Shown here: positions 1 through 64,000 of the stretch, in pieces
Layout of the letters: each line of letters begins with the position of its first letter
Position numbering within the stretch: the stretch's first letter is position 1
From: Dendrobates tinctorius
Lineage: Eukaryota
Direction of reading: 5' to 3'
Assembly (NCBI RefSeq): GCF_039654945.1
Contig: NW_027361766.1
Coordinates: 36,890,001-36,954,000, forward strand
Length of the DNA stretch: 64,000 nucleotides
The notes under the pieces: model-generated
Told to the model about the DNA's origin: nothing
Seen by the model: the letters and a program-made list of their open reading frames with translations, nothing else
Database searches by the model: none
Made by a program: the position numbers and the translations under genes

Positions 1-585
1 AAGCTTTTTGAAATAGTTTTTGGTAATCACTCTGGATCTCCCTGATGACGACCCTAAAGACGACGACCCTGAAGACCACTCCGAAGAAGATGACGACCCC
101 GAAAACGACGACCCTGTAGACGACCCTGAAGACCACCCCGAAGAAGGCCAAGAAGATGACGCTGAAGAGGATGATGAAGGAGAAAGTGTGGGAGAAGTAA
201 AAAAGAAGGTGAAGAGCATGGAAGTAGTGAAACATAAATATCTGACAAAATATAAAAAAGCTTAGCATAGTCAATATCTTTGTAACTCCGAACGTCTTAA
301 AAAAAAAATTAATTCCTGCTATTCCATTTGATTGGGCTAAACCTCTATGCCTTTAATGTCTCCTCCACCTTCCTCAATACATTCTACATTATTCTTAGTT
401 GTTTTCCTTCATGTAGAATTAACCTGCAAGGAAAGTAAGGGTTTATTTTCATTCCGATATTTGTGTCCCATTGACTTGCATTGGTTTCCGGTATCGGAAT
501 CGGCGATATCTGATATTTTTGGGGTATTGGTCCGATCCAATCCGATCCGATATTTCCCGATATCGGAAGGTATCGCTCAACACTA
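1..585 (+). mobile_element. 3' end of a hAT DNA transposon, inverted second copy of the 37313-46363 family (runs off the window start)
   Basis: Ends in GTATCGCTCAACACTA, the reverse complement of the terminus at 37313. 1-585 is the reverse complement of 37313-38460 with an internal deletion, and includes the D/E-rich triplet cassette. Confidence 0.88.
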
Positions 586-2542
586 ATTACCAATCTACAT
601 ATATAAATACCAGTCTGTGTTCATCAGCTCATGAAATACATTTACATTTGACCAGCTTGCTTTTTCTGAAACTGCCTGCGCCCCTGAAAACCAAGGTGCG
701 AAAATTTTGCACGGGCCAAGCTAGTAATACAATATTTCGAAAAATTAAGGCAGATAAATAGATTTGGGGAAAGCGGGCTTTGGATGCAACTCAAATGGCA
801 TCTTTTTTTACATAAATTAATACAAAACTCTAATATAGTTTCATCATTTCTACACTGGGCAAAAGTCTTAAAGGAGAAATGAAACAGAATGTCACAATTG
901 CAAATAGCCATTATCAATATGTAGTGAATGGTCTCTAATCTCAGGGTCATGGACTTCACAAGACTTCTCTCATGTTGGATCTACACTTTTGTTTGGATGA
1001 ATGCAGCATGAACGTCATAACAAGTCCGTGGTTTAGGTAGTTTAAAATTGACAGTCTTATCTTTTACCATACACAAAAAAGTTAGGTATTTCAGATATTT
1101 TATTGGCCTCTCAAAGAGTTTTAAGCCGAATGATTATTGTTAATTCTGAGGTTTTTCTATAGGACCTTCATAAATTGTAGAACTATTGTGTTCAGCAACT
1201 TGTAGAACTTCCATAAAAATGAATGGAAAGAGTCATGTACAGGGTCCGTTCTTAAAATAGATGTGACTTCCAGTGGTAGGATTTGCATTTTTCAGAAATG
1301 TATGGCCCATCCTGTCTATGTATCATATAAACCATATGGCACAATACCATTGAAGAGTTTGAGGTCTATAGAACTATATATAGATTTCCATACATATATA
1401 CAATTGTAGAGCATTTCAGATACAGCCATTCTTCCATATGATTTTGAAGTTGTGCGGCAACTAAGTCATTTCAAACTGTTCAGATCAGTTATTGATTAAA
1501 ACTTTTTGATACTGCAAGATAACAGAAAGAACATTTCTGAACAAGGATTCCTAGCTATAATATGAAGGTAAAGGGAGTCCAATCAGATATTTAGAAGACT
1601 TCACAGAAGTTACTGTATTCAGGACGCAGGCCATATGTTCTACACCTTGAAAGAAGATTTCCAAACTATTTTTCACTAGTTACTGTTAAGGCGCCGTCAA
1701 ACTTAACAATGCACCAGCGATCCCGACAGCAATACAACCTTGTCAGGATCGCTAGTGCCTTGCTACATGATCGCTGGTTACCTGTCAAACAGAAATCATA
1801 TAGTATACCCTAAAACTAATATTTTATTAATAAAAAACCCACCAGGGTTACACCACAAGTGAACACAAAAGACAAAACAAAAAAAGTGTCCAAAAGTAAA
1901 TATATTAAAATGATTTGTGGGGAATGTCCTAGGAGTCCCTATTGAGGTAACCTATTTTCACCTTCCTAACCGCGGAGGTTGGCACCCTAGGGGGAACGTT
2001 GTGGCGCCCCCGCTCAACGATGGCTGTCCCTAGGGGCCCTATTGTACCCTAGCACCACTAATGAAGTCCCTTCCCCGATGCTAAGGGAACCCCTGCCAAA
2101 TAACAGAGACAAACCTACGATGAGGGGGACCCTAGAACCCACAAAATGTTACACATAAAAAGGAACACATGAATAGATAGGCCTATGGGGAGACAGTGCT
2201 GTCCTGACTCATGGCTCAGGCATATAAATATGACTGACAAAAGTACAATACATCATGACTCATCAGCTGCAAACAGTATGTGTCAATCCACCTAATTATC
2301 GCAGCATGTGTATTGCTTCACAAACATGTATATGTATAGTCCAAAATACCACATCCTCATAGGTCATGATTAATAAACTTAGCCAGGGTCGAAAAACACA
2401 TATAGAGCTTACATCCACACCATCAGTTTTCAGATCTCATCATATTATCAAAAAGCGGATAGAACATATCATCGGTGGAAAGCTCAAAATAAAAATGGGA
2501 TACTCGTCGTATACTCCAACAGCCTCCCCATAGCCTAAATAC

Positions 2543-2581
2543 GCCTCGACGCATTTCACCCCTCTGGGATCATCAGGAGGC
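2543..2581 (-). ncRNA. Minimal type I hammerhead ribozyme motif, variant copy (GAAAU instead of GAAAC)
   Basis: Reverse complement reads GCCTC CTGATGA TCCCAGAGGGGT GAAATGCGTC GAGGC. Confidence 0.7.
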
Positions 2582-3590
2582 TCGATAGCAACCTTACTAG
2601 TGTCCTAGTGTGGTAAAGTGGCCGGACTGTCCCGATATCCCTCCATTTAAATCTGCCACCACAGCGTACGCCAGCCCTGAACGCTGCATGGAGACACTAC
2701 CCCTAGCATCTGTACGCATGTCAAGCCGGAGCGTCACAGATCACCTGATAATCAGGGCGCTCTGTCGGCACATCTCCCCACAGTGCGCATGTCTGAACTC
2801 CAGACAGAGATCTCGCAGTATGTCTCGTGATAACTTAACATAGATCGATCGAGTGCGCACCCGCAGCATGTCTCATGATAGCTTAACATAAATCAATCCG
2901 GTGCGCACCCCAGCCACACAGCGCACATAACAACCGCTAACATATAAGATAGTGATCTCAGATCACATAGCGCAATGTCAATAGTATATATATAAACAGG
3001 ACACGCATCTTGTTAAACAGTCGCATGCGTCAGATAATCAACAACAACCCGGAGACCATAACGATATCTCCTAATGACATAAATACGAATAATCTCTTAA
3101 AAAAGAGAGAGAGATAATATCATGCACAGGTCCTAATATAAACATTGTATATAACCATAAAGGCAGATAGATACAGACTAATAGAAATTCGGTTCCTGAT
3201 ATATGTATATATGAACTTATCAATAATTCACTTAAATTATCCTGGAGACCTCAATAGTTTTCTCAAATACTAAGTTGCATAAAAACACATACTAAAGATG
3301 AATAACCATTTTCTTAAATCTACCTAGATGGTTATTGATTAGGGGGTCTCACGTCTCCTGGAAAAATGAGGGAAATGATATTAAAACAATCTACATGGAA
3401 AATCCATAGGGGTCTTAGTCTAGACTCCCACAAGAGTTGCAATCAGGTCCAGCATTCAAAAAGAGGTACTAAATAAAAATAAAAAATAATAAATAGAAGC
3501 ATATATTCTCATTGGTTAGTATATAGCAAACATTACAATCAAGAAATACAATAAAGGCCTAGCCTGACGTATTTCAAGGGGCCTGTTCTA

Positions 3591-4247
3591 CTATAAAAAA
3601 CAGGCAAATGACAGTTGTTCATTGAGGCCTAATGGTTCGAGGCTTTCCATTCTGAAGATCCACTCACACTCTCTTTTGAGGATGGTCTTATCTATATTAC
3701 CCCCACGGGGATTTAGATTGACCACCTCAATGATCGTAAATTTTATATCCGCAAGGGAATTATTGTGAGCACATCACATATGTATAGCAAGTGGAGTATC
3801 CCTTCTATTTCTGATATCTCCCACATGTTCCCCCACTCTCCTTCTGAACTCCCTTTTAGTTTTACCTACATAATCTTTTGGGCAGGAACATGTGGCAAGA
3901 TAGACCACACCAGTGGTCTTACAGTTTGAGAAGTCTCGTTGATAAAAAACCTTCCCTGTCACCGAACTGTTGAAGGATTTGTTAGGTTTCATCCACTTAC
4001 ATAAACTGCAGTCTCCACATTTAAAGAAGCCGACAGGTTTCCTCTCAAGCCAAGTTCCTTTCTTGGCCGGTCTCTTGTACTGGCTATGCACTAGCATATC
4101 CCTCAGAGATTTCCCCTTCCTGAATGTGATATTTGGCCGTTCGCCTATCAGGCCACCAATCTCGGGGTCCAATCTCAAAATGTCCCAATGTTTCATCAAG
4201 ATTGTTCTAACTTCTTGATGTTTGGTATCGAATGTACCTATAATCCT
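3591..4247 (-). pseudogene. Zn-linker plus GIY-YIG endonuclease remnant of the Penelope-like element
   Basis: GFFKCGDCSLC linker; NCKTTGVVYLATCSCPKDYVGKTKREFRRRVGEH motif; internal stop at 3774, then LKRECEWIFRMESLEPLGLN ending at TAG 3591. Confidence 0.9.
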
Positions 4248-4295
4248 CAGTCCGGCCACTTTACCACACTAGGACACTAGTAAGGTTGCTATCGA

Positions 4296-4334
4296 GCCTC
4301 CTGATGATCCCAGAGGGGTGAAACGCGTCGAGGC
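4296..4334 (+). ncRNA. Minimal type I hammerhead ribozyme with canonical core
   Basis: Stem I GCCTC/GAGGC, CUGAUGA, stem II CCC-AGA-GGG, GAAAC, palindromic ACGCGU stem III, GUC cleavage triplet at 4327-29. Confidence 0.85.
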
Positions 4335-5972
4335 GTATTTAGGCTATGGGGAGGCTGTTGGAGTATACGATGAGTATCCCATTTTTATTTTGAGCTTTCC
4401 ACCGATGATATGTTCTATCCGCTTTTTGATAATATGATGAGATCTGAAAACTGATGGTGTGGATGTAAGCTCTATATGTGTTTTTCGACCCTGGCTAAGT
4501 TTATTAATCATGACCTATGAGGATGTGGTATTTTGGACTATACATATACATGTCTGTGAAGCAATACACATGCTGCGATAATTAGGTGGATTGACACATA
4601 CTGTTTGCAGCTGATGAGTCATGATGTATTGTACTTTTGTCAGTCATATTTATATGCCTGAGCCATGAGTCAAGACAGCACTGTCTCCCCATAGGCCTAT
4701 CTATTCATGTGTTCCTTTTTATGTGTAACATTTTGTGGGTTCTAGGGTCCCCCTCATCGTAGGTTTGTCTCTGTTATTTGGCAGGGGTTCCCTTAGCATC
4801 GGGGAAGGGACTTCATTAGTGGTGCTAGGGTACAATAGGGCCCCTAGGGACAGCCATCGTTGAGCGGGGGCGCCACAACGTTCCCCCTAGGGTGCCAACC
4901 TCCGCGGTTAGGAAGGTGAAAATAGGTTACCTCAATAGGGACTCCTAGGACATTCCCCACAAATCATTTTAATATATTTACTTTTGGACACTTTTTTTGT
5001 TTTGTCTTTTGTGTTCACTTGTGGTGTAACCCTGGTGGGTTTTTTATTAATAAAATATTAGTTTTAGGGTATGCTATATGATTTCTATTTGAGACCCTTG
5101 AGTATTTAAATTGATTTTTGTTACCTGTCAAACAGGCAGACTCACCAGCAATCAGGACCAGTGAAGACACTGGTATCCAAGGTAAATATCTAGTAACTAA
5201 GCAAGCGTGTCGCTTAGTTACCCGCTGTGTACCTTAGATACCTATGTGCTCGCGCTGGGAGCTGGTATCTAAGATACACAGTGGGTAAGTAAACGCACGC
5301 ATCACTTAGTTACCCACTGTGTACCTTGGTTACCAGCTCCCTGCCCGAGGATGCAGGTATCTAAGGTACACAGCGGGTAACTAACTGACGGCGCGCGCTT
5401 AGTTACCCAATATTTACCTTAGATACCAGCTCCCAGCGTCTGCTTACAGCGCTGGGAGCTCACAAATCGTTGGTCTCCCGCTGCCACATGCAACGATGCG
5501 CGCTGGCCAGCGGGAGACCAACCATCAAAAAATGGCCCAGGACATTGCTGCATGATCAGCGATACCCGGCGGGGGGGCGGTCGCTGATGCGTGTCACACA
5601 CAGCGAGATCGCTGGCAAGATCACTGTTGCATCACAAAATCAGCGATCTCGCTGTCTGTGACGGGGCCTTTAGGGGCACATGAGCGCTGATTAAATCAGC
5701 CATTCTCAGACATGAAAGATGAGGACTCGGTGTGCGAACTAACATCAAATGCAGGAACACGACATATGACGTAACTGTTTGTCATATGTCATAATTACTA
5801 GTCTACTTTCTTTCTCGGATTCCAGCAAGTTATATAAGCTGATTTGTGATTATTTTATATTTGATTGTTCATCCTGTGTTTTTTATACCTTACTATAAAT
5901 CCAATAAACAAAACAATTGTTAAAAAAAAAAAAAAATTATCCCTATCTAATTGTAGGTTACAAATAGTCATT

Positions 5973-6932
5973 ATGGAACTCCGAGTTTTCATTAAAGCAT
6001 TTGGATTTCTGCTTTTGCTCATAATTGGAATCCCAGGAAACGTCTTTATCTGTTTACAATTAACATATGTGAGAATCTCTGAGAAAAAACTCCTTCCCAC
6101 CAACATGATAATGGCAATATTGTGTTTCTTCAACTTCTTTGTTCTCTTTTCACGTATAATCCCGCAGTCCCTCAATGCTTTAGGTGTTGAGGATTTGCTC
6201 GATGACACTGAGTGTAAGCTGGTCATATACACATACAGAGTAAGTCGAGCAATGTCCATATGCATCACCTGTCTGCTTAGCTGCCACCAGTGTATTCTCA
6301 TTGCACCAATGAAACAAATTTATCTAAAACAAAAAGTAACGCAAAGATCTGTGATCATTATTCTGTTTTTATGGATCATTAATCTTTGTACATATCCTTT
6401 CTTTGTCCTCAATGCCAATGCTAGAAAAAATGGAACCACCTCAATCTATACTCTCCATCTGGTCTACTGCGAAGCAGACTTTCTAAATTATAGATCATAT
6501 ATTATGAATGGAATGTTTTATGCAATTCGCGATTTCATTTTTGTCATCGTCATGATTATTTCAAGCAGTTACATGGTGTGCATCTTGTTTTACCATGGAA
6601 GAAATATGAGAAGAATGATGACCACGGACAAGTCCCAAAGGCACATGGTACATTACAAAGCCTCAATAGCGATCATCTCATTGGTTTCTTTGTATGTAGC
6701 ACTATTTGGACTTGACAATTCATTGTGGATATATACATTAACTTTGTCAAATGTGAGTCCAGACATGAATGATACTCGGATATTCTTAGCTTCATCATAT
6801 GCCGCTCTAAGTCCAATGCTCATAATAGCCACCAACCCTAAGCTTCAGCTTAATCGGCTATTTTCCCATAAACAGAAACCATATCCAATATCTATAGAAG
6901 ATCATGGACATGTCAACTGCATTACGGAATGA
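5973..6932 (+). CDS. Vomeronasal type-1 receptor (V1R / olfactory receptor class A-like) GPCR, 319 aa
   Basis: Seven hydrophobic segments, GIPGN in TM1, CKLVIYTYRVSRAMSICITCLLSCHQCILIAP in TM3, YAALSP in TM7. ATG 5973 aligns with the start of the two paralogues and follows a splice acceptor (AG at 5955-56). Confidence 0.95.
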   Translation: MELRVFIKAFGFLLLLIIGIPGNVFICLQLTYVRISEKKLLPTNMIMAILCFFNFFVLFSRIIPQSLNALGVEDLLDDTECKLVIYTYRVSRAMSICITCLLSCHQCILIAPMKQIYLKQKVTQRSVIIILFLWIINLCTYPFFVLNANARKNGTTSIYTLHLVYCEADFLNYRSYIMNGMFYAIRDFIFVIVMIISSSYMVCILFYHGRNMRRMMTTDKSQRHMVHYKASIAIISLVSLYVALFGLDNSLWIYTLTLSNVSPDMNDTRIFLASSYAALSPMLIIATNPKLQLNRLFSHKQKPYPISIEDHGHVNCITE

Positions 6933-9196
6933 AAAAGTAACAGTGGATAACATTTTTACAATTGATTTCCAGGATTAAAATAATCCACATACATTACAGA
7001 ACATCTGGTTACATTTTTTTTTATCATTTACTGCATAGAAAAGTATTGCAGCCAATGTAAAAATGCTGAGTTGGGGCAAAAAGACTGTGCATGGCATCAG
7101 AAAAATTACAGTGAAATCATCACTATTTCTAAAAATGTGCATTAACGCTAAAATATTATAATGTAAAAAATAATGATATTCCCAGAAGGGACTGATACAT
7201 ACTATGTACGTTCTTTAATGTAGTAATTTGGTAAATGCCACGTTTATACTGAGCCAAATTAGCCCTAATAAGATAGAAATATAGAAAATAATGTTCCTAC
7301 AAATGAAAGTGCTTATGCAAATATTATGGTGCTTCATAAAGAGCATTTCCCAGCTATACTATGATTAAGCCATGCTTTATTTTACTCATTGTGTGTATAA
7401 TATAATGCAAATGAAATATAATAAAATACAAATGTATCCTTACACATATGCATTAATGTGTATTACATAAAGCATTTTACAAGGACGCTTTAAAGAAGAA
7501 GATTTAGATGGTTGTAAATAACAACATAAGCTTGTATGGATGTAGGTTTAAGTAAAACACTTCCAATATAAAAGTAAATCATAAGCAAGTTTTAATTGTA
7601 ATATAACGGTATGGGTTAGCATCGCCATACTTGTCCTTGGCATATGCCTGGTACAGGAGAGTACAGAAGAAATCATGGGTTTCCCCTAGAAAAAGTCTGC
7701 ATTGAGCCACCCCCTCCGAACCCCCCCCCAAAAAAAAATAAGTCAAGTAGGTTAGGACAGGACACATTGGTATAGTCACCGAAGGGCTTACTTCCCTGTT
7801 GTAGACAGGAAGAGAGACATGTATTCCTTAGTGTTCTCACCAACTACAACATACCTTTCATGGATACCTTACAGTATAATGCTTCTCTATTTAATATGGT
7901 GCTCCCAAAAATACCCCCCACACACATACAGCATGATATCCTCACAGTCAATAACGCCAAGTAACTTGTCTTCACATTACTGACCACATGCTCTCTATAA
8001 TACTCCCCACTGTGTTTCCAACACTGTATGATGTTCACACTGTTCACCCAACATAGTAAAAGACTCCCTCACTGCCCACCACACAGTATGATGCCTTCAC
8101 AGTCACCCAATTCACAGTATGAAAACTCCAAAGTACTCCCCACCTATTCATAGAATGCTACAGTTGAAAGGTACCTCAGGGGTCAATGTTTCATTTAGTT
8201 CACAAAAGAGAATAGCATATCGGTTACCATGACCATGGTCCAGTGGCTACATCAGGAGTCAATCAATTCTGGATTGAAGCCCTGTGAACCTTCTCAGTCC
8301 TGCTGGCATATCCAGCACCTCTTCTGATTTGAATTAGCATTTTGGAATAAAATATAACTTTTAATAAGAAAATAGTAAAATAAATATAGATAACCTAAAG
8401 TGCAAGGTAACAAGACAAACAGGACAAACACTGTGGTAAATACGAAAAACACGAAAAACATACTCGTCTAAATAGACCTTGGGGACCCTAGGTCCTTTCC
8501 CAGTTAGCAAACTGAACAGTTGCTGGTATCCGATGACAGCATTAGCTTCAATGTAGCTGTACACAACTCCACTTATTATAAGTGACAAAAGTGGGTAGGG
8601 ATATTCAGCAAAATCGTGTAAGATCGACAATAAAGCAAGCATAAAGACCAAGATACTGCAGGCTAAATGGACTAGTATAGCCTATATTTCTCATAAGCTG
8701 CCATACACCATGCGTACAAGCGCTATAGTATGACACAGGCAAAAAAGAGAAGATCTCACCAATATTAGAAAGTAGTATATGTTACCAATTCATCTCTCCC
8801 ATACATATACAGTGATCAACGTTCCTCCTCAGTCCACTTCCCAATATACAGGTTGAGGGGTCAATACGAAATTTTGGTAAATAAGAAGGAAATGTCATAT
8901 TGCTATGACAGCAACCTATTTGGCGACATGGTCACATCTACCCCAAATCACTCCCCTAATGAGCATTGATGAAAAGCGTCGGAAGAATGGGGGAGAGCAT
9001 CCACTTGATCTTTTAAAGGGGAACACAGTAATCATACCTCTTTATCGGTTTCGGGAAAAAGGATTATACACCTCTCTTTTACCTTCTGTTTGCATTTCAT
9101 AATTAATCCTGACATTTTCTTTGGCCTTTGTTCACACCCATAGAGTTAATCACTTTTTTTCAGATAGAAGCCATGTATTATATATATATATATATA

Positions 9197-10095
9197 CACT
9201 CACTGGCCACTTTATTAGGTACACCATGCTAGTAACGGGTTGGACCCCCTTTTGCCTTCAGAACTGCCTCAATTCTTCGTGGCAGAGATTCAACAAGGTG
9301 CTGGAAGCATTCCTCAGAGATTTTGGACCATATTGACATGATGGCATCACACAGTTGGCGCAGATTTGTCGGCTGCACATCCCTGATGCGAATCTCCCGT
9401 TCCACCACATCCCAAAGATGCTCTATTGGATTGAGATCTGGTGACTGAGGAGGCCATTTGAGTACAGTGAACTCATTGTCATGTTCAAGAAACCAATCTG
9501 AGATGATTCGAGCTTTATGACATGGCGCATTATCCTGCTGAAAGTAGCCATCAGATGCCTGTTCTTAGCTGAGAGGAGTGGTACCCAGTGTGGTCTTCTG
9601 CTGCTGTAGCCCATCTGCCTCAAAGTTCGACGCACTGTGCGTTCAGAGATGCTCTTCTGCCTACCTTGGTTGTAACGGGTGGCAATTTGAGTCACTGTTG
9701 CCTTTCTATCAGCTCGAACCAGTATGCCCATTCTCCTCTGACCTCTGGCATCAACAAGGCATTTCCGGCCACAGAACTGCCGCTCACTGGATTTTTTTTC
9801 TTTTTCGGACCATTCTCTGTAAACCCTAGAGATGGTTGTGCGTGAAAATCCCAGTAGATCAGCAGTTTCTGAAATACTCAGACCAGCCCTTCTGGCACCA
9901 ACAATCATGCCACGTTCAAAGGCACTCAAATCACCTTTCTTCCCCATACTGATGCTCGGTTTGAACTGCAGGAGATTGTCTTGACCATGTCTACATGCCT
10001 AAATGCACTGAGTTGCCGCCATGTGATTGGCTGATTAGAAATTAAGTCTTAACACACAGTTGGACAGGTGTACCTAATAAAGTGGCCAGTGAGTG
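9197..10095 (-). mobile_element. Internally deleted Tc1 transposon (TC1DR3-like)
   Basis: TIRs CACTCACTGGCCACTTTATTAGGTACACC at both ends, flanked by TA within (TA)n. Transposase N-terminus MGKKGDLSAFERGMIVGARRAGLSISETADLLGFSRTT from 9947; deletion junction near 9558. Confidence 0.93.
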
Positions 10096-10282
10096 TATAT
10101 ATATATACTAGCTGAAGAGCCCAGCGTTGCCTGGGCATAGTAACCAACTGTGGTTAGTTATAACAAATTATAATGATTATATTGCACATAAAAACATTTC
10201 ACATCATATATTCAACACTACAGATTTGCAACACAAATTAACTAAACGATTACCCAAGTAATGATAGTATTTTATTTTCAAC

Positions 10283-10575
10283 TCATTCAAGAGCCTTTTG
10301 ATAAACAACATGTTTGGTTTTTCCTTTTGGTGCAAAGATGAACAGATTTTTGGCAGTTCCAACTCTTGAACAGATCACGTAAAGTTGACAATGAGAAAAG
10401 CATGGAGATTGCAAATCGATTCCTACTACTTACAAGGACTGTCCCTGAGCATTGTTAATGGACATTGCAAATAGCAGTTGAACTGGAAACTGGAGGCGTT
10501 TAAAATCAAAAAACAAATCAGATGGAATGAGTGGAATTCTTGGAATGAAAAGGTCCTGTCCTTTGGCACATCCTG
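10283..10575 (-). pseudogene. Pif1-like helicase C-terminus of Helitron RepHel
   Basis: Translates as FIPRIPLIPSD..FKRLQFPV..FAMSINNAQGQS..VGIDLQSPCFSHCQLYVICSRV..KTKHVVYQKALE*. Confidence 0.88.
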
Positions 10576-10579
10576 TTTC

Positions 10580-11390
10580 TGAGCTGTGTTTCTAGCCCTA
10601 TCATGTGTGATAATGTCTGCTGAGCTGTGTACCTAATCCTCTGCTGTGTGATACTTTCTGCTGAGCTGTGTATCTAATCCTATTATGTGTTACTGACTGC
10701 TCAGCTGTGTATCTAATCCTATTCTGTGTGATACTGACTGCTGAGCCGTGTATCTAATCCTATCCTGTGTGATACTGACTGCTGAGCCATGTATCTAATC
10801 CTATTCTGTGTGATACTGTCTGCTGAGCTGTGTATCTAACCCTATCCTGTGTGATAATGTCTGCTGAGCTGTGTATCTAATCCTCTCCTGTGTGATACTT
10901 TCTGCTGAGCTGTTTATCTAATCCTATCGTGTGTTACTGACTGCTCAGCCATGTATCTAATCCTATTCTATGTGATACTGACTGCTGAGCAGTGTGTCTA
11001 ATCCTATCCTGTGTGATACCATCTTCTGAGCCGTGTATCTAACCCTAACCTATGTGATACTGACTGCTGAGCCGTGTTCCTAATCCTATCATGTGTGTTA
11101 CTGACTGCTGAGCCATGTATCTAATCCTATTCTGTGTGATACTGTCTGCTAAGCTGTGTATCTAATACTATTCTGTGCGATACTGTGCGCTGAGCTGTGT
11201 ATCTAATCCTATCCTGTGTGATACTGTCTGCTGAGCCGTGTATCAACTACTATTCTGTGTGATACTGTGTGCTGAGCTGTGTATCTAATCCTATCCTGTG
11301 TGATATTGACTGCTGAGCTGTGTATCTAATCCTATCCTGTGTGATACTGACTGATGAGTTGTGTATCTAATAGTATCCTGTGTGATACTG
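10580..11390. repeat. 41-bp minisatellite, about 19-20 copies, inside the Helitron
   Basis: Unit CTGCTGAGCTGTGTATCTAATCCTATCCTGTGTGATACTGA. Confidence 0.95.
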
Positions 11391-12244
11391 GGCTCCCTCT
11401 GCAGTCTGTGTCAGAGTGTGGTCTGTGTTGGCATGGTAATAAATTGTGTTATTTCCAGCTTTACAGAAGGACGATAACACCATAGAAATGATAGGAATAA
11501 TAGGCCTCAGTTACTACAACTGTCTACAAAGAAAACTGTTGCTGATAGCAACCAATCACAGCTCATTTTTCATCTTTTAAACAGCTCTGAGACAGTGTGG
11601 TGAGTTGTGAGTGGCGACTTTTGTGTTTCGACTTTTATGTGGTGAAGTTGGTGTATGTGTGGTGAAATGTGTGCTGAGGGTGGTATATGTGTTGAAGCAC
11701 GTGGTAGTGTGTGGTGCATTTTGTGTGTGTGTTCATATCCCCGTGTGTGGTGAGTATCCCATGTCAGGGCCCCACCTTAGCAACAGTAAGGTATATACTC
11801 TTTGGCACCATCCCTCTCATTCTTTATGTCCCCTTTGTTCACATCTGGCAGCTGTCAATTTGCCTCCAACACTTTTCCTTTCACTTTTTCCCCATTATGT
11901 AGATAGGGGCAAAATTGTTGGGTGAATTGGAATGCGCGGGGTTAAAATTTTCCTCACGACATAGCCTATGATGCTCTCGAGGTCCAGTCGTGTGACTGTG
12001 CAAAAAGTTTGTGGCTGTAGCTATGACGGTGCAGATGCCAATCCGGGAGATACACACTTACATACATAAACTTTTTCCCCATTATGTACCTAGGGGCAAA
12101 ATTGTTTGGTGAATTGGAACGCTCGGGGTTAAAATTTCGCCTCACAACATAGCGTATGACACTCTCGGGGTCCAGACGTGTGACTGTGCAAAATTTTGTG
12201 GCTGTAGCTGCAACGGTGCAGATGCCAATTCCTGACATACACTA

Positions 12245-13027
12245 TGTGGTGTAATGACCCCTGTGTCCGCTAGGGGCCCTGTGTGGATGTCCCAAGAGAG
12301 AGGATGAGTGGCAGAATCCTGAAGGACCGTTATGTATCTCAAGGTGGGTGGCATTGAGATGGATACTGATGTGTGTGTTGATCAGCAGTGATATTGCTGA
12401 AGTGCTGTGTCAATGTGTCAGGGAGACGTCTCCAGGTAACTGGGGAGATGGGCGAGCCCAGTTACCTACAAACCCACCCAGGGGGTGTGTTTAAGGACGC
12501 TATTGCAAAGAGTGTGTGAATGGTTCAAGGACCTGTGATGAGGTCATAGCCATGTGACCCGGTGGACATGGTTACGGACCATATATGGTGGCCAGGGTAG
12601 GTCACATGTGGTGAATGCTGGGACCCGGTTGGTCCAATGTGGAAGGTCCCGCTGAGATGGGGCTACCTGGCTAACAGCCTGTGAAGTGGCTGTGAGTAAT
12701 GGCGACATGTGCCTGTTAGTTCCCTGGAGGGAATGAACATGTGCAGCATGGTGAAGCAGCATGAGGAAACCCTGACAGGGTGAGATAACTTAGTGGCTAG
12801 AAAGCCTGCGCATTGAACAGTGCATAACTTGTCTGACTACAGGATAACAGAGCTGAACTCTGTAATGGACTCTTTGCTGACTATATGCTGTTTCCTGTTG
12901 CTTTGATGGTTTTTGATGCTGAATAAACCGAAGAGACTATGATTGTTTTATGAAAAACCCGTACCGGATCTGGTTTTTGTGGCTGCAAGCGAGTGATCCC
13001 CTATGTGAATGACAGCGCTACCTCACA
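12245..13027 (+). mobile_element. Probable solo LTR nested in the Helitron
   Basis: TGTGG...TCACA ends, AATAAA near 12922, interrupts a CA-rich Helitron tract. TSD is not clean. Confidence 0.55.
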
Positions 13028-13706
13028 ACACATACATACAAACATACACACACACACATTGAGCTTTAAATATTAGATATTCATGTATACATTCTTTGGT
13101 AATTCTTTATTTGAATTATTATTTATTTATGGGAAATAATAAACTTTGGTATTTTTCATTGGCATTTTTTGGACTTTCGCCATCTACATAGATACAGTAT
13201 ATGCTGGTATATCACTGGTATTTATATATAGAAGTGGGAAGCAAGCTGGCAGACATAGTTGGACTCAGGATAGAGAAGGCAGAGAGGGTTTATAACCATC
13301 TCAGTTCTCTTGATCATTGTATACACAGCGCACAGCGTTGTGTATGTATCTGCGATTTCTCTTGTGGACTCAGTGATGATGTTATCACAGGGTGGTGGGA
13401 AGACGTTCACCTGGGTCCTAGCAGTCTCAAGTCAGCACTGCTGGGCAGTTATAAAGCTGAATATGCCCTTTAACTAACATGCATGCCCCAGTTACAGGAA
13501 AAATCAAAAGTAAGAAAAAAGTTGTTTAAATGTTGTAATGCTCTCTAAATATTGTTTATGGTCTTATGTGTGCAGTGTGTGAAATAAAGGAAAAATAAGT
13601 TTAAATGCAGGAATTTAGTTTTTTATTAAATTGGGAAAAGAAGGCCACAACAAGACTAACTCACTTTTTGCAACCCCACTATGTTGAATAAAAAAAGTGC
13701 ACCATA

Positions 13707-14320
13707 TCTACTATGTAATCGTCTAAATCTGTCTGTCTGTCTGTAACGGAAATCCTGCATCGCTGATTGGTCGCACCTGGCTGGCCGCGACCAGTCAGCG
13801 ACAGGCGCAGTCGAACAATGCACACCACCGCTACCGTCAGGAGATCTGCAACGCTAGCCGCTGATCTCCCGGAGGTTGGCCCAAGTCATCTCCTGCCACA
13901 CGGAGGTCATCGGTGACGCAGCTGTGAGATGACCAGTGCAGCGCTCAATGTGCGGATGGTACCCAGGGTTCGGCGGAGAGGAGACTCTCATCCAGGCCCT
14001 GGGTACCATAAACCTGTAAAAAATAGAAGTAAAATAAAAAATAGTGATATACTCACCTTCCGACGGCCCCCACACTCTTTCCTTCCTCTCACCATGCGAC
14101 CGGCATCTTCCGGTCCCAGTAATGCTTTGCGCGAAAGACCGCTAAAGACATTGCGCTTTTGCGAGAGTGACGTCATCTCCGGTCCTTTGCGCAAAGCATT
14201 ACTGGGACCGGAAGATGCCGGGAGCATATAAAGGAGATCGGGGGCCGACGGAAGGTGAGAATAACCCCCGCTGGCCATATTCTAGAATACCTGATGTGTT
14301 AGAATCGGTCCACAATCTAG
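13707..14320 (+). mobile_element. Non-autonomous Helitron with an internal ~215-bp hairpin
   Basis: A|TCTACTATGTAATCGTCTAA 5' end, subterminal hairpin then CTAG|T at 14320. Inverted repeat at 14049-14262. Confidence 0.82.
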
Positions 14321-14874
14321 TGTAACTATAATTGTTATAGAAAGGGAAACACAAACAAATGAAAATGTATTTTAGTGACTTTTTTGTCATGCAAAATATA
14401 AAACAAATGTGAAAATCTGGTGAGTATTTATAGTTTCTTTCTTGATATTTTCTCCGATATTGGTAAAAAAAGAAAAAGCAACATGCTTTAAATATTCAAA
14501 AGACAAATTATTTTAGAGCTCTTAAAACCACATGCCTGAAAAAAAAATCAGTTTGCATTTTCATTAACAGTGACAAATAACCTGGTCTTCATTTTATTTG
14601 AGATATGTGGTAATTTTTGATAAAGACTTTTATTTATTATTCTTGCGCATATTGCGCCAACATATTCCACAGCATTTTACAAACAATTTCGTAAATGTCC
14701 CCATTGGATCTCATAATGTATTTTTCCTTCTAATCCTATAGAAACCCTTTTAGTAGAGAAGCATATATTAAATTTATAATTGGAGGTCATGCTACAACTG
14801 TACATGTGTCTTAACTTTTCCACTTGACTCTATATATTCTGACTTGAAAGGCGCAAGATTACAAGCTTTGAAAA

Positions 14875-15405
14875 GCTATTGAACAAAAAAAAAGCTGGTA
14901 TTGAAAGGTAACTTCACATCTCAGAGAGAGAGACGTGTTTGGGAGTATAAATTTATGACGACCTTTGACACTCTCAGTGCTGGAATGAATGTGCGGCATG
15001 AATTTATGTCTTTTTACATCAATTAAGGAATTTGCTTTCAAAACCTGGTGGGGGCATCACAACACATTAGGAGACCCCAATCAGAGAAATATAAAACATC
15101 CGGACTCCTTATCTATGCACTGGTCCAATATTTATGTTTCTCCCTCTCCCATATTGATAGTTCTGCTTCACGTCACTTGTCTTATCCATTGCACTTTTTC
15201 TGTGTTGTATTGTGCATAAATATGTGACTCTTCAGATTTTGTATTAGTCTAGCCTGATGAAGAGACCTGAGTAGTCTTGAAACCTTGCAAAGTGTTACCA
15301 TCTTTTCAGTTAGCCATTAAAAGGTATCAACCACTGAGGACTCTCAATTCTAAATATTTTTCTATCTACTGGCTAACACGGTACAAAGATATACATCTTT
15401 CCTGT
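14875..15405 (+). mobile_element. 3' fragment of a Penelope/Poseidon-type retroelement
   Basis: 12-bp TSD AAGCTTTGAAAA (14863-74, 15406-17). Encodes the GIY-YIG tail LVLKGNFTSQRERRVWEYKFMTTFDTLSAGMN and carries a hammerhead-like motif. Confidence 0.8.
15254..15290 (+). ncRNA. Degenerate hammerhead-like motif
   Basis: CTGATGA, stem AGAC/GTCT, GAAAC. Stems I and III cannot be closed convincingly. Confidence 0.5.
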
Positions 15406-15499
15406 AAGCTTTGAAAACAACATTTTCAATATGTTATTTGCTGTTAGCCACGGACGGTTTTATGTGCTTATATGTTGCCACCCAGTGGTTCTGATGGAG

Positions 15500-16700
15500 T
15501 TTGCAGTCTGTCGAAGGTTAAGCTAGTAATGAACTTATATAGTGAAACATTGGAGACCTTAAAGGTAAAGGTGGAAAACTCTACAGTATAGTTAAGGATC
15601 CACCACGTATAGAGATGTAGAAATGGAATCTCCTGCTAGACGCAACCTTGCTATATGCATCCTTCATTAACTGATTGCAAAAGTTATGGTAATCTAATCA
15701 ATTGTATGCAATTTGATTGAAGTTGAGTTTGATGTTGTTGGGTTGAACATCGGGAAATTAAGTATTGGAAAAGCAGACAAATCCCTATAATTGTTTAAAA
15801 TGAGATATACCAGAGCCTAATGAAAAAGCACTAATGCACAAAGCAATCTGAGCTCTACACATGGCTATTTTTACTAAACATAGTAATTCGAGAAATATTG
15901 ATTTCAATTGCATTATATGTTGTGTTAGCAGTCGTCCTCTCAGGGAAGAGGAGGAAAGTCTCATTAAACAGTTAATATAAAACCCATATTTTTCACAGAT
16001 GCTCAGGAGCTAAAATCTATATCTGGATGAATTATTCCTAAAACATATACTTATATGATTTCTTGACAAATGAGATGTCAAGATGAGCTAAAATATGAAT
16101 GATGGTACTGCAACAGATATATAAATCATCTCAATGGCTCTTCAATTGAAGAAGAACAGAATGTTTTATGAAGATGAAGAAGTATCAAACTGCCTTTCAA
16201 GAAAGTGGAGAATTACAAAGATATTTTTTCACATTGCAATAAGAGGAATATGTTTACAGATACAAAGCAGTATTCGAATTTCCATCAGGGCATTTATCAC
16301 ATTAGCATAGATTTTTGCTACACTTCATGGCATGACATATGGTATGCAGTAATGCAGAAAGTGAAAATAATCATATTCCATCAAAGCCTAAAGAACATTA
16401 CACTCCAATTACAAGCAGACGCAATTTATAAATGCTGCATGCTATCATGGGTTGTATCTTTGTCATTCTGAATGTTTGATTTACATATATAGATTCTAAA
16501 TTTAAGTTAAGAGTTTTAACCTGTCTGAAAATATATTGGAAAAAATCCTAGAACCTCTGTCCCCAAAAATGGAAATCACCCAGCAAATCTGAAGAGCCAT
16601 TGGTCAGCAATTACAAATGGAGCTACTAACAGAGAATCTTGATTATTTGCATGGGCAAATGCATTCACCATGGCAGAACATTCTTCACACAGTCAGTAAT
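15500..16700 (+). mobile_element. Possible ancient LINE (L1/Tx1-like) ORF2 remnant
   Basis: Only scattered degenerate peptides (PLSG near 15935, CSGAKI near 16000). No open frame. Confidence 0.25.
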
Positions 16701-16740
16701 AATTTTAAAGCTATAGACAACATACCAAGGTGTGTAATAA

Positions 16741-18160
16741 CCGTATATACTCGAGTATAAGCCTATTCGAGTATAAGCCAAGGCACCTAATTTTAACACA
16801 CAAAAAAACTGGGAAAACTTATTGTCTTGAGTATAAGCCTGGTATGCATTGTCCCCTCATCCTGATAATGGTAAGCATGGCTCCTCATAACTATCCTGGT
16901 ATGCATGGCTCTTCATCCCTATCCTTGTATGCACGGATCCTCATCCGTATCTTGGCATGCATGGCTCCTCATCTCTATCCTGGTATGCATTGCCCCCTCA
17001 TCCCTATCCTTGTATGCATGGCTCCTCATCTATATCCTTGTATACATGTCTCCTCATCTATATCCTTGTTTGATTGGCCCCCATCCTTATCCTGGTATGC
17101 ATGGCTACATCCCTATCCTTATATGCATGACCTCATCCCTATCCTTCTGTGCATGGCCCCATCCCTATCCTTGTATGCATGGTTCCATCCCTATCCTTGA
17201 ATGCATGGTCCCATCCCTATCCTTGGATGCATGGCTCGATCTCTATCCTTGAATGCATGGCTCCATTCCTATCCTGGTATGCATGGCTCCAACCCTGTCC
17301 TTGTATGCAAGGCCCCATCCCTATCCTTGTATGCATGGCTCCTCATCTATATCCTTGTATGCATGTCTCCTCATCCCTAACCTTGTTTGATTGGCCCCCA
17401 TCCCTATCCTTGTATGCATGGCTACATCCCTATCCTTATATGCATGACCTCATCCCTATCCTTCTGTGCATGGCCCCATCCCTATCCTTGTATGCATGGT
17501 TCCATCCCTATCCTTGAATGCATGGCCCCATTCCTATCCTTGCATGCATGGCTCAATCTCTATCCTTGAATGCATGGCTCCATTCCTATCCTGGTATGCA
17601 TGGCTCCAACCCTGTCCTTGTATGCAAGGCCCCATCCCTATCCTTGTATGCATGGCTCCTCATCTATATCCTTGTATGCATGTCTCCTCATCCCTATCCT
17701 TGTTTGATTGGCCCCCATCCCTATCCTTGTATGCATGGCTACATCCCTATCCTTATATGCATGACCTCATCCCTATCCTTCTGTGCATGGCCCCATCCCT
17801 ATCCTTGGATTCATGGCTTGATCTCTATCCTTGAATGCATGGCTCCATTCCTATCCTGGTATGCATGGCTCCAACCCTGTCCTTGTATGCAAGGCCCCAT
17901 CCCTATCCTTGTATGCATGGCCCCATCCCTATCCGTGTATGCAATGCCCCATCATTATCCTGGTATGATTGGCCCCAGCAAAAAACATAAAAAAAAATTA
18001 TACTTACCTTTCTGCGCTCCATCGCAACATCTTCTTCTGGTGCCAGCAGCTGCTTTATGCTTGTAAGCAGCACATGGCAGGGACGTCATGCGCTGCTCAC
18101 AAGTAGAGCACAGCTGCTGCAATACTCACTGCTCCCCATGCCGGAACTTGCACACACGCG
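16741..18160. mobile_element. Tc2/pogo-type non-autonomous element, one end only, carrying a minisatellite
   Basis: Starts CCGTATATACTCGAGTATAAGCC with repeated CGAGTATAAGCC subterminal motifs. Second TIR not found. Confidence 0.65.
16838..17975. repeat. 26-28-bp minisatellite with a 317-bp higher-order period
   Basis: Core CATCCCTATCCTTGTATGCATGGCCC. Diagnostic variant CTGTGCATGG recurs at 17147, 17464 and 17781. Confidence 0.93.
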
Positions 18161-18300
18161 AAAAGCCATGAATGCCATGAAAATAGAACATAGGTAGAGA
18201 TAAGTATGAAGATGTGCATTGATAAAAAGGGGGGCAAATAAAGACCGTTAAGGGGTTTCTTTTGCAAAGGAAGGGGGGACAATAGGGGACAATATCTCAA

Positions 18301-18342
<42 letters not shown>

Positions 18343-18456
18343 TATATATATATATATATATATACATATAGGAAGGAAGGGTGGACAATAGGGGACAATA
18401 TCTCAACTATATATATATATATATATATACATGCAGTATATACACATATATATATA

Positions 18457-18796
18457 GAAATATGAGAAAATTAGGATCCAGCAAAAGGATGAAAGTTCAC
18501 CAGGACCTAGGACCGTGAGGAAGGCACATAGTGCCGAAACATGTAGTCCCTTGCTGGAATGCTACTAATTGATTGGAGTTTCTCATATTTTTCATGATAT
18601 AATGGATTAATAAAGAAGAAGTTTTTACAAATCTGGTGAACTTTCATCCTTTTGCTGGATCCCAATTTTCTCATATTTTTATTTGTTGGTGCATACTCCC
18701 TGCCTGGATCCGTGCAAAGTATAGGGTGAACACCGATTACTGCATCAAGAAGAACTCCTTTATGGTGAGCTGGCTATATGTTTTTCACATTGTTTG

Positions 18797-18800
<4 letters not shown>
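18457..18800 (+). mobile_element. Short Penelope-like pseudo-LTR fragment with inverted 5' end, inserted in (TA)n
   Basis: About 46-bp inverted repeat (18458-18503 vs 18633-18678) enclosing a hammerhead-like motif; TA microsatellite on both sides. Confidence 0.62.
18510..18549 (+). ncRNA. Variant minimal hammerhead motif
   Basis: GGAC C-G-TGAGGA A GGCAC-ATA-GTGCC GAAAC AT GTA GTCC: stems I and II close, palindromic ACAUGU, one extra nucleotide after C3. Confidence 0.62.
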
Positions 18801-18838
<38 letters not shown>

Positions 18839-19005
18839 CAAACAATATATATATATATAAAAATAGTAGAAAAATTGGAACAGCACCAACAATACCTCCA
18901 GTGATGTGCAAAGCTTTCCCATCCATCAATCCAGTGGCTCCTCACAATAAAATCACTTTTTTGTTTTTTTGTGCTGCTCTTCTATTTTTTCATTATACAT
19001 ATATA

Positions 19006-20631
19006 TTTATATAATATAACGCTGTAAGCGTCGCTCTGTCTGAAGCCTTTATAGGCTGTGCAAACGCGACACGCCTGCGCAATCTGGCTCCAAACACAAC
19101 GAGGCATCCAGCGTTACAGGTAATAGGTATGGCGCCGGAGATTGCGGTACGCGTAGACACTGCATACCGCGATCTCTGGCGCCATATTTACGTACTTACC
19201 TCACCGGGAGGAGTGTTGCCATGGCGCTTCTCTTCTTCCGGAGATCGGGGCAAGAGTGCATGTGAGAATCGTGCATGCGCATAGCGCTATCTGGCGTCAT
19301 TTTACTGAAGACACATTTGCAGTGCGCCTTCAGCAATATGGCGCCGGACAGCGCGGTATGGGCATGCGTGTACTCCAGTGCCACACTCCTCCCACGGCAT
19401 CTGACAGAATGGGACAGTGTTGGAATACAGGAAAGAAGGGTGAGTATAAATGTTTTTTCTTTTTTGCATGTGTGCAGTTTAATAGGGGTGAGGGGGACAT
19501 TGCATACCAGGATAGGGGGGTGAGGGGGACCATGCATAGGAGGAAAGGGGGATGAGGGGGACCATGTATACCAGGAAAGGGGGCTGAGAGGACCATGCAT
19601 ACCAGGATTAGGGGGTGAGGGGACAATGCATACCAGGATAGGGGGTGAGGGGACCATGCATACCAGGATAGGGGGGTGAGAGGTAGCATGCATACCAGGA
19701 AAGGGGGTGAGGGGACCATGCATACCAGTAAAGGGGGGTGAGAGGACCATGCATACCAGGAAAGGGGGGTGAGGGGGACCATGTATACTAGGATTGGGGG
19801 GTTCAGGGGACCATGCATACCAGGATAGGGGGGTGAGAGGACCATGCATACCAGGAAAGGGGGTTAGTGGACCATGCTTACCAGGAAAAGCAGGTTCAGG
19901 GACCATGCATAACAGGATAGGGGGGTGAGGGGACCATACATACCAGGATTGGTGGGTGAGGGGACCATGCATACCATGATTGGGGGTGAGAGGACCATGT
20001 ACACCAGGATAGGGGGGTGAGAGGACCATACATATTAGGATAGGGGGGTGAGAGGACCATGCATACCAGGATTGGGGGGTGAGGGGTAGCATGCATACCA
20101 GGATAGGGGGGGTGAGAGGACCATGCATACCAGGGAAGGGGGTGAGAGGACCATGTATACCAGGGTTAGGGATGAGGGGACCATGCATACCAGGATTGGG
20201 GGGTGAGGGGTACCATACATCCTACGATAGGGATGAGGTGGGACCAAGCATACCAGGAATGGGGGGTGAGGGGACCATGCAACCATGCATACCAGGATTG
20301 GGGGGTGAGGGGACCATGCATTCCAGGATTGGGGGGTGAGAGGACCATGCATACCAGGATTGGGGGGTGAGGGGACCATGCATACCAGGATTGGGGGGTG
20401 AGGGGACCATCCATACCATGATAGGGATAAGTGGGTACCATACATACCAGGATTGGGGGGTGAGGGAACCATGAATACCAGGATATGGATGAGGGGGTAC
20501 CATGCATACCAGGATAGGGATGAGGGGTGCCATGGATACCAGGATAGGAGGGGGGCAGCGCATACCAGGATGGGAGACCATATACCAATAAAATTGCTCA
20601 CCACCCGGGTGTAGAACGGGTTCATAGCTAG
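19006..20631 (+). mobile_element. Non-autonomous Helitron with G-rich minisatellite
   Basis: 5' TTTATATAATATAACGC (TC start degenerate), 3' hairpin ACCCG...CGGGT then CTAG|T at 20628-31. Confidence 0.8.
19480..20575. repeat. ~31-33-bp G-rich minisatellite
   Basis: Unit GGGGACCATGCATACCAGGATAGGGGGTGA, about 35 copies. Confidence 0.95.
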
Positions 20632-20646
20632 TATATACTGTATATA

Positions 20647-20915
20647 CAGTTAGGTCCATATATATTTGGACAGAGACAACATTTTTCTAATTTTGGTTCT
20701 AGACATTACCACAATGAATTTTAAACAAAACAATTCAGATGCAGTTGAAGTTCAGACTTTCAGCTTTCATTTGAGGGTATCCACATTAAAATTGGATGAA
20801 GGGTTTAGGAGTTTCAGCTCCTTAACATGTGCCACCCTGTTTTTAAAAGGGACCAAAAGTAGTTGGACAGATTAAATAATTGTAAGTAAAATGTTCATTT
20901 CTAGTACTTGGTTGA
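20647..20915. mobile_element. Tc1-like terminal fragment
   Basis: TA|CAGTTAGGTCCATATATATTTGGACA terminus; truncated. Confidence 0.7.
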
Positions 20916-20938
20916 AAGGACAAGAAAACCACAAGAAG

Positions 20939-20979
<41 letters not shown>

Positions 20980-21247
20980 CCTCATTATTACCTCATATAT
21001 TACCTCATTGCTCACCTCTGCTGTATAAATCACCATAGATATGTATATACCTATATCTCCTAAGTTTAGTATGAACTGGTGTTTTGTGAGACTAAAAATG
21101 AAGAAAATGTCCAGCTCTAGGATGTAGTGAAAATATAAGATTCTTTTATTCACTCCAATCCATGTAGTACAAACGGGGTTAAAATGCCAGTATAATACAG
21201 AAAGTTGCTTGCATTCTCAACGCGTTTCTAGTGACTGCGCACCCTAA

Positions 21248-21644
21248 AGGGCCTGTCACACTAAGTGATATCGCTAGCAATATCGCTATAATGTCACTGG
21301 TTTTTGTGACGTTATAGCGATATCTCTAGCGAAATCGCTATGTCTGATACTTGCCTCCGACCGCTCCCCCGCTGGTTATCGCTGATCGCGCGAGAGCATC
21401 CTGGACTGTTTCTCGTCATCAGCTTCCTGCTGGGGCTTCCTGCTGTGACGACGAGCAACGCTTGGAGGCAGGCGGGAGGACATCTGGATCGCCGCGTCTG
21501 ACAGGTAAGTAACGACCCCCAACCTCTGCTATGTCGCTGGTGAGATCTGCCTGTGTGGCAGCTCACTAGCGACCACTTAGCGATGCACCAGCAATCCATA
21601 TCGTTGTCGGGATCGCTGGTGCATTGCTAAGTGTAACGGTACAC
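21248..21644. mobile_element. Harbinger-type MITE inserted in the inverted pseudo-LTR
   Basis: Interrupts CACCCTTAGTCATG (intact at 22254). Inverted relative of 31308-31702. Confidence 0.8.
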
Positions 21645-21915
21645 ATAGTCATGATGTCAAGCAATGTTATAGACAGACCTTTATGCTGAATTCGGTCAAC
21701 ACACTGGTAAGATAATTAATCAATTAACAAAGTGAAAACACATGCAGTCTCACAAAACAAATCAGAAATTCCAACTCACCAGAAACCGCATCTTGACCAT
21801 TGGAGCAAGGAGCCTCCATGTCAGGGCGCTTGTAACACCAAAAATGAAGAAAATGTCCAGTTCTACGATGTGGTGAAAATATAAGATTCTTTTATTCACT
21901 CCAATCCATGTAGTA

Positions 21916-22178
21916 TGGAAAGACTAGAAGCAATGCGATGAAAATGAATGGGAGGAGACACAGATTAAATATTAGAAAAAACTTTTTGACAGTTAGAGTG
22001 ATCAATGAGTGGAACAAGCTGCCACGAGAAGTGGTGAGTTCTCCTTCAATGGATGTCTTCAAACAGAGGCTGGACAGACATCTGACTGGGATGATTTAGC
22101 GAATCCTGCTTTGAGCAGGGGGTTGGACCAGATGGCCCAGGAGGTCCCTTCCAACTCTACGATTCTATGATTCTATGA
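21916..22178 (+). mobile_element. CR1 LINE 3' fragment
   Basis: WNKLPREVV..FKQRLDRHL ORF2 tail, GGTCCCTTCCAAC and (ATTCTATG)n end, TSD TAGTA (21911-15, 22179-83). Confidence 0.93.
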
Positions 22179-22799
22179 TAGTACAAGCGAGGTTAAAATG
22201 CCAGCATAATACAGAAAGTTGCTTGCGATCTCAACGCGTTTCTGGTGACTGCGCACCCTTAGTCATGATGTCAAGCAATGTTACAGACTGAACTTTATGC
22301 TGAATTCGGTCAACACACCGGTAAGATAATTAATCATAATACAGCATAATACAGAAAGTTGCTTGCGCTCGCAACGCGTTTCTGGTGACTGTGCATCCTC
22401 AGTCATGATGTCAAGCAATGTTACAGACTGAACTTTACGCTGAATTCGGTCAACACACCGGTAAGATAATTAATCAATTAACAAAGTGAAAACACATCAA
22501 ATACAAGCACATTTAAAACAGACACATTAAAAATCCCCAAAGGGGAATAACAAGTTCACAAATGACTCAAAAGTGCAATCAGAATAATTAACAGTGTGCA
22601 TACAAAATATAGCATACTTTATACAAGGAAATTCACTTATATTTAATCATATATATACACACAATTTTCTTAATTTCTTTCTCTTGTAATTGTTCTTGTA
22701 TTTTCTTCTATTCATATTCACTGTATATTGTGCCAAACTCTTCATATGGGAAAGAGCAAATAAGAGGAATAATGATAAAATATTTTTCTGGATATTTGT

Positions 22800-25133
22800 A
22801 CTTATTATCATTTGGACTAGCCTTCGTTCCTAGTTGTGAGTTTAATCTTTTTCTAGAATATGTGATATCAATAGATTCATTAGAAATTTAACATTGAGAC
22901 TGCATTTTGAGGATAATACAAGTGGGTGTGATAAAATCCAGAATGTATCTGATAATGTGTATAACAAATGCTCATTTTTAGAACAAGTATCGTTAATGTG
23001 TCTGCAAAATTTACAGCGTGAAAGTCTAAAAACTACAGAGAGTTTTGTTTCTCCTATGAGAAACCTGTATATTCCAAATCCCAGTTATTATCCAGTGAAG
23101 GCCAGGAAACCGGTGATGGATAAGTGTCAAAATGTTGTTGAAAATGAACTTAGAAATCTATCTGAAAAAATGTCAAAAAAGAGTTCAGCCAACAACAATT
23201 TGAAACCACCACTAAAAAAAGCCTTACAAGAAATAAAAAATAATGATAATCTTGTAATTAAAAATTCAGATAAAGGCGGATCGATTGTTTTAATGAACAA
23301 GGTTGATTATATGAATGGGTAGAAAAAATGCTTAATGATCCAATGATTTACAAACGGGTATCTATGGATCCCTCTTTGGAAATCAAGAACCGCATTTTCA
23401 AAACTATTGATGAAGGATACAGTGCCGTTATTTTGAGTTTAAAAGAAAAAGAGTATTTAAAAGTTCTTAATCCTGTAACACCAACACTGTATGCCCTTCC
23501 AAAAACCCACAAAAAAGTTTATCCCCCACCCATGAGACCGATTGTATCGGGTATTGAATCGGTGGGTGAAAAATTAGGTGAATGGTTAGATCTTCTTTTA
23601 CAACCTTTAGTTCAAAGGGTCCCTGGTTTTATTAGGGATAGTACTGATGTATTGAGTATGATTGACGGCCTAATCTGAGAAAATAATTTTTCTTGGATAA
23701 CAGCGGATGTTGTTTCACTTTACACTGGAATCCCCCACAAAATAGCAATAAATGCGCTAGAATTCCACTTGTGCAAATACAGCAATTTTCCTCCTGAATT
23801 CCAAAGATATATAATGGAGGTTGTTCATTTATTAATTTCGAACAATTACTTTCTTTTCAATAAAGAGTACTATATACAGACAAATGGTGTTTCTATGGGG
23901 GCAAAATACTCCCCCTCATTAGAGAATTTGGTCATGAGCTGGTGGGAGGAGTTATTCATCTATAGCAGTGACAATCCATTTATTGATTGTATCCAGTTTT
24001 ATGGAAGATTTATTGATGATATCATCATAATTTGGAAATCAGAGATATCTATTATACAGGATTTCAATTTGTATCTCAATAATAATACGTCAAATCTCAA
24101 ATTTACAGTAAGACATGAAATTTCCAATATTGAGTTTTTGGATTTAAAATTTGAGGGAATAGTCAATGAACCTGTGGCCACATGCACATTTAGAAAGGAC
24201 ACAGCTGGTAATACAATATTGCATGCCAAAAGTCACCATCCGAGACACACTATCAAGAGTGTTCCGCTTGGTGAAATGACGCATGCAAAACGCAATTGCA
24301 GCAGGTATGATGACTATGAGAAAGAAGTGTCCAATATTAAAAAACATCTGAGTAACAGAGGCTATAATAATTGGAGTTTGGACATGGCTGAAAAAATCGT
24401 AGCAAAAAAACCCCGATTTAACGACAAAATACTACTGATAAACTTGTTAATCCCGTAACCTTAGCGTTACAATATAGTAACCAATTTTCATCTATTAAAA
24501 GAATAATCAAGGATAATCTATCTATCTTAAAAGAAGATCCTAAGGTTGAGGAAATGATCAGAAATGGATTTAGAATTGTTTCAAGAAAAGCGCCTTCTAG
24601 TAAACAAAGCTTGTCACCGAGTTTTTTACATGAGCCTCAGAAAAATACCACTAATTGGTTAAATGTAAATGGTTTTTACAAATGTGGTGCGTATTCATGT
24701 AAAATGTGAAAGTATGCTAACAAATGTAGAAAATTTGGAGATTGGAACAATGGTCAATTTTATGAGATCAAAGATTTCATAAACTGCAGTTCCAAAAATA
24801 TTGTCTATGTCATAAAATGTACGACCTGTCCGCTGAAATAGATGGGGAGTACGAAACGCACATTAAAAACTAGAATCAGGCAGCACATTCATGACGTGGA
24901 GAATTTCAATGCCTAGTAGAAATGTATCCCAAGTTTCTAAACATTTTATTGAAGCCCACAAAAATAAATTAGATTCATTGTTAGTGTATGGCATAGAAAA
25001 AATACATAGACCAATTAGAGGCGGTGATACAGAAACCATATTAAGAAGCAGAGAAGCGTGGCGGATTTTCAAGCTGAACAGGAGAGTACCCCGAGGTTTA
25101 AACAAAAGAAAGGACATCATGCTTTTTTATTAA
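22800..25133 (+). pseudogene. Reverse transcriptase plus GIY-YIG ORF of the Penelope-like element (stops and frameshifts)
   Basis: SDKGG, LYALPKTHK, RPIVSG, DVVSLYT, QTNGVSMG, RFIDD, SHHP motifs; CSSKNIVYVIKC..GSTKR..RIRQH; REAWRIFKL..PRGLN. Confidence 0.93.
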
Positions 25134-26106
25134 TGTTTGGATAGCTTTATTTAATGAAACAATAATTTTGAGATATACTCAGTTATCATTAAATCGATCT
25201 ATTTGCATAGAATTGTTATAGTTCAAGAAAAACATGCGATTTTCCATATTTAATTGTGTACATATAATATCATGAAATTAATAAGATGTGAAATAAAAAG
25301 GTATAAGGAGTAAGGAAATAGGTAAGGTGATGTGATAGATTTATCTCATGTTGCAGTTTTTGTGAATACTATCATTGTGATTTAGTTATTTATAACCTTT
25401 TATGTGTTTTTTTAGGTATAAATATCTAGACAAATATTTTACCACTATTTCTCTCACTTGCTCTGTCCTATATGAAGAGTCTTGTGCAAAACACAGTGAA
25501 TAAGAATATAAGAAAATATAAGAACAATTATAAGAAAAAGAAATTAAGAAAATTGTGTTCACATATATGAGTAAATATAAGTAAATTTTCTTATATAAAG
25601 TACACCATAGTTTGTATTGCAACTTTGAGTCATCTTTGAATTGTTATTCCCCCTTTTTTCGTTGCAGCTTTTGTGACTACTATTATCTCCAATTTGGTTA
25701 TTTATAACCTTTTTGCGTTTTTTTCAGTTCAAATATCCAGAAAAATATTTTATCGTTATTCCTCTTATTTGCTCTTTCCCACATGAAGAGTTTGGCGCAA
25801 TATACGATGGATATGAAAATAAGAAAATACAAGAACAATTACAAGAGAAAGAAATTAAGAAAATTGTGTGCATATATGTAAAATATAAGTGAATTTCCTT
25901 GTATAAAGTATGCTATATTTTGTATGCACAGTGTTAGTTATTCTGACTGCACTTTTGAGTCATTTGTGAACTTGTTATTCCCCTTTTGGGATTTTTAATG
26001 TGTCTGTTTTAAATGTGCTTGTATTTCACGTGTTTTCACTTTGTTAATTGATTAATTATCTTACCGGTGTGTTGACTGAATTCAGCATAAAGTTCTGCCT
26101 GTAACA

Positions 26107-26166
26107 TTGCTTGACATCATGACTAAGGGTGCGCAGTCACCAGAAACGCGTTAAGAGCGCAAGCAA
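26107..26166 (+). ncRNA. Non-canonical hammerhead-like motif of the pseudo-LTR (inverted copies near 21210, 22220 and 22360)
   Basis: TTGCTTG/CAAGCAA outer stem, core CATGACTAA, stem GGTG/CACC, GAAACGCGTT. Confidence 0.5.
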
Positions 26167-27425
26167 CTTTCTGTATTATGCTGGCATTTTAACCTCGCTT
26201 GTACTACATGGATTGGAGTGAATAAAAGAATCATATATTTTCACCACATCGTAGAACTGGACATTTTCTTCATTTTTGGTGTTACAAGCGCCCTGATACG
26301 GCGGCTCCTTGCTCCCGTGGTCAAGATGCGGTTTCTGGTGAGCTGGAATTTCTGATTTGTTTTGTGAGACTGCAGAGGATGATATAGAACATTCAATTTC
26401 CAGAGAATAACTTATGGGCATAATTTGGTGAATTCGAATTTTGGCAGAACCGCTCATCTCTAGTGTTTACCTGAACAATTTTGAATATGTTCTAATTTAT
26501 TCTCAATGTGGAAATAGCTGCACTCAGTGTAATTAACGTTCCTAAAGGGATCTCAAATGTTTCAAGTAAACTGGTACTTAAATTTAATTATTATTTATCA
26601 TCTTTTTTTTTAATGAGTCCCTTGTGGAGTAAGAGCAAAGACATATAACTATAAATACCAATGTTTTAGTCCTGCATCACATATGAACTATCACTCTACA
26701 CTGTATCGAGGGTAAGTTACCAATCATTACATTTGTAATGACATGGGATTGGAGATAGTGTTTTCTAAATATTCTCTGCCTTGAAGGACTAATGTTTTGT
26801 AATGTAGCAGCATATTATGATGATTACATATGAACAAAAAATGTAAATGAATGAACTCCTTGTTTTCTACTGTAACTTGCAATCTTCCAGCATTCCTTCT
26901 ACACTTTGCATTAGAGAAAGGAAGGAGTTAAAACAACCCGCATTTGACCTGCATCTTAAGCTAGTTAATGATGTAACATTATTTCTTTACATCTTCTGTA
27001 GAGTGAGTTACTAGACCTACAGTCAGCATGCTAGAAAACACTCATTGTGATAAATGCTATAGAAATAGATAAACCAACATTTTTTCACAGTCTCTCCTCT
27101 AATAGAAATGCGAAGATTAGAGTTAAGTGAATCTTTAAAAAATATTTTATTTATTTTCTAGCTGACGAATCAGACAGTTTGCTGCAAACCTAAATCTTGC
27201 AAACCATATTTATATATTTACTTTTTCATACTTCTATCTTAATAATTAACATCATACCAATTTTCTATCAGTCTCAAACTTGAGAAAACAATCGCATAGT
27301 TTCTATTCAGAGCTAAAGAAGGATTAGGAACCTGAAAAGCAATTATTAGCAATAGCATGCTCATTTCGCCTCTATGATGTATGTATTGCATTGATGTTTT
27401 TCTGTGGATAAAACAGCTCCATTAA

Positions 27426-27847
27426 GGGGAATCTGTCACATCATTTTTGGCCTATGAGATGCAGCCACCGCCATCAGGGGCTTATCTACAGCATTCTGTA
27501 ATGCTGTAGATAAGCCCCCGATGTAATCTGAAAGATAAGAAAAACGAGTTAGATTATACTTACCTGGGGGTGGTCCGGTCCGATGGGTGTCGCGGTCTGG
27601 TCTGGCGCCTCCCATCTTCTAGTAATGACGTCCTCCTCCTTACTTCTGCCACAGCTCCTGTGCAGGCGTAATATATCTGCCCTATTGAGGGCAGAGCAGA
27701 GTACTGCAGTGCGCAGGCGCCGGGAAAGGTCAGAAAGGTCCGGCACCTGAGCACTTGTGCACTGCAGTACTTTATAGAATGCTGTAGATAATCCCCTGAT
27801 GGTGGTGGCCGCATGTCATGAGGCAAAAATGAGGTGACAGATTCCCT
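27426..27847. mobile_element. T2/Kolobok-type MITE, copy A only
   Basis: TIR RGGGAATCTGTCAC, TTAA TSD; single TTAA at the empty site in copy B (51843-46). Confidence 0.9.
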
Positions 27848-28363
27848 TTAAGCATTTTCAGTGGGATCACCATTTTTTTCTTTTACATTCCATATATATT
27901 TGACAGAAGGAAAACCTCTGTCTATCTCTATGAAACTCGAGATGTATGGAAGTGCATTTGGAGCGCCAACGTGGATGAAGGATGCCATACAAAGGCTCCA
28001 AACTCCTTAGTTTTTCCTAGGCATTGCCCCACCATGTGCTTAGCTCCTTCATCACACAAAGTAATTTCACAAATATAAATAATCCAAATTTGTCAAAGAA
28101 AATCAAAAGGTCAATATAACAAAATTTAAATGATTTCCCAGATAGATACATATATACATACATATCTCCGCTGTAGAGGTTTACAACCTTTTTTTTACGC
28201 CTACTTGGGTGTTTGCTTTTTACTCGTAAATATTGGTATTGTTATTACTATAATTGCTATTTTATACAGCAGATGACATTTGCCGTGAATACTATGATAT
28301 GATAAAAATAAGTCTCCTCCTTTTTCAGGTTGCACAATTGTCAGCTTCCTCTGCAGATGCACA

Positions 28364-29305
28364 ATGGGGTTCCGCTTATTGATAAAATCTTTTGCTTTTG
28401 TTCTTCTTGTGGTTTTTGGTATCCCGGGAAATGTCTACATTGTGATCAAATTTTTGCACATTAGGATTTTGGAAAAGAAGCTCTTACCTACTAACACCAT
28501 ACTAATGACACTCTCAGTTGTTAACATTTTTGTGCTTCTGTCCCGTGTCATGTTACAGGCTCTGAACGCCATTGGATTAGAAAATATCTTGAATGATGGA
28601 GAATGCAGATTGTTTATCTTCACTTTTAGAGTTAGTAGAGCCATGTCGATTTGTGTAACCAGTTTGCTTAGCTGCCACCAGTGTATACTTATTGCACCAG
28701 CCAATAAAAAGTGGAAATACCTCAAACAAATAGTAAACCCAAATGTTTCAATTATATTGGCAATGCTTTTAGGAATGAACATGTCACTTTACCCTGCTGG
28801 TATTTTATATGGACGAGCACAATCCAATGATACCCTCTCACCGTACACATTGCGCCTAGCATACTGTGATGTTGACTTTCTAAACTATCTAACCTATATT
28901 ATTAATGGATTGGTATCTGCGGTTCGAGAAATTATATTTGTGGGATTAATGATCCTTTCCAGTACCTATATTGTATATGTTCTCCATAATCATGGTAAAG
29001 CCATGAAGGGAAAGCGCAGTTCAGACAAAGTACAAAACAAGACAATTGAGTATAAAGCTTCGAAAGCAGTCATTATGTTTGTCATAATGTATGGACTATT
29101 GTTTGGCATGGATAACTGCATGTGGATATATACTATAACTATGTCCAACGTAGGCTCTGATGTCAGTGACACTCGATTATTCCTTGCTGCCTCTTATGCA
29201 GTGCTGAGCCCATATCTAATTTTTGCTACTAACCCTAAAGTAAACCAAGGATTCAAAAACCCATTCAGAAGAGAAAGGATTGAAAGAAAAATAGGTATTT
29301 CTTGA
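28364..29305 (+). CDS. Vomeronasal type-1 receptor (V1R / ORA-like) GPCR, 313 aa, duplicate A
   Basis: Intact 7TM ORF with GIPGN, FRVSRAMSICVTSLLSCHQCILIAP..W.YLK and YAVLSP. Pyrimidine-rich acceptor ending at 28328. Confidence 0.96.
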   Translation: MGFRLLIKSFAFVLLVVFGIPGNVYIVIKFLHIRILEKKLLPTNTILMTLSVVNIFVLLSRVMLQALNAIGLENILNDGECRLFIFTFRVSRAMSICVTSLLSCHQCILIAPANKKWKYLKQIVNPNVSIILAMLLGMNMSLYPAGILYGRAQSNDTLSPYTLRLAYCDVDFLNYLTYIINGLVSAVREIIFVGLMILSSTYIVYVLHNHGKAMKGKRSSDKVQNKTIEYKASKAVIMFVIMYGLLFGMDNCMWIYTITMSNVGSDVSDTRLFLAASYAVLSPYLIFATNPKVNQGFKNPFRRERIERKIGIS

Positions 29306-29385
29306 CCAAGCAATTACCATTCTCAGATCATTACACTATTGTAGCGATTTAATTGCACTTTCTATTATACTGAAATAGAAGTTAA

Positions 29386-29759
29386 AGGGGTTGTCCATTA
29401 CTCTGACGGCCCTTCTCCATCCCTGTTTCCCCCCATTTGTGTCGGCACTGGCTCTCCTAGTGATTGTGTGACATTGTTATGTCACGCGATCTCTGTGGCC
29501 AATCAGCTTCCGTCACCCCTCCTTTGGACAAATAAAGACATCCGAAGGAATTCAGAGCAGCCACAGCTATCATTCGCTTTGGATGTTAATTATGTTCATA
29601 GGGGGAGAGTTAAGCCAGCTCTGATTGATTGAAAGCATCACGTGACACAACAATGATGGCAAGTCCCGACAACACTGGAATGGTGAGTAGAAGTGTTATT
29701 ATTTTACTTTGGAGAACCTACACATTGAGAAGGGATTGTCTGAGTAGTGGAAAACCCTT
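29386..29759. mobile_element. T2/Kolobok-type MITE just 3' of V1R copy A
   Basis: TTAA|AGGGGTTGTCCA...TGGAAAACCCTT|TTAA; also present in copy B at 53409-53781, so older than the duplication. Confidence 0.8.
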
Positions 29760-30662
29760 TTAATTTTCAATGGAAAAATGTAGAAGAGATACATTTGACA
29801 AATCCCTGAGAACTAGGTTTGTTATTTAACACAAGCATTATTGGTATGCAAGATTTTCACTGTGGCTTTATTCAGTGCCTATAGGGAACAGGTAACTATA
29901 CCATTTGTATATAGCCTGTGGACACAAGCCTCAGCACAATTGGTCTGACTAATATATCTGGTGTGGAGTAGGTTATCAGTAGACAATACCATTTCATATA
30001 ACTTATTATGCCAGTAGAAGGGGACAGCTAAGTTGTACCCTTTTTCTATGAGCCAGAAAAGAAATCTGCCTAAAGAATTGGTTTCCATAATGAGATTTGA
30101 GATAACCTTACAGTATATATAATGCTACACATAACACTTGTTGAAACTTCCCCTGGCAATAACATTTTTAAAATACTGTAGTTATCTTTGATGACAGCAT
30201 GATGTGTTAATAAATTGTGCTGCAATAAAAGATATACGTGTACATACTATTTCAGACAGAAGATCATTAGGAATTAGAAAAGCAGTTGTGAACAAAATGA
30301 AATACAGTAGAAAGCTACATGTAATAAATGTGGACATGTGATCTGTTACTGTGTTCAGGAAAGTTTTAATTGAATATGATGTTGTATGATGCTTAAAGGG
30401 TTTTCCCACAAGCAAATGTAATTTTAATCAATAAATTTAAAAAAAAATTCCACATTTGGTTGTGATTAAATAAAATGCTTCTGTCCTGAGATAATCTTAT
30501 AATGTGCCCCTGCTGTGTACTGTGTAATGGTTGTGTCTGACTGCACAGAATTTTGGTTTGATCATACTACATCTCCTGGGCAGGGGAGGAAGCAAAAGAG
30601 TATATAGAAATTACAGCATGGGATCACAAAGAATTCTTTCTTTGAGGTAAAACATAGCCTAA

Positions 30663-31232
30663 CCCCTTCACGACAAGCGCCATACTAGTACGGTACATAT
30701 CGTGTCTCCCCCTTTGATGTGGGCTTCAGCGGTGAGATCACTTCTTTTCCGGCACGTCAGCTGTTTTGAACAGCTGAAATATGCCCGGAACAGCTGTGGG
30801 TGGAATTGCGATCCACCCGAGGCTTTCAACCCGTTGAATGCTCCTGTCAAACTTTGACAGCAGCATTTAATGCTCGCTTCCGGCCATCAGGCCTGAAATT
30901 CGCTCATCGGTGTCCTTTGTCACGTGATCGTGGGTCACCGATGGGTTGGCATGACAACCAGAGGTCTCCTGGAGACCTCTATGGTCACTGACGGCTTGCT
31001 GTGATTGTCACCCGGCAGTCGGCGCTCATAGCAAGTGAGGTATTCTGCTACGTACAGGTGATCTGATCATCGCCTGTATGTAGCAGAGCAGATCGGGTTA
31101 TGGCAGCTTCTAGTCTTCCATGGAGACTTTTGAAGAATGCCAAATGTAAAAAAATATGTTTTAAAAAATATTAAAAAGATAAAAAAATACAAAAAGTTTA
31201 AATCCCCCCCCTTTTGCCCCATTCAAAATAAA
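30663..31232. mobile_element. Truncated piggyBac-type non-autonomous element inside an older T2 MITE (about 30397-31831)
   Basis: CCCCTTCACGAC terminus; matches the left half of 54729-55980. Confidence 0.72.
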
Positions 31233-31307
31233 TATTTTGCTTGGTCCTCTGCCCAGGAGCTGTGGTATGATCAGACCATGTCCCTGCACGGTCAGACACA
31301 GCCATTA

Positions 31308-31702
31308 GGGTACCGTTACACTTAGCGATGCACCAGTGATCCCGACCACGATATGACCTGGTCAGGATCGCTGATGCATCACTAAGTGGTCGCTAGTGAG
31401 CTGCCATACAGGCAGATCTCACCAGCGACATAGCAGCGGTCGGGGGTCGCTACTTACCTGTCAGACGAGGCGATCCTGACGTCCTCCTGCCCGCGTCCAC
31501 ACGTCGCTCGTCGGCACCACAGGAAGCCCAGCAGGAAGTGGCCGGCGAGAAGTGGCCCAGGACGTTCTCGCGCGATCAGCAATAATCAGCGGGGGAGCCG
31601 GTCGGAGGTAAGTATCACACATAGCGATATCGCTGCTGTGTCACAAAACCAGTGACATTACAGTGATATTGCTAGCGATATCGCTTAGGGTTAACGGGCC
31701 CA
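31308..31702. mobile_element. Harbinger-type MITE, copy A only
   Basis: TTA TSD (31305-07, 31703-05); empty site near 56054. Confidence 0.87.
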
Positions 31703-31846
31703 TTACACAAGACACAGCAGGGGCACATTTATAAGATTATCTCACCACAGGAAAAAAATTTTAAACACATCCAATTGTGAAATGTATGAAGATCTATTGA
31801 TTAGAATGAACTTTATTCATGGGACAACCCTTGAAGCTGTGACTAA

Positions 31847-32407
31847 AGCCCCCGTCACACACAGCACACCCCGTCACACAAGTTTTGTGACGCAGCAGCG
31901 ATCTCACCAGCGAGATCGCTGTGTGTGACACTTTACCAGTGACCAGCCCCCTGCCGGTTATCACTGATCATCCTGGAATGGCCAGGACATTTTTTTGATC
32001 TCTGGTCTCCTGCTGGCCAGCATGCATCGCTGCGTGTGACAGGCGACAGACCAGCGATCAGCGAGCAGGAACTGGTAACTAAGTTAAACAGAGGGTTTCT
32101 AAGCGGCGTGCAGCGCTTAGAAACCCGATGTGTACTTTAGTTACCAGCGCGCTGGTGCAGGGAGCTGGTAACCAAGGTACACATCGGGTTTCTAAGCGGT
32201 GTGTGGCATCAGCGCGCTGGTAACTAAGGTACACAGTGGGTAACTAAGCGACGTGCGTCGCTTGTTACCCCCGTGTTGCTGGTGCTGATCGCTGGTGAAG
32301 CTGCCTGTTTGGCAGCTCACCAGCGATCATATAGCGACACACCAGCGATCCTGACAAGGTCATATCGTTGCCGGATCGCTGGTGCATCGCTATGTGTGAC
32401 GGGGCCC
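31847..32407. mobile_element. Harbinger-type MITE, copy A only
   Basis: TIR RGSCCCCGTCACAC, TAA TSD; single TAA at the empty site near 56239. Confidence 0.9.
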
Positions 32408-33498
32408 TAAGTGTTAGTATAATTTTGATATGTATATATTACAGTCATAGCAGCTCATACCTGTTCACACTTATGTCATTCTATGAAGAGGTGCTGCTCA
32501 GATTTGGGCTACATTTATATCACATTTTTCCTGTACATCAGTGGTTGTCATGAGGCTTCCGTCTGAAGCCTTGAAAAATGGGATTTGGGTGGATCTGATG
32601 ATGGGACTATTGAGTTTAGTGGGCTACTGCACTTTTGTTCCATCCTCAAAAAGGTGGCCACTGACAAAAAGAATGTCATAGAAAGCTCTTTCTGCTTCAT
32701 TTAAAGTCAAATTCCCAGCCAGCAGTAACACCCGGAATCCTGCTCATCAGAACTTCAGGCACTAGTCCAGATGGTGCCATTGACGTGACAAAAATGCAAT
32801 GAGAACCTGGCCTTATTTTGAAGTTCAGTTGGAGGCAGTAAATACCTCAATAGTTTGCTTAACACTCCACAAATCAGTCTAAAGTTGTTTTTAATTTATG
32901 CTGTATCCTATCCTAAGCTTCTACCCCAGGAGAGGTTAGAGCACACACAAATTTGCCAAATTGGGCTCCAAGTATCCCAATTTTATAGGTATAGTATATA
33001 AGGCATAATAAATCTTGAAGTTCATATATTCAATGTTTACATGTATCAGTCCAACTTTTTCTTAAATATGCATATACTGCAATCACAACAGCTTGCATTC
33101 TGTTAGGATGTGCTGGTCAGTTTTGTTTTATGTAAGTTTATGTTCAAATGCTCAGTAGTTACTTTAATTTCTAGATCTGTTTTGGCATCATAAAAAGGGA
33201 AATAAAATGTTCCTGTACTGGATCCATTCATTTGATCATAACTGAAGGGTCTTAAAATATTTTTTTTTTGTTTGCCTCTTTTCCAGCTGCTGGTTTTTAT
33301 CTAGATCAAAAAACATAGTTTACACAACTTTTTTGTTTTGCCCAAATAAACAGAGAGCAACTGCATCCATGTAAATTTAAATATATGGGCAAAAGATTAT
33401 AACAGATGTTTTTCATTTTTTATTTTTTGCTTCATTTGCTCTATTTGAAATAGTTCATGTTTTTTTCAATGTTTGTTCTGAAGGGAAGAAGACCGGGC

Positions 33499-34196
33499 TG
33501 TGGCTACCAATGAGACACCGGGTCCGGAACTGCCGGGGTCACGTCCGGTGTTGCAGGGGGGAAGAAATGGGAGACGGAAAAAAAAACATGATCCAGAGAG
33601 AAGGGACATGACAAGAGAAGGGAGGAGAGAGGGTTTAGCGTGGGAAGAGGCAGAGAGTTCCCACTGGAGAGGAGAGAGAGCAGGGACCTGCTGTGTGCCG
33701 CAGAGAGAGTTTGACTGCACGTTAGTAAGAGAGAACAAGGGCAGCGTACGCAGACAGGGAGAGTGTAGTGCAGGACTCCCAACCACAGAGCACATTAAAC
33801 GGGAGGGTGTTGTGCAAAACTTCCGATTGCAGAACATGCCAAGTGGGAGAGTGTGGTGCAAAACTCCTGACTGCAGAGCATGCCTAGTGAGAGATTCTGG
33901 TAAAGGACTCCCAGCTGCATAGCAGCGTGATGAACTAGGGGCTCAATGGGTCAGACCGGTGAACGCCCGTTGCTGCCAGAAGAGTGAGCACTGAAGGTCT
34001 CAGTACCGGCATCAACTGGATCTCAAATTCCGTTTCTGGAGGAGTGAACAGCAACAGACTCATGATAAGTGAAGCAGTTAAATGCATAGACTGCGGCCCT
34101 GAGTTATACTGTTCTTCATGTCATTTAGCTTAAAAATCTGTTTAACTCCTGGCTGACTCCCTGTAAGGAGAACCCCTATTGTGTTAATTAAGCCAC
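33499..34196. repeat. Purine-rich LTR-like repeat (duplicate at about 57272-57968)
   Basis: TGTGGC...GCCACA ends and a composition shift, but no TSD. Confidence 0.4.
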
Positions 34197-37100
34197 ATCC
34201 TTGTTAACCCTTGCTCTGCACATCTGTGTTACTGCATCCTTTTACCTGCTTTACAGTTCCATTACAAATGGATGCCAACTGGATATGTGAACAGAGCTTC
34301 AGAAGCGCCATTCAATTACATATGGAAATAACTAGATATTGAACAAGCACACAGATTGGGACAATGACTGTTGAGAGTCATCTCTGAAAGCTGCCCATGG
34401 TGGAGGCTGATGATTTTGCAAGATTTCTAACAATTACATTTTCAGAGATTAGAAGTAAGGGAAGGTGAGCTGTTAATTGCTATATAGAAAACAGTGGACT
34501 ATAGAGAAGTGGCTAGTATGTTAAGAGTTAACTGTTCCACTGGAATGTAACTACTGCACATTTTTGGCCCGTGCCTAGGCAGGCATCAGTTTCTTTACTC
34601 CATTAAAACCTGCTGTATAAAAAAATAAAGCTCTAAAATTAATTGCAAAGTTGCTTATTTTTGATTTTTTTCTTAGATTTTAATTTTTGGAATAAAATAC
34701 ATTTATTTTAAGCAATGCAATACCTAATGTCTTTCTGTTCTAGTCAGTTATGTTAGAACTTTTGCACAGTCTATTTTGCATATGCTGTGTATGTATTGTG
34801 AAAGTGATTTAGATCCTGTGACTTGCTCTCTATTGTATCTATCCTTTATACACCTGAATATGTTACTGTTTTGAAAATTAATAAATCGGACTTGGAAGAA
34901 GAATGTTGGCAGATTTTTCAGTTCACTCAGGGCCAGTATTAGTCTCACCCCAGGAAAATTTAAAAGTGGTGCCCTGAATTCTAACATATAATCCCTTTAT
35001 GAAATCTCTATATATGCAGGGAAACATGCCTCCAACCGTTAAAAGAGTTTCCACTTTCATGAGAACTGACATTGTACCCGGGGAAGGTAAATACTGTGTC
35101 AATTTATTAATTTATATACCGGAAAATCCTGAAAGTAGAAATTCCTTATAATATTGAGATAGCTTAAAATCTAAAACAGCTGTACTGCAATAGCAAACCA
35201 AGAGTAGATTTTCTGTTTTATCTTAAAGGGTTTTCACATCTGAAAAAATTTTCAGCAAGCTCTGTAGCTTTCTGGTTCCTAGAGGTGTGCATTGAACACA
35301 ACGTTAGGTTTTGGATTCACTTGCCAGCTCTGGCGGTTATAACTCAACCACAAGTATGCAATGTACAGTTATGTGCCTTCTACATTCTCAGCTGCTTCTC
35401 TCAATAGAACTCAATGACCCTTTATAGGAAGGAGGGAGTGGTCACACCTGCTGACTGATCAAATATGTAATAACACCAGCAGCCACCGGGGGGGGCAACC
35501 CAGCCGCAGACTCACTAAGCTTGTAGTAAAACCAGTGGCCACCGGGGCAAAACCCATATTAACCCCCGAGGGCCAGAAAGGAAAAAGGTAAGAGTCCAGA
35601 CTTTGACAGATCCAAAAATCCCAGCGCTGCGTCTCCTGCTGTTTTTTTACATAAACAATGGCACGTGGCTGTTGAAAGGCTGCAGTCATTCCTATTCTAT
35701 CAAAGTCGAAGAATAGTGAAGGCTGCAGCTAGTCAGCAGTTGCTGAATTAATAGAGGTCATGTGATATTGATGTCATGATGCTGATACATAACAGCACTG
35801 TGATCATAGGAATAGCGCCAGTATGGGAGGTAAGTGTAGAGTGTATTTTGTGCTGCACCTTGGGACTAAGAAGAAAGGGTAGTCCAGTAGTGGACAACTA
35901 CTTTAATAATTTATGAAATCTTCTCTTGGCTTGTTTTTGATAAACACCCTTTTGTAAAGGTTATAGTACCTCTCTTTTCTTGGGTTTTTCCACTTTCATG
36001 GTTCTCCCCTGTAATGGCTAGCACTCAGTGTTCAGAAGATTTGTTCCTGATTATTAGCCCATGTAAACATGCCAGTGATAATATAAACTGATGAATAAGC
36101 AAAAACACTGAATTATTTATGACAAATCATTAAAAATCATGGCTATTGACTGCACATTGCACGGTGTACACAGAGGGTGGACTGCTAGTAACTAGAATGA
36201 GTATGTGGTGACATACAGTATTAATAATTTTTGTGTTGTCATCATTTCTTAATGATTCATGAAAACAAGCTAGAAAATAAGTGCTGATCGAATTGTATAA
36301 AGCCAGTCTGCACTCATTACTAGGTCAAAATCAGCAATAATTGAAAATACAGGGTGGCCTAAAAGTCACAAGACTACTTAAAAATAGAATAACTATAGTG
36401 TGTATTAAACATGCACAGTTATTATTTTACAAGCAATAAATATACTTCTTGGAAATTATTTTTATTTAGTTTTGTAGGTTATGACTGTAAGCTTGGCTAA
36501 GTGTGGAGGCCAATAGAATTCAGAGTTTCGTGAAATTATCTGCAGTCAAAAAATTTGTCTTACGATTACGTTTTGTGCCTCATTCTCAAATAAGGGCCAA
36601 GAACTCTTTATCTGCTTAAACCGCACCAAACCGTTACTTTTATGCCTCTCTCTTACATTAATAAAACAGATAGTTTTTTTGTACATTTGTGGAAAAGTCA
36701 CATTTGCAAATGTGAAACTTGACTACCATGATAAGGAAAGCTTACAACCTGTATTTTGGCTGCAGAATAGGGGATCAGGACAAAAGTTGGGCTCCACACA
36801 TACTACAATCTTATGCTTTTCTGCATTTCTAATTATCTGCATAAAGCCAACCAATCACACTACCAATTGCAATTTCTCTATGATGCACTCCATTAAAAGG
36901 AGTTTCAAGGAAGAAGCGAAATTTATAGTATCCAAACAGTCCATCTGCAATACACCCAGTACCATATACAGATGAACTGCTGGCTCCAAAAGCACCAGAA
37001 ACACTTTCAGTTGAGTCAAGTGATGAAATGATTCCTGTCATGATGCATCTTCCTCTCACAGCACAGATTTTCTATAGGCAAGCTCAACTAAACCACAACT

Positions 37101-38479
37101 TATAACACAACAACTGAACAATCTTGTTAGAAATTTCGATCTGTCCAAGAGTCAGGCTGAGCTCTGAGGTTCCAGGCTACAGCTGCTTGCGATGTTCAGA
37201 TTTCTCTATTCCACAACAGTGATAAAGATCTTGTCCAATACTTCTTCATAGACTGGGATCTTGTGGCATGCAACAGCATCAACAGTTTAATGGCAGCTCT
37301 GAAGGTAAGTAATAGTGTTGAGCGATACCTTACGATATTGGGAAATATCGGATGGGATTGGATCGGACCAATACCCAAAAAGTATCGGTTATCGCCGATT
37401 CCGATACTGGAAAAGAATGCAAGTCAATGGGACAGAAATATCAGAATTAAAATAAACCCTTTCTTTCCTTGTAGGTTAATTCTACATGAAAGAAAACAAC
37501 TAATAATAATGTAGAATGTATTGGGGGAGGTGGAGGAGACATTAAAGGCACAGAGGTTTAGCCCAATCAAATGGAATAGCAGGAATATATTTTTTTAAGA
37601 CGTTCGGAGTTACAAAGATATTGACTATGTTAACCTTTTTATATTTTGTCAGATATGTATGTTTCACTACTTCCATGCTCTTCACCTTCTTTTTTACTTC
37701 TCCCAGACTTTCTCCTTCATGATCCTCAGCAGCAGCATCTTTTTCATCAACTTCTCCTTCATCTTATTCATCTTCTTCTTCTTCACCTTCTTCCCATTAT
37801 TCTTTTTTTTACATTCTTCATATTCTTCTTATTCAACTATTATTCTTCTTCATATTCTACTTGTTCATCTTCTTCCTATTCTTCTTCTTCTTCATCATAT
37901 TCCTATTTGTGAGAGGCATTCCTGTAGTTGTTATCTATAAAAGTTTGAAGATTACACCTTCCGTTCTGCCTGTCACAAAAGATTTACAACAGGACTTGTC
38001 CGCGTTCAGTTTGGCCTGCAGTGGCAGGCATTTTCCAGGGGCACCATGAGGAGGAACGGACTCACCCTCATACACTGCTTAGTCTTCTTCTGCTTATAAT
38101 TTAGATAATATCTTTTGCTCTGATTTTTAGTCTTATGCTTAATGTTCTTCTGCTTTTTGTTCTTCTGCTTCTTGGTCTTCTGTCTCTTGTTGTTCTGTAT
38201 CTTGGTGGTTGTCTTCATGTTCTTTGTCCTCTTGGTCATCTTCATCAGGGTCATCTTTTTGGTCTTCTTTGGGGTGGTCTTCAGGGTCGTCGTCTTTGGG
38301 GTCATCGTCTTCTTCGGGGTGGTCTTCAGGGTCTTCGTCTTCAGGGTCATCGTCTTCGGGGTCGTCGTCTTCTTCGGGGTCGTCTTCATGGTCGTCGTCG
38401 TCTTCAGGGTCGTCGTCAGGGAGATCCAGAGTGATTACCAAAAACCATTTCAAAAAGCTTGAACTTGGAAATGTAGCAG

Positions 38480-40800
38480 AAGGTACAAGAAGGCTGAGGA
38501 ACTGCCGAGAACCAGCTGACAGTATTGGAACCCGGATGTGTAGCAGAAGGTACACATGAAAAACAAAGTTGCAAGGCCACGTGCCGGCCACAGTTACCAA
38601 AACCCAGAGTCCTACAGGGGGTGCTTGTCCTATTGGCACTATGGAACCAGCCTTTATTGCCAGATCCCGCAGCCCACATAGGAAGCACCTAAACTGCAGG
38701 CACCATAGAGTTGGCTAACCCGACTGCAACACGAAAGGACAAAGTTTTGGAGGCAAAGTGACGTTAACACTACCCGGAAACAGCTGGCACCATAGAGTCG
38801 GCTAACCCGACCGCAACACGACAGGATAACGTATTGGTGGCAAAGAGATGTTGACACTACCCGGAAACAGCTGGCGTGCTGAAACCAGGCTGGGCAGGAG
38901 GGAGTACCCGTGCTAAAGACACTGCTGAGAACCAGCTGACGGTGCTGGAACCTGGATGGATAGCAGAAGCTAAAAGAGCCAATGGAACTACCGAGGACCA
39001 GCTGACGGTGTTGGAACCCGGAGGGGAAGCAGAAGGAACAGGAGACAATTTCACTACCGAAGACAAAGCTGATGGTACTGGAACCCGGTTCCTAAGCAGG
39101 AGGTACATGTGCTAGAAAGCACTACCAAGGACCAGCAGACGTTGCTGGAACTCGGATACCGAAAAGGAGGCACCAAAGCCATAGGCACTGCCGAGAACCA
39201 GCTGATGGTACTGGAACCCGGATGGGTAGCAGAAGGTTCCCATGAAAAAGAAAGTTGCAAGGCCATGAGCCGGCCGCAGTTACCGAAACTCACAGTCCTA
39301 CGGGGGGTGCTTGTCCTATTGGCACTACGGAACCAGCCTTTATTGCCAGATCCCGCAGCCCACATAGGAAGCACCTAAACTGCAGGCTCTATAGAGTCGG
39401 CTAACCCGACCGCAACACGACAGGACAACATATTGGTGGCAAAGTGACGTTGACACTATCCGGAAACAGCTGGCGTGCTGGATCCAGGCTGGGCAGGAGG
39501 GCGTACCTGTGCCAAAGACACTGCCGAGAACCAGCTGACGGTGCTGGAACCCAGATGGGTAGCAGAAGCTAAAAGAGCCAATGGAACTACCGAGGACCAG
39601 CTGACAGTGCTGGAACCCGGAGGGGCAGCAGAAGGAGCAAGAGCCAATGGCACTACTGAGGACAAGCTGATGGTACTGGAACCCGGTTACTAAGCAGGAG
39701 GTATCTGTGCTAGAAAGCACTACCAAGGACCAGCAGAGGTTGCTGGAACTCGGATACCGAAAAGGAGGCACCTAAGCCAAAGGCACTGCCGAGAACCAGC
39801 TGACAGTACTGGAACCCGGATGGGTAGCAGAATTAACAAGAGCCAATGGAACTACCGAGGACCAGCTGACGGTACTGGAACCTGGAGGGGTAGCAGAAGG
39901 AACAAGAGCCAATGGCACTACCGAGGACCAGCTGATGGTACTGGAACCCGGTTACTAAGCAGGAGATACCTGTGCTACAAAGCACTACCAAGGACCAGCA
40001 GACGTTGCTGGAACTCAGATACCGGAAAGGAGGCACCTAAGCCAAAGGCACTGCCGAGAACCAGCTGACGGTACTGGAACCCGGAGGGGTAGCAGAAGGA
40101 ACAAGAGCCAATCGCACTACCGAGGACCAGCTGATGGTACTGGAACCCGGATGGGTAGCAGAAGCTACAAGAGCCAATGGAACTACCGAGGACCAGCTGA
40201 CGGTGTTGGAACCTGGAGGGGAAGCAGAAGGAACAGGAGCCAATGGAACTACCGAGGACCAGCTGATGGTACTGGAACCCGGTTACTAAGCAGGAGGTAC
40301 ATGTGCTAGAAAGCACTACCATGGACCAGCAGACGTTGCTGGAACTCGGATACCGAGAAGGAGGCACCTAAGCCAAAGGCACTGCCGAGAACCAGCTGAC
40401 GGTACTGGAACCCGGATGGGTAGCAGAAGGTACACATGAAAAACAAAGTTGCAAGGCCGCGAGCCGGCCGCAGTTACTGAAACCCACAGTCCTACAGGGG
40501 GTGCTTGTCCTATTGGCACTATGGAACCAGCCTTTATTGCCAGATCCCGCAGCCCACATAGGAAGCACCTAAACTGCAGGCACCATAGAGTCGGCTAACC
40601 CGACCGCAACACGAAAGGACAAAGTTTTGGAGGCAAAGTGACGTTAACACTACCCGGAAACAGCTGGCGTGCTGGAACTAAGCTGGGCAGGAGGGAGTAC
40701 CTGTGCCAAAGACACTGCTGGGAACCAGCTGGCTGTGCTGGAACCCAGGGTAAATACTGCAAACAGAGTGGAGCCAGAGGCCTAATTGGAGTAAGTTTAA
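38480..40800. repeat. Hierarchical tandem array inside the hAT (~62-bp subunits in 0.7-1.2-kb blocks)
   Basis: Recurrent ACCAGCTGACGGTACTGGAACCCGG; block marker GGAACCAGCCTTTATTGCCAGATCCCGC near 38643, 39329 and 40523. Confidence 0.9.
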
Positions 40801-41750
40801 AATCTGTAGTTGCGTGAGTGTGGACAGAGCAGGAGAAATTGCCGGACACACAGCTGGGGATCAGATGTCATTTCTGGACCCCTATAGCACTGGAGCATAT
40901 GTTGAATGTGCAGATGGCACTTCTGAGCAGCAACTGGCGGTGTTGGAGCCCAGGGTCAATCAGGGTGTAGGCTGAGGCCTAATTGGAGCAAGTTTAATAT
41001 CTGATGTTGTGTGAATGTGGACGGAGCAGGAGATTTTGCCGGACACACAGCAGGGGTGCAGCTGGCGTTACTGAACCCCACTAACACAGGAGCTAGTGTT
41101 TTTCTCTGTGCAGACGGCACTTCTGAGCAGCAACTGGTGGTGTTTGAGCTCAGGGTCAATCAGGGTGTAGGCTGAGGCCTAACTGGAGCAAGTTTAATAT
41201 CTGATGTTGTGTGAATGTGGACGGAGCAGGAGATTTTGCCGGACACACAGCAGGGGTGCAGCTGGCGTTACTGAACCCTAATAACACTGGAGCTAGTGTT
41301 TTTCTCTGTGCAGACGGCACTTCTGAGCAGCAACTGGCGGTGTTGGAGCCCAGGGTCAATCAGGGTGTAGGCTGAGGCCTAATTGGAGCAACTTTAATAT
41401 CTGATGTTGTGTGAATGTGGACGGAGCAGGAGATATTGCCGGACACACAGCAGGGGAACAGCTGACATTACTGAACCCCACTAACACAGGAGCTAGTGTT
41501 TTTCACTGTGCAGACGGCACTTCTGAGCAGAAACTGGCGGTGTTGGAGCCCAGGGTCAATCAGGGTGTAGGCTGGGGCCTAATTGGAGCAAGTTTAATAT
41601 CTGATGTAGTGTGAATGTGGAGGGAGCAGGAGACATTGCCTGACACACAGCAGAGGAGCAGCTGGCATTACTGAACCCCACTAACATAGGAGTTAGTGTT
41701 TTTCTGTGCAGACGGCACTTCTGAGCAGCAACTGGCAGTTTTTGAGCCCT
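40800..41750. repeat. 200-bp tandem repeat, 4-5 copies, inside the hAT
   Basis: TCAATCAGGGTGTAGGCTG at 40956, 41156, 41356 and 41556. Confidence 0.93.
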
Positions 41751-41819
41751 GGGATTACAGTTCAGGTGGTAGAAGCATGAACACAACAGGAGACCTGGAT
41801 ACTGTTGCCAACCAATTAT

Positions 41820-44800
41820 TTAATCTAGAAGAGGACTGGCAAATTACAGCGAGATCCAGGCCTTGTTCATTTTCAGAAAAGTAAGCCAGTCAACGTTATC
41901 GGAGGATAGTCGCATGCGACCGTCTGTTAGTACACCACCTGCGGCACCAATGCATACTGGCTAAGCTCTGGCCATGTGTCCAGCTTAGAGACCCAAAACT
42001 TGAAGGGGGAAGAGCGGTCTGGGAGTACACTGAGAGGGTAAGACATGTAGTCTGTCACCATCTGACGGAAACGTTGCCTCCTGCTGACTGGAGCCATCTG
42101 TGATGGTGTAGACATTTGTAGCGGGGACACAAAACTTTGCCACATTTGGGCCATACTGGTCTTGCCTTGTGCTGAGGCGCTGCTTCTGCTCCCTCTTTGT
42201 GCAGAGCTTCCTCCACTGCCTCGACGTACAGAGCTGTTTTGTAAAGCACTAGCAGCACTGATCTCGGGTGGAATGGAGAACATGATGGAATGCACCAGTG
42301 TGTCTTGGTACTCCCGCATTTTAAGCTCAGGGTTCAACGGTGTTATGAGGCTTTGTAAGTTGTCCCTTTAGCGAGGATCTAGGAGGGTGTACACCCAATA
42401 ATCAGCCATGTTGAGAATGTGGGCGATGAGGTGGTTGTTTCTCAGGCACTGCAGCATGAAATCAACCATGTGCTGCAGACTCCCAACTGGCCAAGAAACG
42501 CTGTCCCCTGCTTGAGGCGTCATCTCTGCCTGCTCTGCATCACCCCACCCTCGCTCTACATACTGACTACTAGAGCATTGTGTACCTCCCTCCCCTGGAG
42601 AGATGTCTTCCTCCACCATTGACCCCTCCTCATCCTCCTCACAAAGTGTCCCCTGCTTGGGCCTTTGTGAGGAACCACGTTGCACAGACTGTCCAGAAGC
42701 AGATGGCATTTGTGACTCCTCATCCTCCACCTCTTCCAAAACCTTGTCCCTTAGTGCTTGCAGTGTTTTTTGAAGCAGGCAGATAAGGGGGACAGTCATG
42801 CTGACTAGTGCATCATCTGCACTCGCCATCCGCGTGGAATCATCGAAGGCACACAAAACGTGGCAGATGTTCTTCATAGAGGCCCACTCAGTGGTGGTGA
42901 AGTGTGAACGGCGCGCAGTACGACTTGTTTGCGCCTGATGCAGCTAGTACTCCATTACTGCTGCCTGCTGCTCACACAACCACTCCAACATATGTAACAT
43001 TGAATTCCACCTGGTGGGTAGGTCACATATGATGCGATGTTCCGGAAGGCAGAATCGGCGCTGCAGAGCTGCAATGCGCGATCTTGCCATGCTGGAACAC
43101 CGCAAGTGAGCGCACTCTATGCGGACCTTGTGCAGCAGGGCATCAAGATCCGGATAGTCCCTCAAAAAACTCTGCACATGTGCCAGACATGGGATGTGAG
43201 TGAGGTTGCCTAGGCCCAGAGCTGCCACCAGATTTCGGCCATTGTCACACACTACCAAGTCTGGCTGGAGATTCATTGGCACAAACCACACATCGCTCTC
43301 CTGCTTGATGGCATTCCAGAGCTCCTGCACTGTGTGGCTTCGATTCCCCAAAGAAATTAATTTCAGTACGGCCTGTTGACGTTTGACCATGGCTGTGCTC
43401 ATATCGGTCGTAACAGGTAAGCATTCACGGGTCCATGTGGAGGTAGAAAGTGAAGGCTCCTGCAGCGCTGATTCTGAGGAACTGGAGTATGAGGAGGAGT
43501 CAATGTGTACAGACTGGATTCCTGCAAACCTTGGAGTTGGCAGAACACGTACAGCGCCCCTCTCAAGATCTGTACCCGGCTCCACAACAATTACCCAATG
43601 GGCAGTGAGGGAAAGTTATCGTCCCTGTCCATGGTTACTGGTCCACGCATTGGTGGTCAGGTGGACCTTGCTACTGACGGCGTTTAGTAGCGCATCTTTA
43701 ATTTTTCCCTCCACATGCTTTTGCAGGGCAGGGACGGCTTGCCTGCTGAAATAAAAGTGGCTGGGCACGTTGTATTGTGGGACTGCCAATGCCATGAAGT
43801 TCCGGAAGGTGTCAGTCTCCACCAGCCTGAATGAGAGCATTTCAAGGGACAGTAGTTTTGCAATGCCAGCATTCAGAGCCTGTGCTCGGGGATGGTGTGC
43901 CGAGTATGGCCTCCTTTTCTACCATGCCTGTGCTACCGATGGCTGTAGAGCAGCCTAGGAGTGTGAGGATGACAAGGAACGTGGTGCTGTGGGTGGAATT
44001 ACACTGGCTCTCTGGACAACAGTGCCAGAGGTTCTTCCATGGCGATCCTGTGAGGAAGCCGAACCAGCTGTGTGTGAGCTGGAGGAAGAGGCTACAACAC
44101 GAGCTGAAGAGGTGGTAGGTGGTGCTGTAGGTTGGCCTATGTCTTCATTGTGTCTTTGTAACTCCACCACGTGCTTGGTCTGCACATGTTTCCACATATT
44201 TGTGGTATGGAGGTTGCTGACACTTTTCCCTCTTTTGACTTTCTGATTACACAGCTTGCATTTGACAAAGCAAATGTCATCTGCAACTGTATCAAAAAAG
44301 GACCACGCACTGCAAGTCCTGGGAGCACCAGTTTTGGGTTTTGGAAGAGGAATGCTACTAATGGGTGCCGAAGTGGAGGCTACAGGCAACCAAGTCTGCC
44401 CCCTCCCTCTCCCTCCTGTTTTGGCCATTTGGGGAATCTCTTCCTCAGAACTACTCACACCACCTTCCTGTTCCTCAAGCCATGATGGGTCAAGGACCTC
44501 ATCATCTACACTACCCTCTTCAAACACCTGCTTCTCCTGGGTAGTCTCGCCAGAACAGTACGCACCTGAAAGTGGCACCTGAGTCTCATCATCAGATGCG
44601 TACAGAGGTGTGCTGACCATAGGTACTGGCCCACCAGCCTCTTCACATTCAGAGAGACAAAGAAGTTGCGCATCACTGCATACTCCCTCTTCTTCACATT
44701 CTAGAATGCTGCTTGGCTGGCCCCCTGTTTCCAAGCCAAGAGATTCAGAGAACAGAAGTAGAGATGGCTCCTGTCCAGGGCTCTCTGACTGCCTGGGCAA

Positions 44801-45097
44801 TTTGGCAGGTGGTGAAGAGACAGATGGTTGCTCTTCAGTGCTCTGGACCTGAGAGTATATGGAAGTAATTGAAATCGATGCGTTAGGTGCCATCCATCCG
44901 ACAACGGCTTCAATTTGTTCGTCCCGCAGCAGTGGGGTACGGTGAGCTCGTACAAAGCTGCTCATAAAGGACTGTTCCCTGGTAAAACTGGGGGATGCTG
45001 AGTCACTGGTGCCTGCAGCATGCACAGAATCCCCACGTCCTCTCCCTGCTGAAACTCCACGCCCATGACCACGTGCCTTACTCCCTGCCTTCTTCAT
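41820..45097 (-). pseudogene. BED-finger hAT transposase (ZBED-like) pseudogene
   Basis: BED finger WSFF..CKLC..MWKHVQTKH, VHLTTNAW (first catalytic D changed to N), CDNG, CLAH, TRWNS, LLDPR and dimerisation domain. The SERVFS segment with the catalytic E is deleted near 41948; several stops and frameshifts. Confidence 0.93.
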
Positions 45098-46084
45098 CTT
45101 GGTAGACTGATAAAGATAGGCAGAAAAGTACCAAGGGCTTAGTGTGCTTATTCCTGAACAGCTGCTAACAGGTATAAGAAACACTAATTTTATAAAGTGT
45201 GGATTACACTTTAATATGAGCTAATGTGGCCCACACAACTGTAAAGTGGAATGTTTGGTGAACTTTATTTACGTGTTTTTTTATACAAAAAAAAAGGATG
45301 TGACCAAAGATGTAAAAGCGATAGTATCACAAACTTTTTGTAGCTATTACAATGCAGGAAGGTAACCTACAATGCAATAAATGAGGCTACAAAAAATAGG
45401 CTAATACTAATCTGGCTGGGGCTGCAGGGCACAAGCCAGCAGAAAGGCTCCTCTATCTACTCCTATATAGTGTTTGCATCCAATCTAGCTGGATACGGAT
45501 GGTAGCACACTAATAGGAGAAATTCAGGAAAAATAAGCAGCACTACAGCAAAAAAGGACAATGAATGAGGCAGTGACGCACGCTGAGCGGACTACAACCA
45601 GGGGTGGCTGCAGAACACACTACAGCGTGAGCTGCACTCACACACAGAGACTTCACAGACAGCTGTGAACAGTGCAGAGAACTGTGCACTAGCACTGAAA
45701 GGCTGCAAAAAGGCTCCTCTATCTACTCCTATATAGTGTTTGCAACCAATGCAGATGGATACGGATGGAAGCACACTAATAGGAGAAATTCAGGAAATAT
45801 AAGTAGCACTACAGCAAAAAAAGACAATGTATGAGGCAGTGATGCACGCTGAGCGGACTACAACCAGAGGTGGCAGCAGAACACACTACAGTGTGAGCTG
45901 CACTCACACACACAGACCTTGCAGACAGCTGTGAACAGCGCTGCAAGGCAAAATAAAGCTTCACACAGCGCTTGCTAAAGTAGCCTGGCTAAAGCACAAT
46001 ATAGCAAATCGCTATCTCAAACTGTCCCTCAGAGTCAAAACAGCAGCGTCCTGTCCCTAACTGAATTCACAGCAGAGTGAACAA

Positions 46085-46142
46085 AAACATGGCGGCGGCG
46101 GCTTTTATAGTGCATCATGACATCATTTTAGCAGCCAATCAC
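46085..46142 (-). promoter_or_regulatory. Candidate hAT transposase promoter
   Basis: In minus-strand order: CCAAT box (46135-39), TGATGTCA, TATAAAA (46103-09), YY1-like AACATGGCGGC. About 1 kb upstream of the ATG at 45097. Confidence 0.45.
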
Positions 46143-48425
46143 AGCCATGTCATTAGTTAACATGCCTAAATGCCTAACACGATTTGCCCACACTTCTTAG
46201 GATTCCTCAATGGCTGAATCAAAACAAACTGGCTCATAACATTATGGGAACTTCTGATTCCGGTATTCCATATGCAAAAAGTATCGGAACTCAGTATCGG
46301 AATTCCGATACCGCGAATATTGGCCGATACCCGATATTTGCAGTATCGGAATGCTCAAGACTAGTAAGTAATAAACCAGAGGAATGGAAGCTCTTCATCA
46401 ATTCGTCCAAAACAAGTCTAAAGTTGTCTTGCTTAATAATGCCAATGTGCTACCTTCAATACCAGTTGATTATGCAGTTTACATGAAAGACACATATGAA
46501 TGACTACATGAAAAAACTGTTGGGGTGCCTCAATTATAAATGACATTTGTGGCTCCTCTGTGGTGACTTAAAGGTGGTTGCCCTCTCCACGCCACAAAGT
46601 ACTGCTGCTTTCTCTGTGAGTGGGATAGTCGTGCAGAAAAATATCACTTCAAAAAAAGGACTGGCCTCTTTGATATTCATTTCAGCCAGGGAGTTAATGT
46701 GTTCTGCATCCACCACTTGTTGACCCATATAAGATTTTGCTATGACCATTGCATATCAAGTTGGGCCTTTGTAAAGGCAATGGATAAAAATGAAAAAGCA
46801 TTAAAGCATCTCATTGACAAATGTCCAACATTGCATGAAGCAAAGATAGAGGAAGGAGTCTTTATTTGACCTCAGATTAGTAAGCTTATTCAAGTTGAGG
46901 GATTTCTACGTTTGTTGCCGGCCAAGGAAAGGCTGAATGTGCAGCATTCATATTAATGGTAACTAATTTTTTGGGAAACTCAAGAGCAGATAACTAGGAA
47001 GGGTTGGTGGAAAAATCTCAAAACATAAGGTTCTTGGCTGTAACATGTTGCTAAAGACTTATAGACTTTTTTCCACCATACTGCATCACAGAGTGCAACG
47101 AGCACGGTGAGAGATTTCACCAAGCCATTGTGGCTATGAAGAAATGATATCAAGGAAAATGGAATCCATCAATGATTGAAGATTACTGTTGGGCAACTGT
47201 AAGAGATGATCCAATGCAGGAGGAGTACAAGAGACAAGAAAAAAGTGTTGTCACTGAATCAGAATAAATTTTGTAGAGCAATTTCAGTAACTATTTATAA
47301 TTTTCAATAGTTTTTAGACATATTTTAGTTATTTGAATTATTGATAAGTTTCCTCTAAATAAATATCAGAAAATTAGCATAACAAAATATTCGGAATCTT
47401 TATATTTGCAAAAGTAATACATGTTTCAAAGTACTGAATATTTTGACAGTAATTATGTATAGCTGTAAATGAAAAATTCTTTAATATCATGGAAAGCCAA
47501 ATAAAAGTTTTTATTCTCAGATTTCAATTCAGGAGGTAAAAATCATTAAGAAATGACTCATAACTTAACCTGACAACTTTTGAAAATATTTAGAACAGTA
47601 TAATTTGATTCAATTGCTGCACTACATGTGTCCTGTACAGAAATATATTAAGCATCCTTTGAGCCCTCTGTAGTGAGCTTTAAGATATGCCCTGTTACTG
47701 GAATCGCCATTGGGTTGATGTTGAAAATGTAGGATGTAAACACAATTGATTGTTGATATTGTAAATAATTGTTTTATTTTTACTCTTTGTTTTCTTGTAA
47801 ATTTCTCCATAACTATTTTTCAAGGATTACACATGAATATTCTGAAAAAAGTAAAAAAGTTAATAGCAAATACGTTAGTATATTTTTAAAAGATCTAGTG
47901 ATTTTTGGGCCACCTCTTACGAGGCTCCCATACACATCGTATAAGGCTCCGATACACAACAAATTAATGTGGACCAAACTTGCCAATATTAATAGCTTCA
48001 GGCAACAGTGCCATGTGTATGGAGGCACTTTACTTTTCCCTCATGGTTGAATGTTGGGGGTGATAAGGACTATTTTGTTTTTAAGAGATAAGCATCCACC
48101 TGAGGAGACAGACACTGACTTTCTCATTGAGGACAAAGGAGTCAAACTGAGCAAGTGTTTCTGTATAGTGGAGAGTCCAGCAACATATCTGACAGCCAAG
48201 TGATAGGCTGAGCTATTGTTGGCTGACAGTTATAAACAGTAGAACAATGTACCACAACTCCAGAGTCTGCTAAATATTTTTAAAGGTCTTTTGTAGTCAG
48301 GCAGGGGTTCTTATTTGCCTCTCTTGCAATCCTAGCAAATCTACCAGCTCTCACTGAAATTTTGAGGTTAGAAAAGACTGGGTTTTTATAAAGTTGGGAA
48401 ATTTGCATCACCTAGCCTTTCCTAA

Positions 48426-48990
48426 AGGCCCCGTTAAACACACCGATCTCTCCAGCAAGATCGCTGTGTGTGATGGGGATCAGCGACCGGCCCCCCCTGC
48501 CGGGTATCGCTGATTGTGCTGGATCGGCCTGGGCCGTTTTTCGATCACTGGTTTCCCGCTGGCCAGCACGCATCGCTGCGTGTGGCAGCGAGAGACCAGC
48601 ATCAGTGACTCTGGTTTCTAATGTAAACATTGGGTATCCAGTAGCCGCGGCTCCTGGATACCCGCTGTTTACCTTGGAAACCGGAGTACACGCTGGTTTC
48701 GAAGGTAAACATTGGTATCCAGGAGTCATACAGCTCTTAGATAACCGGTGTTTACCTTGGAAACCAGAGTGTACACCGGTTTCCAAAGTAAACAGCGGGT
48801 ATCCAGGAGCCGCGGCTCCTGGATACCCGATGTTTACATTAGAAACCAGCGTCCAGCGTCGCTGGTCCTGACTGCTGGAGGGGCTGTCTTGTGACAGCTC
48901 ACCAGCGATCAGCCTAACAATGTCCCAGCGATCCCATCATGTCGGATTGTTGGTGGGATCGCTGGGACATCGTTATGTGTAACGGGGCCT
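48426..48990. mobile_element. Harbinger-type MITE with internal palindrome chain
   Basis: TIR AGGCCCCGTTA, TAA TSD (48423-25, 48991-93). Confidence 0.9.
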
Positions 48991-49211
48991 TAACAATGGC
49001 AGTTAACAAGGTATAACCTTAGCAGGCTAATTAAGGTCTGAATACTTGGTCAAAGTTATCTGAGTACACAAATGTACAAGGGTGCCAAATTTTTGCATTG
49101 GTCCAAAATGCAAAATGTAAAAATTATAATTATTTTTTTCCCTAAATGTATAGGAAATGTGCCATCTTTAACTGTATTGGAGCCATGCTTATTGCTCGCA
49201 GGAGAGAGCTA

Positions 49212-50680
49212 CCGTATTTTTCAGACTATAAGCACCGGACCATAAGAATCACTCCAAACTTTCTGGAGGAAAATAGGGGAAAATATTTAATGTGTCAAAT
49301 GGGGGTCTGTCTTACAGTCCTGAATTCAGTGTACCGGTGAGGGGGGCAGCGGTGGTGGTTGAACGAGGTCACAGGAGGTGCACTTACATAGTTTCTGTTA
49401 GGGTTGCGGATCGCACTAAATATAAAATATGAGAAAGTGCGATTGCAACCCGGGGTCCACCGTGCAGAGGTGGTATGCTGCTGCTACGTAATGGCGGAAC
49501 TAGATGGTGGGTAAACGCTTGCTCACACGTGGGTTAACTTCACCCAATGTGAATAGAGGTGAACTCTGTTGCTCCACAGAGCCGCTGAAACAAACGCCAG
49601 AGCCTGTTGAACTCACAGAGCTCAGCTGAGTGAGTGCTAATTAGGGGTCACAGAGCCCTGTCCTAGAGACACCGGACTAGAGTTCCTCTAGACCATCAGC
49701 ACTCGGCGCCGTGGCTGCGGTGCCAGCAAAAGGTAAAAGTATATACCAAGTGCACACAGTGCCGCTTCGGCGGATGCCACTAACCACCCAGGACGGGGAG
49801 GAAAGCGCTGGTGCGGTATGATAGTGCCCATAGCAGGGAGTCACAGTTGGATGCTAGTGTGCGTAAAGTACTGGGAGCATGGTGGCTTGAGCATAGCCAC
49901 CCATTGGCGCTGACTCTCACTCTGAATCCCTAACCAACATGCGTATCAAAGGGAGGAGAGTTTTAATGAGTCAGTCACCAGATACATGCATCCATCATCA
50001 CACACACAAATAAGCATAAGAGTCTATCCTAGCGCATGGCCAAGCGGCCATGCAACTCATTTTTAGTGGCGTCCTTCCGGGACCTTCCCAGAGATGGAGC
50101 AATCTGATCAGGAGCGGGACCTGCGCATGTGACCTCCGACCTCCAATGAGAGGTTGTCCCACGGTCATGCTCAGTACCCAAAAGATAGGACTTAGTCCCA
50201 GAAGCGTCTACTTGCTGCTGACTCAGGCATGGAGATATAGCAGACCCAGAATGAGCAACCAGACGCCTAGCATCAACCTGGGCAAGACACCTGGAGCGAT
50301 GACCCTGCTGAGCAGGAATCGCTGTGGCTGCAGAGGAATGGGAGACCGCAGAGAGAATGGCTTGTGATTCCCCCTGTGCAGTGGGGAAAGCTTGACGCCT
50401 AACAGTTTCAATGTGAAGGAGTCTGGGAAAATGGCCACCGGAGGTGGCACATGCACAGATTGAGATCTCTTGAGATGAAACCTTGGGAGATGAGGTCTTG
50501 GTGCCGAGCTCTTAATCTGTACATGTGTCGCCTCCAATGTCCAACACATTGAAACCATGGATGTGCAGGGACTCTAGGCTTTCACAAAATGTCGACAGGG
50601 CTCCAGCCTGCAACTCACAGCGTCGCAATTCTGAATAGCCCCTACTCCCATACCAGGGCCTGCAACATGGCCTGTAGTAT
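49212..50680. mobile_element. Tc2/pogo-type non-autonomous fragment hosting a solo LTR
   Basis: TA|CCGTATTTTTCAGACTATAAG terminus; right end not found, so the end coordinate is approximate. Confidence 0.5.
49396..50404. mobile_element. Solo LTR, 1009 bp
   Basis: TGTTAGG...CCTAACA ends with 5-bp TSD GTTTC. Confidence 0.9.
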
Positions 50681-52363
50681 TGCCCATATATATGTAATAT
50701 CTCATTGCTCACCTCTGCTGTATAAATCACTGGAGATATGTATATACCTATATCTCCTAAGTGTTTATTATGATCTGGTCTTTGCTGATACTGCAGAGGA
50801 TGATATAGAACATTCAATTTCCAGAGAATAACTTATGGGCATAATTTGGTGAATTCGAATTTTGGCAGAACTGCTCATCTCTAGTGTTTACATGAACAAT
50901 TTTGAATATGTTCTAATTTATTCTCAATGTACAAATAGCTGCACCTAGTGTAATTAACATTCCTAAAGGGATCTCAAATGTTTCAAGTAAACTGGTACTT
51001 AAATTTAATTATTATTTTTCATCTTTTTTTTTTAATGAGTCCCTTGTGGAGTAAGAGCAAAGACATACAACTATAAATACCAATGTTTTAGTCCTGCATC
51101 ACATATGAACTATCACTCTACACTGTATCGAGGGTAAGTTACCAATCATTACATTTGTAGTGACATGGGATTGGAGATAGTGTTTTCTGAATATTCTCTG
51201 CCTTGAAGTTCTAATGTTTTGTAATGTAGCAGCATATTATGATGATTGCATATGAACAAAAAATGTAAATGAATGAACTCATTATTTGCTACTGTAACTT
51301 GCAATCTTCCAGTGTTCCTTCTACACTTTGCATTAGAGAAAGGAAGGAGTTAAAACAACCCGTATTTAACCTGCATCTAAGCTAGTTAATGATGTAACAT
51401 TTTTTCTTTACATCTTCTGTAGAGTGAGTTACTAGACCTACAGTCAGTATGCTAGAAAACACTCATTGTGATAAATGCTATAGAAATAGATAAACCAACA
51501 TTTTTTCACAATCTCTCCTCTAATAGAAATACCAAGATTAGAGTTAAGTGAATCTTTACAAATATTTTATATCTTTTCTAGCTGATGAATCAGAACAGTT
51601 TGCTATAAATCCAAATCTTGAAAACCATATTTATATACTTACTTTTTCATTCTTCTATCTTAATAATTAACATCATACCAATTTTCAATCAGTCTCAACC
51701 TTGGGAAAACAATTGCATAGTTTCTATTCAGAGCTAAAGAAGAATTAGGAACCTGAAAAGCAATTATTAGCAATAGCATGCTCATTTTACCTCCATGATG
51801 TACGAATTGCATTGATGTTTTTCTGTGGGTACAACAGCTCCATTAAGCATTATCAGTGGGATCACCATTTTTTTTCTTTTACCAAGCAATAACCATTCCA
51901 TATGTATTTGACGGAAGTAAAACCTCTGTCTATCTCTATGAAACTCGAGATGTATGGAAGTGCATTTGGAGCGCCAACGTGGATGAAGGATGCCATACAA
52001 AGGCTCCAAACTCCTTAGTTTTTCCTAGGCATTGCCCCACCATGTGCTTAGCTCCTTCATCACACAAAGTAATTTCACAAATATAAATAATCCAATTTTG
52101 TCAAAGATAATCAAAAGCTCAACATAACAAAATTTAAATGATTTCCCAGATAGATACAATATACAGTCTCCGTTGTAGAAGTTTACAACCTTTTTTACGC
52201 CTACTTGGGTGTTTGCTTTTTACTCATAAATATTAGTATTGTTATTACTATAATTGCTATTTGATACAGTAGATTACATTTGCCGTGAATATTATGATAT
52301 GATAAAAATAAGTCTCCTCCTTTTTCAGGTTGCACAATTGTCAGCTTCCTCTGCAGATGCACA

Positions 52364-53305
52364 ATGGAGATCCGTTTATTGATAAAATCTTTTGCTTTTG
52401 TTCTTCTTGTGGTTTTTGGTATCCCGGGAAATGTCTACATTGCAATCAAATTTTTGCACATTAGGATTTTGGAAAAAAAGCTCTTACCTACTAACACCAT
52501 ACTAATGACACTCTCAGTTGTTAACATTTTTGTGCTTCTGTCCCGTGTCATGTTACAGGCTCTGAACGCCATTGGATTAGAAAATATCTTGAATGATGGA
52601 GAATGCAGATTGTTTATCTTCACTTTTAGAGTTAGTAGAGCCATGTCGATTTGTGTAACCAGTTTGCTTAGCTGCCACCAGTGTATACTTATTGCACCAG
52701 CCAATAAAAAGTGGAAATACCTCAAACAAATAGTAAACCCAAATGTTTCAATTATATTGGCAATGCTTTTAGGAATGAACATGTCACTTTACCCCTCTAG
52801 TATTTTATATGGACGAGCACAATCCAATGATACCCTCTCACCGTACACATTGCGCCTAGCATACTGTGATGTTGACTTTCTAAACTATCTAACCTATATT
52901 ATTAATGGATTGGTATCTGCGGTTCGAGAAATTATATTTGTGGGGTTAATGATCCTTTCCAGTACCTATATTGTATATGTTCTCCATAATCATGGTAAAG
53001 CCATGAAGGGAAAGCGCAGTTCAGACAAAGTACAAAACAAGACAATTGAGTACAAAGCTTCGAAAGCAGTCATTATGTTGGTCATAATGTATGGACTATT
53101 GTTTGGCATGGATAACTGCATGTGGATATATACTATAACTATGTCCAACGTAGGCTCTGATGTCAGTGACACTCGATTATTCCTTGCTGCCTCTTATGCA
53201 GTGCTGAGCCCATATCTAATTTTTGCTACTAATCCTAAAGTGAACCAAGGATTCAAAAACCCATTCAGAACAGAGAGGATTGAAAGAAAAATCGGCATTT
53301 CTTGA
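52364..53305 (+). CDS. Vomeronasal type-1 receptor (V1R / ORA-like) GPCR, 313 aa, duplicate B
   Basis: Intact ORF; 18 nt and 7 aa differences from 28364-29305. Confidence 0.96.
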   Translation: MEIRLLIKSFAFVLLVVFGIPGNVYIAIKFLHIRILEKKLLPTNTILMTLSVVNIFVLLSRVMLQALNAIGLENILNDGECRLFIFTFRVSRAMSICVTSLLSCHQCILIAPANKKWKYLKQIVNPNVSIILAMLLGMNMSLYPSSILYGRAQSNDTLSPYTLRLAYCDVDFLNYLTYIINGLVSAVREIIFVGLMILSSTYIVYVLHNHGKAMKGKRSSDKVQNKTIEYKASKAVIMLVIMYGLLFGMDNCMWIYTITMSNVGSDVSDTRLFLAASYAVLSPYLIFATNPKVNQGFKNPFRTERIERKIGIS

Positions 53306-53408
53306 GCACTTAGAGCAGGCTCAAGATACCAAGCAATAACCATTTTCATATCATTACTCAATTATAAAGACTTAATTGCAATTTCTATTATACTGAAATA
53401 GAAGTTAA

Positions 53409-53781
53409 AGGGGTTGTCAATTACCCTGACAGCCCTTCTCCATCCCTGTTTCCCCCATTTGTGTCAGCACTGGATCTCCTAGTGATTGCGTGACATTGTT
53501 ATGTCTCGCGATCTCTGAGGCCAATCAGCTTCACTCACCCCTCCTTTGGACAAATTAAGACATCAGGAGGAAGTGAGGGCAGCCACAGCTATCAATTGCT
53601 TTGGAAGTCAATTATGTTCATAGGGGGGAGAGTGAAGACAGCTATGTTTGATTGCAGGCATCGCATGACATAACAATGATGTCCAGTGCCGACAACACTG
53701 CAACAGTGAGTAGAAGTGTTATTATTTTACTTGGGAGAACCTACACATTGAGAAGGGAGTGTCCGAGTAGTGGAAAACCCT
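53409..53781. mobile_element. T2/Kolobok-type MITE just 3' of V1R copy B
   Basis: Paralogue of 29386-29759. Confidence 0.78.
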
Positions 53782-54728
53782 TATAGTCTTCAATGGAAAA
53801 ATGTAGAAGATATACATTTGACAAATCCCTGAGAACAAGGTTTGTTATTTATCACAGGCATTATTGGAATAATAACATTTTTACTGTGGCTTTTGTTCAG
53901 TGCCTATAGGGAACAGGTAACTATACCATTTGTTTGGAAAAATAGGTATATTACTCTGTGGTTGGAACAGAGATATGCAGCCCGTTTACACCAGCCTCAG
54001 CACAATTGGTCTGACTAATATATCTGGTGTTAAGGATGTTGTCAGTAGACAATACCATTTCATATAACTTAATTGGCCAGTAGAAGGCGACAGCTAAGTT
54101 GGACCCTTTTTCTATGAGCCAGAAAAGAAATCCGCCTGTAGAATTGGTTTCCATAATGAGATTTGAGATAACCTTATATACAGTATAACACTACACATAA
54201 CACTTGTTAAAACTTCCCTTGGCAATAACATTTTTCAGTAGTTATCTTTGATGACAGCATTATGTGTTCCTACATTGTGTTGCAATAAATAATTTTATAT
54301 GCGTACATACTATTTCAGGCAGAAGATCATTAGGAATTAGAAAAGTAGTTGAGAACAAAATGAAATAGAAAGTTACATGTAATAAAGGTGGACATGTGAT
54401 CCGTTACTGTGTTCAGGAAAGTTTTAATTAAACATGATGCTGTATGAAGCTTAAAATGTTTTTTCCACAAACAAAGGTAATTTTAATCAATAGATTTAAA
54501 AATAAAACAAATTCCACAATTGGTTTTGATTAAATAAAATGTTTCTGTCCTGAGATAATCTTATAATGTGCCCCTACTGTGTACTGTGTAGTGGTTGTGT
54601 CTGACAGCACAGGATTATGGTTTCATCACACTACATCTCCTGGGCAGGGGAGGAAGCAAAAGAGAGTGTACAGGCATTACAGCACAGGATCACAAAGAAT
54701 TCTTTCTTTGAGGCAAAACATAGCCTAG

Positions 54729-55980
54729 CCCCTTCACGACATGTGCCATACTAGTATGTTGCATGTCATCTCTCCCCCTTTGAGGTGAGCTCCGGCGGTG
54801 AGACCACATCTTTTCAGGCACATGTCAGAGGTTTTGAACAGCTGAAATGTGCCCGGAACAGCTGCGGTTGGAATCGCAATTCACATGAGGCTTTTAACCT
54901 GTTAAATGCCCCTGTCAAACTTTGACAGCAGTGTTTAATGCTCGCTTCCAGCCATCAGGCAGGTAATTCACCCATCGGTGACCCCCATCACGTGATCGCG
55001 GGTCACCGATGGGTTGGCATGACAACCAGAGGTCTCCTGGAGATCTCTATGGTTGTCACTGATGGCTTGCTGTGATTGTCGCCCGGTTGTTAGTGCTTAT
55101 AGCAAGTGAGGTATTCTGCTACGTACAGGTGATCTGATCATCGCCTGTATGTAGCAGCGCCGATCGGATTATGGCAGCTTCTAGTCTTCCATGGAGATTA
55201 TTGAAGCATGCCAAACATCTAAAAAAAAATTTAAAAATATTAAAAAGATAAAAAATATAAAAGTTTAAATCACCCCCCTTTCGTCCCATTCAAAATAAAA
55301 CAACAAAAAAAAACAAAAAAACATACACATATTTGGTAGCGCCGTGTTCAGAATCGCCTGATCTATTAATAAAATAAAAGGATTAACCAATTGCTATACG
55401 GCGTAGTGAGAAAAAAGGTAAAATTCCAGAACTTTTTTTGGTCGCAACGACATTGTATTAAAATTCAATAACAGGCGATGAAAAGATTGTATGTGCACCA
55501 AAATGGTATGAATAAAAACGTCAGCTTAGCTTGCAAAAAATAAGGCTTCACCCAACCCGACATCACGAAAAATGGAGACGCCACGGGTCTCGGAAAATGG
55601 CACAGTTTTTTTTTTTTTTACAAACTTTGGATTTTTTTCACCACTTAAATAAAAGAGAACTTAGACATGTTTGGTGCCTATGAACTCATAATGACCTGGA
55701 GAATCATAACGGAAGGTCATTCTTATCATTTGGCGAACATGGTAGAAAAAAAAAGTGGAATTGCACTTTTTTTTGCAATTTCACCACACTTGGAATGTTT
55801 TTCCCATTTGTGAGTATACTATATTGTAAAACCAATGATGTTGTTCAAAAGTACAACTTGTCCCGCAAAAAAGCCCTCACATGGCTATATTGACGAAAAA
55901 CTAAAAAAGTTATGACTCTGGGAAGAAGGGAGCTAAAAAACAAAAGCGCAAAAATGAAAAAGGGCCATGTCTTGAAGGGG
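54729..55980. mobile_element. piggyBac-type non-autonomous element
   Basis: CCCCTTCACGACATG...CATGTCTTGAAGGGG TIRs; TTAA on the right, degenerate CTAG on the left. Confidence 0.82.
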
Positions 55981-56136
55981 TTAATAACTGACAGGGTAAT
56001 GCTTTTCTTTACAAAAAGAAGCAGCTGTGATCCCTGCACAGTACGACATAGCCACTACACAAGACACAGCAGGGGCACATTTATAAGATTATCTCAACGC
56101 AGGAAAAAATGTTTTAAACACATCAAATTGTGAAAC

Positions 56137-56183
<47 letters not shown>
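56137..56183. repeat. (TTA)n microsatellite, copy B only
   Basis: About 15 TTA units; not expanded at the equivalent position in copy A (near 31783). Confidence 0.95.
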
Positions 56184-56185
<2 letters not shown>

Positions 56186-59100
56186 GATCTATTGATTAGA
56201 ATGAACTTTGTTCTTGGGACAACCCTTGAAGCTGTTACTAAGGGTTAGAATAATTTTGATATGTATATATTACAGTCATAGCACCTCACATTTTGGATTT
56301 GGGTTGATCTGATGATGGGACGATTGAGTTTAGTGGGCTACTGCGCTTTTGTGCCCTCATCAAAAAGGTGGCCACTGACAAAAAGGAAATCAGAGAAAGC
56401 TCTTTCTGCTTCATTTAAAGTCAAATTCCTAGCCAGCAGTTACACCCGAATCTTGTTTGTCAGAACTTCAGGCACTAATCAAGATGGTGCCATTGACGTG
56501 ACAAAAATGCAATGTGAACCTGCCCTTATTTTGAATTTCAGTTGGAGGCAATATCTTCTTCAATAGATGGCTTAACACTCCACAAGTCAGTCTAAAGTTG
56601 TTTTTAATTTATGCTGTATCCTATCCTAAACTTCTACCCCAGGAGAGGTTAGAGTGCACACACAGATTTGCCAAATTGGGCTCTAAATACCCCAATTTTA
56701 TAAGTATATTCTATAAGGCATAATTAATCTAGAAGATCATATATTCAATGTTTACATGTATCAGTCCATAAAGTGTGTTGATGCACTTTTTTAAATATGC
56801 AATACTGCTACCACAACAGCTTGCATCTGTTCATTTCTGCTTCATTCTATTAGGATGTGCTGGTCAGTTTTGTTTTATGTAAGGGCGAGGGTAGGCATTA
56901 TATGTGTTAGTTTATGTTGAAATGTCCAGTAGTTACTTTAATTTCTGGATCTGTTTTGGCATCATCAAAAGTTGAAATAAAATGTTCCTGTACTAGATCC
57001 ATTCATTTGAACACAACTGAAGGGTCTTAAAATGTTTTTTTTGCCTCTTTTCCAGATGCTTGTTTTTATCTAGATCAAAAAGTGTAGTCTGCACAACTTT
57101 TTTGTTCGGCCCAAGTAAAGAGATAGCAACTGCATCCATTTAAATTTAAATTTATAAGCAAAAGATTATAACAGATGTTTTGCTTTTTTTTATTTGTTTT
57201 TTCTTCATTTGCTCCTTTTGAAATAGTTTAAGTTTTTTTCAATGCTTGTTCTGTAAGGGAGAAGACCGGGCTGTGGGTACCAATAAGACACCGGGTCCGG
57301 AACTGTCGGGGTCACGTCCGGTGTTGCGGGGGGAAGAAATGGGAGGAGGAAAGAACCCATGATCCAGAGAGAAGGGGCATGGCAAGTGAGGGGAGGAGAG
57401 AGGGTTTAGTGTGGTAAGAGGCAGAGAGTTCCCGCCGGAGAGGAGGGAGAGCAGGGACTTGCTGCGCTCCGCAGGGAGAGTTAGACCGCACGTTAGTGAG
57501 AGAGAACAATGGCAGCGTACGCCAACCGGGAGAGTGTAGTGCAGGACTCCCAACCACAGAGCACATTAAACAGGAGGGTGTTGTGCAAAATTTCAGATTG
57601 GAGAACATGCCAAGTGGGAGAGTGTGGTGCAAAACTCCTGACTGTAGAGCATGCCTAGTGAGAGATTCTGGTAAAGGACTCCCAGCTGCAGAGCAGAGTG
57701 ATGAACTAGGGGCTCAATGGGTCAGACGGGTGACCGCCTGTTGCCGCCAGAAGAGTGAGCACTGAAGGTCTGAGTACCGGCATCGACCGCATCTCAACTT
57801 CTGTTTCTGGAGGAGTGAACAGCAACAGACTCACGATGAGTGAAGCAGTTGAATGCATAGATTGTGGCCCTGAGTTATACTGCTCTTCTTGTTATTTAGC
57901 TTAAAAATCTGTTTAACTCCTGGTTGGCTCCCTGTGAGGAGAACCCCTATTGTGTTAATTATGCCACATCCTTGCTAACCCTTGCACTGTGCCTCTGTGC
58001 TACTGCATCCTTTTACCTGCTTTACAGTTCCATTACAAATGGATGCCAACTTGATACGTGAACAGAGCTTAACATGCTCGAGTCAATTACATATGGAAAT
58101 AACTAGATATTGGACAAGCACACAGATTGGGACAATGACTGTTGAGAGTCATCTCTGAAAGCTGCCGATGGTGGTGGCTGATGATTTTGCAAGATTTCTA
58201 ACAATTACTTTTTCAGAGATAAGAAGTAAAGGAAGGAGGGGAAAGAGGTGAGCTGTTAATTGCTGTATAGAAATCAGTGGGCTGTAGAGAAGTGGCTAGT
58301 ATGTTAAGAGTTAACTGTTCCACTGGAATGTAACTACTACACAGTTTTGACCAGTGGTTTGGCAGGCGTCAGTTGCTTTACTCCATTAAAACTTGCTATA
58401 TAAAATATTAAAGCTGTAAAATTAACTGCAAAGTTGCTTATTTATGTTTTTTTCTTAGATTTTTATTTTTTGGAATAAAATACATTTATTATAAGCAATG
58501 CAATACCTAATGTCTTTCAGTTCTAGTCAGCTATGTTAGAACTTTTGCACAGTCCATTTTGCTTATGCTGTGCATGTATTGTGAAAGTGATTTAGATCCT
58601 GTGACTTGCACTCTATTGTATCTATCCTTTATACACCTGAATATGTTACTGTTTTGAAAATTAATAAATTGGACTTGGAAGAAGAATGTTGGCAGATTTT
58701 TCATTTCAGTCAGGGCCAGTATTAGCCTCACCCCAGGAAAATTTAAAAGTGGTGCCCTGAATTCTAACATATAATCCCTTTATGACCTCTCTATAACTTG
58801 CCTCCAACCATTAAAAGAGTTTTCCACTTTCATGAGAACTGGCATTATACCCGGGGAAGGTAAACACCATGTCAATTTATTAATTTATTTAGTGGAAAAT
58901 CCTGAAAGTAGAAATTCCTTATAATATTGAGCTAGCTTAGCTTAAAATCTAAAACAGCTGTACTGCAATAGCAAACCAAGAGTAGATTTCCTGTTTTATC
59001 TTAAAGGGTTTTTCACACTTGAATAAATTTTCAGCAAGCTCTGTAGCACCGGACCACAGAGTTAGGCACGAGAAAGGGAAATAGCTGGAGCTCCACTGTA

Positions 59101-59443
59101 ACACAGCTTGCTCCTGACTCCAGCTTTGTTGTGGAATAATATCACCATCAGTGAGTGCAGCACCTGATGACCCTTTATAGGAAGGAGGGAGTGGTCACAC
59201 CTGCTGACTGATCAAACATGTAATAACACCAGCAGCCACCGGGGGGGAACCCAGCCGAAGACTCACTAAGCATGTAGTAATCCAAGCGGCCACCGGGGGC
59301 AAAAACCCATATTAACCCCTGAGGGCCAGAAAGGAAAAAGGTAAGAGTCCAGACTCTGACAGATCCAAAGATGGATCGTGACACTAATTTTGTGTTCAGT
59401 ATTCCTCTCTAAAATTCAGCAATCTACAGCCAAAAATTTCCTG

Positions 59444-59810
59444 AGGGGTTGTCCACTACTTAACAATCGCTTCTTAAAATCTCAAGGAATCAGTATAAAA
59501 TTAACTTAATAAATATCTCCAATCCCAGCGCTTTGTCTCCTGCTGTTTTTTTACATAAACAATGGCACATGGCTGTTGAATGGCTGCAGTCTTTCCTATT
59601 CTATCAAAGTCGAAGAATAGTGACAGCTGCAGCTAGTCAGCAGCTGCTGAATTAATAGAGGTCACGTGATATTGATGATGTCATGATGCTTATACATAAC
59701 AGCACTGTGATCATAGGAATAGCACCAGTATGGGAGGTAAGTGTAGAGTGTATTTTGTGCTGCACCTTGGGACTAAGAAGAAAGAGCAGTCCAGTAGTGG
59801 ACAACCACTT
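59444..59810. mobile_element. T2/Kolobok-type MITE (left part deleted in copy A, 35617-35905)
   Basis: AGGGGTTGTCCACTACT...AGTAGTGGACAACCACT|TTAA. Confidence 0.7.
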
Positions 59811-60087
59811 TAATAATTTATGAAATCCTCTCTTGGCTTGTTTTTGATAAGCACCCTTTTGTAAAGGTTATAGTACGTCTCTTTTCTTGGGTTTTCCACT
59901 TTCATGGTTCTCCCCTGTAATGGCTAGCACTCAGTGTTCAGAAGGTTTGTTCCTGATTATTAGCCCACGCAAACATACCAGTGATAATATAAACTGATGA
60001 ATGAGCAAAAACACTGAAGTATTTATGACAAATCATTAAAAATCATTGCTATTGGCAGCAAATTGCATGGTGTACACAGAGGGTTGC

Positions 60088-60695
60088 TGTTATGAATGGG
60101 TCACCGAGGAGGATAGCAGGCCAGGCTAAGCCACAGAAAACCAGAGAGGTTGGTAACTAGCAGATGCAGACCCCTGATCCTATCCACACATATAGCAGTA
60201 GCTGTGGAGTGTACCTACGATGATCCTAGACGCCTCAGCACAGCCGGAGAGTTAACTAAGCCTAAAGCAAGAAAGGGGAAATCTAAACTGCCCTGAAGCA
60301 GAGCCCAAAGGAATAGATAGCCCCCAAACATATATTGTCGGTGAGACAAGATGAAAACACAAACGCAGGCAGAAAAATAGACTGAGCAAATGATGGGGCC
60401 CACACTGACTAGACAGGAAAGGAAAGACAATCATGCAAAAAACCCTTCAAAAAGTCCAACACGTCTGATGCACAAAAACACTGAAGTCGCACGACTTCGC
60501 CTCCACTTTATCAGCACTCTGGTATATTCTGAAAGCAAAGCAAAAAGAGACCAATATAAAAGGGGACAAAACAATCTTGAACATGTAGTAACATATGGGC
60601 GGTGATTCAGCACAGCCCCAGCCGGAGCTAGCTGACCCACACAAAGCAGAGATAAACAAAACCAGATCAAATGCAAGATCCAGAGAAGGGTGTAA
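60088..60695. mobile_element. Truncated LTR-like sequence
   Basis: Starts TGTTATGA immediately after duplication homology stops; second end not found. Confidence 0.5.
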
Positions 60696-60744
60696 TTACT
60701 TATGATACATTTTATACAAGCTTATAGAAAAATCGTGTTGTTAT

Positions 60745-63418
60745 TGTGGTGCCCCTGAGGGTCTGATGGCCACAGAGGTACTGCACCTCATCCAGAGGTG
60801 TGGTATCCCACCCTCAGGTAAGGAGGGATCACCACCCAGGACTCCTAACACTCGCACCCAACACACAATAGTTAGTCAGGGCATCTGGGTGTACCCTTCG
60901 GGAGGATGGCCTCATCCCAGACTGGTTAGGAAAGGGTGTTGGGGAGTTAGTGTGGAAGGTAGGTAGAGTGGGAGGAGCTTATGTAGTGGAGTGATTGTGA
61001 GTAGCCAATCAGAGGAGTGAGGGGGCAGAGTTAAGCCTGAGGTAAAGGATCTATCTGGAAGATCCAGTCAGTCTGTGACAGGACAGCGTAAGAGAAGGAT
61101 TGCCGTGAGAGGACTGAGGATCAGAGAAGAGAGAAACATCTTGACCAAGCTCTTAGTAGAAGAAAGGGGTCCTAGGGGCATGGATAGTGCGAAAGCCAAC
61201 CATGGGTCCCGCAGCCTGGAAAAGAAGGACCAGGCCATGGTGGGGGAGGCGGCCCCTGAAGCTAGTGGAGAACTACAAGGCTCAGCTAGAAAGTCGGAGG
61301 CTGAGGTGACTGCAACTACCTCAGCCACCACCACAAACATTCCGCAAAAAAGGCAGCAGTAGGAATAAAGGACCCCGGGGCCTGACCCACGTCGCCTCGT
61401 GTGATCCGTGGCTGCCGGCTTGGGACACTGCTTGTGAAGGCGCAGGGCAGAAAGGAAGGGAGAGATCAGCGCAGAGACGCAGCCTAGAGAGAAGAACACA
61501 AAGAGCAGTCTTGAACAGGTGTTCCTGATCTACCTGGGAGTTTGCCGGACCCCTCCCTCAGAGGACACAGTACCAAGCGGGTCATCTTGTGCACAAGACT
61601 TGTGAGTAAACACCCAGAAACTGCACCTAACTGTGTTCTTTGAGTCATTTACAACTCGCCTGCCATACACTGCATACACCACCACCATCACCGGCTCAAC
61701 TGCTCTGGGACACAGCTCTGCCCGTGGAGAGCTTCACCATCTTGGCTGCTTTAACACCGTCCCAGTGGATCTGCATCGCTGTTAGCGTGGGTGGTCAGGA
61801 GCCGGAATCTCCAGGAGTGGACCCTCTGGACCGTGGCACCGAGGGGCCCCGGGCGAGCTGCCAGGTGGAACCTACCCCTATACAGGGAATGTTAGGAGCA
61901 GGCCCTGGGGTTCAAGTACCACGGTAGCCGGTACTGAGAGGGGCGGCTCAGGATGGACTGGAGTAGGAGTGCGGGACTGAAGTGTAGACTGTAAGGCTGG
62001 AATGTGGAGAGATGGCTGGAGCGGAACAAAGGAGGTAGGACTGAAGTAGGATGGAACAGGAACACAGGGACAAGACTAGATAAATAAAAATGACAGACCT
62101 CAAGGCTGAAACAGTATAACATCATATATTACATGTGGGTGCAGATGAAAAGAAAACCAACACAATCAGCCCATGGAAAATTAGTGTAGGACACACTGTA
62201 ATCAATAAGAAGCAGCAAAAGGAAATCAGTGCATAGATGTCCAAGGTATGATAAAATCACAAATCTTTATTAGATAACACAGGTAGAAAAGCACAAACAA
62301 TGACAGACAAAGGGTGACAAAAACAGAAGCAGAGCAAAGGGGTATACAGTGTCAAAAACCTCACTCTGACCCTTATCGTGAGTAAACACCTGGTGGTAAA
62401 GATAAATAAGTGTCCAAGTATAAACACCCAATATATAACAGGCAGACCAGTGAAAAGCATTAAGGGGTAAAATCCCCAGCTGGACAGCCATATAATCAAG
62501 GGTGAAATTACAAAGACACAAAAGCAAGGTAAACATAACAGGAGGGGAGAGACACTGAATCCCAAGCTCAGCTGACCCAGGAACACCAGAGGCAGGACTG
62601 GAGTAGGATGGAACAGGAACACAGGAACAGGACTGGAGTAGGACTGTAGGAACGCTGGAACAGAGCAAGTGCAGGAGGGAACAGGAACACTGGAACAGGA
62701 CTGGAGTAGGACTGTAGGAAAGCTGGAGCAGAGCAGGAGCAGGAGGGAACAGGAACACTGGAGCAGGGCTGGAGCAGGACAGAGAAGACAGCAGGGAACA
62801 TGGATGACAGGGCTGTGAGGCTGCTGCAGGAAACACAGAGGACAGAACCGAGAGGCTGCAGAGAGCACAGGAGGAAGCAGGGCCCAGTGTGCAAGGTAAC
62901 ACAATGATCAGGCGCCTCCCTCAGGGGGAAGCGACCTGATATGGCCCCGTCTGGTCTGCCATTGGTCCGAAGGTGCTTCCAGGTCAGGGCACAGCCGGAG
63001 CACAAGAAGCAGAAGGGAGGCGTGGCCGCGGCCTATAGCGCATTGCATGCAGAGATGGCGTCGGCCGCGAGCCTGTCAGAGGTGACCGCCGTGGCCATCG
63101 GGTGGCGAGAGGCTGCGGCGTGGGAGCGGAGGCCGGGTGAGTATGCAGAGACGGCGTGAGATCGGAGGCCGGGTGAGTATGTCAGGGCGGTGTAACAATC
63201 GCAGTGTCGGCTACCCTTGCCGAGTACCATGGGTGGCATCATGATTCCCCTTTTCCCATTTAATCATCCCATCATCTTTCCCCTCATTTAAACTTCTATC
63301 TTCTTTATTGGACACCCAGGGCCAGGGACTGGGTCACCTTCACCACCGTGACACTTTCCCCCTTAAAAGAGTCTGAAAGGCCCGGTACCGAGTTCCCCCG
63401 GCCCTGCGGGGAATACCA
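60745..63418. mobile_element. Solo LTR interrupted by a second solo LTR
   Basis: TG...CA ends with 4-bp TSD TTAT (60741-44, 63419-22). Confidence 0.78.
61780..63197. mobile_element. Nested solo LTR, 1418 bp
   Basis: TGTTA...TAACA ends with 5-bp TSD ATCGC (61775-79, 63198-202). Confidence 0.87.
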
Positions 63419-63630
63419 TTATTATTTCAGAATCATTATTGCATAGTTTATTAATTAGTCTACTACTTCATCTATTTAGTCTATTGGGCGTTCCATATTC
63501 TGTCATCTTAGGGTGACCATTCAAAAAACACCAACTCCGCTCCAATGATTTAATCTTAATTACAGTTGCATCACATACCTTTATAAATTCTCTCTGTGTA
63601 GGGTATATAGTTTTAGGAATTCTTATCTTA

Positions 63631-64000
63631 AGGCCCCGTCACACACAGCGATATCGCCAGTGAGATCGCTGATTTTGTGATGCCACAGCGATCTCACCAG
63701 TGACATCGCTGTGTGTGACATGGATCAGCGACCGCCCCCCCTGCCCGGTATCGCTGATCGTGCAGGATCGTCCTGGGCCATTTTTTGATTGTTGGTCTCC
63801 CGCTGGCCAGCACACATCGCTGCATGTGGCAGCAGGAGAGCAACGATATGCTGGTTTCCAATGTAAACATCAGGTATCTAGGAGCCACGCGGCTCTTAGT
63901 TACCCACTGTTTACCTTGGAAACCAGTGTGCACGCTGGTTTCCAGGGTAAACAGCGGGTATCTAAGAGCCACACAGCTCTTAGATACCCACTGTTTACAT
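63631..64000. mobile_element. Harbinger-type MITE (runs off the window end)
   Basis: TTA|AGGCCCCGTCACAC terminus; reverse complement of the 5470-5669 end. Confidence 0.85.

Follow-up and report, generated by a model that had tools for sequence, protein, structure and literature searches.

The window that we analysed, 64,000 nucleotides of Dendrobates tinctorius DNA (contig NW_027361766.1, positions 36,890,001 to 36,954,000), holds three V1R genes and a series of non-autonomous transposable elements, several of which contain a short CpG-rich core bordered by a strong 5' splice site. The original prediction held that this promoter-plus-5' splice-site layout recurs in unrelated Helitron, Tc2-type, T2 and Harbinger derivatives through convergence or through shared capture of first-exon fragments. 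Every motif that it listed was present at its coordinate. Donors were matched to the consensus MAG|GTRAGT, and all coordinates are window positions.

Elements and their outward-facing donors

The T2-type elements have a TTAA target and TTAARGGG-type termini. The MITE at 27426..27849 has a TTAA target duplication, 80-nt terminal inverted repeats and a single outward donor, CCAGGTAAGTAT (27556-27567, minus strand; listed as ATACTTACCTGG at 27556), along with a YY1-like site (27604-27619), a CRE (TGACGTC, 27626-27632) and an NRF1-like site, TGCGCAGGCGC (27710-27720). Over the 36 nt past the donor come a CTAAC resembling a branch point, then a pyrimidine tract, then CAG. The DNA depth of this element is very high. 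The predicted identity of the donor region to the first 12 nt of U1 snRNA is present in this copy but is private to it: the family majority has C at 27561 (T>C), giving CCAGGTGAGTAT, which reads GTGAGT, keeps GTRAGT and is still a donor. A U1 snRNA gene or pseudogene was rejected because no Rfam family reached its gathering score in the window and the identity ends at 12 nt, after which the sequence differs from U1.

A second T2-type MITE (29386..29765), also with a TTAA target duplication, carries CCAATCAG at 29500 and TCACGTGAC at 29638, the latter followed by ATGATGG and then by the outward donor ATGGTGAGTAG (29680-29690, plus strand; listed as GGTGAGTA at 29682). Its copy number by DNA depth is low, and its paralog B has lost the G at -1/-2 and the E-box. 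The third element, a fragment at 35617..35895 (plus strand), has the donor GAGGTAAGTG at 35828-35836, and the motif is identical in a paralog at 59721-59745.

The Harbinger-like MITE at 31308..31705 (CpG o/e 1.10; TTA target duplication, read from the sequence) has two outward, non-palindromic donors, CAGGTAAGTA (31451-31460, minus strand; listed as TACTTACCTG at 31451) and GAGGTAAGTAT (31605-31615, plus strand; listed as AGGTAAGTAT at 31606). They flank a 148-bp core with a CRE (31477-31483) and CAGGAAG at 31520 and 31533. Empty-site joints from 31298/31301 to 31700 were found in DNA contigs; for the T2-type MITE at 27426, paralog B is uninterrupted with a single TTAA. These empty sites prove that both are real insertions of mobile TIR elements. 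The summed DNA depth of the Harbinger-like MITE is about 1 million, and neither donor departs from the family majority among the differences listed. CpG-to-TpG changes from that majority at 31488 and 31501 suggest that this copy is methylated. Individual module copies decay: a second, 82% identical copy at 21245..21642 (minus strand) keeps CAGGTAAGTA at 21502-21511 (plus strand), with its CRE reduced to GACATCT and the GT of its second donor changed to GC (21346-21358).

On the homology of their arms, the donors that had been assigned to a Tc2-type element and to a Helitron belong to one inverted, satellite-bearing structure. The donors 18001(-) and 19439(+) lie in homologous inverted arms, 17078-18013 against 20526-19434. 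The arm at 17078..18013 (minus strand) has a satellite array with a 26-31 bp unit, a T-run and the donor AAGGTAAGTATA (18000-18009, minus strand; originally noted as ATACTTACC at 18000), whose exon-side core (18009..18290, minus strand) contains the CRE GACGTCA at 18082-18088. The partly palindromic, CpG-rich core at 19006..19447 (CpG o/e 0.84) has two outward donors, GAGGTAAGTA (19193-19201, minus strand; listed as TACTTACCTC at 19193) and GGGTGAGTAT (19438-19447, plus strand; listed as GGTGAGTAT at 19439), together with CTTCCGG at 19235, an NRF1-like site, GTGCATGCGCA, at 19271, AATATGGCGCC at 19335 (described originally as YY1-like) and ATGGCGCC words at 19130, 19177 and 19338. An array of 31-bp satellite units (19485..20631, plus strand) leads to a short hairpin (20603-20621) and then to CTAG plus T (20628-20632), both read by eye, which look like a Helitron 3' end. 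No convincing Helitron 5' TC end was found at 19006. Since the Tc2-type and Helitron sites share arms, there are fewer independent families than had been claimed.

Two further segments lie beyond the range first described. A palindromic cassette with the same layout (14048..14263; CpG o/e 1.15) has inverted arms at 14048-14080/14231-14263 and 14094-14141/14180-14227, the donor AAGGTGAGTAT (14050-14058, minus strand), a degenerate partner donor AAGGTGAGAAT (14252-14262, plus strand), a full CRE, TGACGTCA (14168-14175), and CCGGAAG at 14107-14113(-) and 14208-14214(+). In the GC-rich segment at 62940..63185 (plus strand; CpG o/e 0.87), AGATGGCG is followed by tandemly duplicated CCGGGTGAGTATG at 63134 and 63170.

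Enrichment and composition of the modules

The predicted enrichment of donor words held at the scale of the window. GGTRAGTA occurs 15 times on the two strands against 2.6-3.5 expected (Markov-1/2/3 models, global or in 500-bp blocks), a count that none of 300 simulations reached. For AGGTAAGTA, 7 occurrences in the window compare with 0.55 in dinucleotide shuffles (0 of 100 reach 7), and donor words overall stand at 4-14 times expectation. Several sites are homologous pairs (18001/19439, 21504/31451 and 35829/59736); once paralogs were collapsed, about 12 independent GGTRAGTA sites remained against about 3 expected. Complementarity to U1 often extends to +7/+8, with GTRAGTAT observed 12 times against about 4 expected. 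Matches to the donor consensus at 9/9 positions fall at 14056(-), 18007(-), 21505(+), 27563(-), 31457(-) and 37305(+), and 8/9 matches at 19199(-), 19440(+), 31608(+) and 63137(+). Five of the six perfect MAGGTRAGT words lie in CpG-rich stretches, which make up about one fifth of the window.

Both GC and CpG content fall at the donor. At 13 of 17 sites, or about 9 of 12 independent ones, CpG is more frequent on the exon side than on the intron side; as evidence for the predicted orientation bias this is suggestive only. A strong donor was found in only about 8 of the 32 CpG-rich stretches of the window, so the layout is a property of some families, and the proposal of a general system across transposable elements was not borne out as a rule. 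Three donor words look like chance matches: the one at 5284 is a GGGTAACTAA repeat unit changed by mutation, and those at 11749 and 14419 lie in low-complexity, GT-rich and in AT-rich surroundings, respectively.

The cores are short (150-250 bp) and resemble CpG-island type promoters (CpG o/e >0.6, G+C >50%, typical factor sites): in five of them CpG o/e is 0.84-1.15, against 0.45 window-wide, and GC is 0.55-0.68. Compared with local dinucleotide shuffles, the cores are enriched for TGACGTC (5 against 0.14 expected) and for ETS-type CMGGAAG (5 against 0.47); SP1 and CCAAT words showed no enrichment in them. The four CRE (TGACGTC) sites of the window (14168, 18082, 27626 and 31477) each lie 18-125 bp upstream of a strong donor. 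The predicted layout is real and non-random: a CpG-rich core with CRE, ETS, YY1 or NRF1-like sites leads to a consensus 5' splice site, beyond which the sequence is AT/T-rich.

Its claimed recurrence in unrelated superfamilies survived in part. While some sites proved to be homologous, the T2-type, Harbinger-like and Helitron-like cores have no detectable similarity to each other beyond the donor word, which rules out a single nested repeat family as the source of the layout and points to separate acquisitions rather than one shared module. The T2-type MITEs at 27426, 29386 and 35617 likewise have end sequences in common and different cores, that is, unrelated internal segments between the same ends.

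Several other structures were considered. Introner-like elements, transposons removed as introns by means of an inward-facing donor at one end and an acceptor in, or made by, the other, were rejected since all donors face outward to the nearer end. A pyrimidine tract plus YAG within 50 nt of the donor, as in a mini-intron, was found at 27557(-) (36 nt) and 14050(-) (43 nt). With a background of 3%, two such cases among 12 independent sites are marginal. A looser case lies at 19439(+). As for reading frames that open at an ATG and continue into the donor, an ATG occurs at several sites, matching chance expectation, and at none in the Harbinger-like core. MITE donors were also rejected as a source of 5' exons for the V1R genes, as no consistent upstream plus-strand donor is common to the three. 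A good acceptor lies at 28320-28329.

We examined public sequencing runs as Logan contigs, keeping the best-supported rows; three of these runs were guessed to be RNA. In the latter, unique sequence including a V1R gene had zero depth, and repeat depth was proportional to DNA depth at a ratio of 0.002-0.02, so these runs show neither expression nor its absence. They behave as low-coverage DNA and are uninformative on splicing, and the lack of a transcription start, of a spliced read and of a joint or loose end at 27563, 31457 and 31608 among the best-supported rows is to be read in the same light. The donors are present in the family majority, with 27561 T>C as the sole in-donor difference listed, and the families with the clearest modules have summed DNA depths of about 0.7-1.0 million compared with about 13 for unique DNA.

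Origin of the modules

The explanation that we favour, tentatively and at a little under an even chance, is that the modules are captured gene 5' ends, comprising promoter, first exon and the start of intron 1, that were amplified as passengers of Pack-TIR-like elements and Helitrons. Between its transposon ends, each non-autonomous element would carry an RNA polymerase II gene 5' end: a short CpG-island-like promoter with CRE, ETS and YY1/NRF1-type sites; next a first exon, which would be very short; and a consensus 5' splice site leading into an AT/T-rich intron start. The outward orientation of the donors is the geometry of a promoter plus its first exon, and two outward donors would be expected if a bidirectional promoter had been captured, or in a foldback element. 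Most likely the pieces were copied from host genes, with TIR elements acquiring them through gap repair or template switching (the Pack-TIR type) and Helitrons through capture, and the composite elements then amplified, some perhaps to tens of thousands of copies. In an active copy, transcription would begin in the core, cross the donor and the terminal repeat and continue outward into the flanks. Splicing would then join the transcript to the next acceptor, as in an exon trap, or bound U1 would shield it from early termination. The origin by capture, the promoter activity and the splicing are what we infer from the sequence. Of the two origins first proposed, capture, which is documented for bat Helitrons and animal Pack-TIRs, fits better than convergence.

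Some observations sit less well with capture. The first exons would have to be very short, with a CRE only 18-125 bp from the donor, and several such families spread over several superfamilies in 64 kb exceed what the rare reported Pack-TIR events would predict. Complementarity to U1 as far as +7/+8 exceeds the needs of an ordinary donor and hints at selection for U1 binding. We weighed, as an unlikely alternative, a selected and convergent module, in which families that pair a germline-type promoter and a strong U1 site would spread better. A promoter-proximal 5' splice site might keep a copy transcribed, H3K4-methylated, unmethylated in its DNA and accessible to transposase; U1 might also block premature cleavage and polyadenylation, so that intronic insertions would be harmless in either orientation. 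Such selection would account for the same layout in unrelated cores, for the two outward donors of the Harbinger-like MITE, which are not palindrome arms, for U1 complementarity to +8 and for the highest DNA depth in the families with the clearest modules; in bats, too, Helitrons capture gene 5' ends in excess, and the families that did so reach the highest copy numbers (PMC4224331). However, the modules decay freely, as in the copy at 21245-21642, which no longer has the CRE or the second donor, and in paralog B of the MITE at 29386, where the E-box and the context of the donor are gone; most CpG-rich repeat segments in the window lack a donor; and the modules were first picked out by a motif-seeking reader, which biases ascertainment. 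The stronger form, in which several superfamilies owe their success in the frog lineage to hyper-complementary U1 sites on either side of a germline-type promoter, a module that would keep copies unmethylated and open to transposition and could make intronic insertions harmless in both orientations, seems to us more doubtful still.

Non-autonomous elements commonly retain subterminal sequence of their parents, and vertebrate Harbinger, Kolobok and Helitron genes contain introns. The modules might on this basis be leftover 5' regions of autonomous parents (transposase promoter, first exon and donor) in internal-deletion derivatives. A parental first exon would be expected near one end and facing inward, whereas every donor faces the nearer end: that at 27557 lies 135 bp from the left end and faces left, that at 29682 faces right, with the right end about 80 bp away, and the Harbinger-like MITE has one donor each way. 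The T2-type MITEs at 27426 and 29386, moreover, combine common terminal repeats with unrelated cores. The orientation is thus wrong for a transposase's own first exon, and we consider this origin improbable.

Slightly less probable again is that chance produced donor-like words in a small number of founders, whose amplification led to over-counting, with no gene-like origin or function: paralogous copies do inflate the raw counts, the words at 5284, 11749 and 14419 look accidental and the orientation test alone is weak, but the fourfold or so excess of GGTRAGTA outlasts paralog collapse, perfect 9-mers concentrate in CpG-rich cores, and every CRE of the window stands just upstream of a donor, an association that founder amplification does not predict.

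Relation to known systems and significance

Strong U1 sites just downstream of a transcription start favour productive elongation (the U1-PAS axis of promoter directionality, and U1 telescripting). That axis describes host promoters; by the same logic, donors flanking a core would make it productive both ways. Engineered insertional-activation transposons of the Sleeping Beauty T2/Onc type likewise place a promoter and a donor inside terminal repeats. These share with the frog elements a design that reads into flanking genes, but they are artificial, and the frog elements are putative activators.

Captured gene 5' ends fit a precedent in bats, where HelibatN3 contains the promoter of NUBPL together with six codons and a splice donor; its exon trapping has been shown experimentally (PMC4778049). 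Bat Helitrons and the frog elements are both non-autonomous, with a promoter (putative in the frog), a tiny first exon, a donor and thousands of copies (PMC4778049, PMC4224331). The bat donor is spliced to host acceptors further downstream, and the parent gene (NUBPL, others) is identified, whereas the frog elements are known from sequence alone. Most frog carriers are not Helitrons but TIR MITEs with TTAA/TTA targets; two outward donors occur in several of the elements, and their rough copy numbers are at least 10 times higher.

Pack-TIR and Pack-MULE elements resemble the frog elements in having terminal inverted repeats around a few hundred bp of non-transposon sequence, and they are often transcribed as chimeras (PMC8277862, PMC5861414). 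Frogs are among the animals richest in Pack-TIRs, and one multicopy frog case carries a 5' UTR (PMC8277862). Animal Pack-TIRs are, however, mostly single-copy and were found through a recognisable parental locus, whereas the families described here are of very high copy number and their putative host origin is read from the motif grammar. The Kolobok-T2 MITEs of Xenopus are, like ours, frog T2-type MITEs with an interior dense in transcription-factor motifs, which in Xenopus recruits p300 and is regulatory; the accessible portions of these reports describe them as enhancers with developmental and liver factor motifs and contain no promoter-plus-donor layout (PMC5655803, PMC12676858). A full-text literature search likewise did not find this layout in frog MITEs.

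Were the modules active, mobile units of promoter plus donor would number in the tens of thousands in a frog genome, and each could initiate transcripts and splice them into downstream sequence, as a natural counterpart of insertional-activation vectors at a scale far above the bat Helitron case. Should the selected grammar be true, tens of thousands of latent exon-trap promoters would have been seeded genome-wide. Activity would bear on the tolerance of transposon load in giant amphibian genomes, on the origin of new first exons and alternative promoters, and on the exploitation of U1 by transposons. Even as inert passengers, the modules would still be a record of several DNA transposon superfamilies preferentially capturing and amplifying the 5' ends of animal genes.

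Donor words and CpG-rich cores

The original prediction held that a promoter combined with outward-facing 5' splice sites recurs across unrelated non-autonomous transposon superfamilies, through convergence or the capture of first exons. All of the motifs on which it was built are present at their positions, and consensus 5' splice-site words (hereafter donors) clearly exceed expectation in the window. GGTRAGTA occurs 15 times on the two strands, against 2.6-3.5 expected under Markov-1, -2 or -3 models (global or in 500-bp blocks), a count attained in 0 of 300 simulations, and AGGTAAGTA occurs seven times against 0.55 in dinucleotide shuffles. Seven composition-matched scrambled words gave counts of 2-10, five of the seven falling at 2-5.

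Raw donor counts are inflated by paralogy. The donors at 18001 (-) and 19439 (+) correspond to each other across the arms of an inverted repeat (17078-18013 versus 20526-19434), those at 21504 (+) and 31451 (-) belong to two copies of one MITE family, those at 35829 and 59736 are duplicates, and a tandem pair lies at 63136 and 63172. About 12 independent GGTRAGTA sites are left, against about three expected. Three donor words appear accidental: a mutated GGGTAACTAA repeat unit (5284), a word within GT-rich low complexity (11749) and one within AT-rich DNA (14419). A perfect AAGGTAAGTA at 37303-37311 (+) lies outside any CpG core, at the border between a segment that is not CpG-rich and has broken frames and MITE-like sequence rich in GATA/TCGG repeats.

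Of 17 donor sites, 13 have more CpG on the exon side (upstream of GT) than on the intron side, as do roughly nine of the 12 independent ones; taken alone, this orientation signal is suggestive only. Perfect MAGGTRAGT falls within CpG-rich stretches, which cover about one fifth of the window, in five cases out of six. The strongest new result is the association between donors and the CRE word TGACGTC, whose four occurrences in the window (14168, 18082, 27626 and 31477; one a full palindrome) all lie 18-125 bp from a strong donor and on its exon side. We compared eight cores (short CpG-rich, promoter-like segments between transposon ends) with their own dinucleotide shuffles and found TGACGTC five times against 0.14 expected, CCGGAAG three times against 0.19 and CMGGAAG five times against 0.47. 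YY1- and NRF1-like words were marginal in this comparison, and SP1 and CCAAT motifs were not enriched. Because the motif list was picked after the finding had been read, the P values of these enrichments are descriptive. Observed/expected CpG is 0.84-1.15 in five cores and 0.45 in the window.

Carriers, their copies and the genomic setting

When all donor contexts were aligned locally in their orientation, the cores of the T2-type MITEs 27426-27849 and 29386-29765, the Harbinger-like MITE 31308-31705 and the Helitron-like element at 19006 showed no similarity to one another beyond the donor word. These alignments rule out a single nested family behind all instances, despite the shared arms at 18000 and 19439. 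The predicted unrelatedness thus held among the T2-type, Harbinger-like and 19006 cores, but the donor labelled "Tc2-type" (18000) cannot be counted apart from the "Helitron", with which it shares, in inverted orientation, a donor, a T-run and an array of 26-31 bp satellite units. The same donor-plus-T-run recurs in the cassette at 14050. About five independent carriers fall within 17999-35836, the range of the prediction. The two satellite arrays (16871-17977 and 19485-20553; unit 26-31 bp, about 1.1 kb each) are mutually inverted, and each starts directly past a donor-like word and T-run.

The composition, repeat content and three V1R (vomeronasal receptor) genes of the window are consistent with an anuran genome. 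These genes have intact plus-strand frames (5865-6932, 28364-29305 and 52364-53305; Pfam PF03402, 1e-37 to 3e-42) and place the window within a V1R cluster. A good 3' splice-site-like sequence (pyrimidine tract, then CAG/G) at 28320-28329, 35 bp 5' of a V1R start codon, suggests a non-coding upstream exon, but no such exon was located. A minus-strand open frame of 409 aa that encodes a BED zinc finger (43955-45184; PF02892, 9e-8) sits in a block of 52% GC at 38-46 kb and may belong to an autonomous element of hAT type. Another open frame, at 23769-24458 (+), has a weak reverse-transcriptase match (PF00078, 4e-5, under the Pfam cut-off) and is flanked by inverted repeats (22179-22802 and 25726-26206).

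One segmental duplication, about 9.8 kb long (26361-36178, copy A, versus 50781-60084, paralog B; identity 88-95%), with one V1R gene per copy, served as the source of paralogous copies to compare. Repeat content differs between 31232-32581 and 55299-56295. MITE 27426-27849 was gained by copy A after the duplication, as the target in paralog B is uninterrupted, with a single TTAA, and an empty site for MITE 31308-31705 was found in DNA contigs of the source organism. Summed contig depth, a crude measure, was 0.7-1.0 million for the two best modules against about 13 for unique DNA, which points to very high copy number; MITE 29386 is low copy by DNA contig depth.

We also compared the window copies with the family majority (the commonest state among an element's copies in DNA contigs). 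The only donor position among the listed differences is 27561, where other copies have C, giving CCAGGTGAGTAT. At 27556 the 12-nt match to the 5' end of U1 is therefore present here but private to this copy, the family majority still having a consensus donor. No difference among those listed touches the donors at 31451-31460 and 31606-31615. The second Harbinger-like copy (21245-21642) has lost its CRE (CpG to CA) and its second donor has changed from GT to GC, MITE 29386 in paralog B lacks the G at donor -1/-2 and the E-box, and CpGs in the core of the window copy at 31308 have become TpG relative to the majority. Since single copies decay, any function would lie at the level of source copies and not of host-level conservation of each insertion.

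Contig depths and intron-like units

Depth over 27300-32450 was compared among Logan contigs of one DNA run and three runs guessed to be RNA, none recorded as such. The guessed-RNA depth was 0.002-0.02 of the DNA run in every repeat bin, with or without a donor, and zero at the V1R gene in all three runs; among those listed, no joint or loose end falls at any donor, and the contigs resemble very low-coverage DNA. These depths match expectation for such DNA or unspecific background, and the runs are evidence neither for nor against expression of the modules. Rfam found no U1 or other RNA family anywhere in the window.

Contigs of the three guessed-RNA runs join 29439 and 29714 of MITE 29386 on opposite strands, a joint absent from those listed for the DNA run that may reflect a core-less foldback relative. 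At MITE 27426, the guessed-RNA/DNA depth ratio of the donor-side half (27472-27643) is 2-4 times that of 27644-27815, in contig depths too crude for interpretation. Mini-intron-like units, in which a pyrimidine tract and YAG follow a donor within 36-43 nt, occur at 27528-27564 (-), 14014-14056 (-) and 19440-19477 (+); the unit at 27557 also has CTAAC, and these lengths are at or below those of the shortest known vertebrate introns. The excess of such units is marginal (2 of 12 against a 3% background).

Origin of the modules

Read from the sequence, the modules would run from a CpG-rich segment of CRE/ETS/YY1 type through a short exon to a consensus donor where GC drops into T-rich sequence, which is apparently how the 5' end of a gene is built. 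Such pieces are known to be captured. In HelibatN3, the NUBPL promoter is present together with six codons and a donor, and exons are trapped upon mobilisation (PMC4778049), and bat Helitrons over-capture gene 5' ends, in families with the highest copy numbers (PMC4224331). A frog is among the species with most animal Pack-TIRs, one of which is a multicopy hAT that carries a 5' UTR (PMC8277862). From this anatomy and these precedents, captured gene 5' ends are tentatively the best explanation, with a probability approaching even. The donor would then face outward simply because a promoter reads into its first exon, and paired outward donors could come from bidirectional promoters or foldback duplication; the cassette at 14048-14263 is a true palindrome.

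The convergence named in the original prediction ranks second. A selected promoter-plus-U1 module is doubtful, at about one chance in four, and is favored by the non-palindromic outward donor pair of the Harbinger-like MITE, complementarity to U1 that extends through +8, and high copy numbers. Remnants of the parent elements' own first exons are unlikely and only third, because each donor is directed at the nearer element end. Chance followed by founder amplification is the least probable origin.

Xenopus Kolobok-T2 MITEs bearing factor motifs recruit p300 (PMC5655803). What is new here is that promoter-plus-donor modules occur in a frog in very many copies, both in TIR MITEs that represent at least two target-site classes and in a Helitron-like element.

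What the first reader, a model, noticed from the sequence alone, without database searches (positions are those of the whole stretch)
51880..53344. Exact 18-bp direct repeat brackets the coding cassette of V1R copy B
Seen: TACCAAGCAATAACCATT occurs at 51880-97 and 53327-44, enclosing about 465 nt of leader, the whole CDS and 21 nt of 3' sequence. Copy B also has a 23-nt hairpin-forming insert at the stop (TCTTGAGC...GCTCAAGA). Copy A has only the downstream repeat (29305-21, one mismatch); it lacks 12 nt of the upstream one (TTTTAC^ATTCC near 27886) and lacks the hairpin. Inference 1: the repeat is a TSD, so the receptor cassette was itself mobilised. It has no poly(A) tail and seems to retain an intron, which fits Penelope-type mobilisation better than L1 retrocopying; PLE TSDs in this window are 12-16 bp. 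Inference 2: a microhomology template switch (AC in, CATT out) copied 12 nt from 1.4 kb downstream in B only.
Basis: partly seen in the sequence, partly recalled or inferred. Interest (0 to 1): 0.72.

Follow-up and report, generated by a model that had tools for sequence, protein, structure and literature searches.

The report
Templated 12-nt insertion scar beside frog V1R
The exact 18-base repeat around one of two tandem poison-frog V1R pheromone-receptor genes is real, but it is most likely a small repair or replication scar in which 12 bases were copied from the gene's own 3' flank, not evidence that the gene jumped.

Summary
TACCAAGCAATAACCATT is exact at 51880-97 and 53327-44. Copy A has a near-copy only downstream, lacks 12 nt upstream, and lacks 23 nt at the stop codon.

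The mobilisation reading (a target-site duplication, TSD) is not supported:
- A and B are two arms of a ~10-kb tandem segmental duplication. Homology runs more than 1 kb upstream and more than 6 kb downstream of the 18-mers.
- The "cassette" ends have no poly(A) tail, no polyadenylation signal, no terminal inverted repeats and no hammerhead or Penelope-like element (PLE) feature.
- A-B divergence shows no step at the 18-mers.

New result: the Ranitomeya imitator orthologue ends ...NRHFLST*. That is copy B read one frame over, through the "hairpin insert", and not copy A. The 23 nt are therefore ancestral, and A carries a deletion.

The 18-mer breaks down as 3 nt (TAC), 12 inserted nt and 3 nt (ATT). 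This is the signature of a microhomology-primed templated insertion copied in direct orientation from 1,447 bp downstream.

Whether the insertion is specific to B could not be tested. An ancestral repeat with a 12-nt deletion in A remains possible at roughly 20%, and a true TSD at about 5%. This is an ordinary mutational scar of low interest.

The parts
51880..51897 (+). Upstream 18-mer. TAC (51880-82) and ATT (51895-97) are native and shared with copy A. The 12 nt CAAGCAATAACC (51883-94) are absent from copy A.
53327..53344 (+). Downstream 18-mer, the presumed template, 22 nt after the stop codon. Copy A has it at 29304-29321 with 2 mismatches.
53300..53326 (+). Hairpin-forming segment TCTTGAGC-N11-GCTCAAGA that contains the TGA stop (53303-05). 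The 23 nt at 53306-53328 are missing from copy A and are inferred to be ancestral.
52364..53305 (+). V1R copy B CDS, 313 aa, intact.
51898..52363 (+). Leader of copy B, 466 nt. It holds a patch with no A-B substitutions at 51919-52095 and a splice-acceptor-like tract ending at 52328.
28364..29305 (+). V1R copy A CDS, 313 aa. It differs from B at 18 of 942 nt (dN 0.010, dS 0.055).
27884..27889 (+). Copy A upstream site TAC|ATT, without the 12 nt.
26361..36178 (+). Arm A of the tandem segmental duplication. It is interrupted by an A-only MITE at 27427-27844.
50781..60084 (+). Arm B of the tandem segmental duplication. The period is about 24.4 kb and substitution divergence from A is 4.7-9.2%.

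Best explanation
The two V1R genes arose by a ~10-kb tandem segmental duplication in a dendrobatid frog lineage, after its split from Ranitomeya. Later, in copy B only, a break or a stalled fork occurred in the leader between TAC and ATT. It was resolved by a microhomology-primed template switch. The 3' end ...TTTTAC annealed to the TAC lying 1,447 bp downstream on the same chromosome, just past the stop-codon hairpin. About 15 nt were copied (CAAGCAATAACC plus ATT), and the new end re-annealed through ATT to the original site. The outcome is a 12-nt templated insertion, which with its two 3-nt microhomologies reads as an exact 18-bp direct repeat. It works like the direct-repeat class of polymerase-theta templated insertions, or like a FoSTeS/MMBIR-type replicative template switch. 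Independently, copy A lost 23 nt immediately after its stop codon; that segment is ancestral. Shown here: the repeat, its 3+12+3 anatomy, the segmental duplication, and the ancestral state of the 23 nt. Inferred: that the 12 nt are derived in B, and which enzymatic pathway acted.
For: The repeat is exact and not due to chance. A 12-mer with 3+3 matching flanks within 3 kb on either side is expected about 2e-7 times. Sister copy A has the site without the 12 nt, and both junctions carry exactly 3 nt of identity to the donor flanks. Of 10 A/B indels of 8 nt or more in 7,975 aligned bases, only this one has an exact copy nearby. A/B homology runs 26361-36178 versus 50781-60084, far beyond the 18-mers. 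Identity is 93.3% in the upstream flank, 94.9% in the leader and 88.9% in the downstream flank, with no step at the repeat ends. No poly(A) tail, no AATAAA or ATTAAA, no hammerhead ribozyme and no other Rfam family occur at or in the cassette. B-up equals B-down, while A-down carries the single substitution. That pattern is guaranteed under recent copying and has probability 1/3 or less under an old repeat. The R. imitator C-terminus ERKNRHFLST* equals the +1 frame of B through TTG AGC ACT TAG and not that of A. A and B are sisters, with R. imitator and then P. terribilis outside (support 94/94). From the literature, Pol-theta templated insertions are 3-30 bp, AT-rich, primed at short microhomology, and the direct-repeat class is copied from the opposite resected end (PMC7165422; PMC4490562).
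Against: The polarity of the 12-nt indel was not tested against any outgroup DNA. Reported Pol-theta and MMBIR templated insertions use templates within tens to about 100 bp, whereas here the template lies 1,447 bp away. Both large A/B indels near the gene touch an 18-mer copy, a coincidence of about 5% that this model leaves to chance. 18/18 identity alone dates the event only weakly: P(no change) is 0.17-0.45 even if the repeat predates the duplication.
Confidence: 0.62

Rival explanations
1. The two 18-mers are older than the A/B duplication, and copy A later lost the central 12 nt of its upstream copy by a small deletion. The origin of the old repeat is left open.
For: Copy A demonstrably suffered a deletion at the other 18-mer: the 23 nt are ancestral by the R. 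imitator C-terminus. Two deletions in A, each touching one repeat copy, is a symmetrical story. 18/18 identity is not improbable even for an old repeat (P 0.17-0.45).
Against: It requires a deletion of 8 nt or more (1.25 per kb) to fall on an 18-nt target and lie wholly inside it (about 0.04 x 0.24). It also requires the one substitution among the three surviving copies to fall on A-down (1/3 or less). If the old repeat was itself a templated insertion, the deletion in A would have to excise it precisely.
Confidence: 0.2
2. One reading: the 18-mers are a target-site duplication, and the leader-plus-CDS cassette was mobilised as a unit (Penelope-type, L1-type or DNA-mediated) before the segmental duplication. 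Copy A then eroded.
For: An exact 18-bp direct repeat brackets a complete gene unit. The length falls within the range of LINE-type TSDs (established knowledge). A weak reverse-transcriptase fragment lies elsewhere in the window, at 23769-24458.
Against: The cassette has no poly(A) tail, no polyadenylation signal before its 3' end and only 21 nt of 3' sequence. It has no TIRs and no hammerhead or other Rfam hit. No empty site is seen. A/B homology and divergence continue smoothly across both boundaries. V1R copy C has no such bracket. All penalties of the 'deletion in A' model also apply.
Confidence: 0.05
3. Assembly artefact: the 12 nt upstream are a consensus or polishing error.
For: No reads could be examined.
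Against: A random error would not reproduce 12 nt from 1.4 kb away with matching junctions. The neighbouring sequence is not low-complexity apart from a T-run.
Confidence: 0.03

Closest known systems
Polymerase-theta-mediated end joining templated insertions (TINS), direct-repeat class (PMC7165422; PMC4490562)
   Same: The insert falls in the 3-30 bp range and is AT-rich. It is identical to cis sequence on the other side of the presumed break, in direct orientation, with short microhomology at the priming and resolving junctions.
   Different: Described templates lie within tens of bases of the break. Here the template is 1,447 bp away, which would need kilobase resection or a replicative switch. 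No enzyme dependence can be shown from sequence.
Replicative template switching (FoSTeS/MMBIR templated insertions, PMC8421209; short-range template switches, PMC5453318, PMC7954356)
   Same: A transient switch to a nearby template at microhomology, followed by a return. These events are found as germline variants and fixed differences.
   Different: The catalogued short-range events are mostly inverted copies within about 100 bp. This one is a direct copy from 1.4 kb away and has no accompanying rearrangement.
Target-site duplications of LINE or Penelope-like retrotransposition
   Same: A direct repeat of 12-20 bp flanks a discrete segment.
   Different: There is no tail, no element sequence, no ribozyme and no empty site. 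The flanked segment sits inside a larger DNA-level duplication.
Tandem segmental duplication of vertebrate V1R/ORA genes
   Same: Two intact, selected paralogues (omega 0.18) lie in the same orientation 24 kb apart within duplicated flanks. This is the usual birth mode of the family (established knowledge).
   Different: Nothing unusual.

Membership tests
TSD of a retro-mobilised (L1/PLE-type) cassette | Direct repeats immediately flanking the inserted segment | tested here: met
   18/18 at 51880-97 and 53327-44
TSD of a retro-mobilised (L1/PLE-type) cassette | 3' end of the insert carries a poly(A) or element tail (for PLE, pLTR or hammerhead sequences) | tested here: not met
   The insert ends ...GGCTCAAGA. 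There is no A-run and no AATAAA or ATTAAA, and no Rfam hit at gathering score or at E<=1.
TSD of a retro-mobilised (L1/PLE-type) cassette | Similarity between copies ends at the repeat boundaries, or an empty site exists | tested here: not met
   A/B homology continues more than 1 kb upstream and more than 6 kb downstream. No empty site occurs in the window. Orthologous sites could not be read.
TSD of a retro-mobilised (L1/PLE-type) cassette | Both repeat copies present in outgroup orthologues | not testable with these tools
   No DNA was returned for the R. imitator or P. terribilis loci.
Microhomology-mediated templated insertion (TMEJ / template switch) | Inserted bases identical to a cis template | tested here: met
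   12/12 identity to 53330-53341. It is the only one of 10 large indels with such a copy.
Microhomology-mediated templated insertion (TMEJ / template switch) | Microhomology between the insertion site and the template flanks at both junctions | tested here: met
   TAC on the left and ATT on the right are shared by the copy-A empty state and the donor flanks.
Microhomology-mediated templated insertion (TMEJ / template switch) | The insertion is the derived state | tested here: inconclusive
   Sister paralogue A lacks it, but no outgroup DNA was available. Indirect likelihood arguments favour derivation in B.
Microhomology-mediated templated insertion (TMEJ / template switch) | Template local to the break (tens to about 100 bp), as in the catalogued classes | tested here: not met
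   The start-to-start distance is 1,447 bp, against the ranges given in PMC7165422 and PMC8421209.
V1R / ORA receptor family | Full-length match to Pfam PF03402 above the gathering score, with an intact ORF | tested here: met
   131 and 130 bits against a cutoff of 25. Identity is 89-94% to the P. terribilis and R. imitator proteins named by NCBI as olfactory receptor class A-like protein 1.

The most novel reading that the evidence does not exclude
The 18-mers are a genuine, pre-duplication target-site duplication. That would mean a complete V1R promoter/leader-plus-CDS unit was once inserted as a discrete cassette by a mechanism leaving no tail or element sequence, and that copy A has since eroded both repeat copies.
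Probability: 0.05. Interest if true: 0.6.

Novelty: new member of a known kind. Interest (0 to 1): 0.15.

Why it matters
The finding has little importance beyond the locus. It is a clean, datable example of a direct-orientation templated insertion whose donor lies 1.4 kb away, further than the ranges usually scanned for such events. It therefore shows that short exact repeats bracketing a gene can be repair scars rather than TSDs. It also shows that the tail of a frameshifted orthologous protein can polarise a non-coding indel when orthologous DNA is out of reach. For V1R evolution, it confirms ordinary birth by tandem segmental duplication, with both copies under purifying selection.

Tried and rejected
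- Fetching orthologous DNA for R. imitator (P0122), P. terribilis (P0123) and the window's own gene with the look-up of encoding contigs returned no DNA, because the assembly files are too large.
- A search with the N-terminal 150 aa, meant to catch fragmentary Logan contigs of other dendrobatids, found none.
- A metagenome scan with a 26-mer from the invariant leader patch and a metagenome protein-guided scan both found nothing.
- Hammerhead or PLE features were sought with Rfam on the whole window and, permissively, on 51600-53700. No hit was found.
- Helitron, TIR and L1 hallmarks at the cassette ends were inspected by eye and rejected.
- Bracket repeats around the third V1R (copy C) were sought and none was found.
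- 'The cassette is younger than its flanks' (wholesale conversion or re-insertion) is rejected. Divergence inside the bracket is mosaic: 0/177, then 6.6%, then 1.3%, then 8%. dS of 0.055 matches the upstream flank.
- The bacterial promoter scan is irrelevant to a frog gene.

Full report
**Observation**

The 18-mer TACCAAGCAATAACCATT occurs exactly at 51880-51897 and 53327-53344. The only other match with up to 2 mismatches in the window is 29304-29321. The expected number of matches was 0.01, and none of 100 shuffles reached three. In the 4.5-kb block around copy B it is the only 100%-identical direct repeat of 14 nt or more.

The repeat encloses 466 nt of leader, a 942-nt ORF (52364-53305) and 21 nt after the stop codon. 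The ORF and its twin at 28364-29305 are intact V1R receptors (PF03402, 131 and 130 bits).
- Upstream, A reads ...CTTTTAC|ATTCC... at 27884-27889 and lacks CAAGCAATAACC.
- At the stop codon, A lacks 23 nt.
- In B those 23 nt complete an 8-bp stem, TCTTGAGC/GCTCAAGA, at 53300-07 and 53319-26. As DNA it folds at -6.7 kcal/mol, z = -2.6.

**Context**

A self-comparison shows that A and B are arms of a tandem segmental duplication. A 26361-36178 matches B 50781-60084 in the same orientation with a period of about 24.4 kb. The only break near the upstream 18-mer is a 418-bp element with 80-nt terminal inverted repeats, inserted in A only at 27427-27844.

Substitution divergence is 4.7%, 7.3% and 9.2% in the three collinear blocks. 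Around the gene, identity is 93.3% in the upstream flank, 94.9% in the leader, 98.1% in the CDS and 88.9% in the downstream flank. For the CDS, dN is 0.010, dS is 0.055 and omega is 0.18, so both genes are under purifying selection.

Position by position, divergence inside the bracket is mosaic:

| B coordinates | Substitutions | Note |
|---|---|---|
| 51919-52095 | 0 of 177 | invariant patch in the leader |
| 52096-52292 | 13 of 197 | plus indels |
| 52293-53232 | 12 of 940 | most of the CDS |
| 53233-53304 | 6 of 72 | end of the CDS |

There is no step at either 18-mer that would mark the bracketed segment as a unit with its own history. The flanks have no other copy in the window.

**Organism and outgroups**

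The protein falls in a 90%-identity cluster with orthologues of Ranitomeya imitator (XP_069615872.1, 316 aa) and Phyllobates terribilis (XP_073525273.1, 313 aa). The next hit is a hylid at 76%. The window is therefore from a dendrobatid frog.

A maximum-likelihood tree gives (P. terribilis, (R. imitator, (A, B))) with 94/94 support for A+B. All eight A/B amino-acid differences are private to one copy, and four derived residues are shared by A and B. The duplication therefore post-dates the split from Ranitomeya, unless the copies have been fully homogenised.

**The 23-nt segment is ancestral**

The R. imitator protein ends ...RIERKNRHFLST, whereas A, B and P. terribilis end ...ERKIGIS. Reading copy B one frame over from the A-run gives KKNRHFLST followed by a stop, through TTG AGC ACT TAG. 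That reading runs through the first 9 nt of the supposed insert. The same frame of copy A gives KKNRYFLTKQLPF....

So R. imitator carries the B state after the stop codon. The "hairpin insert" is ancestral, and copy A has a 23-nt deletion with 1 nt of junctional ambiguity that spares the TGA. It also means the TA at the start of the downstream 18-mer is old sequence.

**What the 18-mer is**

Using the copy-A state as the empty site, the upstream 18-mer breaks down as native TAC, then 12 extra nt, then native ATT. The donor downstream reads ...GA-TAC-CAAGCAATAACC-ATT-TTC. The identity therefore stops exactly 3 nt beyond the insert on each side. A chance origin is excluded: about 2e-7 such matches are expected within 3 kb on either side.

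This 3+12+3 anatomy is what a microhomology-primed templated insertion produces. A 3' end ...TAC anneals to the TAC 1,447 bp away, about 15 nt are copied, and the new ATT end re-anneals at the original site. The direct orientation, with the donor on the far side of the presumed break, matches the "intermolecular" direct-repeat class of polymerase-theta templated insertions. Those insertions are 3-30 bp and AT-rich (PMC7165422; germline role in PMC4490562). A replicative switch of the FoSTeS/MMBIR type (PMC8421209; PMC5453318) would give the same product.

The distance is atypical. The catalogued classes use templates within tens to about 100 bp. Among the 10 A/B indels of 8 nt or more in 7,975 aligned bases, this is the only one with an exact nearby copy. 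It is a one-off, not a local habit.

**Against a TSD and mobilisation**

- The copies share DNA far outside the bracket, so the gene pair was not made by moving the cassette.
- The cassette's 3' end lies 21 nt after the stop codon. It has no A-run, no AATAAA or ATTAAA, no terminal inverted repeat and no Helitron-like end.
- Rfam finds no hammerhead ribozyme or any other family, either in the whole window at gathering score or in 51600-53700 at E<=1.
- The third V1R in the window (5973-6848, 55% amino-acid identity) has no bracketing repeat.
- A pre-duplication TSD needs further coincidences. A deletion of 8 nt or more in A (1.25 per kb) would have to land on the 18-mer and stay wholly inside it. 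The single substitution among the three surviving copies would also have to fall on A-down.

**What remains open**

The decisive test is the state of the upstream site in outgroup DNA, together with read support. It could not be run:
- The look-up of encoding contigs returned no DNA for any of the frog assemblies.
- Fragment and metagenome searches found nothing.

Perfect 18/18 identity is only weak evidence of youth, with P = 0.17-0.45 for no change even if the repeat is older than the duplication. It is also a mild coincidence (about 5%) that the A-specific 23-nt deletion abuts the donor 18-mer. The adjacent hairpin may make this spot break-prone or exposed as single strand, but that is speculation.

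**Verdict**

| Reading | Probability |
|---|---|
| 12-nt templated insertion specific to B | about 0.62 |
| Ancestral repeat with a 12-nt deletion in A | about 0.20 |
| True TSD of a mobilised cassette | about 0.05 |
| Assembly artefact | about 0.03 |

It is an ordinary mutational scar in an ordinary tandem V1R duplicate, and interest is low.

Noticed in passing
window 51919-52095 (copy A 27911-28087): This 177-nt patch of the leader has no A/B substitution, although neighbouring sequence differs by 5-10% (P <= 4e-4). It contains a 27-codon uORF (ATGAAACTCGAG...TAG). It could be a constrained promoter or 5' exon, or a recent short gene-conversion tract.
   Followed up: partly
window 27427-27844: A 418-bp non-autonomous element with about 80-nt terminal inverted repeats (GGGAATCTGTCAC...) is inserted only in copy A, 40 nt upstream of the 18-mer site. 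The flanks read TTAAG on both sides.
   Followed up: partly
P0122 (Ranitomeya imitator XP_069615872.1), C-terminus: The orthologue is read one frame over from an A-run 25 nt before the normal stop, giving a 316-aa protein ending NRHFLST. This is either a real frameshift or a homopolymer error in that assembly.
   Followed up: partly
window 1785-2629 and 4248-5092: An 845-bp inverted repeat at 99.3% identity, with arms separated by 1.6 kb, lies just upstream of the third V1R gene (5973-6848).
   Followed up: no
window 5865-6932: A third intact V1R ORF (PF03402, 145 bits) is 55% identical in amino acids to A and B. It has no DNA-level similarity to them in its flanks.
   Followed up: partly
window 43955-45184 (-) and 23769-24458 (+): One ORF carries a BED zinc finger (E 9e-8). 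Another shows a weak reverse-transcriptase fragment (RVT_1, below the gathering score). Both are probably transposon remnants in the spacer between and before the two arms.
   Followed up: no
window 10570-11390, 16835-17977 / 19482-20575, 38457-41753: Three satellite-like tandem arrays are present. The second pair lie in inverted orientation to each other, at about 66% identity.
   Followed up: no
alignment A3, columns 185-186: A and B share Ser-Ala with the hylid and myobatrachid outgroups, whereas R. imitator and P. terribilis share Tyr-Val. This conflicts with the tree and hints at parallel change or past conversion from another paralogue.
   Followed up: no
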